NCBI GenBank assembly: GCA_043228905.1
Contig: JBHGNT010000014.1
Coordinates: 15,748,001-15,812,000, forward strand
Origin: Azolla caroliniana
Lineage: Eukaryota; Plantae; Polypodiophyta
DNA length: 64,000 nt
Reading direction: 5' to 3'
Below the pieces are notes generated by a model, which was not told the origin of the DNA, did no database searches, and saw only the letters and a program-made list of their open reading frames with translations. A program made the position numbers and the translations under genes. Below are positions 1 to 64,000 of this stretch, piece by piece (the stretch's first letter is position 1; each line of letters begins with the position of its first letter).

Positions 1-715
1 CCATGTGTAGTCCTCACCGGAGACACGAACACCAAGGGGCGTGAGTGACCATGAGCGGTCCTCACTAGAGACACGAACACCAACGGGCATGAGCGACCAT
101 GTGCAGTCCTCACCGAGAACTGGGACACCAACGGATGTGAGCGACCATGTACGTTCCTCAAGGGGAACTGGAACACCAATGGGTGTGAGCGACCATGTGC
201 AATCCTCACAGGGAACTAGAACACCAACGGGCATTGGAACACCAACGAGCATGAGAGACCATGTACGGTCCTTACTGGGAACACGAACACCAACGGGCGT
301 GAGAGACCATGTGTGGTCCTCACCGAAGACACGAACACCAACGGGCGTGAGCGACTATGTGCGGTCCTCACTAGAGACACGAACACCAACAAGTGTGAGA
401 GACCATGTGTGGTCCTCACCGAAGACACAAACACCAACGGACTTGAACCACCATGTGCGGTCCTCACCGGGAACTGGAACACCAACGGGCGTGAGCGACC
501 ATGTGTGGTTCTCACCGGGTACTCGAACACCAACGGGCATGAGTGACCCTGTACAGTCCTCATCGAAGACACGAACACCAACGGACATGAGCGACCATGT
601 GCGGTCCTCACCAGATACACGAACACCAATGGGCGTGAGTGACCCTGTACGATCCTCACCGAGAATCGGGACACCAATGGGCGTGGGCAACCATGTGCGG
701 TCGTCACCAAGAATT
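1..715. repeat. 48-bp tandem array, about 15 units, running off the left window edge; each unit contains a bulged hairpin
   Basis: Consensus is approximately GTGAGCGACCATGTGCGGTCCTCACCG(GGAACTGG/AAGACACG)AACACCAACGGGC. Units start at about 41, 89, 137 and 185, then 251, 299 ... 683 after an 18-bp internal duplication near 229-247. The 16-aa periodicity of ORF 41..742 confirms the 48-bp period. Confidence 0.95.
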
Positions 716-719
716 CAAA

Positions 720-1335
720 CATTTGACATCGATGAAGGCTAGGGAAAGTAGTGTTGATGACGACACCAAGAGGTGTTGAAGATGATGATGTCGAAGACGA
801 AGCAATGAAGACAATGATGTTGAGGAAGCGTCTTTGGAAGTAATGATTGTGACTATGGCAATGATGGAAATAGAGACGTAGATGAAGAGGAGAAGAAACA
901 CAAAATTCGAGACGTTGAGGATGAAAAGAAACACAAAAATAGAGATATAGAGGATGATAGAAAACACAATGACAGGGACGAAGATCATAAGAAACACATA
1001 GATAGGGATGATGATGATAAGAAACACATAGATAGAGATGAAACTGGTAGGAAACACAAGGAGAAGGATGACAATGAAAAAAAAACGCAGAGATAGGGAT
1101 GATGATGATAAGTAATACGGAGATAGATATGTGAAGGATGAGAAGAAACTAAAAAACAGAGATGATGATGAGGAGAAACTAAAAGACAGAGACAACGATG
1201 AGAAGGAACTAGGAGATAGAGATGACGAGGAAAATAGGAAATGAAGGGATGTTGATGACAGTAACTCTGGAAGCAAGGACGGCGACGATGGTAACTCTAG
1301 AAGCAAGGGCGATGACGAAGATGAGCGATGCTTCT
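720..1335. repeat. Degenerate purine-rich low-complexity repeat (GATGACGA/GAAGAAAC motifs), probably retroelement-derived
   Basis: Recurrent ~30-36 bp motifs such as GATGATGA..AGAAACT..AGACAGA. It lies between the 48-bp array and an LTR end at 1355. Confidence 0.6.
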
Positions 1336-1354
1336 AGTTGGAAGGTATTCAAAC

Positions 1355-1864
1355 TGTTACGGACACACCAACCCTAGACTACGAGGGAGCACGAATGACG
1401 AGGCTACGACTGATAAGGTTACGAACGTGGAATTGAACATGATGAGGCTAGAAACTCGGGAAGTTGGGAGCAACGAAATGAGGAACTTAAGACACTAGGA
1501 ACAATACAAGAGCATAAAGACAAATATGTAAATCAAGGAGAGAAGATGAGGCTAAACAAGAATACTAGATTGACGTGTCAGTGACTGGTGTTGAATCCCT
1601 TGAAAGGGACCAAGAAGGTTACAAGTATTTATACTCTAAGTTGAAATACATGCATTAGAATATTTTGAAGAATATTCTAGAACCTTGGAACTTTGTAGAT
1701 GTCTGGAGAGTATACCTAGATCATGTACATCTTATACAATGATATGTAGATCAAATTTATCTTATATAACGCTTATATGAAGATGGTTGAGCATGGTGTA
1801 TTGTTTGTGTGAGGTTATAAGTTCAATCCTCATCAACTATATATTTTGTCATTGTATTATGACA
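1355..1864 (-). mobile_element. LTR copy, same family as 3236-3723, opposite orientation
   Basis: Termini TGTTAC...TGACA. Bases 1543-1661 are the near-exact reverse complement of about 3451-3568 (CTGGTGTTGAATCCCTTGAAAGGGACCAAG core). No clean TSD was found. Confidence 0.8.
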
Positions 1865-2699
1865 TCAATCCAAGCATACAAGCGTTCCTCTAATTCAGGA
1901 TATTTTCCTTTTGATCCTCTTTAAAGTTTTTTTTCTTGTAGTGTGATCTTTTGTTGAACATGCAATCATATCTCATCATTCTTCTTGATCAAACTTCTAA
2001 TAGTGTTCACTTACACCAAATTGTCTACCTATGTAATGAAGAGAAGGAGATGATGGTTGTTCCACTAACTCCAAAATTTGTAGCCTTTGTTCATCATTCA
2101 AACGAAGTCCAGCACCTCGCTTATGGGTTGAATTCATCTCTGTAATATGCAATGCTAATTAGCTAAATTCACCTCAACATTTTGTCCCCTACCAATCAAA
2201 TGTAGATGTACAAAAACCTTTCGAAGGTTTACACTCTTTGACATTTAATGCATACGACCCTATTTAAGTTACAAATAGCTTAAAATTCGTAGACGAATGA
2301 ATTGGGTCGTCTCCAATTAAGTTGGAGTATTATCCATCAAGGAGGCACAAATGTTAGGATGTGGATACAATCTTGACCTAATTTCGTTGAAACTTTGCTT
2401 TGGAGCAAGACTAATGTTGTGAACCACAAAATGAATTGAACTTAGATGTTCCAATGCTACCATAAAATAGGTTGGGCATGGATCTATGACGAGGAATCTA
2501 ATAAGCTATTAATCGATTAGTTTATTAATAGCTTATTATGTGAAGTAACATGAAGGGAAAGCTATTGATGGATTAATCGATTAATAGCTTATTATATGGA
2601 CATATGTACATGAACGGAAAGCTTTCAATCCATTTTGTGGATTCAAAACCCTACTTATGGATATTTTTCTTACCCTATTTCAGCCAAGTATTGTGAATT

Positions 2700-4058
2700 G
2701 GATGTTCCTATCATGAGGACACCAGGAGCCGAGAAATCGTTCATGAAGACAAGTGAACAACCACGACGGTCCACCCGAGAGAAGAACCTAATCAGTCGAT
2801 TCGGATACAATGACTACATGGCAATCATTATGCTTTTACGATGAAGGTGGAGACAGTCTAAGAGCCAGAATATTTTTCCGAAACTGCGAAGGACCCGGGA
2901 TGGGTTAAAGTGATGAATGAGGCGATGCAAGCACTCTCTAGAAATGAGACATGGGATCTTGTCCCCACTTCGCACCATCAAAAGGCAATCAGATGCCAGT
3001 GGATATTCAAGGTGAAGCAAAATGCCGATGGCACTGTCAATCAGTATAAGGCTTGTCTTGTGGCAAAAGGGTATGCGCAGACGCACGGAGTCGATTATGA
3101 AGAAACCTTTGCCCCGGTGGTATAGATGACAACCATTCGAACCGTGATCGTCCTTGCAGCAGCCAAAGGGTGGCACTTCCACCAAATGGATGTGAAGAAT
3201 GCCTTTCTTGGATTCAAGTCGAGTATGCATCTGATTGTCACAAGCATGACAACAATTATGTCAAGTTTTGAATTCTTGACCTCTTGTATTATAGTCAACT
3301 ATTATATTGTAACCAACACATCCAAGTACATAATCGTTTTATGTATATCTTCATAGATGATCTATTCACATTCTAGGAGTTTTTTAGAAAGTTCTAGAAC
3401 TAGAAGGTTCTAGAGGGTTCTAGAATATTCTCCAAAATATTCTCAAGGATATTCTAATGCATGTACTTCAACTCACAGTATAAATACTTGTAACCTCCTT
3501 GGTCCCTTTCAAGGGATTCAACACCAGTCATTGACACATCAATCTAGTATTCTCGTTTCGCCTCATCTTTGTCTCCTTGATCTTTATTTCTGTCTTCATG
3601 CCCTCATGTCGCTCACAACATCTAGAGTTCCTAGCCTCATCACATCTAGCTCCAAGTTCATCTGTCGTTCGTAGCCCCATCATCTATGCTTCGGCCTAGT
3701 CCACGCTTCATGTGTTCGTGACACCAACTGATGTCTGTTGACTCAAAAAGCCTCTCTACCGATAGATGATCAACATTAGGATTCATCTTCTCCCTCGGCA
3801 GTGGAGCAATATCGTAGAGTAGTAAGGAGTCGACAGCCGCACTGTCGAGCATAGAGGTTAAATACAAGGGCACAGTCATCGCCACATGTGAAGTCGTTTG
3901 GCTCAAAAGAATCTTGAAGGATCTGGGCGTTCCCACCAAGGATCTAATCTCCTCTACTGCGACAACATTAGCAGCATCCACCTGGCCCGCAACCCAGTAT
4001 TCCACACTCGGACTAAGCACATTTAGGTGTATTATATTCGAGAGCGTGTCCTAGTTGG
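2700..4058 (+). mobile_element. Decayed Ty1/copia pol fragment (RT and RNase H), interrupted by a solo LTR
   Basis: Copia motifs [86 protein letters not shown]. There are stops and deletions. Confidence 0.9.
3236..3723 (+). mobile_element. Solo LTR inserted in the copia RT
   Basis: TGTCAC...GTGACA inverted termini and a TATAAATA box near 3479. The RT reading (M-H-P-T-D-V-C-x-L-K-K) resumes across it. Flanks are CTGAT and CCAAC. Confidence 0.85.
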
Positions 4059-4084
4059 CGATGTCGACCTACAACACTTATTTC

Positions 4085-4425
4085 TCTTGTTAATATACAG
4101 TTTTCTGGTTTTCTGTATAGTATGCAATGAAGGCATGGTAGAGGATGAATGTCACTTGCTCTTCACATGCTCGACATATAGTGCAATTCGTTCAAGATAT
4201 GTTGACATACTAAGAGGGAGTGATAACTTAAGATCCATACTTAAGACACAACTTAGAAGCTTGAGCTCATATGTGTATGCTTTATTAACACATAGAGACT
4301 TTGTGCTTCAACATATGAATACCCCTTCTTAGGAATGAGACATATATCAAGAACACATGTATACTCTGGTCCCATAGGTCAAAATTGGCCTCTTTATGGA
4401 CGATAAAAATTCTAATTCTAATTCT

Positions 4426-4430
<5 letters not shown>
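4085..4430 (+). mobile_element. 5'-truncated LINE 3' end (family A) with zinc knuckle and (ATTCTA)n tail
   Basis: CIVCNEGMVEDECHLLFTCSTYSAIRSRY is a CCHC-type RT zinc-binding motif. The 3' stem-loop GTCCCATAGGTCAAAATTGGCCTCTTTATGGAC is followed by (ATTCTA)3 and then a (CT)n tract. Confidence 0.85.
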
Positions 4431-4484
<54 letters not shown>

Positions 4485-5029
4485 TCTACTGCACAGAATC
4501 ATATCCGATTCTTTACACTTAATGTTAGCATTTGTTTCATACAAAAAACCTTGTTGAACATAAAGATAAACAATGCCAATCATACGGCATAAGTAGAACA
4601 AATGCATTACAAATATGAGAAGTTTTTAATGTATTCTATGTATTTAACATATATAATGTAGTATATGTATTTAACATATTCAATGTATTCTACGTATTTT
4701 ATATATTTTATCTTTAGAACACATTATACGTATTTTTAAAAAAAAGGTAGAGTGCTTTTAGAATACATTGCATATGTGTTTATGTGTATTAACTTTATTT
4801 CTACAATTATGCTCTAAGGCACACTTTTTACACACAGCAGAAGATGAATTCATCATCATGCTAATGTATAAGGATATACATCTATCGCATGTGCTCCGCT
4901 CTTGATAAATCAATTGCAATTTGTTTTATGTCAAGTAGAGATTAAGGTAGATAGATATGCAACACACACCTTTGGAAGAGAGGATTTGCCAATTACGGCA
5001 CCACAAAGAAGAACTGTAAGAACCTTATG

Positions 5030-5915
5030 TTTGTCGCCACATTATTTTTAATGAAATGAGAGGGCAATATCATTGCCCCTTCTGGTCCATTATTCAAGAT
5101 AATGGAATATGAGGACCAATAGTGTGTGGGTTTGCTCTTATCAGAACTCAAGAGACACAAGCAGAAGTTGTTGATGGACAACAATACAACACACAAGCTT
5201 ATCAATAAAGCACAAACACAACTTCCTTTGCCCCAAAAGTCCTACTTATGTTTCAAGTCATTTAAGGGTTACAAAATTTGGGGTCTCAACCATGACGCTA
5301 TGAAGGGGTTAGAAGAAATCGATCAAGAAATAGCAATTTGCCATGCATGTGACCTCATTCAATCGGGCATTATTAGAACTCAAGAGACACAAGGAGAAGT
5401 TGTTGATGGACAACAATACAATCACACAAGCTTATCAATAAAGCACAAACACAACTTTCTTTGCGCCAAGAGTCCTATTTATGCTTCAAGTCATTTAAGG
5501 GCAACAAAATCGGGGTCTCAACCATGACATTATGAAGAGTTTAGAAAAAACCAATCAGGCAATAAGAATTTGCCATGCACGTGATCCTAGCTCTATAAAT
5601 CACAATCTCACCACCCTTATCATCAACAAATGAAGGCCATTATCTCCCACCATTGTAATTGCTCCCTTGCTTTAACAGTTTTTTAATCGTAGATCAAACC
5701 ATAAAGATCTTTCAAAGATAAAAATTACAATATATTTGACTTCATCTTACATTATAGATAACAAGATTCTTTACTCACTTTTTTATTTACTTTTTATGTA
5801 CTTGTATTTTGGTTTGTTGTTCTCAAAGACAAGACAACATTTCAAGATGTAGTCTCTTGTTTGGTCATATGGGCCATTTACGCCTCTTAAAATATATTAA
5901 TAGATATTTCTCTCT
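5030..5915 (+). mobile_element. Decayed 3' part of LINE family B with an internal ~230-bp tandem duplication
   Basis: Homologous to 34045-34773(-), 50140-50622 and the ORF end at 63950-64000 (GAAATGAGAGGGCAATATCATTGCC; ELKRHKQKLL). Bases ~5143-5360 repeat at ~5376-5585. It ends in GGTCATATGGGCCATTTACGCCTCTTAAAA. Confidence 0.8.
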
Positions 5916-6099
5916 ATTTGTATTGAGGAAATAAATCATACTAATTAACTAGATGAACCTTTTGAATGTTTGGGTTTAAAGCATGAGCTTACAGTTACTA
6001 GCAAAGATTTGTGCACTCATAGTCTCACATTGTCATTTGAGTAAAACTTCAAAAATAAAGGATCTACTTTAAAGAGATGCAACTATAAAATGCACGGAT

Positions 6100-9000
6100 G
6101 TTAGGAAAATAGAATAATGTAATAATGGTAACGTGAACTTCCATTTTTCAAAAGAAATGTTTCTTGAAGAGTGACAATAGATTTGCTCTTTAATGCCATC
6201 ACAAATACTTCCACTTCGAAGATTAGCAACAAAATCAAACTACTTGATACCCCCACATGCTTAGCCCCCATGGATGTTTTCTCCTTCTTTAAGATTTGGA
6301 AAGGACCCTTCAAATCATATTAGACGTGTTGGTGCTCAAATTATATTCAAAGCTGTAAATGCGACCATATTCAATGATCCTAAACCTTTATAAGAATCAA
6401 AAGGTTAACCCTTTAATGGAGTAATTTGCTCAACTAGACTTAATGCCATTTACCAAGGGGTTGATGTGAGCTAGGTTGGAATATGTTTTCAGTTACCTTG
6501 GAGTTCACTTTCATATGTATTTGGTCAATTTCTTTTTCTTTGAATCATAAAAAATTATATGTAGCATGAAGAGAGGCATTTCATTCTATTAATTAATAAT
6601 TGCATCCCATCCCATGTTTAGATAAGAAATAGATTGGCGGGAGTAACATCTTGTTGTAAACCAAAGAGGTAGTGGCGAAACAAAGCTTATTCCTAATAGA
6701 AAGTAGTGAACCCCGAACCAATCACGATACATTTTTGAGAGGGAATGGTTTGTTCTTAGGACATCCCCGTCTTTCATCAAAGAAAATTTTCATTTTAAGT
6801 TACTCAAATTTCATTCACCCTCACTAATTAAAATGACATTCTTTCACGCTCCAAGGAAAAGTTTCTCTCTTTGTTGAAGTTTTCAAATAAGAAAGGTTAG
6901 TATTTACTCCAAGACGTTCTTGCTTTGAATCCATGAAACAAGGTTTGCTACAAGTTAAATGAGTATAGGAATGTATATAGTGTGATTTCTTTGTTATTAT
7001 CATCACACTTGATTGGAACATTCAAGGTGTTATCTAATATAAACAAGGGAACTATGAACCAAAGAAAGGATAGAGTGTTGCTAGACCACCCAAAGAACTC
7101 CTAGCAACAACATGAGACAAACTTGAACCTCCTTCATGTCCCATACCATCTAGGGTTGAGATCAACTCTTATCCATGCAACCGTATACCTCAAATTTTGG
7201 AATAACAAATCTAAAAAATATTAATTTATGCTCTTGGCAACATTAAAGGTGCACCTTCAAGGATTACTAGGGACATCTTATTTGCACCAAGTTGGATTGG
7301 CCGACTATATGTTACAATGAGGCAATAGAGGCTTTGTTTGATGAATGAAGATAATTGAGGTGGAATGTAATCTAACTTAAATGTTTTTTTGTTAGCTTCT
7401 TTGGGCAAAACATGAAAGTATATGGTGGGCAATTTGAACTAACTAACGTTAAGTTAACGCTACACAAAAAATAAACACACAATTGAATCAAGTTAAGTTT
7501 TAAGATTTCAACGGAAAAGCAAACCAACTAAGGAAGTATGGAATCAAATTGGTTTCAAATTGGTTCAATAATGAATTAACGGATAAAGTTCCAACGTCAT
7601 TGGAGAAAAAAATGAAGGCATGAAGTTTACAAGACATATCCCACCACTTTTCGATGTTCTACATAAGTAGCACAAAACACGTCAAATTTTATTTTGTGTG
7701 TGTCTCCGTTGACTATATATGCATCAACTACACTTTTGCACATTAAATCACACATTTATTAAGCAAGGCAGAATGTGTTTATGTCATGTGTGTGTACATG
7801 TTGTCACTATAATGTTATAAATCCTGCTTCTGGCTCAAATACATGTTATAACATTGTTAAACTAAAGGATTTCTTGTTTAAGTAACCTCTCTATTGTGCA
7901 AGTTGTGTATACTTATTTGATTAACATTGCTTTTTGGGCACTATAATAACATTCTCTTTCGATTGCTTTGCTTGTTCTTTGTCACTCCTTCCTGGTCATC
8001 TTGACATTTGTATAAAGTTCCACTTCAAAATAGGGAGGTTTGGCTATCGTTTATTGCTAGGCAATACAATCATTCTCACTTAGATTTTATACTTAGAACA
8101 CATGCCCTACTTCCATGTCCTACTTCCTAAGTCAAAGTAGATGGGTACCCTATGAGTATAGGAAAAGCTAAATTTTTATTCTATTAGGGTCACCACTAGT
8201 GATGCCAAGATAATTCTTAACTAATATTCACTTATCTATTACATTATTATTAAGTCAATTGGTGGTTTCCACATGGCCTCAAAGTACACCGAAGCCATGT
8301 GTTTTCACACCATATATTCATATTCTAGTTCGTAGATTCAAACATCCAAATATCACATTGGAGTTTTTATAAATCCAATGCCATTAATATTGAACTACAC
8401 ACTTTCGATAAACGAGTCAGGTGAAGCTTGTAGCACTTGTTCCTATAAATATCTAGAGATTCGTCTTAATGCTTGGAATGTACTTCTCTAATCCCAATTA
8501 CTTGATATCGTAACCAAGCCAATTGATTCATCTTTCATATTCAAATGGAGAAAACCATTCATGTTTTTAATGTCTTTATGGATAATGAGATTCGTTGTAA
8601 ATATTCGATGGTTGTAACCTATATTTATCTAAATCTTGCCTTCTCTTAGATAAAAACCACGTGCTCTTAGCGTTTCATTTTTATTGAGAGTCATAAATTT
8701 TACACTCCGAAGTTTGGACGCAATTGGTCTATATCCAATAATAAATTATCACTTTATGAAAGGTTCAACTAGTTTTGACGGATGTGACTAAACCAAATGG
8801 CATTAGTGCCCAAGCACATTTACAAGTAATGTGCATCATCAACATATACCCACCAAGAGCTTAAAAAAGGGACAAGAAATAGTACAAAAACCTATCATGC
8901 ACCAAAGTTTGATAAAGACATTGGATCCCATTTTTTAGACAAAGTTAATGTACCGACAATAAACATCTCACAATGAATATAGATCAAATTCAGGATGCTT

Positions 9001-9890
9001 ACGTGGTGATGATGTGCAATCCATGAGAGCATCATAAAATCCCATTGCCTCTTCCAATTGCTTTGAAAGTCGTCCCAATGAAAATGATGTGAATGCTCAT
9101 CTCAGTCCTATTGGAAAGATGTGAATGTTCTAACATCCTTCCCTTGATTTCTTCTCAAATAAAAAATGGAGCTCAATGTATCACAAGGACACAATCTATT
9201 GAAATATCGTAGTTTGTAGAGAGATCACTTCGACATTATCTATTATAGTGCAAATCTTTCCAATTTCTTCTCAAGATTCATTTCTTGATATCCTTGTGAT
9301 CAAGTTTGTAATGAAAAGAAGATTATAAAGTTTCTTTCTAAGAAATCACACATAGAATGCTCACAAGTGGAACACTTCACTTCCAAATATTTTGTCTTTG
9401 CGAAACCAATAACCTAGGCATCAATAAACTATCATCAAGTATATAATTCGTGATCCAAATTAATTGGCAGAACTTGATTGCATCTCCTCTCAGAACATTG
9501 ATACCAGAGTTACTCTGGTTCATTGTAGAGTTGACTAATCCATGACTTGAACAACCCCATATGAAAACGAAATATCACACCCATGATGCCCCAAATCGGG
9601 CATGAAGCTATAAAGTGAAGAATAGCTTGTTATGAGAAGGACACTTAAATTTGTGCACAATAACATGTGAACAAGTTCTAGTTTTTGGATGTATGCTACA
9701 AGGAAGTTCCGAATGCAACTAGAAAAAAGCAAAATAGAGGTTTGTGTCCATAACACAACCTTGTACACTATCACAAAGCCTAACGTGTTCTAAATCATAG
9801 GCATTGAGGTTGGATTAGCGATGACATTGGCTACGCGAATCCACGATAAGCCATGATCAATATTCTCATCTCTCTCATTTTCAAGCAAAC
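6100..9890 (-). mobile_element. Heavily eroded retroelement remnants: gypsy-like integrase region near 6.1-6.8 kb and possible L1 RT near 9.0-9.9 kb
   Basis: Only scattered motif-like words (KGPFQI, DDSLL, NAYDLEH) in broken frames. Boundaries are uncertain. Confidence 0.3.
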
Positions 9891-10794
9891 TAGGTTAAGT
9901 GGTAGTAGTTAGAATGATAGAGTTAATGGGAACAATGTGGCAACAAATTAGTTTTCAATGTGGACTATGGTCTATGAGGATAATGGTGAATGGAAACCAT
10001 GCAGTAAAGCGAAACGATCATGAAGATAATGTCGAGTGGCAAAGCATTCCAACACATCCATTGGTGCCTACAATTGATTTCGGTCCACTTTAATGTTCTC
10101 TCATGGGGAGGTCCATTTTAAGTAGATTCCAAGTGGGCAATTTTATGCCATGCCATATTGCATGTTAAATGGGCTAATGTATTCTCTTCGGTACATAGTT
10201 TTGTATATCCATTATCTTTTGATTTTGGCATCAATTCCTATATTCTGTCTCACTTTGAAATGCAGGATATCCTTGCACCGAACGATCATGCCATTGTGAT
10301 AAGAAAAAAAAAAACAATTTCAAATGATCAGTCCCACGCTTTTATACTAGGATCCGAAATGTCTGAATCACGAACTACAAAAAGATTAAAAAAATATGCT
10401 CCACTGCAACAATTCAAAGACAGCACACCATGTACTTTTATTTTTCTATAGCTTGCATAGCCATAATTCACCTTTTAAAGGGTATTTGATGCTCGACGCA
10501 AAACATGCAATAGCAACCAGAGAAAGATTGTGTTCGAAAATGTCACTATATCATTAGGAACACATAATGATAGAAAATCCATTCAGACTAAGGAGCATAT
10601 ATACATCATGGCTATCTCAAGAAACTTTTTAACAGATAGATTCATAAGTGAGCCGGAAATACATTACATACAATATAAAAAGGACCGTTATTGTCCAATG
10701 ATCAACAAATCCTTGCATTGATACATCCTTTCAATGTTTCTTTCATAAGTATTTAAAGAGTCAGATACATAGAAAAACACGTAGATAATAATAA

Positions 10795-12373
10795 TTAACA
10801 GCAGTGAACATCCCGACGAGCAGCCTTCAAAAAACATTTGCAAAGTTGCTTCAACATTTCCCGATTGGCTTCCCCTTCTTTGAAGGAAACTATAGCTTCA
10901 TTGACGATCTCCGTCTAAAAATGTAGAAGAAAAAGTGAATAAGATTAACTGAAAAGGAAAAATGGCATTAACTCGGATTTTATTTAGAACAAAACTGAAA
11001 TTGGATGTGAACAAACACGCACCGGCACAATGGCCTTAAAGTTACAAGATGTAAGTATGTCTAGAGTGATGTCCTCGGTGAATTCCGGATGACCTTGAAT
11101 GCCTAGCACATTTTCTCCTATTGCAAAGATCTCGATTTTCGTCTTTGCAGATGATGCCAACACTTCTCCACCAGGTGGTAGCTCCAAAATCTAGCAAAAA
11201 AAAGACTAAAAACTCAATTCAAACCTGAAGCATAGAAGGAAAAGGCATAAACTTCATTTCAGTCAGAATATGCAGAACTTCAAATTTGGCAAGGAAAGCA
11301 ATCCCCAGATATAGAAAGCATAAGTCCCTCAAATTCATATCAATGTCTAAAAGAAAGAAGAAATCAAATGCGGAAAGATGCTCTCACAAATCGATTCATA
11401 CGAAAAGGAAGGACTTAACTTAAAGGACATATACCTCATCTTGATGAATCTCAATTATGCTCAGTGAAGGTGGTAACTTGAGGAGAGCATAGGGCTTGGA
11501 GTAGATAGCCTCAGCAAAGGTAATCTTCTTCAACCCACATTCCCACCCATTGACCGCTCGCCCAGTCTTCCCTCCCAGAGCTCTGCTTATCACCTGTAGT
11601 AGTATCGATACGATAATTAAAAGAAGCATTGCACAAATGGATAAGAAACACTATGAGATCATTCAAAAAAGAGAAGCCACCCATCCATATATGCTCACAA
11701 CTTGACTCATCTGACCTACCACTTGAGTCACATGATTCACCCCTTAAAACTCATTAAGTTGCTTTAATTCACATTTCTACCACATGTGTGTAAGTTTCTT
11801 TCCACAATTCACATTCCTACCACAAGTGGTAAGCTCTCTTCCCACAATTCACATTCCTATCAAAACCAGTCATACAAAATCCTTTCACGATCTTCTTCGA
11901 ACTTACATACCATAATTCACATTCCAAATACAGTAATACAAAATTCTTTCACGATTTTATTCGAACTTACATACCACACTTTAGTTCGCTCCGCTCGCTC
12001 ATTGTGAAATTCAATTTTTGTTTCTCTTTTTCTATATGTTTACCTGATGACCGAAGCAAATGCCCAAAAGCTTCTTCTTCTTGGCATATATAATTTGAAT
12101 GAGGTCACAAAGCTTGAGGACCCAAGGCTCGGAGCCATGTGCATCATGTCTACTCCCAGTGATGATAAAACCATCATATCCATCAAGAGCTTCTTCACAT
12201 GGGAATTCGCTGTCGATAATGCTGAATATGTCCCAAGTCTCATTTGGCTCACCAAGCAACTGTTGGAAGATAGATGCCACTCCATTGTATTGTTTTCTCA
12301 CATATTCAGAAGCATGGCCAGCAAGAAGAATGGCAAATCTAAGGCTTTTGGTGGCATTAGCTTCTAAAGGCAT
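10795..12373 (-). CDS. Class I glutamine amidotransferase-like / gamma-glutamyl peptidase (GGP-like), about 258 aa, 4 exons
   Basis: Exons 12373-12044, 11593-11435, 11190-11023 and 10914-10795, all GT-AG and phase 0. Motifs DGFIITGSRHDAH, LLGICFGHQ (catalytic Cys), HQDE and GIQGHPEF (His-x-Glu). An alternative ATG lies at 12388. Confidence 0.93.
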
Positions 12374-12420
12374 GGTGGGAAGGCCCATCAACACGAGGGA
12401 AATAGAGACAAAATGAGAGG

Positions 12421-12453
<33 letters not shown>

Positions 12454-12810
12454 AGGTCTCTAATGGATGAGGAAGGATACTTTTTGTTCTGTTTGTTCTA
12501 TGAAGAAACTGAAAGGAAATGAGGGGTATTTATATGAGCAACTTGGTATCTTTGTGGGTGAGTAGTTATAGTGCAGAGAATCCATTCAAAACTTAGAATA
12601 AAACAACTGCACCACAGAGAAAAAGAGGAAGGAGGAAGAGGAGGAGGAGGAGGAAGAGGAGAAAAAACAATGTTAAAAAGGAGAATTTCCTGGTTTTCTT
12701 TTGCTATAAAAAATATATATATATATATATATATTCTTAACAAAAGGCGAGCGATCCTGAAGCACCAAAGAAAGGTGGATTCCTCCCTCTTCCCATTACA
12801 GATCAATACC

Positions 12811-13921
12811 CATCTCTATCTCTATCTCTATCTATCTATCTCTATCTATCTATCTCTGTTAATCTGCCTCACTCTGTGCTCTGTTGTGTGGATGGATGGA
12901 TTTCTATAAACATAATATCAACATATCTGTTAAATGGGCGAAGCCGAGGAGCTATATGCTTCATCTTTCTATCTCTTTCTTCCTCTTTTCTTTTAAATTT
13001 CTCGTCTGTAGTCTTCTTGCCCTTGTCTGTATTCTTCTTTCATGTCTTTGTAACGTAAGGAAGGAAAAAAAAAGGGGGGCAAAGGAAGGATTGCCTGTCG
13101 GAGAGAGGGATGACAGAGATGGATGCAGACAGAGACAGAGACAGAGATGGAGATGGAGATGGAGATGGAGAAATAAAGGCAGGATCCATCCATCCATCAG
13201 GAGGTACTTACTTTTCGTACCTCTGTCCGACTGCAGCCCCCCCCCCCCCCCTGCCTCCCCTGTTTCTGGTCCTCTGCCCTGTTCTGGCAAATGTCCGGCC
13301 TAGTGTGAAACCGGACATTTGCAACCCAACCCCCCCCCCAAAGCCTTTTGGGCAAATGGCCGCCAACCCCGCCCGGTCTCGTCGCACCCATGGGCTTGAT
13401 TGATTGGCTGCAAACGGTGGTGGTGCGTGGGATGGATGTTGTGAGGTCCGGCCTGGTTTGAAACCGGACATTTGCATCCTCCCCCAAAAGCCTTTTGGCC
13501 AAATGTCCGGCCACAAGGGAAATGGCCGCCCGGTCTCTAGCCATAACTCGTTGGCTGATTGATGAGCTGCAAATGGTGGTGCATCGGATGGATGGATGGA
13601 TGGACTGCGACGAACCAACGACAAATCTAGCCCCCCATAAAAATAAAAACAAACGAGTGTTTCTTTCCTCGTATATAGGCCAATGCTTCTCTACATAACA
13701 TTAACATTATGGTCACGAGTTACAATGGGGCACACCCCGTAGTGTTTCTTTCCTCGTATAGGCCAATGCTTCTCTACATAACATTAACATTATGGTCATG
13801 AGTTAAATTGGGGCACACCCCGTAGTGTTTCTTTCCTCGTATAGCCCAATGCCTCTCTACATAACATTTGCATTATGGTCACGAGTTACAATGGGGCACA
13901 CCACGGGGTGTGCGGAAGTAG
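12811..13921 (+). mobile_element. Possible non-autonomous Helitron-like element
   Basis: It starts in a (TCTATC/TCTA)n tract, contains GC-rich duplicated palindromes, and ends with the GC hairpin GCACACCACGGGGTGTGC followed by GGAAGTAG. The terminus is not canonical CTAG-T. Confidence 0.35.
13657..13905. repeat. 83-85 bp tandem repeat, 3 copies
   Basis: Unit GTGTTTCTTTCCTCGTATAGGCCAATGC...TACAATGGGGCACACCCCGTA starts at about 13657, 13742 and 13825. Confidence 0.95.
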
Positions 13922-14807
13922 ACAACATCATCATCACTTGGCTCCACGAAAAAAAAAAGGCATTTCTTTCCTCGTAGGACATCCAACTTTATGCAGTTTT
14001 TTCTTTCTCTCTTTTTTTTACATGCATAAAAGTTGCCTTATCATAATGGGACACTACATAAATAAGGCCTTTTATTTTATTTTTTTATTTTATTTGGCCA
14101 ACGTTAACAAGAAAAGTTTCGAGGGTCCTCAAATGAGATTGCGTGTTGGTTGATATACACGTGATGTATATATTAGTTTGCGGAAAGTTTGGGAACTCAA
14201 AGGGGGGTTTGAACTTTGTACTATGCATTCAATGCATATGATATAGGGGCTTTACGTACCGTGAACATCCTATCTGAGGTATAATCTGCCAGACATCCTT
14301 GTATGGGCCGCGGACCAACATTCAATTTCCCCTTTATATTCGCAACCCCTGTTCCAACTCGACCAAATTGCCACATGTCCCATTCTATGAACTGTTGTTG
14401 TTGGCCTAGTTTCGTATTGGTAGGACATGTCCCACCATATGCTGAATGGGTCTAAGGTTTAGGGTTAGATTATGTGGCATAGATTTGCCTCATCACACTA
14501 TCCCATTCATTCATTCTCTTATGTTAGTGTTAGATTTACCATGTTTTGTTTCACTTAATCTCGTTTGCATTATAGTAGGCACTTTCATAATGCTGTCTGT
14601 TCCTAATCTTCTGAGTGTGCACATAACTAAAGGAAATATGACTATATTGTTGATGAAAGAGAAAACTATTGATCAAGATGGGGAAGATTAATTTTTGTGT
14701 GCACATCACTTGCCCAATTTAAACTGCAAATTCCACAATAATTTTGCCGACAAGATCGTTCATAGAGCCATCCAAATTAGAAGGTGGCTGCAAACCGATT
14801 TGACCTC

Positions 14808-15105
14808 GCTAAATGTAGTAAAGGAAGTTCCATATTTCATGTTGAATATGAAGATGTATACTGATTGGCATATGAAAAATAAATATAAAGAGCCAGCTAA
14901 TCGGTACGCATCACTTCTCGTGTAAGCAAGGAATGAAGGATTGGTTTCTTGCAGGATTAACAGCTAAGTTGTAAATGAAGTTCCATCTTTCATGTTGAAT
15001 ATGAAGATGTATACTGATTGGCATATGAAAAATAAATATAAAGATCCAGCTAATCGGTAAGCATTGCTTCTCAAGTAAGCAAGGAATCAAGGATTGGTTT
15101 TTCAT
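14808..15105. repeat. Tandem duplication with a ~155-bp period
   Basis: TTTCATGTTGAATATGAAGATGTATACTGATTGGCATATGAAAAATAAATATAAAGA...GCAAGGAAT.AAGGATTGGTTT occurs twice. Confidence 0.9.
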
Positions 15106-16906
15106 CAATAAGCATCCTAATTACCACCAATCCTGCAAACATATATACACGTTACACATTATGGATCGCCACTGTCGCAACAGTTTACCCAACGCCCCCC
15201 CCCCCTTTCTTGAGCATCAGCTCATTCAAAAACTGTTGCTGAGATATCACATTCAATCATAATGAAATAGATATATTACAATCAATCCAGCAAAATGTTA
15301 CATTTTTATAGGATCAGGTAAAACTTTGCCACTACTAGTCATTGATCTTTTCTGTGCACAACACAGGAACACCAATTCTAACTGGAAACGAAGGGGACAT
15401 TGCTGATACCCTGCCTGATGAGAGTATCTTTCACACAGATCCCTCTATCCATCCCAAATGAATAGTGGCACTCCATCCATGCTTACCAAGTAAATGTTCA
15501 CCTGAATTCCATAGAAGTGTGCCCTTTAAGCATAACCATTCTTTCTTCAGAAAGTACTGTCAATCGTAGGTTCACAGATTAATAGTAACACATTGATGAG
15601 CCAGATCTGTACATCAAAAGATTGGATTGATTTACAAATGCAACCAGATTTTCATTTACTTCATAGTTATTCTGTAGCAGCTTTCAATTTACAGGAGAAA
15701 ATTTAGAGTCTGGGCCCCATGAAAAGACCTACAACAGCTTCTGCATATAAATTTTGAAATCTTCACTCTTATAATTTACAGTAAAAGAAAAAAATTAATG
15801 CATTTGTAATACTGGCCTATTTTCAGAAATGCTGGAGTTCTCCAAAAGACCAGGAACCTGGAGTTTTATTTCTGATAATGGCCTTTGTTTTATCCATTAC
15901 AATTGGAATTGATTGACCCTACTACTTCAGCAGTGATGTATTCCTACTTTCCTCTCCTTCCTTAGTGCTACATGATGCAAATAAAAGTCAAGATATTTCC
16001 CAGACACATAATACAAAACCTTCACACTTTGTACAGCTGCACATCAGAACTCCTACAAGAAAAGGCTAACACATCGTACAGAATAAATCAACCAAAACTA
16101 AACAAACATTAAGGTTTACAATTTAGAAAGTACAACAATTGAGAACATGCAGACTTTGCTCGCTAATAACTCCACATATTTGCGTATTAATGGGAATCAT
16201 TGATATATAAATCAGCACAAATACTTTCTCCTACCTTATGCAAAACAAGCATACAATAAGAGATTGTAAAAATAATAGAGCAACCTATAAACATGTTCAA
16301 TCAGGTCTAGAATACCAAACCTTATCAAAGTCCCCTTTTCTAAAAATCTAACTTGGAAAACCAAAAAAATGACGATTTTTTAAGTTCATATCATTGGTTC
16401 TCTCTTCATTAAATCAACACTTGATAATAGGTACTCGTCATACTTGCATGTGTGTAGCTTTTTTTAATTGGCATTATCTACATGTTGGAAGCAAGAAGAA
16501 AGAAATCATGAATATGTAGTGTGGCTGTTTTCACAATGCAAACACCTATTTCAAACTCAGAATACTGTCCAGATTGTTACTCAACTTGACTAAATTGAGA
16601 CTTTTGATGAGATTAATCTTTCTTATCAACTCTTTGTAGAATACACATAATGTAAAAACTGTATCATTACCTTGAGGCCAACCGAGTCTAGCTCTGAAAC
16701 TATTATCTAGATAATGACCAATAGGTCACCAGTTTAAGAATCAAAAGGCTCTGTCCAAATGGGATCGCACTGAGGGCATTGTTCCAATATTCTCCAGTTG
16801 GCTATATGCCCTTTACACTCATTCCAAATATTATATGTTCAAACAAAATGTATTTGTCGATTATGAGACAAATGCAAGCAAATTTTCCTATAAGGATGTT
16901 GCTACT

Positions 16907-18997
16907 TTAGGTGGTTACGTAGATATTCGATAATAGAACAAATGCTGATGTGCAATGTGGATCAAGGTCATGAACCTTCTGGGAAGCATACTGTGCAAGA
17001 TTGATATCACCCGATAGTTTACAAGCATTAAGCAAAGCCATCCACACTGAGGCTGTAGGTTCTACCTCTACAACCTTAATAAATGCTAATGCCTCCATGA
17101 TTTGCCCTGCTCTACCCAATAGGTCAACCATACAAGCACAAACTTCAGAAGTGGGCATTATTCCATGCCGTTTTTTCATCATATCAAAGTATGCACAACC
17201 CTCTTTCACTAGGCCAGAATGGGTACAGGCAGAAAGAATGCCAACGAAAGTGATATCATCGATCCGCACACATTCTCTTTCCATCTCAAGAAACACTTCC
17301 ACTGCCTTGTCTGCCATCCCGAGCTGACCATATCCAGCAATCATCGCACTCCACGAGACTTCATCCCGGGTGGACATAGTCTCGAACACTTCACGTGCAT
17401 GATGTGGCATGCCACATTTACCATACATGTCAATAAGAGTGCTACCCACAAAAACATCTGAGTCAAACCCATTGTCATAAATGCAAGCATGGATACATCT
17501 TCCATGCTCAAAAGCTCCTAGATTTGCACAAGCTTTCAGAATGGTTAGGAATGTGACTTTATCTGGCTTCACATCCATCTTAACCATCTTTTGAAACAAA
17601 ACCAATGCCTCTATGGGAGATTCATGAACACAATATGCAGCAATGATGGCATTCCAAGACACTAAGTCTTGCTCAGTCATATAATCGAATACATGGCGAG
17701 CATCTTCAAGAACTCCACATTTCGCATACATATCGACAATGGCACTGCCTACAAAGGGCCATGCCCCCATTCCACATTGTGTTATCCGACTATAAACACT
17801 TTCGCCCATAGCAAGGTAATGCAACCTTGCACATGCCTTCAGGAGACTAAGGTATGTAACCTTGTCAGGTGCCATTCTCTTCTCTTTTTCCATCTTTCTA
17901 AAAAACCCAATGGCTTCTGCTGCATCACCATGTTCAGCATAAGCTAAAATAATGCTATTCCACAAAGGTACATCTTGCATGCTGACTCTTTCAAGTATCA
18001 TGTGTGCATAGCTCATATTGCCAAAAGTAGCATACATATCAATGAGGGCACTCGCTATAAAACTGTCCGATTCTAGAGCATTGCTATTCATTTCAGCATG
18101 AAGCTGATGTAATAATTCTAACTTATTCGTGCAAGCCTTTATAACAGAAAGAAAGGTCACTTCATCGGGTTTAAATCCCTTACTCTTCATATCATGGAAG
18201 AGCTCAAATGCCTTCTCAGGAAGACCATGCTGTACAAGGCCAGAAATTATCGTATTCCACGACACAATAGAGAAAACTGGCAATTCCCTGAAGAGATATA
18301 GGGCATCCTCGATGTTTCCATGTTTGCAATACATGTCCAAAAGAGTGTTTCTGACATAAAGATTGTAGTGGGGGCCATGACCACTAACATATGCATGAAC
18401 ATGCATAAGACTTGAGGATGTGGTACAAGCCTTAAGAGCATTGACACATGTAACTCCATTAAGATTTACCCCTTCCTGGATCATTGTCGAAAAGAGGTTG
18501 AAAGCATGTTTGAGGTGGTTGGATCTCACATAAAACCCAATCATAGAAGTCCATGTGTCTGTATCCTTATGTGGCGTGCTTTCAAAGACATTTTCAGCAT
18601 CTTTGAAACTATCACATTTCATGTACACATTCAAGAGAAGATTTCTCAATGTGGAATTTTGCACAAATCCATTTTCCCTTATATGATCATGAATATGATG
18701 AGCTCCTATCAGCGTCTTTGCTTGTATACACTCTTTTAGAAGACACGTATATGCCTCAAAGAGATTGAATTCTACTACAGCTTCATTCTTCTTATTTTTC
18801 TTCTTCTTTACATCTAGAAGGTTTATAGCTCTTTTCCAATAACCTTTTCTGCAAAGAAATCTTAGAGCTTCATATGGATCATCTAATTCTAGAGTTTCTC
18901 TAAAGTCATCAGAAGTAGAAAACCTTGAAACATGTGACTGCCTGTAAGATCTTCCAAAAGGGAACTTTCCATAGGTCTTTTCAAAGACCAAGACCAT
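16907..18997 (-). CDS. PLS-class pentatricopeptide repeat protein ending in an E1 motif, no DYW domain; about 696 aa, intronless CDS
   Basis: Repeated P-L-S triplets (SWNTIISG, PDKVTFLTILKAC, FVGSTLIDMYGKCG). It ends with CMVDLLGRAG ... WMALLNACK ... FVLLSNIY. ATG is at 18997 with an in-frame TGA at 19003-19001 upstream. Confidence 0.95.
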   Translation of the reverse strand: MVLVFEKTYGKFPFGRSYRQSHVSRFSTSDDFRETLELDDPYEALRFLCRKGYWKRAINLLDVKKKKNKKNEAVVEFNLFEAYTCLLKECIQAKTLIGAHHIHDHIRENGFVQNSTLRNLLLNVYMKCDSFKDAENVFESTPHKDTDTWTSMIGFYVRSNHLKHAFNLFSTMIQEGVNLNGVTCVNALKACTTSSSLMHVHAYVSGHGPHYNLYVRNTLLDMYCKHGNIEDALYLFRELPVFSIVSWNTIISGLVQHGLPEKAFELFHDMKSKGFKPDEVTFLSVIKACTNKLELLHQLHAEMNSNALESDSFIASALIDMYATFGNMSYAHMILERVSMQDVPLWNSIILAYAEHGDAAEAIGFFRKMEKEKRMAPDKVTYLSLLKACARLHYLAMGESVYSRITQCGMGAWPFVGSAIVDMYAKCGVLEDARHVFDYMTEQDLVSWNAIIAAYCVHESPIEALVLFQKMVKMDVKPDKVTFLTILKACANLGAFEHGRCIHACIYDNGFDSDVFVGSTLIDMYGKCGMPHHAREVFETMSTRDEVSWSAMIAGYGQLGMADKAVEVFLEMERECVRIDDITFVGILSACTHSGLVKEGCAYFDMMKKRHGIMPTSEVCACMVDLLGRAGQIMEALAFIKVVEVEPTASVWMALLNACKLSGDINLAQYASQKVHDLDPHCTSAFVLLSNIYVTT

Positions 18998-19119
18998 CAC
19001 TCACATATAATTTTGTGCTTGTGTGTCTCATGGCAGAGTTCTCTGTAGGATAAACAGACGTAAAAGCCAGCAAATTTTCTGACAGAATTCTCTGTTGGAG
19101 AATCAGAGTAAAAAACAAC

Positions 19120-19985
19120 ACCATCTGTGCCCTGTCTTGATAACACCATGAGGAGATGATTTTATTGACAATGATAAGCCACAAAATTTCACATTTCTAG
19201 CATTGTTTCTGGTTTGTTAAATGATTACTCTTTCTTCATCCACGCAGAATATTTGCAAAACTAAATTTGGTTATAAGATTCGGTGCTACTTGACATCTAC
19301 ATCTCTCAGAGTATATTCAAGAGACATACACAATGTTCAGTAATGATGCAAATCATTGTGTACAGCAGAAGTATGTAAAATCAAAGAAAAAGCAAAATTG
19401 ACAATCAAATGCTAAAAGAAAAAGAGCTGAAGCGATTGTAATTGCAATGCAGGAAAAAATATATATGCGAAAAGGCGTTGACGTTCATTTGCAATTAATT
19501 GTAAACAAATGGATGATGAAGTGCTGAAAGAAAACAAGAAGCAATGGATAATATTAAAGAGAGATGGACATCGAATCATCGGGCATTAGCAGAAGAAAAA
19601 AAAAACTGCAAAACGAAAATGGCCTTTAGGATCAAACCAACTACAAGAAAACAATACTCAATGGTATCGAGCATGTCTGATCATTCACTCCCCTCGCAAC
19701 TCTGTATATGAATTAGAATTAGAATTTTTTTCGTCCATAAAGAGGCCAGTTTTGACCTATGGGGCCATTAAGAGAAATAAAGTAACAGAGAAAGATATTC
19801 ATTGGATCCATAACGTGAGGATGAGAAAGAAGTCTTGAGAAAGAGAGAGACAGAGGCAGAGGCAGAGATGTAGAGAAACTTACATGAGAAGAGGAGAGCT
19901 GCAGCGGTACCAAGGAAGCCGAATGAGGAGAGGGGGCAGTGCGGTCGCCAGAAGTGCTCGACATAGCTCTGTGTGTCTGTGTGTG
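19120..19985 (-). pseudogene. Inverted duplicate of V-ATPase c 5'UTR, exon 1 (frameshifted) and proximal intron 1; probable leader of the PPR transcript
   Basis: ATG at 19964 and GTAAG donor after 19884 give an 81-nt exon, versus 76 nt at 31872-31947 (net +5 nt around GCCCCCTCTCCTCATTC). Colinear similarity to about 31860-32737 continues down to about 19120. Confidence 0.9.
19710..19770 (-). mobile_element. Very short LINE family A 3' tail
   Basis: Reverse complement GGCCCCATAGGTCAAAACTGGCCTCTTTATGGACGAAAAAAATTCTAATTCTAATT matches 4368-4430. It is not seen as such at the paralogous position near 32070. Confidence 0.85.
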
Positions 19986-19986
19986 C

Positions 19987-20030
<44 letters not shown>

Positions 20031-20179
20031 GAGTACTGTAGAGAAACAGAGTAATAGAGAGGAACAGAGTATGTACATAATGTAGAGGAACAGAGTAGTG
20101 AAGAGAAAACGAGTAGTGTAGAGGATGGGACAAAAAGGAAGCTCTAATTTAATTGAATGGCTACTAGATTAGGCTTAAT

Positions 20180-21420
20180 TACAATGCAGGATTTCATGAT
20201 GGTCTCACAAAAATGATTAATGGCATTTTGGACAGGCATGTCCAACATTTGGTACATCCAAGAGTTGTATAGGTATTATTGGGTTTCTTCGTATCGCAAC
20301 GTTTAATTCCCCCATGTTTGGATGAAGGATCACGAATAGCTTGATTTGGACATTTGCTAGGAAAGGAGTCTTGCCAATATGTATATGAATGAATGATGTC
20401 GTAAGAAACATGGATGGAGGAAAGAGCTATAAAAAAAAGTGTGGGGATTCCAAATGCCTATAACTTGACGGCAACATGTGATTGAGGTGGTTTGGTAATG
20501 TTGAAGAGTTGCAGTATTCATTTGGAGGATTATGGTTGGGGCCTTTGTTTCAGAGATGCATTAAGTCAAAGAACAACTGCTATTTTGATGTATTTCTTTT
20601 GCTCAATCGAAGTTGATAATTTGTAGGCATCGATTTGTTTCATGTCCAATGAGAATAATGGTTCAGAAGGTCATGAATGTTGTTAGAGTGATGATCTAAT
20701 GTAAGCATATGATAAGGATATAATATATATGAGATAAGAAAGGAGAGAGAGAAAGAAGGGTGCCGATCCACCCGACCACCCCCGAGCAAAGGGATCGAGA
20801 TGGACTTGAGCCTCGATCGGCGTCCCATACCACCATTGTGGCGTCGAGTGGTACTTGGTGCTAGTGCGCTCGCTACAAGAGTTGACCCACCACGAAACAG
20901 AGTCTTGACATAGTCAAGAGATTATGAAATGAGGGTAGCTAGGCCTCATATTTATGGTGAGACCCAAGCCCCGCCAGGCAAGTTCACACTTGGCCTAATG
21001 GGTTGTCTCAATCACGAGGATTAAAAGTAATCCTCCCCTTCTTTACACTCTCATTTAACCCTCACACTTATCCACGTGTATAGAATACTACGATAATTGT
21101 CACCATGGGATATTATATGGTCATGCCTGTAACAAATGTAATGTGGATGCGTCTAACCTGAATAATAAGATCTCCATTCAATTCGATATTTGTATACATG
21201 GAGTTAATTGAACTGATGTCCCACTTTCAAGTTATTTTGGTGCACTTAAGGGATTGGATGTTATGGTTCAATTGAAGTGTGAGAAATGCTTTGTTTCCTA
21301 ATTTATAAGTTGGGCAAAAGAAATATGTACGAGGTTTAAAACAAAATAATTGGGAAAATTCCATTGTTGGAAAAGTTGAGGAATCTATTGCATAAACATT
21401 GAAGAGCAAGAATTATGTAA
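20180..21420 (+). mobile_element. Eroded L1-like LINE 3' region, split by a solo LTR
   Basis: Broken motif-like words near 21190-21300 (CP...W; LW...RN..F) resemble the plant L1 zf-RVT region. Confidence 0.35.
20681..21134. mobile_element. Solo LTR (454 bp)
   Basis: TGTTA...TAACA termini with perfect 5-bp TSD AATGT at 20676-20680 and 21135-21139. Confidence 0.85.
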
Positions 21421-21614
21421 GGGGTAAATGTCATCATATTCATCGCCTAAATTTGTCTATGGGGTGAGAGTGAGTTCAAAGTATTTGGATAATAGAGAAA
21501 TCCAAAGTTCGTTGTAAGGTAGTCTTGGTGATGTGGATCCCAAAGGGATCCAAATTCCATTGTAAGTTAGTCATGGTGGTGTTTTTCTTTCGTAATGAAA
21601 TTTGTTATCTATGG

Positions 21615-21671
<57 letters not shown>

Positions 21672-21979
21672 TCTTTCACTATTGATAATTGTTAGGATTG
21701 GATAGACATGCACCCTATTGTTGGTGAGGCATGCAAAGAGTGGGTGCCAATCCACCTTCAAGTGTGCTAATGAATCACCTAGTTTCCTTTAACAAACTTT
21801 CTAAATGTCTCTAACCTTAATCTTACACGAAAATACTTACTGTAATAATGCACTAATAGACTCATCTTAAACATTAATAGTTCACAAAATCAAGAGTGTG
21901 AAATCAACATTAAGAAATCACAAAAAATATACTATTAAGTGTTTGCATATATCAACCATTAACAATCATATTCCTTCTT

Positions 21980-22086
21980 AAGCTTGTGAAGATGTTACAA
22001 TGGTTTAAACAAGCTTGAAGAAATTAGAGTGGGCATAAGGGAAAAAATTAAGGTATTGAGAGGTTAGGTGTTCTAGGCTCTAGCTT

Positions 22087-22121
<35 letters not shown>

Positions 22122-22345
22122 TCAAGTGCATTGGTGCATCTATCTAGGTAGGTGACATTTGTTTGAGTAAACAAGCTTGTGAAGATGTTACAATAGTTTA
22201 AACACGCTTGAAGAAATTAGAGTGGGCATAAGGAAAAAGATTAAGGTATTGAGAGGTTAGGTGTTCTAGGCTCTAGCTTGAGAGAGAGAGAGTCAAGTGC
22301 ATTGGTGCATCTATCTAGGTAGGTGACATTTGTTTGAGTAAACAA
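21980..22345. repeat. Tandem duplication of about 170-190 bp containing a variable (GA)n tract
   Basis: AAGCTTGTGAAGATGTTACAAT...GGTGACATTTGTTTGAGTAAAC occurs twice, differing mainly in GA repeat length. Confidence 0.9.
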
Positions 22346-22749
22346 GGTCTCTCTAAACAAGCTTCTTGCATTATGCCAAGAATGACAAATGAAAAGATAA
22401 GAGAGAAGTATAGCATGTCTAAATGTAAACAAACATCTCATACGAGTTTGCTTCTAAAAAAGATGCATGTTTTCGTTATTTGTCCACTTCAATGAATGTG
22501 ATGTATATATGCATGAACACAAAGAGTTTCTTTAAAGCCTCATCCATTGATAGCATGATAGACGGAGACATTATTATTTTGAGAATATCCAGTTGGAAAT
22601 TCCGATGAACGTCGTCAATGTGGTTCCAACGGGCAAATGCAAACTTCATGCTTGGCATTTACAAGTTAATATTTAAGTTTCCTTTTGACCTTGAGAGAAC
22701 ATTTTTGTACTATTTTCACATTAGAGTATTTAGAGAGTGAGAAAATCTA

Positions 22750-23470
22750 TTAATTTTTACTATGTTCCTCCAATAGAAAACTTTGTTAGAAAATATATTG
22801 GCTTTTACCCCAATTTCTCCAAAACTCTCCCATGAGACACACGCAAAGCTATATGTAAGTGATGCTCTTGGCTTTTATGGTAAGTTTCCATTTGGAAGAA
22901 TTTACAATCAATCACATGTTTCTAGGTTTTCTTCTTTTGATGGCTTTAGAGAAACTCTAGAATTAGAGAATATATGTGAAGTTATGACACATATAAACCT
23001 TTTAGGTGTAAGAAGAGGATGAAGAAAAATAAGGATAATGAAGACATAGAATTTAATCCTTTTGAGACATTTATTTGTCTTCTAAAAGAGCGCATACACA
23101 CAAAGTTTGTGATAGGAGCCCATTAGATTCATAATCATATAAGGGAAAATGGATTTGCGCATAATTCCACATTGAATGGCCTTCTCTTGAATGTGTTGCG
23201 TGTACATGAAATGTGGTAGTTTCAAAGATGTTGAAAACATGTCACATAGGGATACAAGACATGGGGACTTCTATGGTTGTGTTTTATGTGAGATTTGCCT
23301 TCAACATCTTTTCTACAATTGTTAATGAAATGGTAACTCTCAAAGGATTTTCATTCGTTAATGTTATTAAAGCTTGTACCACACATCAAAACCTAATGCA
23401 TGTTCATGCATATGCTATTGGTTGTGGTCCTTACCACAACCTTTTGTCTGAAACACTCTCTTGAACATGG
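22750..23470 (+). pseudogene. Truncated, decayed inverted copy of the 5' part of the PPR gene
   Basis: YGKFPFGRIYNQSHVSRFSSFDGFRETLELE versus YGKFPFGRSYRQSHVSRFSTSDDFRETLELD, and IKACTTHQNLMHVHAY versus LKACTTSSSLMHVHAY. It has stops and deletions and includes the upstream acceptor-like region. Confidence 0.92.
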
Positions 23471-23837
23471 AAGTTATAAAGTCTTTGTGTTGATTTGCCA
23501 TATAGTACTTCTTACTGATGTGTTTCTTTTTTAGAACCACGACGAGGTTGATGTATAGAGATGTATGTATCATTATTTACCCTTGGCAAGACCAATGAGA
23601 GCGGGACAGAGCCATTCTTGACCTACTTATGTATCAACAAACTACTCAAGTAAACTCTAATCTTACTCTTTGACTTAATCACATTCAAACAATTAATGAT
23701 CAAATCGAGCACATGTAGGGCTTTACCACGTTTGATCACACTCCTTAGAGAATGAAGGCACGAAAAGCTTCCATGAATGTGCTTAAATACTTACAAGCTT
23801 CGTTGGGTACAAAGGCTTAGGGCTTGGGATTAGGAGA

Positions 23838-24246
23838 TGTAAAGAATTGTGTACGATTCTTGTGTAGCGGAATAGGTGTGAACTATGTGTGTGTGTGTAT
23901 GAGAGAGAGAGAGTGTGTGTGTGTGTGTGAGAGAGAGAGAGACAAGGAGTAAGAAACAGAGTATACGCAAGGTAAGTATATTAACAAAGGAGAAAGACTC
24001 AACATCATACAAGGTGGGAGGAGGGTGCTTTATATAGTCACCCTCTCTCTAAATTAACTATAAGACTCATGGAGCATGGGGAATGTGAAAGCTCATAAGT
24101 TATGTGTCATAGAATATGATTCTATGACTCATACTAAATGTTATAATACAAAGTGGTGACATAATGGTGACTCTTGACCGTTGGAGTGTCTATTCACTCT
24201 CAAGGTGAGTTCACACACTAGACCAAGTTGAGGTTGATTCTCAACA
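23838..24246 (-). mobile_element. Solo LTR, same family as 26431-26817
   Basis: TGTAAAG...CTCAACA termini with perfect TSD GGAGA. It is close to the reverse complement of 26431-26817. Confidence 0.9.
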
Positions 24247-26430
24247 GGAGAGATAGATAGATAATCTATTATCGTCTTCGGAAGTCAAATATGACCTATG
24301 AGACCAGAGAGAGAGAGAGAGAGAGAGACTCTTCAATGACAATAATCTAAGGTTGAAGAAGAGTGGAAAATACACAACTCTGATCATGATGGACCGTGGC
24401 ATATCTTAAACATAGTTGGCATTCTAAATCGCCACTTGTAGAAAAGGTCTTCATTTGGACAGTTTTGATTGAGGTTTTGCCTTTGGGATTAGCTCTAAAG
24501 CAATGGGAAATGGCTTCTTTTGCACTGCTCAAATGGAAGATAATACTCATCATTTCATACAATGTCCGATTGCTTGTCACATTTGGAGTTACATTTCTCA
24601 AGTTTGGCAAGTTTTATCACAGTGTTATTTGACGCCTAAATAGTGGGTGTTTGCATAATTCACACATGTTCGACCGAAAATTAGAGATGAAGATTATCTT
24701 CCTATTTTTGAGTTATTGGGGATTGTGTCGTAATGGGGATATGCGGAATGCGTTTGTGTTTGATGGTAAGCATGGAGGCAAAGCATATCTACGAAAGTTG
24801 AAGGGACTATTAATGTGGCAATTTTCTATATTGGAGTAAGTGAGACTTTTTTCCTCAGTGGAGTGTGTTGAATACGGGTGTATAATGGTCGATGTATTCA
24901 CATTGTCCCATTTGGACATACTAGGTTAGGACATATTTACAATAAAGTCAAAGGGCAGTTGCCCTAGTTCAATTATTATATAGGTGACTTTGTAACCTAG
25001 TTCATGGAGTCGCCATTCATTGTATTGTAACGTTTGAATAATACAATTATAGTTCGTGCCTTTGTGTGTCTCTCTCTCACTCTGTCTTGATCTTGTATTC
25101 TGGTTAAGTTGTCCTGCAACTATCGGCTTTAATTTGTTCATCTTGTTTATCTATCATCAACTTGTTGTTCTTCAACATCTAAGTGTTGTTTCTGTTTTCG
25201 TAGTGACGGCCTCACCGCCAACATCTGGTATCAAAGTAGAGGTTCTTCAATTTGTTGTTAACTGTCACTTGTCTTCAACAACATCTTTGATCACACCCCT
25301 TGAGGACCTCAAGTTGATCTGACTCTTGGAACAAATTCTAAATTTCAGTCGGACTAAAATATTTTGATCGACAACCAACAAGATCACATCTTGAGAAGAG
25401 AAACTTGTAACTGATTCACACTTCATTGAGCTAGACCATTCTTCAAGTAGGCTAGACAGCTATACTTTCTTCTCGAGGTCGTAGTCACACGGAGTGGAAT
25501 TGTGATTTGATCGACACCATTTGTGCTCCAACTAGCTAGGCGATATTTGGGGAGACCAGTCAGTTTTGTCCCTCTACTCGATGTAGTCACTCGGAGCAGG
25601 ATCGAGATCTTGATTGGCACCACTTGCACTTAATCCATAATTGGCAATTCAATCAAAAAATCCATCTCAATTTCGACTAAGCAAAAACTAGAATAGACCA
25701 GTTGGCTCTACTCCGATTCGGCTGTAGTCACTTCGAGAGCCGACTAGCCGATTTAGTTTGTGTTTGACTTGACTAGAACAAATTCGAGTGAACCCGTTGG
25801 TTGCACCCTCTTAACATTCATAGTCATCTTCGGACAAAACTCCCAACCGGCACAAATCTAGAATGGCATCCATATCAGACTCATTAGAGACGAGCCTCAG
25901 AAAGTTCAATAGATCGAACTTCAACTTCTAGAAGGAGCAAATGCAAGATTATATGATAGTGAAGAGTCAGATTGACCCAATTGAGAGCGAAAATTCTCCA
26001 TAAGGATATACGCCGACTGAATGAACGAAGTTGGACCAAATTGTCCATGCCACCATTCGGATGCACTTATCCGAATCCGTCTACTACATGGTGTAGTCAT
26101 GTACGACAACTTTCAAACTATGGAAAACACTGTCGATCACTTACAAGAAGAAGATAGCCACCACCAAGATATATTTGATCCAATTCCTCTATAACCTTTG
26201 AATAAAAGAGTTTGATTCCATCCAACACACCTTAACGAGTACGAAAGTTTAAACTCCCAATGTTCGGCCCAAGGGATCACGTTGACGATGAGTTGAAAGC
26301 TATGTTGCTAATGAGTAGTCTCCCCCCCTTGTGGGAAACCTTCACCACTACCGTGTGCAATATGTCGGCTTTCGTAATGAAGTACTCTGAAGTCACAAGC
26401 TCAATTTTGACAGAAGTTCTCACAACAAAT

Positions 26431-26817
26431 TGTTGAGAATCAAGCTCAACTTGGTCTAGTGTGTGAACTCACCTTGAGAGTGAAGAGACACTCCAACGGT
26501 CAAGAGTCATCATTATGTCACCCCTTTGTATTCTAGCATTTAGTATGAGTCATAGAATCATATTCTATGACACATAACTTATGAGCTTTCACATTCCCCA
26601 TGCTCCATGAGTCTTGTAGTTAATGAAGAGAGAGGGTGACTATATAAAGCACCCTCCTCCCACCTTGTATAACGTTGAGTCTTTCTCCTTTGTCAATATA
26701 CTTTTACCTTGCGTATTCTCTATGTTTCACTCACTCACTCACTCACTCTCTCTCTTACACACACACATAACTCACATCTCTTCCGCTTCACAAGAATCCA
26801 TCTCTTGATTCTTTACA
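26431..26817 (+). mobile_element. Solo LTR nested in copia gag
   Basis: TGTTGAG...CTTTACA termini, perfect TSD CAAAT, TATATAAA at about 26641. Confidence 0.9.
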
Positions 26818-28344
26818 CAAATCAATTGTACATGATTCGGTAAGCGATGCCTACATAGTACAAGGTTCAGTTGACCAACCAAATAGTCGAGGAAGAAGTT
26901 CTTCTCGACATCCGAACAACGCAAGAAGCCGAAGCAAGTCTAGGGACAATCAAATATGCAACTATTGCAAAAAGTCGGGATACATTAAGGTCGATTGCTG
27001 TGCTCTCAAGTTCAACAACGACAAAGCTCAGAGATTAGAGCATAAGGGTAGCTAGCTGGAGGAGGTCAATTTTGTTGGCTCTTTAGCCGAAATCTTACAT
27101 ACCCCTTACATAATGACCTGGAAATTCTGTTCATCAAGAATTCAATCGAAGCGAAGTTTTGCACACAACCAAAGAATCCACAACGTGGCTTCTCGATTTG
27201 AGTGCGTCATACCATGTGACTCCTCACCAATCGTAGTTCCGGCAGTATTCGACTCGGCACTCCAACTCAGTCTGAGTCCAAAATTTGCAACATTCTGCGA
27301 TAATTAGCATCGACACATTAGAGCTTAACCTTCCGGGTGGCTCTACTCTTGTACTACACAATGTCTGACATGTACCTGAGCTCACCAAACTGTTGATATC
27401 AATCATACAATTGGCCAAAGACGACATCCATGCCAACTCCTGCTTGCCCGAGGGCCGAAGATTCATTCACGATACCCGCTATATGTCACTCTTAGAGAGG
27501 ATGACTTATTCCTGGTAGATATCCCTGTGTCATTACTATGGCACGACCAACTCAGACATCTCAGCAAGGCCTACATCACGCATCTATCTAGAGTCGACTA
27601 TATCCCCAAACTCTCCTTTTCTGATCATCAATTCTCCGAGCATTGTCAATATGGCAAGCAAGCTGCGACGTCACACCCTACAACCGCACTAAGAGAATCA
27701 ACTCTACTCGATTTGGTCCACTCGGACGTCCGATGCTACATCAGTCTCTCAATGGTGCCTCCTACTTCGTCATGTTCATTGACCACTCAACGAGGAAGGT
27801 GTGGGCATATCCGGTCCGAACCAAGGATCGCATGTTCACGATCTTTCGAGAATGGCTAACAATGGTGGAGAATCAAACCGGCCGAAAGTTGAAATGCTTG
27901 CAGTCCGAAAATGGAGGAAAGTATAAATATGAAGAGTTTGTCAGATTGTGCTGACAACGCAAGATTCGATGAGAATATACGACACCTCAAAGTCTGGGGC
28001 AGAATGGTATCATAGAGCGAATGAATCAGACAATACTTCGGACTGCCAGATGGTTTTTGGGCGGAGGCTCTACTCACAACAACGCACATAATCAACATGT
28101 TGCCAAGTAAACCCAAAGTGGATCGGCTATTGGAGAGATGATCGTCAAAGATGACCCGACGAGTCCAACCGTCCCACGCAGATCCGAATGACTATCTCAG
28201 CCACCAAAGAGATACTCACCTGGACTCTTCTTCACGGAGCCAATGTGATTCAAAGAAGCATAGGCATGTGCCGATTCGGCCACTCGGTATCTACTCGGTA
28301 TCTAGCTATGGAGTCTGAAATTGAGTCCATTCGACACAACAAGA

Positions 28345-28866
28345 TGTTAGGCTCGTGACTGGCCACAACCAGTTTCACTTTGAATATTCGGGTGCAAAGA
28401 TCAAGAAGGATAACGCACAGACCGAAAACGACAAAAAAACAGAGACAATATTTCACGTAGAAAACCCGAAAGGGAAAACCACGGGAGTCCTTGAACTCTG
28501 AACTAGATCACTATAAGGGGAGGAGTACAACGAGAGGCTCCAAGGCAACAACCTTGAGCTCTCCATCGTCAGACAGACGACTGTAGAGTTACTCACTCTC
28601 ACTCACTCTCTCTCACTCATAGTTATAGAGGCAACTATCTTTTGTGAAACTATACAACAACATTCACTAACTGACTCACACACAAATAAAGTTTGCCCTA
28701 GTTATATTTATACAACTTTATGGCTATTTACAGATATTGCCCACATGGGGCACATTCAGATTATTTACAAATATAGTCTCCCAAATCGGTTTTATAATCG
28801 AATCTCGATTTCATCTTATTCGGCTTGTACTCTTCTTCCCATCCGGAGGAACCTATTTTCCAAACA
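28345..28866 (-). mobile_element. Solo LTR nested in copia RT; same family as the 5' LTR at 45284
   Basis: TGTTAG...CAAACA termini with perfect TSD CAAGA. The host reading RHNK-T*DLVEL resumes across it. The reverse complement shares CCTCCGGATGGGAAG and GAGTTCAAGGACTCCCGTG with 45284-45850. Confidence 0.9.
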
Positions 28867-30533
28867 CAAGACCTGAGACTTAGTTGAACTACTGGCAAAT
28901 CAATGTGCTCTCCCAATGCAAATGGATTTATATGGAATAGTTTAAAGGCTTCATCGAACCCGGCCAAGAACTTCTAGTCTGCTGACTCAAGAAGAGTCTT
29001 TACGACCTGAAGTAGGCCCCAAAGTAGTGATATAAGAAGTTCGACGATTTTATACAATCGGTCAACTTCTTCAAGAGCGATGAGGACCACTGTCTTTTCT
29101 CAAAAACAACTAAAGATGGATCACCCATATTCCTCATCCTCTACATGGAGGACATACTTCTCTCCGACCAACATGCAGAGAGCTTGCCGACCTCATTCAA
29201 CAACTGCAGTTGAAGTTTGCCATGAAGAACCTAGGTCTGACAAGATAGATTCTGGGTATGAAAATCAGCCGACTCCGGAATCAACGACAAATATTCTTGT
29301 CTCAACCTGACCACATCAACCGTGTCTTGGAACTCTTCAACATGGAATCGGCCAAATCAGCTTCGACCCCATTCCCCATTACCCTTCGACTGTCTCAGCA
29401 AGATAGTCTGACATCTGGACCGACTGGGGAAGCTATGAAGTCGGTACCATATGCATTGGCAATCGGCTCCTTGATGTACTCGATGGTTGCAACACGGCCG
29501 AACATAGCTCACATCGTAGGAGTCGTCAACAGATTTATGCACAACCCTGACCAACAGCATTTGGAACCCAGTTCAACATGTATTCATATACTTGGTGGGC
29601 ACACAAGACCTTGGCATCCTCTTCAGTGCAAACAAGATCTCAAGCATTGTTGACTACACCGACTCAGACTTTGCCAACTGCCTAGACAATTGAAAGTCGA
29701 CGACCTGATATGTATTCAAATTCGACAATGGAGCGATCTCATGGAAGTTGAAACTTCAGGAATGCACAACCACTTCAACGATCAAATTTGAATACGTAGC
29801 CACGTCCGACACGGCGAAAGAAGTTGTATGGCTCGGTTGGTTAGCATGCACGTTTTGACAATCTGACTCCAATTCGGCTCTATTTGTCTACAACGCCCAC
29901 AATGTTGTCGCCTTGTCAAAGAACCTAGTCCACCATAACTCCTCGAAGCACATCGATGTTCGATATCACTTTGTTCGGGATTGTGTAACTACAGATAAGC
30001 TCGACCTCGAGAAGATCTTTGCTATTGACAACGTAGCAGACGGGATGACCAAGTGTCTTTCGGTTGACTGATTCCAGTCACTAAGGCACCAAATGGGCTT
30101 AAGGAGAAACCAATCCGATTGAGTCAAACACAGAGATGGTCGCAGACAATCGGTTTCAGACACTTTAGACAATCTTATTCAATTTGGCTTTAGTCTTTTG
30201 GACTAGCCGATTTGGCTTTCGTTATTTAGCCTTTGCCGATTCGGCAACCAGCCGAATTGTCTTAAACATCTCTTTGTATAAATCTGTAGATTGTTTATTC
30301 TTTTATTATAGATTTTTGTTGTATACACCCATTACAAGGGAGTATCGAATACAGGTGTATAATGTTTGTATTCACATTATCCCATTTGGACATACTAGGT
30401 TAGGATATATTTACAATAAAGCCAAAGGGCAGTTGCCCTAGTTCAATTATTATATAACTGACTTTGTAACCTAGTTCATAGAGTTGCCATTCATTGTATT
30501 GTAACGTTTGAATAATACAGTTTCAGTTCGTAC

Positions 30534-30567
<34 letters not shown>

Positions 30568-30682
30568 CTCTCACGCTGTCTTGATCTTGTATTCTAGTTA
30601 AGTTTTCTTGCGATTCTCGGTTTTAATTTGTTCATCTTGTTAATCTATCATCAACTTGTTGTTCTTCAACACCTAAGTGTTG

Positions 30683-31134
30683 TGTTAAAGATTAGGTAAT
30701 TAATTAAGGAATAATTATTACCTGTTAAAGATTAGGTTAAGCGATTACGTAGCGGAAGATTAAGTGATATGTGCGTGTATGTGTGCGTGAGAGGAAGAGA
30801 GAGAGAAGTACACTTATGAACACCAAAACAAGATGGGGGATGATAAAGTATATTAAAAGGTAAATATCATCATCTATCATCAAATACAAAAATACCTTCA
30901 ATGAGGTATATACATAGGTTTCATGTGCAAGGGTGCACATGTGCTAGGAGAATATAGGTACAACGTGTAAGTCCTATATTAAATGAGCATGGAGTGGTAG
31001 ATCTACAATGTATCTCACTCAAGTACAAAATCCTATTTAAGGCTTTATGGTCAACACACTAACTAGATTCTATCTAGGTAACTACTAAGTTACATGTGTT
31101 GACTAACTAAACTAAGTTGAGCTTGATCTCTCAA
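30683..31134 (-). mobile_element. LTR-like insertion within the copia 3' LTR
   Basis: It interrupts the alignment of the 3' LTR with the 5' LTR. It begins TGTTAAAGATTAGG (repeated at 30723) and ends AAGTTGAGCTTGATCTCTCAA, like the 23838/26431 family end. The right end and TSD are damaged. Confidence 0.7.
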
Positions 31135-31754
31135 TTGTTTATGTGTCTGCACTAACGGCCTCACCCCCAACAGAGTGTTCGTTTGCCTATTGGCAATTCA
31201 ACATATATCCACAACCCATGTAGTTAGTGGGTGACAATACTCCGTTATGACACCCATTGTAAGTAGTGTTTTTCACACACATTTATTAATATAATTGTGT
31301 GGTTTTCACCAAAGAGAGAGAGAGAGAGAGAGAGACAAACATGCACTCGAGCTATGTGGGTAGATTGAGGAAGAACCCCTACAAATGGTTTATCGTTACA
31401 TCTTTATAGTTCAACCTTATTGAACATTATTACAAATTTAGAGGTTTATAATTAGTACCTTTATACCCAATTACAATGTTTAAGCCATTCTCTCTGTTGT
31501 CATGCATCTCCGGGAGGTGTTCAACGTATCCTTGAACTATATAGCACAGGATGTGAGACATCCAACATATACATACCTAACAAAAAAACATTGAGGATTC
31601 CTTCTTCCTCTTTTGTGAACACATTGGTTGGTCTCTTCTCTAATTTTAGGGGCAATTTGGGAGATAAACAAAACGGAGGGGTATGTGGAGAATAAACCAA
31701 AAGTAGAGTCCCTCACAAATACAACACAACACACACACACATACACGTTCATGA

Positions 31755-31797
<43 letters not shown>

Positions 31798-31871
31798 CTG
31801 TTTCCTCTCTCTCTGTTTATCTGTGTGTTGCTCTATTCCTCCGTCTCTGTCGAGCGCACTCACACAGAGCT

Positions 31872-31951
31872 ATGTCGAGCACTACTGGCGACAGCACAGC
31901 CCCCTTATTCGGTTTCCTTGGTGCCGCTGCAGCTCTCGTCTTCTCATGTAA

Positions 31952-32006
<55 letters not shown>

Positions 32007-35000
32007 AATCCTTTTTTCTCATTCTCACGTTATGGATCCAGAGAATATCTTTATCTGTTGCTTTAATTCTCTCCATAGGACTGTATCTTTGTCACAGAGT
32101 AATGAAATGATCAAACATGTTCGATACCGTTGATTCGTGTCTTGTTATGCGTCGGTTTGATCTCGAAGGCTACAAACAAATTTATTTTTGCAGTTTTCTT
32201 CTTCTTCTTCTTCTTCTTCTTCTTCTTCTTCCATGCTCAATGATTCGATGTCATGCTCTCAGTAATATTATCCATCGCTTCTTGTTTCATTTCAGCACTT
32301 TATCATAGATTTATTTGCAAATTCATGTCAATGGCTTGTTGCATCTTTTCTTTTTCCACGTTTGCAATTATGATTGCCTCGATTCTTGTGTTTTTAACAT
32401 TTTATTGTCTATTTGGCAGAAAATTCTTATAAATTATCTTTTGCGTTTCTCCTTTTCTTCGATTTTTCAAATATGGCTTTTCTGCACAATGATTTGCATA
32501 ATCACTGAACGTAATGGATGTCTCTTGGAAGTATTCTGAGAAATTCAGAAAGAGAAAACCTGTAGATGTCAAGGTACAAGTCCAATAACCATTTTTGGTT
32601 GTGCAAATATTCTGTGCAGGTGAAGAAATAGTAACCATGTAAGAAAACAAGAAATAATGCTAGAAATTTGAAAATTTATGGCTTTTCACGGTCTATGAAT
32701 CACCTCTTCATGGTATTGTAAAGAAAGGGCCCATATGATAGAACAAAAGGATCAGAATAATATATATAATTGAATTCGAATTGGTCTTGAAAAATATGTA
32801 ATAAAATGATTTAATATCAAATGAATGGTGGTCAATTTTAGAACAACAATGCTATTTGACTCCACAAATGAATATATGGTCTCACGAAGAGGGGTGTCTA
32901 ATCATTCGGGAGATGCAAAATTTCTTTTTCTTTGAGTTCATGGTTATGATCCCCAAACATGTCTTATCAGGATAGTCATTGATGGAGAGGACAAAACAAA
33001 AGGTTTAAAGCCTTTCTTGAAACAGCTGTGGATCTGTCCTCAGATCTCATAAATGTGAGTGCTAAATGGGTGATGCATATAGTTATGCGTGCTTTCATTC
33101 ATTGACCATAGTACAAAAATGATGTTTGACTATATGAAAACATTATGGCCAAAAACAACAATTTCCTGCACAGGTAAATGTTATTTCTAGCGAGCGCTAC
33201 TCAAAATTTGTTTTTCTTAACAGAGCTTAGCCTGAAATCTGCATGTCCTTATCACATTTCAATTGCTTCTTTATCAGCCCTGTGCATGACCTCGAGTCAT
33301 TGTCATATTTCCTTCATCTTGGCTTTTCCCTCAATGTTCATCTTGAGCCTAATGACATGTAACAACTTTTGGCTTGCAATTTCCTTCACATTTGCATCTT
33401 TTGCGTCAATTGTTTCTTCCAACCATGCCTAAATATTACTATTGCAGACTTATTCTGTGGTTCAGCATGTACTTGAGTCTTGTGGTTCAATTTTATATTC
33501 TCTGTAAATATATTGTTGTTTGATGGTATGAAGCACACAGGTTTCTTCTTTTTTTTATCTCAACAGTGAGTTTCATCACCTTTTAATTACAAGGTGTGAA
33601 TTGCATATTTGACCATGCTTAGTATTTGCAGTGCTGATGTCTTCACTACTGTCATTGTGAGTTTCAAATATGTATATGATCCGTCTCATTTTGAACTCTT
33701 CTAATTTCCTTACTGTACAAAGGAACTAGTAACAGGCATAACCCATTAAGAAACTTGAGGGCTAGTTGACTTTAAGCTAGCAGAGAACTTTCTTACCCTC
33801 AACATCTACCAAGAGGATGGGAATGGCACTCTTGAGAATCTGTTAGAAATATTGAGAATCGATTAGGTAGATATATAGAGTTACACTCATAAAAAAAAAC
33901 TTTCTATTACATATGAGAGTAGCTCACAATGGTAGTCCACCCAAGTTCTCACACCTTAGAGCTTAGATGGGACATGGACTAGTCGACTACAAAATTAGTG
34001 GGGACAAATAATAGTCACAGCCACTTTGTAAGAGAGAGATAGAGAAAGAAAGAAAGAAAGAAAGATATATTAACGTCTTTTAAGAGGCCAAAATGGCCTA
34101 TAAGACCAAACAAGAGATTACATCCTAAGTGTTGTCTCGTCTTTGAGAACAACAAATCAAAATAAAATAAATATTACTAAGTAAATATAAAAGTAAATAT
34201 GATAAAAAGAGACTAAAGAATCTGGTTTTCAGCACATCTGATATTCTCAAGTGAGATATATTTTAACTTTTGTCTTCAAAAGATCTCTAGCATAGGTTGA
34301 TCCTGAATGGAGAGGTCTCCGAAGCGAAGGAAGCACCTGCGATGGTGGGAGATAAGGGTTTTTATCTGTCAATGACAAGGGCGCTGAGGTCGTGGTCCGT
34401 GGGGCCAGAGCCTATGTGCACGACAAATTGCTATTGCCCGATCTATTGTAACCCCTTTATTATGTCTTGGTCGCAAGCCCATATGTGTATCCCTTGATTG
34501 ACTTGTAGCATTAGTAGGAGTGATGGTGCTAAAGAAAGTTCTGATTGTTCTTTGTGGATGAGCTTGTGTGGCTGTACTATTGTCCTTCAACAACTTTTCC
34601 CTAGGTCTCTTGAGTTCTAGCAAGAAAAGTCCTTGGCACGGTTGGTTCTTATATTCCATTACTTTGTGTAGTAGGCCAAAGCCTTGTTTAAAGAGGCAAT
34701 GGTATCTCCCTCTTATTTCATAAAAGACACTACGGTGACAAACATAGTCTTCTTCAGATTCCACTCCTTGATGAGAGAGAGAGTGGATATGTATATTCTC
34801 TTTTCGGTCTCAGTGTCACATTAAGTGTGCAAGTCAGTTGACAACAATGGGGATATTGCTTTTCTGTCAACTGACTTGTCATTCAATATGAACCAACTCC
34901 CTAGATACGAGCTAGTGCTAGATAGTACTCATCTTAAAGTCAATAGCACATACTTCAAGACTAAGTACATCTTACTTACCCACAAAGAATATTCTTCCAG

Positions 35001-37109
35001 TCAACTTGACTAGTCAATCCTATTACCCTACTTCCCTCTTTCCTAAATACATTTTGTCCTATTCATCTATGGTTTCCTACATTTACACATTATCAACCCA
35101 TGTGGTCGGGTTGCACAATAGTTACTCCTCATTTGGGATGCTATCACAAAATGTGCACTCTAAGAATACATGTAGGGATAAATTGATAACTTGGGTTGAT
35201 AATTGATTATATCCAACAGAATGGACTGTAACTTAGCGTGGCACTCCATATTCAAGAAGAGGAAGAATTATTTTAAAACAACAGAGAATTATGGTTTACT
35301 CTCCCTTTTATTCTATATATTCTCTCTTTTAGATTCTGTACAATTGAGCCATTTGGCAACTTATATATGCCACATGGCGGGTCACTATTCTGCTGTTCAG
35401 CTTCAATGGCCAAGAGATTGGGGCGCCTGACTAGCAGTCATTCCCATTCTAATCTAGTGCTGTGGCATATTTAAGCATTTTTACTTTTCTTATTTTATAC
35501 ATTGTAGCCTTCTAACCATTTCACACCTGCCGCTTTGTCTCAACCTACCTAAAGCTCTCTCATAACCGAAAAGATATCCTTTTTTATCATATGATCTATT
35601 TTCACTATACTTAATCCTATTCAATTCGAAATCCCGTTGGGGTATTTTATTCTGACTTTGGTAAAGGAGGATTATATTATACAAATTATTGAATTCGGAT
35701 AATACTCTTATTGATTCGTAAGTACCACTTTGCATGAAACTGAGGCGTGGCCAACATGCAATGTGACACACACAAGAACATCAATACAAAATTGGATCTA
35801 TATTTTTGTATCTTGTTGACTCTAGTTTCAACTTCAAGCCTTTATGTATCTGCAATGAAGTTCCTAAGCTTCACATTTTGTGTGTTGATGGTTTAATATT
35901 ATGATTTAAATACCAATAAATATATTTCTTCACTTGGATTTTTCATACATCAATCAAAATGACCGTCATTTGTATAGTAAACTTTGAAAAATATTCACAA
36001 TTTGGGAGATTCAAGTGAAATTGTAGCCATAAATAGAAATGCCATGTAGATATTTCATGCCACATGTAGTCCATATAGTAGAAATATGATGAATGGCAGG
36101 TAGATATTTGATTCCTGATTTAGGAGAGTCATGTTAAAACTGTAGCACATAACTAATAATGTCAGGTAGATAATTGATGCCACATGTACTCCATAGAGTA
36201 GAAAGTGATAAATGTTGAATGCATATTTAAAACATGACCTTGGTTTTTTCATCAAGGAATGGTCAGCCTGAGACTGTGTGCAGCCTAGAGTAGCAGAGTG
36301 GTATCTCCATGGTTTTACATTTTTAATAATATTATTTTGTATTTTTAATCATTTGATATATTACTAAATTTCTCTCTTTAATTCCGAATCAACTAGGAAA
36401 TTGTTTCAATTTTTTATTTACTTAGTAAGGTTTATTTTGGTTTGTTCTCAACTTATAGGCCATTTGGCCTTCTAAAAGGCGTATATGTATATATATATAT
36501 ATCTTTCTTTCTACTATGACGTGGTTCCTATTTCCAACGAACTACATATTACTACAAATTATGATTGGAATTAATGGCACTATGGCTGGATTTTTTAATG
36601 CGATAGGCATAGGTGCAGCATATGGAACTGCCAAAAGTGGTGTCGGTGTGGCATCCATGGGGGTAGTGAAGCCTGATCTAGTGATGAAATCAATTGTGCC
36701 AGTGGTAATGGCTGGTGTTCTCGGTATATATGGCCTGATTATAGCTGTGATTATCAGTACTGGAATAAACCCTTCAAGTACGGCATACTATTTATTTGAT
36801 GGTTATGCACATTTGGCATCTGGCCTTTCTTGTGGTCTAGCTGGTCTTGCTGCTGGTCTGGCCATCGGTATTGTTGGTGATGCAGGTGTCAGGTTAGGCC
36901 TATCCCGTTATATTATTTATATGTTTTAGTTTTGCTCCCTTTAGTAACCGATACATAAATGTTACCTTCTCTTTTGCAGGGCAAATGCACAACAACCTAA
37001 GCTTTTTGTTGGGATGATACTGATACTCATTTTTGCTGAGGCACTTGCATTGTATGGCCTCATTGTGGGCATTATTCTTGCTTCTCGAGCTGGCCAATCA
37101 AGAGAATGA
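31872..37109 (+). CDS. VHA-c: V-type H+-ATPase 16 kDa proteolipid subunit c, 163 aa, 3 exons
   Basis: Exons 31872-31947, 36607-36892 and 36980-37109 (76+286+130 nt, GT-AG). Protein [44 protein letters not shown]...[51 protein letters not shown]. The proton-binding Glu is retained. Confidence 0.96.
34045..34773 (-). mobile_element. 5'-truncated LINE family B copy in VHA-c intron 1
   Basis: [25 protein letters not shown] is nearly identical to the ORF at the right window edge. It has the 3' stem-loop GTCTTATAGGCCATTTTGGCCTCTTAAAAGAC and a (TTTC)n tail, with CT repeats on both flanks. Confidence 0.9.
36430..36510 (+). mobile_element. Short decayed LINE family B 3' tail
   Basis: CTTATAGGCCATTTGGCCTTCTAAAAGGCG...ATATCTTTCTTT resembles the family B terminus. 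Confidence 0.6.
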
Positions 37110-38902
37110 CTTTTAGCAAAAGTTACATTAATTTGTTTGTAACTCTCCATTGGAGGTTCTTGCTTATTTGCATTAACCCTCCATTTGTAATTTTCCAACT
37201 ACATTAAATTTTGAATCAAATAGTCATAACAATGGAACCTAATAAGAATTGGTTTTTTGAATCAGATTCTGTAACAATGGGGGCCAATTTTGTGCCTCGA
37301 GCATGAATGTAACATGATTATGTCTTCTCATTCCTTGTTTAATAAAGCTCTACTATTCAAGCAAAGCATGGATTAAATAGAGTAACTTGTGAACAATTTT
37401 GAGCATGATTAGATGTCTGTACAGCGGTGTACAATATGCGACATAAAAAGGCTGCACAGATAATTACTGTCATAGACAACGTTAAGACTCTCCATGGACA
37501 ATCAGGAAAATCAGAAACAAGAAAATAATGCTTAATCGAGGGAATGTTCTATATGTAATCAATCACAACATTGCATGCCCCCTGGCTCTGGTGGACGGTA
37601 TCCAGGAGAAACCTTTTGGACTGGTGCATGCGCTCAAGAATACCATGTATTTAAAAAAAATGCATTTGACCAAGATTACATGTGCTCAAAATTGTTGTTG
37701 AAGAATTCAGAGCTGCTGTTTGATTTTGGCTTGTTATTCCATTAAGCCATGTATGACACCTTGACCTTTTGAAAATCGTCCAAGCCTTAAAACTTGAGAG
37801 AGAAATGAGTTGAAAACATAATCTTTCAATCCAAATAAGTCGCACTAACTAATATTTAATAGAAGGGCAGATAACAAGACAAGCAAAGAAAATACAGTAG
37901 AATGGAAGAGACTGATGTGGCCAGTTATTTTGCACCCAAAGCAGAACTATCTGAAGAAGTTTCTCATGGCTCCTTTTTGGATATTCTTTGCAGTCAAGTC
38001 CCCAGTGCATACTCAGTGAAGTACAATGGTAGTCTATAGCAACTAATGCAATCAACGTCTACAATGTGAAGAATTGCAAATCTGAGATTGACAAGAGCAA
38101 CCCAAATATATGAACACATTGTCAAGGTTCCCCCGAATGGGATGTTCCAAGGATAATGCCAACCTAGAATCCTCAAACTCTCAATGATCATTTGGGTAAG
38201 ATATATGTAGGCATGTCAAACTCTCAATAGTACGATTATCCAAATCTTTTATCATGATAATCCATGACTTGCTGAAGCGTCCAAAACCCTCTCCAATAAG
38301 GTAGAAAAGCACCCTCAGATTTCTTACTATGGACTTAGTAGTTCAACACATCCTATTTTCTCAAGGTATGGCTTTGTATATCATGAACTTGACCTTTAGC
38401 TAATGTGGGTAAGTACATATCTAGATTATGGGCAAATGAGATCATTATAGGGTCCCTTACAATCATGCTTATATATGGGATAGTTTGACTGATCATCCTT
38501 CAACCTTGACAGGTAAGTTCCTATGAAGAAAATATCAATTAGTGCTGCTATTTATGCATTTCTTCTAATGATGAGCAAAGATCCAACTATATTGTCGTCA
38601 TACAATCAGGTCTTGAAGAAATATGGAAAACATCAATGTATTTCTATTCATTTGTACACTAGATGATCATTTGTAGCTCTTATATTGGAAAAACATAAAT
38701 TGTCCACATGATTTGAGATCATTGATAGGCCATGGACAAATGGAGAAATTCAGCATGCTAATTTGTAATGAAAAAATAAAACCCAGATTCTTTCTTACAA
38801 TTTAGAATCTTTTATTCCAGAAAATCAGTATGTGATTCATACAAATTTCCGTATCGCTGTAGTGACCCACTTTAACTGAACGCACACATAGTCTTTCTTA
38901 AA

Positions 38903-41900
38903 TCATTTCGGCCAGTATTTCGTGACAATGGTCTTTACCCGGCTTCGGCCATATGTAAGAAGTGCTGGTCCGACTATAGGGCAAGTACTTACAACTGCAA
39001 TATATGCGAGTAACCATAGCGTTCGTCGATTGTGCTGACCAATAGCTCTTCTACCCTTGTTGGAGGATGGTACTAGAAGCTTCAGGCTACTACCATGGCC
39101 ATTCTCACCACCTTGATTGGACATCCCCACAGATACTTGAATGCTTGGAGCTAACAAAGGCCGTCCATTTTCTTTCTCAATAGCATTCTTAAGGGTATCA
39201 ATCTAGAAAACAGTTAACAGTAATCATCTAGTATCAATCAGAATATCCCAGGAGGATAAAACTTACTACATAGGGGTATTCAAATAAATATCTGAAATAT
39301 GAAGGATATTTTGGCCTTTTGCCCTTAAAAACTATGCATACCTGTTGTAGAAACTGGGATAACAAAGATTCCAACATGACTAGCTCCGAAGAGTTCCTTA
39401 CAGACAACTTTAATAAATGATGGTAAGGTTCAGGAAGTTCTGAGCTTGTTGATGATGATGCTAAGTCCGTGCATACTGTTTTTAGCTGATTATGTCGTGC
39501 TTCACTATCATGTGAGAAGATACGCGGAGACCTTGTAGACACTTGAGCGACATCAATAATTTGTAATGCCTCTTGCTTATGCTCATCTTCTGGAATTATA
39601 TCTACTTCCCTTGTTATTGGAATTTCCTCAGCTGCAGCCACACTATGTTGAAAAACACTCACATAAGGAAATTTGTCCATATTGTTTTCTGGCAAGAGGG
39701 TCAACCCAGAGCTGACTGCTGCTGCCTATCACATATGAAAAGGAATCATCTTCAAAAACTCATTATAATTAACAGATTTGCCTGACTCTGAACCTAACCA
39801 TGCATGTTAGTGTGAGAGTTCACCTCTTTTGGGACATGCAATAAAGAAGTAGTGCACAACTTGTCCAAAAATTCAACTGTTGCATTCACCCACCTGTATT
39901 GCAAAAAAAACATCTGATGCTGCACATAATTTTGTAAGTTCCATGTCATAAGTCATTGAAAATGATTCCCCATTCACAGTCATCAATAATCATGATACAA
40001 ACGTTGTCGGTTGTGTCACCACAGAAATCTGAACAAGGGTTAGTTCGGTAAAGAAAAACTGGAACTGAAGTATCATAGACAAAGGTATAATAAGTGTTGC
40101 ATGAAACAATGTCCTAAGAAGATAAGGCGACCAAAACATGATCACATCTAGAGTTTTTTTATTTTCCTCTCATCTTGCAATTCCTAAGAAGCCCCTTTGT
40201 TTAATAGCAGAACATTTCTTATGATTCCACCTCAATCACGTTGTGGAATCAGAAAGCATTTTCTTTGGGTCTCTGCTCATATCCCTCTTGAAATTAGAGG
40301 TAGATAAAGAACATTCGAAGTAGATAAAGAATGCGGAAAATAACCATAGTGAAGCTATTTGAGCTTGCTTGAATATTTGGTTGAAGATTATTTGCAAAAT
40401 GATTGGGGCATTTCACAGCTAATTATGTAACAGGAAGGAAAAAGGTTGCTATAAAGTTTCCAATGCATTGGAAACAGGTTAGCTGCCTCAGGTTCAAGTC
40501 AGTGATCAAGATGGGATCAGTCAGATATTTACATAGAGTTTTTATTATTAGAAGTACTATGCATGAAATTCATAAATCACTTAATGCATGGCGAAAAGAG
40601 ATCATAAAAAGTCGCAGGACAATCGCCAACCAATGACTGATATTCAAGTTCATGGGAAGTTTATGGGAGTCTGGATAATCGGATGATTCACATAGCAACA
40701 CCGGCATGAGACAAGTCACAATAATTGAGTGATGGTGGATAAGGTGAGTAAGGTCAGACACTATGAGTGTAATTTAAGAATATGACCAGTAAAAACTTAC
40801 CAACCAAAATACAAGACCTAGAAGAATAAAAGTTTCAAGCTACATCTCTACTAGTCCACATACCACATATTAGAAGCTGTTAGGCCTTCAAAGAAAGCAA
40901 GGTGGCCTCCATGCTTTGCAAGTCCAAGTACAACATTTTTGTTTGTTCTGTTGGAAAATGAAAATGAAACATCAACCAATCATAAAATCTTATCATACTA
41001 CAATATTAATTATAGGTGTAACGCACCTACACTCATCTAAAGGAATAGCTTCTTTTGTACACACAGGATCATCCATTGAGCTTATGCAAAACAGAGGAAT
41101 GGATACAGAATGTAAGTAGTATGCACTACTACACTTGCGATAATATGTGTCAACAGTCTGCAAATAATGAATTCATGATAGTTCATCATTAATTAGAGAA
41201 AAATCAATGAAATATTTTGTTTTGAATATCATGCCAACAACTCACCTCGTACTGGCTAACGATGCGTGTGCAATGGTTATCAAAATCTCGAACTGAACGA
41301 GACTGAAAAACGTACCAATGTTTGTTTAAATACAAAATTGTATTTCGGCGTCACTTAATACTATTGAAAATTTTCAATAGCGAAAAATTTAAAATATACA
41401 AAGGTGTCAAAAGATAGAAAAGGAAGCAAATGCAATCAAGCAAAATAATGATTGGGAACGAGTATCTTGTAACGCCTTATCCCAAGCAATAAAATTTGTT
41501 CTATGCCAACATTCACAGGTTTCATGATACTTTACTCTTTCGCAATTCTACCCTTTCTAAACAACTCAAAGGGATCAACACGTATAAGATATGCATATGG
41601 ACAATTCTTGCTAATTTATCTATTCCAATTATACCTCTTGTTACACATGTCCGTTCCTTGGAGAATCTAGCACTCCCCTTTCCAAAGCAAATCCTGTCTA
41701 CCTAAGTTTGTAGTTTAGGCCTTATTTCCTACTGTGAAGGCATGGAAGGAGCTATTCAGCAGGTATACAAACCAAACCCGCTTTCATGACTATTTTATTT
41801 GGAAACATGTTGTCCAGGGACAATCTCTTTCACTAGCCATATCCAAAATTGTTCAAAGTATGAGGAAAGAGAAATAGTGTAGGTCTCAATAGTTCTAACT

Positions 41901-44900
41901 TTGTTCACAACACATTCTCACAATATCACTAAAATTTGGGATTGGAACATTTATTAGAGCATCCACAACTGCACACTAAGCTGTTACATGTTGTAGGGAA
42001 TTCTTAAACCCATTCAGTAATGACATTTAAATCACCTGGTCATTTATAGTGTATGAGGTGATGTACTTCACCAGCGAGCACTAATTCTTGTCATTTATGC
42101 CACAATTCTCCATCAAATATCTTTCCCGCACAATTATTTATTTATCATACATAGACCCTTGAATCCTGTATACTAGTTTGCTTTATCTATAGGTTACGAG
42201 TAATACTGAAATATAGGTGACAATACAAGAGAGCATTTATATGAACAACCTTGTGGGATTTCCTCTCGATTAGTTATGAAACCAATTAGACATCTGTTTA
42301 AATGCTGAGGAATTTTATCATTACAAACACAATAAAAAAATGAAGTCGTTTGTAGTCTCCCAAATATCTCACCGTGCTTATTAGGTCCCAATCAGCCATC
42401 TTTGAAAGAGCCACTTGATGCCTGCATTTTGCAACACAAGCACAGAGAAAATATAATTCATGCAGAAGATGCTTTCTAGTTTTATTCACTTCTTTTGTTA
42501 TGAGAGTGAAACAAGGCAAGTATAAACAGAAACTCAGTTGCATACATTTCAGCATAGCTTCTGAGGCCAAATGCTAGAATTTTATCATAAACTCTTTGTA
42601 TCATTCTCCTACATATAAACCTGTCACAAACCTGGAGTTCAGGAAAATCCTTTATCAATCAACCAATTCTGAAACAGAATATTCAACCAAATATGCAAAT
42701 CCGTACCAAAAGATCCCATGGACAGCAAATTGCAGCACCAGCACCCAGGAGTGTATTGTCTCCTTCCTCTCCAAGATATTTTACCTGTAAATACTAAAAT
42801 TAAATTAGGATGCATATATGAATTTCTAACTTATGTATTTACATGATATTTCACCAGTATGTTTGCCCCAATGCTTGTGCCAACGGCAAGGAGTGGGGCC
42901 TTAGGATACGTTTGATGCAGATGATGGATTATCCTGCGCAAATCCTCTGTCCATCCTGCATTATATAGCTGATTTGACTGCAACAAAGGCAGAAATATCA
43001 TACAATGGATACTACATAGATTCCTGAAGTTCTTTCCCAGAAAAGGAAGGAATATTTATCCTAGGGACAATAAACAAATTCGATGACTCGCTGATCCAGG
43101 GATTGTATCGAGTACAGTCAAACAATGATAAAGTTTCCCAAACACTCAGTAATGCTATAATGTGCAACCATGCCCTATAAGAAAGAAAAAAGTTCTCCAG
43201 TGCCTTATCTCATCTCATAGGTTGTCTCCTTTAACCTCTCCTACCTATCCAACAGTTGCAAAAGGTGAAATTCTACAGTCTTCATTTGAATAGATGAATC
43301 AGCTTTTCATAAAAAGAAAACTGAAATCCGAAACCCTAATTCACATATAACCTCATATTTAACATATACCACAAAACTACCCTCAGCTTACAAATCTGCT
43401 GTCAAGTGAATGAGTGAACAGAGAAATTTAGAAATATTAATGTCATTAACAGTGGCTAGTTTTCATTTAATTTATGAAAATAATGGGTCAAGCCATTCTT
43501 CCTTTCACGTAAAACTTCTGTTCTTCGCATGTGACATCTCCAAAGATGGTACCTTCATGTATCCAAAGGCAAGACTATCCTCCACATAGCTTGCACACAC
43601 ATATTACACTAGAGTACTGATAATGATATGGCACATAGAGCGATCCAAGGGTTTTGGTGTTTTCTGTGATTCTCAAACACAGAGTTTTGAATATTTACAC
43701 TGATATCTTCCACATAGCTTGTGCGCACATTTTACACTAGGACACTGATATTCATGAATGATATGGTACATAGAGAGATCCAAGGGTTCTGGTGTTTACT
43801 GTTATTTTCAAACACATGGATGATATGGCACATAGAGAGATCCAAGAGTTTTGGGGTTTTCTGTGATTTTCAAACTGTGGTTTGCATATTTACACTGATA
43901 TCCTCCACATAGCTTGTGCACACGTTATACACTGACCCACTGATATTCATGAATGATATGGCACATAAGGATTTTGGTATTTTCTGTGATTCTCAAACAC
44001 AGCGTTTTGCACATTTACAGTTGCTCTTATTCTCAATCATTCAAGTTATTCCCCTTCATATTTTGTTCTGTCATTGTTTATTCTCGATATTGATATTTAA
44101 TTCTGTTTCAAACAGTTGCTCTTATTCTCGATCATTGTTTAATATGTCAATTCAAATGCCTTGTCTGGTGACAACCGCAGGTACATTGATTAAGATTCAT
44201 GAAGATTCTGGCTACCTCAAAGAATTAAGAAAGAGTTCATTAAGGTTTCAGCATTGCCCATATTATCACGATTTGCAACCCAACTCAGAAGTCAGAAGAG
44301 CAGGAGGGATTGTGAAGATTTGGAAGAGTTCAATGGCCTACTACGCTATACTCCATTTATCATCAACACAAACTGAAGTACACTCCAAGAACTCATCTAA
44401 CAGTACCATTTAAATACCATTCTAATGGCAATCAAATTATTTACTATCCCTAGACCATACGGAATTCTGTTAGACACTTCAATTTACTATGGCATAAAGG
44501 ATTTCAAATGCTTGGACCATCAAACTATTGTCTAACTAACAGATCAATCACATAATGCCATTTCTTGCTATGTATGCACCAATGAGTTCATATTATCCAA
44601 ACAAGATGAAGAAACATCCTTACAGTAATAGATACACCTCCTAAACCACGATGATTGGCAACCACAACCCTCCGTCCAGATGCAGCAAGACTGTAAGATA
44701 TATGTTTCACATACTGGAAAAAGAACAGAGCCATAAGCACACAATAGAGTTACAGTACTTGAAAACCCTGTTATTACTACAGAAAAGTCAACTTACAGCA
44801 CCAGCTGAATCACTGGTTAACCCAGGTATAATAACCACTATGCATGTCTCATCCATGTCTACTTCCATTGATTTTCTCTCTATATTACTATTTCCTGCAA

Positions 44901-47900
44901 CTGATTGGAAAAATTAATCTACTATTAGGAAAACATATTACAGCTCCTACCAAACAGGAAAAATGTGCCTCCCTAATACATACCATTTATAGGATTTAAC
45001 CAATCTAAAGCAATGGTTCCTCCATCAGGTGTCCGATAAAGTTGCCTGGACAGGTAAATGAAAAACATGTACGTGTGAACATTGTACATATCCTGTCTAG
45101 CAATCAGATCAGATTTACCAAACCAAGGAAAAAAACAACGAGAAGAAAGAGGCAAGCACATAATCAACTGCAACAAAATAAAGCCTCATTTTGCTGTCAT
45201 GAAGACCCTATCAGTCAATTTTAAGGCCAACATTTGTAGCCCTAACTATGCTTGCTAATGAATGTGATGCTGGGAATTCAAAATGTTGGGAAACAAGGTC
45301 CCTCCGGATGGGAAGGAGAACACGAGCCGGATAAGTTGGATCCCAAGGAGAAGAAAGGACGGACCCAGATCCGGATCAGTGTCCAGATCGAATCTGGATA
45401 GGCATGCGAAAGAGGCCACATCTGTAAATAGGTTTAGCGTTGTGCCTATTTAGGTCAGATTTGTAAATAGTCCTAAGTTATATAAGTATAAATACAACTA
45501 GGGCAAAAACGTTAGGTATGATGTTCATATTGTTGTAACATTGTGCGCGAGTGAGAACGTGAGATAGTGAGAGAGAGAGAGAGTGAGCGTGTTGTTGTGT
45601 CTCTGTTGTAACCGCCATCAGGCGATGAAGACGAGCTCGAGATTGCTGCCTGCGAGTCTCAGTGTATTCCTCTCATATCATAGTGAAACAGTTCGGAGTT
45701 CAAGGACTCCCGTGATTTTTTCCCTATTAGGGTTTCCACGTTAAAATACCTTCTCTATATTTGTGTTTTTCTGTTTTCTGTCGGTTTAAATCTTTGCACC
45801 TCTCATACGTGAATCTAGAACCAGTTGTGGCTGGCTTCGATCTCTACGAACTGCTATCAAAGCGATGGAAGACTCATTTGGCAGCATGTTCAAACTTACC
45901 AGCTCCAACTATTCAGTGTGGAAGTCGAAGATGAGGGACATGCTAATGTGCAAAGATTTATGGTCGCCAGTGCAGTATGGTAAGACCAAACTGGACAAGA
46001 TTGATGCATCGACTTGGGAAGTCATGCACCTGAAGGCAGCAGCATACATAAGATGTTTTATAGACATGAGTCTATACAACAACTTCAATGAGGAGAACAA
46101 GGCAAATGTCCTCTGGGAGAAGTTCAAAATGTCGTTAATAGAGTCTCACTGTTCCGGAAAATAGTGAGACTCCGGTATCAAGATGACTCTAGCATGGCGG
46201 AGCATCTAAATGCCTTCCAAGGGTTGATAAACCAAACCACCTCTCTGGAAGTACCTCTAGCCGACAAGGTACTAGCATTATTATTGGTGGGATCCCTTCT
46301 AGACAAGTGGGAGACACTCGTCGTCACACTGGTTAATGTCGGACAGGAAGGGAAACACTTATCCCTAGAGAAGGTGAAGTCAAGCTTGCTGAATGAGGAA
46401 GCTCATCAGAAGGATAGAGAAGCAATTCTGACCCAAAGGCCTTAGTCACGGAAGGTGACACGAATCGGGGAAGAGGCCAGAATAGAAGTCCCCAGAACCG
46501 GGAAAAGTCGGGGACTAGGTCGAAGGGGGAGGCCCACATGCTTTTACTGTGGGAAGCCAAGGCACTTCCAAAAGAATTGTCGACACTTCAGAAAGGACAA
46601 AGGGGGAGCCGACAATGCGGATCCGAAGAAGAATCCGAATCAAAAAGGTACTTCAGCAATCGCAACAAGTGAGGAGGAGTTGTTGTTGATCAATGAGCAG
46701 AACGAAGTGAATCTTGTCGACGATGAATCAACATGGGTGGCCGACTCCGGATCGTCGTTTCACCTAACCCCCGACCGGAATTGCTTCTCATTGTACAAAG
46801 CCGGAGACCACGGTTTTGTGAAGATGGGGAATGAAGGAGCATGCCGAATTGTTGGCATAGGAGAAGTGTGTTTGGTAACCTCAACCGGGTGCAAATTAGT
46901 GTTGAAGGATGCCCGACACATTCCGGAAGTCAGATTGAATCTTATATCAGCCGGTCGGCTAGATGAAGGCTACACGGGTAGCATCCGGAACGACATCCTG
47001 AAGTTCTGCAAAGGAAGCTTGATCGTGGCCCGAGCCCGTAAGACCAACACATTGTACCTAATGCATGCTCGAATATGCCGGGAGGAAGTGAACGTGGTAG
47101 CCGACACTACCGGTGAGCTGTGGCACAAGAGGTTGTGTCACATGAGCGAGAAGGGGATGCGAAGACTTGCCGACGACAACCTCATTCCGGAGGTGAAGAA
47201 CGTGCAACTTGAGAAGTGCACCGATTGCTTGGCCGTCAAGCAGAACAAAACCTCTTTCCGAACCAGGCCCCCGACAAGGAGGAAAATGCCGTTGGAACTC
47301 ATGCATACAGATGTATGATACGTGGACACTAAGTCACATGCTGGTTCACAATTTTTTGTGACCTTCATTGATGACTATAGTCGAAAGTTGTGGGCTTCCG
47401 CATTGAAGACGAAGGACCAGGTGTTGTCGGTCTTCAAGGAGTTCCAAGCGAGGGCCGAGAGGGAGACCAACCAGAAACTGAAAGCAATCCGAGTGGATAA
47501 TGGAGGAGAATACCGAGGACCGTTCGAAGAATACTGCCGAGCGAAGGGAATCTGACTCGAGTACACCATACCGAAGACGCCAGAGCTCAGCGGACTGGCC
47601 AAGAGGATGAACCGGACCATCAGGGAGAGGGTCCGAAGTATGTTAGCATATGCCAAGCTGTCCAAGATGTTTTGGGCTGACGCGTTGATGACGGCTGTGT
47701 ACGTGATAAACAAATCACCCTCAATGCCCTTAGACGGAGATATTCCACAAAGAGTGTGGACCGGCAAAAACATCTCCTACCGACATCTGAGGGTGTTCAA
47801 TTGTCTTGCCTACGTGCATGTGCCAAAGGACCAAAGGGGAAAACTGGATCCAAAGATGCGGCCATGTATATTTCTCGGATACGGCGATGACGAGTTCGGC

Positions 47901-50900
47901 TACCGGCTGTGGGACTTAGTCGACAAGGTCATTCGGAGCTGAGACATAGTCTTCATGGAGGAGGAGACTATTGCGGACTGGTAGATTTCGTCGAAATATT
48001 TGACCTAGTAGTGAAGATAACATCCATTCGAACTATGTTGAGCATAGCAGCCAATATGGACCTTGACGTCAAACAGCTGGATGTCAAGACGGCATTTCTG
48101 CATGAAGACCTTGAAGACAAAATCTATATGCAGCAACCAAAAGGATTTGCCAAGAAGGGAAGGAGAACTTGCTATTCCAGTTGAAGAAGAGTTTGTATGG
48201 ACTGAAGCACGCTCCCCGGCAGTGGTACCGAAAGTTTGAATCCTTCATGGCCGACCAAGGATACCATAAGGCGCAGGCCGACCACTGCGTGTTCGTGAAG
48301 AAGTTCGACGGAGGAGATTTCCTCATACTCCTGTTGTACTTGGACGACATGCTGATTGTCGAACGGAACCATATCAAGATCGGAATGCTAAAGAAGGCCT
48401 TGATCAGGTCATTCTCAATGAAGGATATGGGTCTAGCAAGACAGATCCTAGGGATGCAAATTGTCCGGGACCAGACAAGAAGTTATTGTGGCTGTCACAG
48501 GAGAAGTATGTGACAACGGTGCTCCAAAGGTTCAGTATGGAAAGCGCGAAGCCAGTCAGTCTGACACTGCCGACAAACAGCAAGTTGTCCGGGAGACAAA
48601 GCCCAAAGACGAAGGCAAAAAAGGCTGAGATGATGAAGGTACCCTACGCCTCAGCAGCCGGAAGCCTTATGTATGCGATGGTTTGCATTAGAACAAACAT
48701 CGGATATGCTATCGGAGTCGTCAGCCGATTCATGAGCAATCCAGGGAGAGAGCATTGGACAACAGTGAAGTGGATACTTCGGTACCTGAGAGGCACCTCG
48801 ACATGTGCCTCTGATTCAATTCAGGTAATCCCATATTAGAAGGTTTTACCGACTCGGACATGTCAACTGATGCAGATACCATCCGATCCACGTCCGGGTA
48901 TGTAATGACTTATGCAGGGGGAGCCGTTTCATGGCAGTCGAGGTTGCAGAAGGCCGTGGCGTTGTCAACCACGGAAGCGGAGTATATGGCCGCAACAGAA
49001 GCCGGCAAGGAGATAATCTGGATGAAGGAGTTCATTGGAGAGTTGGGGATTCGACAAGAAGAATTCCCACTCTACTGCGACAACCAAAGCGCCATCCACC
49101 TTGTGAAGAATGCCGCCTACCACTCGAGGACCAAGCACATCCAAAGGAGATACCATTGGCTCCGGGAGAGGGTAGAAGAAAAGGAGTTTGCTCTGATGAA
49201 GATTCACACAGCGAAGAACGGATCAGACATGTTGACGACGGTGTTGTCGGTAGAAAAGCTGAACACATATCGAAGTTGGGTCGTATTGACGAACCACCCC
49301 ATGCCAGAGTAAAGGGGGAGTGACTAAAATTTCATGACAAGTAAAAACTTGAGAATTATGGTTGGACATGTATGTGCTAAGCTTAATGATTTCACAAGAG
49401 CTTGACAGTTAGCTATCTATTTTTACTGCAAGAGTTCTTATCAACTATGATTTTATATAAGGTAGATTGACAAACACCAATCGTCATCCTATGAATAATT
49501 ATGTCTCTCCAAGTCAACGCATACAATCTGCATCATCTTTTGTCCGGTGAAAAAAATGCAAAAAGACCATGTATCCTGAAGTGGTTGTTAGTGTGCAGTG
49601 AGGAATTCTTAATTTTTGAGGGCAACGTACTAACCTAGAGTGAGAATGAGCAGGCATGCACCTATCTTTGCCAAAAGGAGGAAATCAATGACCCGAGCAA
49701 TGAGCATATCAACTTGGACTTCTATGAACCTCACATCCTTTGTGTGTAAGTATGATGTTTGACTAGTGAAGAGGTTTCAAGGATGAAATGGTGTAAATGG
49801 AGGTGAATCACGATGTTAGATGACAAGGCAGCATGTGACCATGATAGTGAGGTGCATCATATGTGCCTAATTTCTCAGGGCATTTGAAGATCAGATATCT
49901 AAGATCAAGAAAATAACTCTGTCAAAATTCCACCGCATAGTAAACCGGCAATTTCGACAAGCTGCATTCCCAAAGTATGTGATCTTCATGCTCCCTGAAC
50001 ATAGCTTACTTGAGTCTACTATTTAACACCAATGTCATGTACGAGAAACATGCACATCATAATGTCAACTTCAAAAATTCCAATCAGTTATAATAACGCA
50101 AATGATGGCATATATCAGGAGTCTCCCTCATGGCCATATATGGGTGTCGCCGGCACTCAAAGAATAATCACAGCTTTCTTTAGCTTCATCACTCCTCATA
50201 CTATAAGCCAATAGAGGGCTACACAAATGAGCTCACAACCAGGACATTGCAAAGGAGTTACAATAGATCGGGCAATAACAATTTGTCGTGCACATAGGCC
50301 CCAGCCTAATCTCACCATCCTTGTTATCGACAAAATTGCAGAGCTTCCCTCAGTTCCTTGACCCCTCCAATCTGGATTGGCCTATGCTAGAGATCTTTCA
50401 AAGACAAAAAGTACAATATATCTGACTTGAGAATCTTACATGTATAAATGAAGAGATTCTTTTGTCATGTCATAGTTCTATTTCTATTAACTTTTTTGCT
50501 TGGTTATATTTATTTTGGTTTGCGATTTTTCAAAGATGAGATAATGTTTTAAGATGTAATCTCTTGTTTGGTCTTATAGCCATTTTGGCCTCTTAAAAGA
50601 AGTTAATATATCTTTCTTTCTTGAAGGTTAAAAAATCTAAAAATAGAGATGCTTCCTGAGGAAAACGCTAGACAGATTTTATAACAAATATTACCGTTGA
50701 TAATCAAATGTTGGTGGTCGCCCAAAGAAGTGAAGAAAGGCTGTTTGCACATGGGGAGAACAAAGCCATGGGGTTGGCCAATACCTGCATTTAAAAGATA
50801 TCTCCAAATCATTTAAAGTTGTTTTCAATTCAAAGACTTATTCTTTCTAAAGGTACATCAGAGGTCCAAAGAATCAGAGTTAACGTGAAGATCTATTCTC

Positions 50901-51993
50901 CAGAAAGTGATAATCTGCAGAGAAGATTTAACCCAACAATTGCTGAATTTGTGTTTAGCATCCATGATAACCAAATCCATTAAGAGGCTATTCTACTATA
51001 TGCGTATAATCCACATTGCAAAGCATAATCACATTATTATTGACTTGTATTGTCCTTCATAGGAGGATGCCTGCCTACTATGATGTGCTGTGCCCCATAA
51101 AAAAGTACAAAAGTGAAGCATCCATCAAATCATTTCTGTAGTATTATAGATACATTAAATTTTGATTGTATCATAACTTGATGAAATTTCTTAACTATTT
51201 ATGTATCATCTTGATGGAAATTAAGATTACAGCGAATTTTGGCAGTTATCTATGGCTACATTAATCAACACAAACAAATAAATAAACATGAGGTGGAGGA
51301 CAATGAACAATGTAAAAACCAAAGGGAGATGATGCACCTTTGCTGATTGGCAATGGTCTAGCATGAATGATAAAAGCGTCATCATCCTCCATGGAATATA
51401 TCCACAGCATAATTTCCACGTATCTTCCATAGAATAAATCAAATGCTTGCTAATTGGATTGTGGTCAAACTAAATGTTTCCACCTTGCACTATCTCATAT
51501 CAGTGCAAGGGGGAATTTTAACAATTCAAATAAGCTTCATACTACATTTAACAAGTTGGATGCAATTTGTATCATCCCTAAGATAGACTCAAATCACGGG
51601 CTTGTTTTATATTGAATAATATCGTCTCCATGTCATGGATTGAACTCATCCAGCAAGGAATTTATAGTGCTAGGAATATGCTTTTCATTATGCATAATAT
51701 CACATACCAAAAACTATACAATCATCACTACAAGAGCAGCCGATCGGAGAAACAAGGGATTACCTCTTTTTGAGTATTTTGCATCGAGGAAGAACTTCAT
51801 GGGCTAAAGAGGATGCACGGTTGTAGAGAAGCTGTACAGGATGGCCTCTGAAAGCATTAAAAAGGTCCTCAAGGAAGTAGAACTCCAGAGAGGAGTAGAG
51901 AAAGCAGATGAGAAATACACAGGAAAGGGCAAAGTATTCCCAGGCAGGGACTTGCAAGGCAGCCTGGAGCAAGGCCATCAATCCGGATGCCAT
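38903..51993 (-). CDS. Alpha/beta hydrolase, ABHD1/ABHD3/EMB8-like (YheT family), about 645 aa, 15 exons
   Basis: Exons 51993-51764, 50784-50695, 45045-44984, 44900-44797, 44713-44624, 42977-42855, 42784-42707, 42631-42546, 42421-42373, 41302-41246, 41157-41027, 40947-40864, 39893-39824, 39725-39342 and 39202-38903. All are GT-AG and phase-compatible (1938 nt). Motifs PTPWL.SPH.QT, DGGTIALDW, PGLTSDS, NHRGLGG, GTSIG (Ser), DDP (Asp) and GGH (His), with hydrophobic segments at both termini. Confidence 0.93.
43575..44020. repeat. Intronic tandem repeat of about 120 bp, 3-4 imperfect copies
   Basis: Recurrent TATC.TCCACATAGCTTG...ATGATATGGCACATAGAG.GATCCAAG...TTCTGTGATTCTCAAACAC. Confidence 0.85.
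45284..49322 (+). mobile_element. Ty1/copia retrotransposon, degenerate, with an internal deletion and no 3' LTR; antisense in hydrolase intron 2
   Basis: 5' LTR from TGTTGGG at 45284 to about 45847, degenerate PBS TGCTATCAAAGC, gag ATG at 45865. Motifs: zinc knuckle CFYCGKPRHFQKNC, protease WVADSGSSFH, LWHKRLCHMS, integrase FVTFIDDYSRK and GKLDPK, RT LDVKTAFL, LKKSLYGLK and LYLDDML, RNase H ALSTTEAEY and RTKHI. The PPT AAGGGGGAG is followed by TG only. Confidence 0.95.
50140..50622 (+). mobile_element. LINE family B 3' fragment in hydrolase intron 2
   Basis: Homologous to 34045-34560(-). It ends GGTCTTATAGCCATTTTGGCCTCTTAAAAGAAGTTAATATATCTTTCTTTC. Confidence 0.85.
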
Positions 51994-53684
51994 TGGGGCG
52001 TGTGTCTGTGTGTGAGTATTGGGTTTAGCTACTGCTTACCCCTGTCTCGTCTGTGGACAGAGAGAGAAGGAGCTGCTTTCTTTCTCATTTCTTTTTCCTT
52101 CTCTTTTCCTTTTTGTTGGTCTTATGAGTTTTATTAGAAGTGTCTTCTGAAGTGTGTTGTGTTGTGGGCCAAGAAGAAGAAGATAAATTATAATGATCGA
52201 TTTATGATGAAGATGAAGATGATCATTGATGAATAAGAAAACACCTCTTCTTGGACTACATGTTCCGTGTTCGACCCCAGATTTGGCCCGTATTCAATAA
52301 AAACCCCCAATTTATCTCTCGCGTGTAAGTACTACGTTTCTGTTATTCGATTTTCTGCCAAACAATGAGGAGATCAAGTGGGTTTTGTATATGTTGTTGG
52401 CTTTCGCAGTGGGCGATAGATGAGGTGTGGTAGCAGTTTAGAGTTGTGTTTTGTGTAAGATGGAAAAAAAGGTTAACGTGATTGGATTTGTCGACAAGGA
52501 GGACAGGAGATCAACAAAATATGTTCTACATATATATAAGTTCGGTTTCAGCAATAGTGATAGATGAGGGTGATTGAAGTTTAGTGCTGCGGTTGTGCAA
52601 ATACCGAAGCGTGGCCATTAACGTTATGTGATTTGAGTTAGTCAAAACCAAAGGTGGGTGAATTGGGTTTTGTGTATATGTCCAACTTTGGCAACATTAT
52701 ACATATATGAGGGTAACTTGTGTTTATTATTACCCCTTGTGCAAATGAAAAAAATACTACCTTCTCCAAACACATAATACACACTAGCCCTACATCTTCT
52801 CGACTATTGTTTGATCTTGTTGGCTATTTTGGCCAATTACAAGATGTTATTATCCCTCTTTCTTTTCTAATATTTCCTCAAAGATGTTGCTTTTTCTCAT
52901 ATCTCTCTCTCTCTCTCTCTCTCTCTCTTAATGGCCAATATTGCCCCTTGAAAGGCACTAATATCTCTTCATTTCCTTTTCCTTGTAGTGATGTTCCTTT
53001 TCCTCACTCTCATGGGGAGTCATATGCCATTCTTGCCTCATAAATGAAATCTTTTATTTCTATGGCGTGTGATGTGAAAAGCACATGTTTGTTATAGTCT
53101 ATAGATTACATCCACATCCTTTCATTCAAGTCTACCTTTTCATCTTCTCTCGGTTGAAATTTTTAAGTAGTTCATTTTAGGATGAATAGCTTCGCACCAC
53201 ATAGAAATGGGAAAGCAACGCAACTACAAATTTTTTTGATAATAATTTATACCCCCAAATGGGATTTAGTTTGTGCCTCTAAATATAATGGCAAGAGGGT
53301 TTGGCCCCGAGATTTTTAATTGGTACAACGTTAAGCAAAAATTTACTAATCTTATTTCCGAATTTCATAGTTTGAGAGAGAGAATCTAATGACCATGGTA
53401 GATTAATTGTAGAAAATTTGGGCATTTGATAGTCAAAATGCTGACCAATAACATTTATCATAAGACTATTGAACATGGAACTTGGTTAATGATAAAGGTA
53501 TGTTTAAATGTCACATTATTTGAGGTATAGGATGTGTTTTCAAATGTTGAACATAGGATGGTAATCTCAACTTTAATTCAAAATTTTCTTCTTTAGCAAT
53601 GGTGGACAAGTCATGTTTCAGCGGTGGCTGAAAATGTTGTAAAAAATTTGAGACTTGTAGAGTCAAAGTGTTATGAAAGTGTTG

Positions 53685-54420
53685 TGTGTGTGTGTGTGAG
53701 CAAGGGAAGGAATCAGCAAAAAACCCAACTTATGCACACAAGAGAAAGACCATACTGATCAACTAAAAATAATCAAGAGCGCGTAAAGGGTGAAGTGGGC
53801 TTTATATACGAGTCCTCAAGGAACTACCACATTAAATGTGGTTGGTGGAGTCTAGTCATAGACATTCACTCGAGTACGATTCTATCATAAGAATATCCAA
53901 TCTTCTTTGACAACTAAATAGAAAGTGACAAGCTAGTTCCTCATGTAACTAGATGTTCTCACACACCACGTTTTCTCCATAAGCACAAGTTCATACAAGT
54001 TGAGCTTCATTCTCAACAATGTCAACACATGAAACCGTTGTACATGTGTGAGCAAGAGAAGAATCAAAGAAAAAACCTAAATATAAAATATATACCCAGG
54101 AGGGGAATGACAACTTATGCACAAAAGAGAAAATCAAATTGATTAACTAAAAATATTCAAGAGAACACACCATGGGCGAAGAGGGCTTTATATCAAGTCT
54201 CTCAAGGAACTACCACATTAAATGTGGTTGGTGGAGTCTAGTCATATACATCCACTCGTGTATGATCCTATCATAAGAATATCCAATATTTGTTGACAAC
54301 TAACTAGAAGTCACAAATCTAGTTCCTCATGTAACTAGATAGTTCATACAAATTACAATAATACGTTTTTATACATCACACTTTTCTTCATAAGCACATG
54401 TTCATACAAGTTGAGCTTCA
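53685..54420. repeat. Two tandem LTR-like copies of about 330-370 bp
   Basis: CTCAAGGAACTACCACATTAAATGTGGTTGGTGGAGTCTAGTCATA and TTCATACAAGTTGAGCTTCA each occur twice. The first copy ends TTCTCAACA, like the 23838/26431 LTR family. Confidence 0.7.
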
Positions 54421-55374
54421 AATTTCAAATAGGATGTGCCTTTTCTAGAAAGTTATTGAGCGAGATACCAAGAACAAGCATCTTAGATGCCAACTTACTA
54501 AAGCCAATTGGGTTGTTATAGTGCAGTTGTGGGTGTTGTTAACTTGGAAATTTACCAAGCAATTGATTCAATGACTTCGCCATCACTTCAATCGCCTAAA
54601 TTTGAATGGTAACGTTAAAGCATTTGAGCATGTAAAGCTTTGAAGCTTCTCTTTTCACTAAGATTTCAACCAATAACTATTTCATTGCCGATGACCTAAA
54701 TAAACATAACACCTCATATATTCTTGTAATCAGAGATAGGTTTGTCTTCTTTAATTGCTGCTGAGCACAATCTGCTTGTTAAGTAGCCCTCATCTGAATT
54801 AAGCCAAGTAAAAAAACATCTTACAGATAAATTCCTAAGCATTCCATGTCATGAAACGAATATTATACATAGCGGTATTTTGTAATGCCAACAATTGATC
54901 CAAATCGTCCGATTTGAAATATTCAATTAGCAATCTCAATTATACTAAAGATCAATATTCAAATCACAACACATGTATGCCTGCATTTCCAATAACAATT
55001 GCTCAAAGTCATTCTGCACCAAACACAAGTTTGCCAAATCAATATGAGTTAACCCTTGTAGCAAACATTAGCAGATATTTACTTCATAAGCGTAGATAAT
55101 GCCAACACATGCTTACGTCATAGGCCTAGATAATGAAAGGCACATAGAGGTTCTCATTTTCATGTGAAATTTATATCCAAAACTGTTGTGTTTTGATTTC
55201 CATTGATTTATAAAAACCATCACAAATAAATCTGACAAACCAGTTCCCAACTTCTGTCCAAACAACATCAAATGATTTTCATGTGTTGCCAAGGCCACTC
55301 ATAGAATATCTTGAGCTTTCAAAGCCAGGTGGATTTTCCAACAAAACCTTCATAGACCACTTTACCGAAAATAT

Positions 55375-58300
55375 TTAGGCAGACTTCTTGGAAGTTGGAT
55401 TTGATTTTATGATAGGAGAATCAGAAGGTCCCCACCAGAGGCCCCCCAGAAGAATCAAGTGAGATGTCAAAAGCACAAACGATGAAATGCTATTTGATGG
55501 ATATATGTTCCAGCATACCTCAATACATCCAAATATGATTATCCTGCATCAAAAGCAAGCAATTTGATTAGTGTTTTCTGTCTATATAAAAAACAATATT
55601 GCTACATAAAGTTCATTGATACTTGGAATCTGCTGGCCACAGTACAACTAACACTATGCGTCGTATCCAATTTGATACTAGAATAGAAAACCCTAAATAG
55701 GAGTAGAGTGTTCCTGCAGTACTAAAACCCACTTCTACTGCCATCATGTAGAGTCACATTGAAATACGAGCAAAACGTCTGACACCCCTGAAACTTTTCC
55801 CACTAATTTCCAACCCTCACAGTAGATGAGTGCAAGGTACTAAGCTCCAACTCTTTGAAATTGTCACACTGCTGTTGAGATCCTTTGTATCAGGTTTTAA
55901 TGTAATCCAATGAAGGGAAATTCTCACCAAATAAAGAAGTTTAATCCTGAAAATTCTGAAAATATAAACAGTGATACTGATAAGTATGAAGTGGCTCTAT
56001 TAACTGTGTTGCGTTTAAGCTCAACGAACGTCAACATCATTTCAACAGCAGCTTTTCTGCACCTCATGCTTGCATCCCACACGTTCTCAGTGAATGGAGT
56101 ATCTTCCATTCAAATGAGCAAATGCCACATTCTACTAAAGAAATCAATTCTATCCATAGAAACAATGGAGTAATAAAATGGATTTCAGGTCAACATGTTC
56201 CAAAGGGTATTCAAGAATCTTTTCAGGTCAGGGAACAAGATAATATACTTTGTGGAATTTAGGCCTGGGTAGTAGAAGTTTCTGACAGTATAAAACAATA
56301 ATAATCCATGACATATCTCACCTTAAATATGTTGGAAGACATGATCTCCAAAGAAGGTAAGGCAACGAATAAAAATACCTGAAAAATTTTCAATTCATGT
56401 TAAAAGCCAATATACTAGGTGACAAGTTATCCACCTATTTTTTATATGTTTTGTTACCATGAGTAGAATTGATAATGGAGGGAACGTGCACATAGTATGC
56501 CTATGAAATTTCCAGTAAAAAGAACAGTGGTTATATCTGAAAATCAACAAAAACATCCATGAGGAATAAGCATGCAGTGTAAGTCACTAAATATTCTGAT
56601 ATTCCATCACATGAAAGTAGCCTTACATGTTGGATCTAGAAGCTTTTCAGTCTTATTAATTCTTGACGAACCATTGCCTAATAATTGCTTCAGTCTGGCC
56701 ATTAAGTTCAAAGCTGGAAACAACCCTCCTTTTTGTCTGAAGAGCAAGAAAAGAGTTTAGAACTCTGATATTTTAGTATTTTAATTTGTTTACGTTCAGA
56801 ATTGTCCATAACTGAGGTTTGGGTAAACTATAAAATAAAAGAGGAAAGAGCCAATAAAGAAAAAAAATGGCTAGTTCATAAATGAAAAGAGGAAAGAGTT
56901 TAGAACTAGGATATTTTAGTATTTTAATTTCTTTACGTTCAGAATTGTCCATAACTAAGGTTTGGGTAAACTATAAAATAAAAGAGGAAAGAGCCATCTA
57001 TATATTTACAAGCTGTGCAGAAGTAACAGATAAATAAATAATCATGTTAAGAGGTGCATACACAGTGAAGCATCATAGAAATAATCATTATACATATGCC
57101 TCGAGGAACCTACACATTCAATGATACTAGTGTGTGCTCATGAGTTGTCCACGATAGTTACTAGCATTATTAGAGAGAAACAAGGATCCCCACTTTCACC
57201 CACTCTCTATGGATCTAATGCTATGAGATAATGAAATAGAGAGATTGGGTAGCTTAGCATCATGCCTAGCGTAGATAGCCATCCTGGTATTAATATATGA
57301 AAATGATATTGTGCTGAATTCTGACTCTCTGGAGAAACTACAAAGACATCTAGATGCTTTAAGTCATTTTGTCGGGGTAAAGATTATTCAGTAAATCTTT
57401 CATAAAACCAAAGTGATAAACCCTGTGCTTGGAATTTTCATAGATATGCAGCTTTGTAACCTCTGAAAGACAGTTGAAAACATAATTATTACTGGAAGAG
57501 GAGAAACTGTCATACATGCAATCCTAAGATACTGAGAAGAAACTTTCACAATACTTAGATTCCCCCTACAGGGGAGTCTTCCTGTGCTCAGCTTTCTCAT
57601 CGATAAGCAACCTTGGAACCTTCGAAAAACAGTTCGAAGAACTCTCATAAGATTGCCTGTGATAGTTTGAAGAACTATAGATAAATTTGTGGTGGTTCAA
57701 TACAGACATCATACTTTACTCTTCCATACAGCATGGGAACTTGGGGAACAATCCTTCATAGAGCACATAGCTAGAGAGATGTGGAGATGGCTTTAGTCTC
57801 GATGAGTGCCTGTATAATAATGCACAAAACATCAGTCTCCCATTACCTAGTCCTGGAAAGGATGAGAGAAGACCTAATGTGAACCACATGCCACTTAGGT
57901 AAATAGAGTGTTGTAGCTGTTTCCAGAGTGACTCCTTAGAGCCTGTTCTATTGTCTGTTGCGCTTTAGGGGAGGAGCTCTGTGGAGCTCTGGCAATGATA
58001 AGTTAGTGATGGTCCTCTATCTGGCTAGTTTGACTTGTCTCCTGTCCCCTGGAGGCTGTATTCCATTGCTTCTCAAGAGTTTCTCCCCGTAACTTCGAAG
58101 CCCAAGCAAGTAGAATTCCAGGCATCTCTGGTCCTCCGCATCTGCAACTTTTTGTAAGAGTCCAGGGTCTTCTCACAGAATATAGAATGCTGACATACAA
58201 GTTCTCCTTTGTTTCCAACCATAGGGAGCGGCAGAGGTACTCACTTGTTTCAGGCATTTATTCACAGTTAGAGGGCCGATGTGTGGATCTGTACAATTAT

Positions 58301-59472
58301 ACTACATATGCTATGTGAGATACTGGAATCAATGTAGTTGGGAAGGTTGACAAACCCACTGAAGATATGTATAGGAATTTATTCGTGTGATATTTCATCC
58401 TTGTACCCAAGTATCGAACTTCCATTTGTGTGACATGCCCACCTCAAAACTCATGCTCTTTTTCCCCATTAAAGCAGAATTTAAAAGTGAAATGTTGATG
58501 CTCTCATTGTGAGGTTTCTCATAGTGATTTTTATCCATCATGTATCAACTACTACACATTACTCAGCTCTAGCGTTCTTGTTACTATTTTCTTGATCCTT
58601 TTTATTGACATTGGTATCATGCTTTTGGTGATGCTTGTAAGTCTGGCCACTAACTTTGTTGCAGAGTCCTGATTACTTCAAATTCATACAGAACACTGAA
58701 ATTTATCTACAATACAGTGATCAGATTCCCATTGTGAGGCCTCTCATAGTGATTTTTATCCATCACCCTGTACCAACTACAACTTTCTTTAGCCTTTTTA
58801 CTGAAAATGGTATCATATATTTGACGATGCTTGCAAGTTTAGCCTCATCGTTCATTTTTCCCTCATGCTTAAGTTAATTAGCATTACAATTCAGTTTATT
58901 TCTTTTCTTACCCCAATTTCCACTAGGACCAGTAGCGAAGCTATGGGGAACCATTTCAACCAGGTGTAAAATTTCTCTACAGAAATCACAGTAATTTATT
59001 TAAAGTTCATAAAGCTACACAGAAATTGAAGAAATCATAGAAAGATTCACGAAGCTCAAATGCACATTTTCTTTTCTTTCTATTTTGGTTCTGCTCACTT
59101 TGGAGCCAAAACAAATGTGACTTCTTTAATCTTCATCATAGCATAGACGTAAAGCTGCATGATTAGATTTTTTATTCAACATTTCACACAAGACATTTCA
59201 ATCAACAGCCACTGCAGATGACACAACATAATGTTTAACAGGAAATTGAGTGTGTTTCCTTTAGTTCATCTGTCAAGAAAGTCAAGACTTAAATGCAAAT
59301 AAAAAATATGCAAATCATTTTATAAAAAATGGCAAATTAATGAACGAATACCCACTTGGTCCACTTGAATTGTGCAAAGAGGAAAAGCAAAGTCAAATGG
59401 ATGAACAATAATGTCATAGCAAATTTTTTTGAAACGAATAACTCCTCCGGAATAAATTTAAAATTCACTGAC
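55375..59472 (-). CDS. ALG3: Dol-P-Man:Man5GlcNAc2-PP-Dol alpha-1,3-mannosyltransferase, last five exons; the 5' exons were not found and probably lie right of the window
   Basis: Exons 59472-59356 (SVNFKFIPEELFVSKKF), 56736-56627, 56536-56458 (GNFIGILCARSLHYQFYSW), 56378-56322 (YFYSLPYLLW) and 55543-55375 (IEVCWNIYPS...KKSA*). They are GT-AG and phase-compatible, with a C-terminal KKxx ER-retrieval motif. Confidence 0.92.
56748..56996. repeat. Intronic direct duplication of about 100 bp
   Basis: AAAGAGTTTAGAACT..GATATTTTAGTATTTTAATTT.TTTACGTTCAGAATTGTCCATAACT.AGGTTTGGGTAAACTATAAAATAAAAGAGGAAAGAGCCA occurs twice. Confidence 0.9.
57300..58430. mobile_element. Old rearranged fragments of an RTE/RTEX-like LINE in an ALG3 intron
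   Basis: 57302-57370(+) reads DIVLNSDSLEKLQRHLDALSHF, matching DIVLISDSPEGLQRHLNALKLF at 62862. Weaker similarity to downstream ORF parts appears on the minus strand. Confidence 0.5.
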
Positions 59473-60249
59473 CTGCAAGACAAGAAGGCCTCCATTAGAA
59501 TTTGACCTTCATTTTTTAGTCAAAACACGTCATAACTTTAAAGATCATATTAAAGTTTCTAGACAAGGACAGCAAGAAAGACATTTCAAAGTCCCTGCAA
59601 TTCAGAATTTCTGGAAACTCTGAATTTCAAAACAAAACCAGATTTTCTAAGTTGCTATATTGAGAGAGAAAGAGGTGATTGTCAAACTGAAAAGTAGATA
59701 ATAGAGAGCAATTGATATAATCAATGGTAAACATAGAATATCAAATGTAACCGTAAGAAGTCATATCAAGTACATTTGATGAAAACTTCATTATATGCCA
59801 AATTATTGACCATGAGGAAATGGACACAATCTAGAACCCTTTGGAATAAATAACGTCTAAAACATATCCAATAAAGTACAGTTGGAGAAAGTCGCTCTAT
59901 ACAAGCACACAATCAAGTTTACAAGCAGATTCACGATGAACAAGCACCCTCAGGATAAAGCTTCATATCACATTATAGACTGATATTTCCATGCAAACCA
60001 AACTTACGCTTCTCAAGATGTGCTTATGTACACTTAAGTGCGACAAATGCAATTCAAACATGCAGAAAGTTTTCATGACACCAACCTGGAGCATTGCTTC
60101 TGTATGACGTACCTTCACATTTTAGATCTCCTCGATGTTCCAACAGAACTCATCTGAAGCCCATATCATGGGTGGATTAAACAAAAAGCAAATTGATACT
60201 TCAACAAAATTTTTAAAAATTGACATTTTCCGAATAGTGATGACTCATA

Positions 60250-62520
60250 GCTGGCTCTATCATGTGTTGTGATTTTTTAGATCAATAACAATTGGACTTG
60301 TTTTCTATCTTTGTTACAAATAAAATTCTTCTGAGGAGCAGTGATCTTCAGAGTCTTGAGGAAGTATGTTGATCAAAGCCATAAAGAATAGTTGGTGTCT
60401 ACCACTGACCTCTGTGTAGACCAAACTATTTAATAGCAATACATCACTTGTTCTAGGCAACTCCAACAATGCTTTGTATGACACTAGCATCCATGAAAAT
60501 AATTGACGCTCTAAAATTTCCATTAAAAATTTTGTTACAATAGTAAATTACTGATATATTGATTTCTCTTCTGAGTTTTCATGCTTCACTCTGGTTTGCT
60601 TCAAATAATTCATTTTCAGACATTGAACTTCCCGTGAAAGTGTGGCCAATGAATTTTAGATAGAATTAGGCTAAATTACATTTTCCAGCTTTACTCCGTC
60701 CCTCAAAGCACGTCATGTACTTGTCAAATTGTTGATGGTCTCCTCTTCCATACATTCGAAGATAATATAAATCACAAAGCCAGGTTATGTTTTCTAGAAC
60801 ATCATGTTGATTTCATGTTCTCAGAGTTCAGTAGAAAATATATTTTTTTTACTTTACAATAATATATTAGTTAACCTGTTGCTATGCTTTGTTGAATAGC
60901 GCACGTGACATATGATATAATGAAGGTGTAAGAAAAAATATGGGTCTTCATTAGCATACCATAATTAATATCCACATTCATGATGATAATAATTATCAAT
61001 AAAAATAAATGCGTCTTATCTTCAGCAATGTAATCAAATGGTCATGCAAGATAAGGCATGCAATACTATAGGTATATATAGTTGCTAAGAATTACAAGCT
61101 CGACTTTAGTTCCCCAGGAAAGTTTTCAATAAATACCCACTTACTTTAGGTTTAGCAATTGTTTGCAACTTCTCTTAAAAAACTCAATAAATGAGCTCCA
61201 AAGCTAGGATGCTTGTACTTAATTAAAGATAAGGCACCAGAAACTCAAATCTTCTTCATTGCCAATGAAGACTTCATGCTCTTCATTGCCAATGAAGACT
61301 TCATGTTATATGGTTTTGCTTGAATAATTAATAATTTGTAAATTTCTTTATATGATGTTATAGATATTATTCAATATTTGTGTACATGCCATATTAATTA
61401 ATCTTCGAGTATCGTCTTCATTATTTATAAAATACAATAATTTGAAGTGATCTGCTAATCTTGGTTTGCCTTTCCAAGTCGTTCTTTTTTCAAATGAGGT
61501 TAGGCTATATCTTTTTCTCATGTACAGTTTTGTTGTGACTCTTGGTTGGAGAAGGCCACAGTTGGTTTTCTTCACCATCAGCAAGATCATCAACATCAAG
61601 ATGAGATCACATTGATCCGGTTGTTGCATAGCCAGTGGAAGGGTGAGGTTCAGATAGCAAGGGCAGGTCGAAAGGTTGCAGCGACATCAATCCCTTTCTT
61701 TAATTTATTTTCTTTTCTTCTCTTTTATTTTCTTGTTGGGTCACACTGCAATTGTCTAGCTTCTGCTACCAACTCCCCCATTAGACCATCTGACTTTACC
61801 ATAGCAAGGAATAACATATGTGATACTGATCAGATACCTGATATTTCATGCTGATTTCAATCTTGATTTCTCATGTTACCTTAATGGAAATGCTTGTGTA
61901 AAGCTTCTGGTTGGGGGTTCAATTAAATGCTTATATTTTTACTGCTTGATGTAAAACTTCTTGGAAATCTCCAAATCTTCTTTCATGTTCTATAAATTTA
62001 CAACCTCCTCGGATTTTCTAGAAAATTCTAGCTATCAAAGTATAAAAAGGAGCCTTGAGCTACAACCTCCTCAGCCTTGCCAACACTCCCATGCAACACA
62101 AGAGAGTTTTGTATGTGTCTTGTTCTTATTCTTCTGGTCATTGAGTTCCCATTCCATCTCGTTTTATATCATTTCTTATGATCAAGTTCTTATAAATTAT
62201 CATAAGATCTGTTCCATGGCTGATTATAAAAATAAAGTAACAGTGATTTCTTGCATATGAAGAAGTCTAAAGTTATGATCCACATGGGCACCATAGCATA
62301 TCTTTGTTTTGACCTGATTTCTTCTATTATGATAGTCTTCTATATCGATGACCACAAAAAATCGTGAATTAATAGATATAATGTTCTCTGGGAGCAAATG
62401 AGTGAGGATCTTGAGAGGAGCAAATGAGTGAATAGAGATTAAGCTGCATGAAAAGAAATAGACCAAATATGGCATTGTTATCTAGAGTATATGTACTAGG
62501 GAAATGTCATTTCCCACAGC
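60250..62520 (-). mobile_element. Possible eroded L1-like ORF2 remnant
   Basis: Only faint motif-like words in broken frames, with no convincing exon. Boundaries are uncertain. Confidence 0.25.
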
Positions 62521-62840
62521 ATTGAACTGGTGAATATTCTGTGTCACTTCCCAACAAGGAAAAACAACATTGATTCTGACAGAAAGTATATAATGCTCCA
62601 GCTACATAGAAATTAAAATTCTTTGAAAGGCACAGTATCTCAGCTAGTTTGCAGTCAATATTTTCATTGCAACTATTTCATACATGCTCCATTAAATTTC
62701 ATATTAACACCAACAACACAAACAGGACAAAATCCTTTGCAACGAGATAGTGGTTCTCGTAATGTGTTATCTATATTGCCATCCTCCCTTCATAAATGTG
62801 CCAGTAACTGTCTTATAAACTGGTATTCCAAACTTCTTCT

Positions 62841-64000
62841 CAAATATTACTATATGCTGATGATATTGTGCTGATTTCTGACTCGCCGGAGGGACTTCAA
62901 AGACATCTAAATGCCTTAAAAACTATTTTGTACAGACAAAGGTTTGTCAATCAACATGAATAAAACTAAAGTGATGGTGTTTAACACCACCCAAGCATGG
63001 GTAACAAGATCAGAACCAGAATTCTTCTTGGGAGAGGACAAGGTGGAATACACACGCTCCTACACATACCTAGGAGTAACATTTATAGGACCTAGGTTCT
63101 CCTTACAGGAGGCCGCTTGTGCCCGACTTTCTCGTGCATATGCAGCCCTTGGTGCTCTCGAGAGACAATGTACACATTTGCAGTTCCAAGAGCCACAGAC
63201 TAAGCTATGGTTATTTGATACACTTGTCACACCAACTCTTCTCTATGGAATAGAGACATGGGGACCGAGTCTTAACAAGGCAAATCATTGGAAAGATTTA
63301 GAGAGACCTTTAGTGTCAATGATTGCTCGCATGATAAGGAGCAAAGCATCGGTGCCCCACAATATAATCCGGGCAGAGATGGGATCAGCACCTATAATAA
63401 CCGAGGCGTTGTTCCGATCAGTGACATTTATCCAACGTCTTTGGGAGCTCCCTAAACGAAGGTACCCAAGGTTGGCACTTATGTCATCAAAACAACTGGC
63501 TGAAAATGGAGACACTCATTGTTGGTATGCTAAAATGCAGCAATGGTTCGAGTCACATGGCATGAGTATAAATGCACTACCCCCGTTCCAATATAGCTTG
63601 GACTGTCCCCATCTAAATATGACCAAAGTGGAAAAGAATAGAGTGATCCGCACTGATATTATTAACTTGGAAAACAAGATAACATGGATCAGCCCCAAAA
63701 TACCACTTGGTACAAAGATGGCCCACTATAAGACACACTTCTTACGTGCATCGGAGGATGGATTTGTCATCAGGCCACCTTATATGGACATACATCTATC
63801 CTATGTGTTGCGTAGTGTGATAGGGCAGATGCGAACTTCATCACATCAGCTACAGATTGAGGTAGGCAGATATACACGACTACCTCTAGAAGAGAGAATT
63901 TGCCAATTGTGTCCTCAAGGAGTGGAATCTGAAGAACACTATGTTTGTCATTGTAGTGTCTTTTATGAAATCAGAGGGAGATACCATTGCCTCTTTAAAC
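62841..64000 (+). mobile_element. Young 5'-truncated RTE/RTEX-like LINE (family B): RT C-terminal half plus zinc knuckle, open to the window end
   Basis: An uninterrupted frame of about 385 codons, missed by the ORF track because it has no stop: LLYADDIVLISDSPEGLQRHLNAL..FC..KGLSINMNKTKVMVFN, YTYLGV, LLYGIETWG, RTSSHQLQIEVGRY, ICQLCPQGVESEEHYVCHC. Confidence 0.93.

What the first reader, a model, noticed from the sequence alone, without database searches (positions are those of the whole stretch)
16907..32740. PPR gene appears to use a duplicated V-ATPase c first exon and intron as its leader (promoter capture or fission of a nested locus)
Seen: 19120-19985(-) is a colinear inverted duplicate of the VHA-c 5'UTR, (CT)n tracts, exon 1, GTAAG donor and about 790 bp of intron 1 (about 31860-32737). 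Similarity stops about 30 bp before a pyrimidine-rich acceptor (CTCCAACAG, exon from 19091) that lies about 95 nt upstream of the PPR ATG. No VHA-c exon 2 or 3 was found downstream on that strand. Established: PLS-PPR genes often have intronless CDSs and are thought to have spread partly by retroposition, and VHA-c is a housekeeping gene. Inference: either a PPR copy acquired expression through a duplicated VHA-c promoter and exon 1, or an ancestral locus had the PPR nested in VHA-c intron 1 sharing exon 1, and each duplicate kept one product.
Basis: partly seen in the sequence, partly recalled or inferred. Interest (0 to 1): 0.8.

Follow-up and report, generated by a model that had tools for sequence, protein, structure and literature searches.

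The report
Fern PPR gene borrows neighbour's leader
In a likely fern genome, an old RNA-binding (PPR) gene sits directly behind a copied first exon and intron of the neighbouring proton-pump gene, and it likely took over this borrowed front end in one local rearrangement while its likely parent copy next door decayed.

Summary
The duplication is real: 19122-20084(-) copies the V-ATPase c (VHA-c) 5'UTR, exon 1 and 790 bp of intron 1 (31742-32737), score 813 against at most 85 for shuffles. The two blocks are equally diverged (about 0.24-0.29) and meet on the intact gene with 7 nt between them, in swapped order. That is the signature of one circular or template-switch duplication, and favours capture over fission of a nested locus; the Ceratopteris ortholog has no VHA-c beside it. 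Contigs of related organisms cross the junction, so it is not an assembly error. In one relative the contig leaves the genome at 19239, exactly at a CAG acceptor inside the copied intron; this window has lost that CAG. A splice to the copied exon 1 is likely but was not seen. The copied exon is frameshifted and could only be a uORF. Promoter homology beyond about 130 nt above the ATG is undetectable. A good new case of a known kind.

The parts
16907..18997 (-). Intact single-exon CDS of a PLS-class PPR protein, 696 aa, five P-L-S triplets and a truncated E motif, no DYW
   Evidence: colinear orthologs at 73, 53 and 47%
18998..19114 (-).
19115..19121 (-). Junction: 7 nt that belong to neither duplicated block
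   Evidence: bridged by contigs of X1, X2, X3, X10
19122..19239 (-). VHA-c intron-derived stretch found in probable PPR transcripts (exonised 5'UTR)
   Evidence: contigs continuous with the PPR CDS in X1, X2, X10; homologous to 32621-32737
19240..19242 (-). Acceptor site: CAG in organism B and in VHA-c intron 1, TGG in this window
   Evidence: X3 shows T at 19241 and G at 19242 on +; both equal the VHA-c letters; the X2 contig leaves the genome after 19239
19243..19883 (-). Copy of VHA-c intron 1 (5' part) with intact GTAAG donor; carries a 58-nt high-copy insertion at 19710-19767
19884..19964 (-). Copy of VHA-c coding exon 1, frameshifted by a 5-nt insertion; would be a uORF
19965..20084 (-). 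Copy of the VHA-c 5'UTR with (CT)n tract; upstream limit of detectable homology
22754..23469 (+). Decayed 5' fragment of the same PPR gene (frameshifts and stops), likely the parent copy
24870..30683 (+). LTR retroelement that fills most of the gap between the PPR fragment and VHA-c
   Evidence: direct repeats 24870-25189 / 30347-30683; PF13976 at 27380-27856
31742..32737 (+). Source block: VHA-c 5'UTR, exon 1 (31872-31947) and 790 bp of intron 1, with TGCAG acceptor motif at 32616-32620
36607..37109 (+). VHA-c exons 2 (36607-36892) and 3 (36980-37109)

Best explanation
The intact PPR gene is a chimera whose front end is a copy of the neighbouring VHA-c 5'UTR, exon 1 and intron 1, likely made in one local DNA rearrangement and likely used as its spliced leader. 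Ancestrally a PPR gene likely lay about 2-3 kb upstream of VHA-c on the same strand. A segment from the PPR leader (22754) to VHA-c intron 1 (32737) was likely copied through a circle or a template switch, which joined its end to its start, and landed inverted next door. A cryptic acceptor in the copied intron (19242-19240) would let exon 1 splice to a new 5'UTR exon of 118 intron-derived bases plus the old PPR leader. Exon 1 decayed into a short uORF; translation starts at the PPR's own ATG, so the protein is unchanged. The parent PPR then decayed and the chimera replaced it. This window has since lost that acceptor and would use another one or retain the intron. Shown: the two blocks, their order, age and junction, the intact CDS, contigs through the junction, the break at 19239. 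Inferred: the mechanism, the direction, the use of the exon 1 copy.
For: Two + strand blocks (PPR fragment, then VHA-c 5' part) abut on the - strand gene in swapped order with 7 nt between; two independent breakpoints would fall that close about 1-3% of the time (rough). Equal divergence: K2P 0.29 and 0.24 for the intron copy, 0.24 and 0.235 for the PPR fragment. The fragment has no VHA-c-like sequence above it and the rest of VHA-c intron 1 has no PPR remnant (scores within shuffles). Without repeats, 2066 nt separate the blocks. The PPR is far older than the copy (47% ortholog KP509_07G067800) and no GO-marked VHA-c lies next to that locus. X2 contig fits 18638-19239 and has 29 unplaced letters; X3 of the same organism has CAG there and runs on to 19274. 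Donor GTAAG is intact. Bin arithmetic points to a second exon-1-like X2 piece over about 19941-19986 at depth 20-22 (4 of 6 solutions).
Against: No joint to 19884 was listed in either lay, and the 29 loose letters were not printed. The window has TGG at the acceptor. X1, the run that shares most words with the window, reads unspliced to 19341 and 19441; X10 has intron cover 19285-19683. No homology above 20084 with the region above 31742, nor between the PPR 3' flank and the spacer, so the rest of the supposed circle is not found. All runs are contigs whose RNA status is a guess by the tool. Ceratopteris is a distant outgroup and its table is GO-based. Several upstream ATGs lie in the leader.
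Confidence: 0.53

Rival explanations
1. Same origin by rearrangement, but the copied exon 1 is not the working leader in this organism: PPR transcripts start inside the copied intron or come from another upstream exon, and the exon copy is a passenger.
For: No joint to 19884 seen. The window lacks the CAG used in organism B. X1 contigs run unspliced to 19341/19441. Exon copy divergence (7 of 76 sites, 5 at codon positions 1-2, plus a frameshift) shows no protein-level constraint. Homology ends about 130 nt above the ATG, so a promoter may not have been copied.
Against: In organism B the contig breaks exactly at an intact acceptor, which needs an upstream donor; the nearest known one is the intact GTAAG at 19883. 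X10 has sequence of the copy's type up to about 19713 (loose end at 19683), so if it is RNA, transcription starts above that.
Confidence: 0.22
2. Fission of a nested locus: the PPR once sat in VHA-c intron 1 and shared exon 1 by alternative splicing; after duplication one copy kept the PPR and the other kept VHA-c, the PPR piece being cut out at 32737 and left upstream as the fragment.
For: Complementary content of the two copies. VHA-c intron 1 still has an intact TGCAG at the site homologous to the acceptor used in organism B. Equal ages fit one duplication of a contiguous unit as well. Precedents exist (SODcp-RPL32, passage in PMC3052240).
Against: Needs a block swap or two deletions ending within 7 nt of each other. 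No PPR remnant in the remaining 3.9 kb of intron 1 and no exon 2/3 remnant beside the chimera. Ceratopteris ortholog has one transcript model and no GO-marked VHA-c next to it. The stretch below the acceptor is not better conserved than the intron (p 0.20 +/- 0.04 vs 0.24 +/- 0.02). No in-frame fusion is possible, unlike the known nested cases.
Confidence: 0.2
3. The block is a member of a transposon family that carries VHA-c exon 1 around the genome, or an assembly artefact, and has no bearing on the PPR.
For: The region is rich in repeats and the copy carries a high-copy 58-nt insertion. An earlier finding of this scan described such a family in another genome.
Against: In the probable DNA run X3 the copied intron is covered at depth 4-11, like the PPR leader (7), while the 58-nt insertion reaches 15,154. 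No flanking terminal inverted repeats among the 25 longest of 33 pairs. About 20% divergence and contigs of three organisms across the junction exclude mis-assembly.
Confidence: 0.05

Closest known systems
Promoter and first-exon capture by segmental duplication: primate LRRC37 promoters copied from BPTF and DND1 (PMC3371713, abstract and introduction seen)
   Same: An older gene acquires a 5' end duplicated from an unrelated gene; the protein keeps its own start.
   Different: Here donor and recipient are neighbours, the parent copy of the recipient has decayed, a coding exon becomes a uORF, and transcription from the copy is not yet shown.
Duplications through a circular intermediate with swapped block order (human segmental duplications, PMC7450558, abstract seen; tilapia vasa, PMC3245284, search listing only)
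   Same: Block order A-B becomes B-A in the copy, with a short unassigned stretch at the new junction.
   Different: Only about 1.7 kb of the two blocks can still be aligned, the copy lies a few kb from its source, and the flanks of the opened circle were not found.
Nested, alternatively spliced genes and their later split: SODcp-RPL32 in mangrove and poplar (passage in PMC3052240); rps7 in trx-m3 and rps14 in sdh2 (passages in PMC7488351; the original papers were not read)
   Same: A second gene downstream of a host's exon 1 and part of intron 1; two copies with complementary content.
   Different: In those cases exon 1 gives an in-frame transit peptide and a relative keeps the nested form. 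Here no in-frame fusion is possible and no nested relative was found.
PLS-class PPR proteins of early land plants (review PMC11897456, one passage seen)
   Same: Intronless CDS, P-L-S triplets, E motif; spread by retroposition or local duplication.
   Different: This ortholog group ends inside the E domain with no DYW; the copy here is DNA-based since it carries an intron.

Membership tests
Promoter/first-exon capture by duplication (LRRC37 type) | 5' region of the recipient is a duplicate of an unrelated gene's 5' region | tested here: met
Promoter/first-exon capture by duplication (LRRC37 type) | Recipient transcripts start in the duplicated block and include the borrowed exon | tested here: inconclusive
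   Intron-derived 19122-19239 is in probable transcripts and one contig breaks at an acceptor, but no joint to 19884 was listed
Promoter/first-exon capture by duplication (LRRC37 type) | The promoter itself, above the 5'UTR, was copied | tested here: inconclusive
   Homology ends about 130 nt above the ATG; scores further up lie within shuffles; the start site is unknown
Promoter/first-exon capture by duplication (LRRC37 type) | Recipient is older than the capture and an outgroup lacks the borrowed end | tested here: inconclusive
   Orthologs at 47-73% show the gene is old; no VHA-c beside the Ceratopteris locus, but its DNA could not be read
Circular-intermediate / template-switch duplication | Block order swapped between source and copy | tested here: met
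   PPR fragment then VHA-c 5' on +; VHA-c 5' then PPR in the copy
Circular-intermediate / template-switch duplication | Both blocks equally diverged (single event) | tested here: met
   K2P 0.235-0.29
Circular-intermediate / template-switch duplication | Microhomology or short indel at the new junction | tested here: inconclusive
   7 unassigned nt; 20% divergence blurs the ends
Circular-intermediate / template-switch duplication | The two halves of the opened spacer flank the copy | tested here: inconclusive
   No homology found; the spacer is largely replaced by retroelements
Nested alternatively spliced gene split after duplication (SODcp-RPL32 type) | A relative keeps the nested, exon-sharing form | tested here: not met
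   Only Ceratopteris could be checked, by locus numbers and GO terms; closer outgroups not available
Nested alternatively spliced gene split after duplication (SODcp-RPL32 type) | Shared exon 1 is translated in frame with the guest | tested here: not met
   All 16 exon/acceptor models stop before or out of frame with the PPR; 0 of 266 fetched proteins carry a VHA-c exon 1-like peptide at E<=1
Nested alternatively spliced gene split after duplication (SODcp-RPL32 type) | Remnants of the lost partner in each copy | tested here: not met
PLS-class PPR protein | Tandem P-L-S triplets | tested here: met
   Five triplets at about 100-aa spacing; PF13041, PF01535 above cut-off
PLS-class PPR protein | Complete E and DYW editing domains | tested here: not met
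   PF20431 21 bits, below cut-off 27.3, model positions 3-34 of 63; no DYW hit; orthologs end at the same place
PLS-class PPR protein | Binds an organellar RNA target | not testable with these tools
   function inferred from the family

The most novel reading that the evidence does not exclude
An ancestral fern locus made both the vacuolar proton-pump subunit and an organellar RNA-binding PPR protein from one first exon by alternative splicing, the pump's coding exon acting as a uORF for the PPR; duplication then split the two, the acceptor still visible in VHA-c intron 1 is its fossil, and a related fern may keep the dual gene. Unlike known nested plant genes, the two products would share no peptide and no compartment.
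Probability: 0.2. Interest if true: 0.72.

Novelty: new member of a known kind. Interest (0 to 1): 0.47.

Why it matters
How intronless PPR genes get and change their expression signals is little documented. This locus keeps donor, recipient, likely parent and junction within 20 kb, and relatives differ in the acceptor they have, so each step of a leader swap (joining, exonisation of intron, decay of a coding exon to a uORF, loss of the parent, acceptor turnover) can be tested in one place. It would show a conserved gene replacing its whole front end without changing its protein.

Tried and rejected
No whole genome is held for this window, so copy number genome-wide and a second intact PPR elsewhere could not be checked. 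No RNA holder is on record among the 11 runs listed; 6 of 11 were laid (X1, X2, X3, X4, X5, X10), all as contigs. X1 and X4 give no cover above 19441 and 19150 apart from the repeat, and X2 none over 19240-19498; holes prove nothing. X5 gave one VHA-c-type exon 1 record only. Protein search with residues 1-150 found nothing (0 of 78 candidates). Metagenome scans gave no ortholog with flanks (0 of 591; 80 loci at 26-38% identity, none with VHA-c exon 2; the DNA half failed). The profile search added one more ortholog (P0175, 56%) but no context. A gappy extension of the PPR fragment's alignment above 22754 was rejected: it scores like shuffles. Insertion of the VHA-c block into an already duplicated PPR leader was tested by looking for resumed homology above 20084 and was not supported. 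The bacterial promoter scan does not apply. Retroposition was rejected as the origin of the leader because an intron was copied. An in-frame VHA-c/PPR fusion protein was rejected. Look-ups of earlier findings by place and by the first word set were empty.
Full report
Observation. A self-comparison of the window finds the inverted duplicate at E 1e-94. Local alignment places it at 19122-20084(-) against 31742-32737(+), score 813, with 30 shuffles reaching at most 85. It covers the (CT)n 5'UTR, exon 1, the GTAAG donor and 790 bp of intron 1 of an intact VHA-c gene (exons 31872-31947, 36607-36892, 36980-37109; 163 aa; PF00137). The exon copy has a 5-nt insertion and 7 substitutions, 5 of them at codon positions 1-2. 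No other copy of exons 2-3 is in the window.

The PPR gene. 16907-18997(-) is one open frame of 696 aa with five P-L-S triplets, a partial E motif below the Pfam cut-off and no DYW hit. Colinear orthologs with the same truncated end exist at 73% (P0015), 53% (P0056) and 47% (Ceratopteris KP509_07G067800); P0175 is a fourth at 56%. The named ortholog makes a fern likely (inference). The gene is much older than the duplicate. A role in organellar RNA processing is inferred from the family only.

A second block. 22754-23469(+) is a decayed copy of the PPR's first 780 nt (18332-19114), with frameshifts. On the intact gene this block ends at 19114 and the VHA-c block at 19122, leaving 7 nt. Divergences agree: K2P 0.29 (523 sites) and 0.24 (119) for the intron copy, 0.24 (108) and 0.235 (598) for the PPR fragment. 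The fragment has nothing VHA-c-like above it (e.g. 105 of 200 shuffles score as high), the rest of VHA-c intron 1 has no PPR remnant (35 and 60 of 60 shuffles as high), and homology does not resume above 20084. Between the fragment and VHA-c lie 8272 nt, of which an LTR element and one repeat leave 2066. So the + strand reads PPR then VHA-c 5', and the intact gene reads VHA-c 5' then PPR: the end of a segment joined to its start. That order swap is the signature reported for circular-intermediate duplications (PMC7450558, abstract). One event explains both boundaries; independent breaks would fall within 7 nt about 1-3% of the time (rough). The flanks of the supposed circle were not found, so the mechanism remains inferred.

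Reads. Eleven runs were listed, none on record as RNA; six were laid, all Logan contigs. The junction is bridged by 31 or more letters on both sides in X1, X2, X3 and X10 (organisms A, B, E); X4 reaches 29 letters past it. The chimera is therefore real and older than the split of these organisms, whose PPR pieces are about 94-100% identical and gap-free in the CDS pieces shown. In organism B, the X2 contig (631 letters, depth 15.6) fits 18638-19239 and has 29 letters left over. X3, same organism and marked probably DNA, runs on to 19274 and shows two changes that make CAG at 19242-19240 on the - strand; both equal the VHA-c intron letters. X2 looks like RNA because its VHA-c-type exon 1 piece has depth 123 against 8.9 for a VHA-c-type intron piece, whereas X3 is flat at 4-11 (inference; the tool calls it a guess). 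The simplest reading is a splice at an acceptor inside the copied intron, which turns 118 intron bases into 5'UTR. The 29 letters were not printed and no joint to 19884 was listed (joints at contig ends are filtered), so the upstream exon is not identified. Bin arithmetic suggests a second exon-1-like X2 piece over about 19941-19986 at depth 20-22 (4 of 6 solutions), which could be the copy or another VHA-c paralog. Against a clean picture: this window has TGG at the acceptor, X1 reads unspliced to 19341 and 19441, and X10 covers 19285-19683. Acceptor use seems to differ between lineages, or introns are often retained.

Translation. None of 16 exon/acceptor models gives a fusion. Splicing at 19239 gives a 31-codon uORF ending 227 nt before the PPR ATG; splicing at 19091 gives a 63-codon uORF overlapping it. 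Seven further ATGs lie between 19239 and 18998. None of 266 fetched proteins carries a VHA-c exon 1-like peptide. The borrowed exon can only be a leader, probably a damping one (inference).

Outgroup. In a Ceratopteris GO table (PMC13434465, supplement 11, cut when stored; rows seen by search), 22 rows carry GO:0033177; the nearest to Ceric.07G067800 are 07G057100 and 07G054700, over 100 locus numbers away. The flanking loci 07G067700 and 07G067900 have no GO term and the PPR has one transcript model. The match of KP509 and Ceric numbering, and the GO ids, are recalled. This argues against an ancient nested locus but not against one that arose later; four supplements were too large to read and may hold more.

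Rivals. Fission of a nested locus fits the complementary content and the intact TGCAG at 32616-32620, and has precedents (passages in PMC3052240 and PMC7488351), but needs a block swap, leaves no remnants and offers no shared peptide: 0.2. A passenger exon with starts inside the intron is not excluded: 0.22. A repeat family or artefact is unlikely, since the block has single-copy depth in X3 beside a true repeat at 15,154 and no terminal inverted repeats were seen among the 25 longest of 33 pairs: 0.05.

Comparison and novelty. It works like the promoter and first-exon capture described for LRRC37 (PMC3371713, abstract and introduction); membership is not settled because the start site is unknown and homology ends about 130 nt above the ATG. 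Six searches (listings only) returned no title or abstract start on this locus or on exon sharing by a PPR gene; most subscription papers are outside the library. PMC13317346 (passages) and PMC11897456 (passage) gave background only. Earlier findings of this scan describe similar captures in animals and an alga, so the kind is not rare.

Verdict. New member of a known kind; interest 0.47.

Noticed in passing
window 32616-32644 (+): VHA-c intron 1 holds an acceptor motif (TGCAG) followed 19 nt later by GTAAG: a possible cryptic or poison mini-exon; reading into it from exon 1 stops after 28 codons.
   Followed up: partly
window 19710-19767 and 4367-4424: A 58-nt element, 95% alike at both places, inserted in the copied intron; depth up to 15,154 in X3, so a very high-copy short repeat.
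   Followed up: partly
window 19884-19913, run X10: Bin arithmetic gives one piece of depth 31 covering exactly the last 30 nt of exon 1 and not the following G; what follows it is unknown.
   Followed up: partly
window 16941-17063 and 18197-19441, run X1: X1 holds two versions of the locus, one nearly identical to the window (0 of 123 and 1 of 152 other letters) and one about 94-97% alike: alleles, a homeolog or a second PPR copy.
   Followed up: no
window below 16907 (-): Contigs of 4 of 4 runs go at least 390 nt past the PPR stop, and the X1 record has about 800 more letters: a long 3'UTR if these are RNA.
   Followed up: no
window 23855-24246 and 26431-26798: Two inverted copies (86%) of a 390-nt repeat, one inside the LTR element; look like solo LTRs.
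   Followed up: no
window 11423-12529 (-): Exons of a neighbouring gene that resembles class I glutamine amidotransferase-like peptidases (recalled resemblance; no Pfam hit on the pieces).
   Followed up: partly
window about 42800-52000 (-): Multi-exon alpha/beta-hydrolase-like gene (weak PF12146 hit at 42834-43055, E 6e-4) with a retroelement (PF22936, PF13976 at 46446-47315, +) apparently inside it.
   Followed up: partly
window 1-742: Tandem repeat array that leaves long open frames on both strands.
   Followed up: no
window 62920-63999 (+): Open frame of at least 360 aa running off the window, like the end of a LINE reverse transcriptase (recalled resemblance; no Pfam hit).
   Followed up: partly
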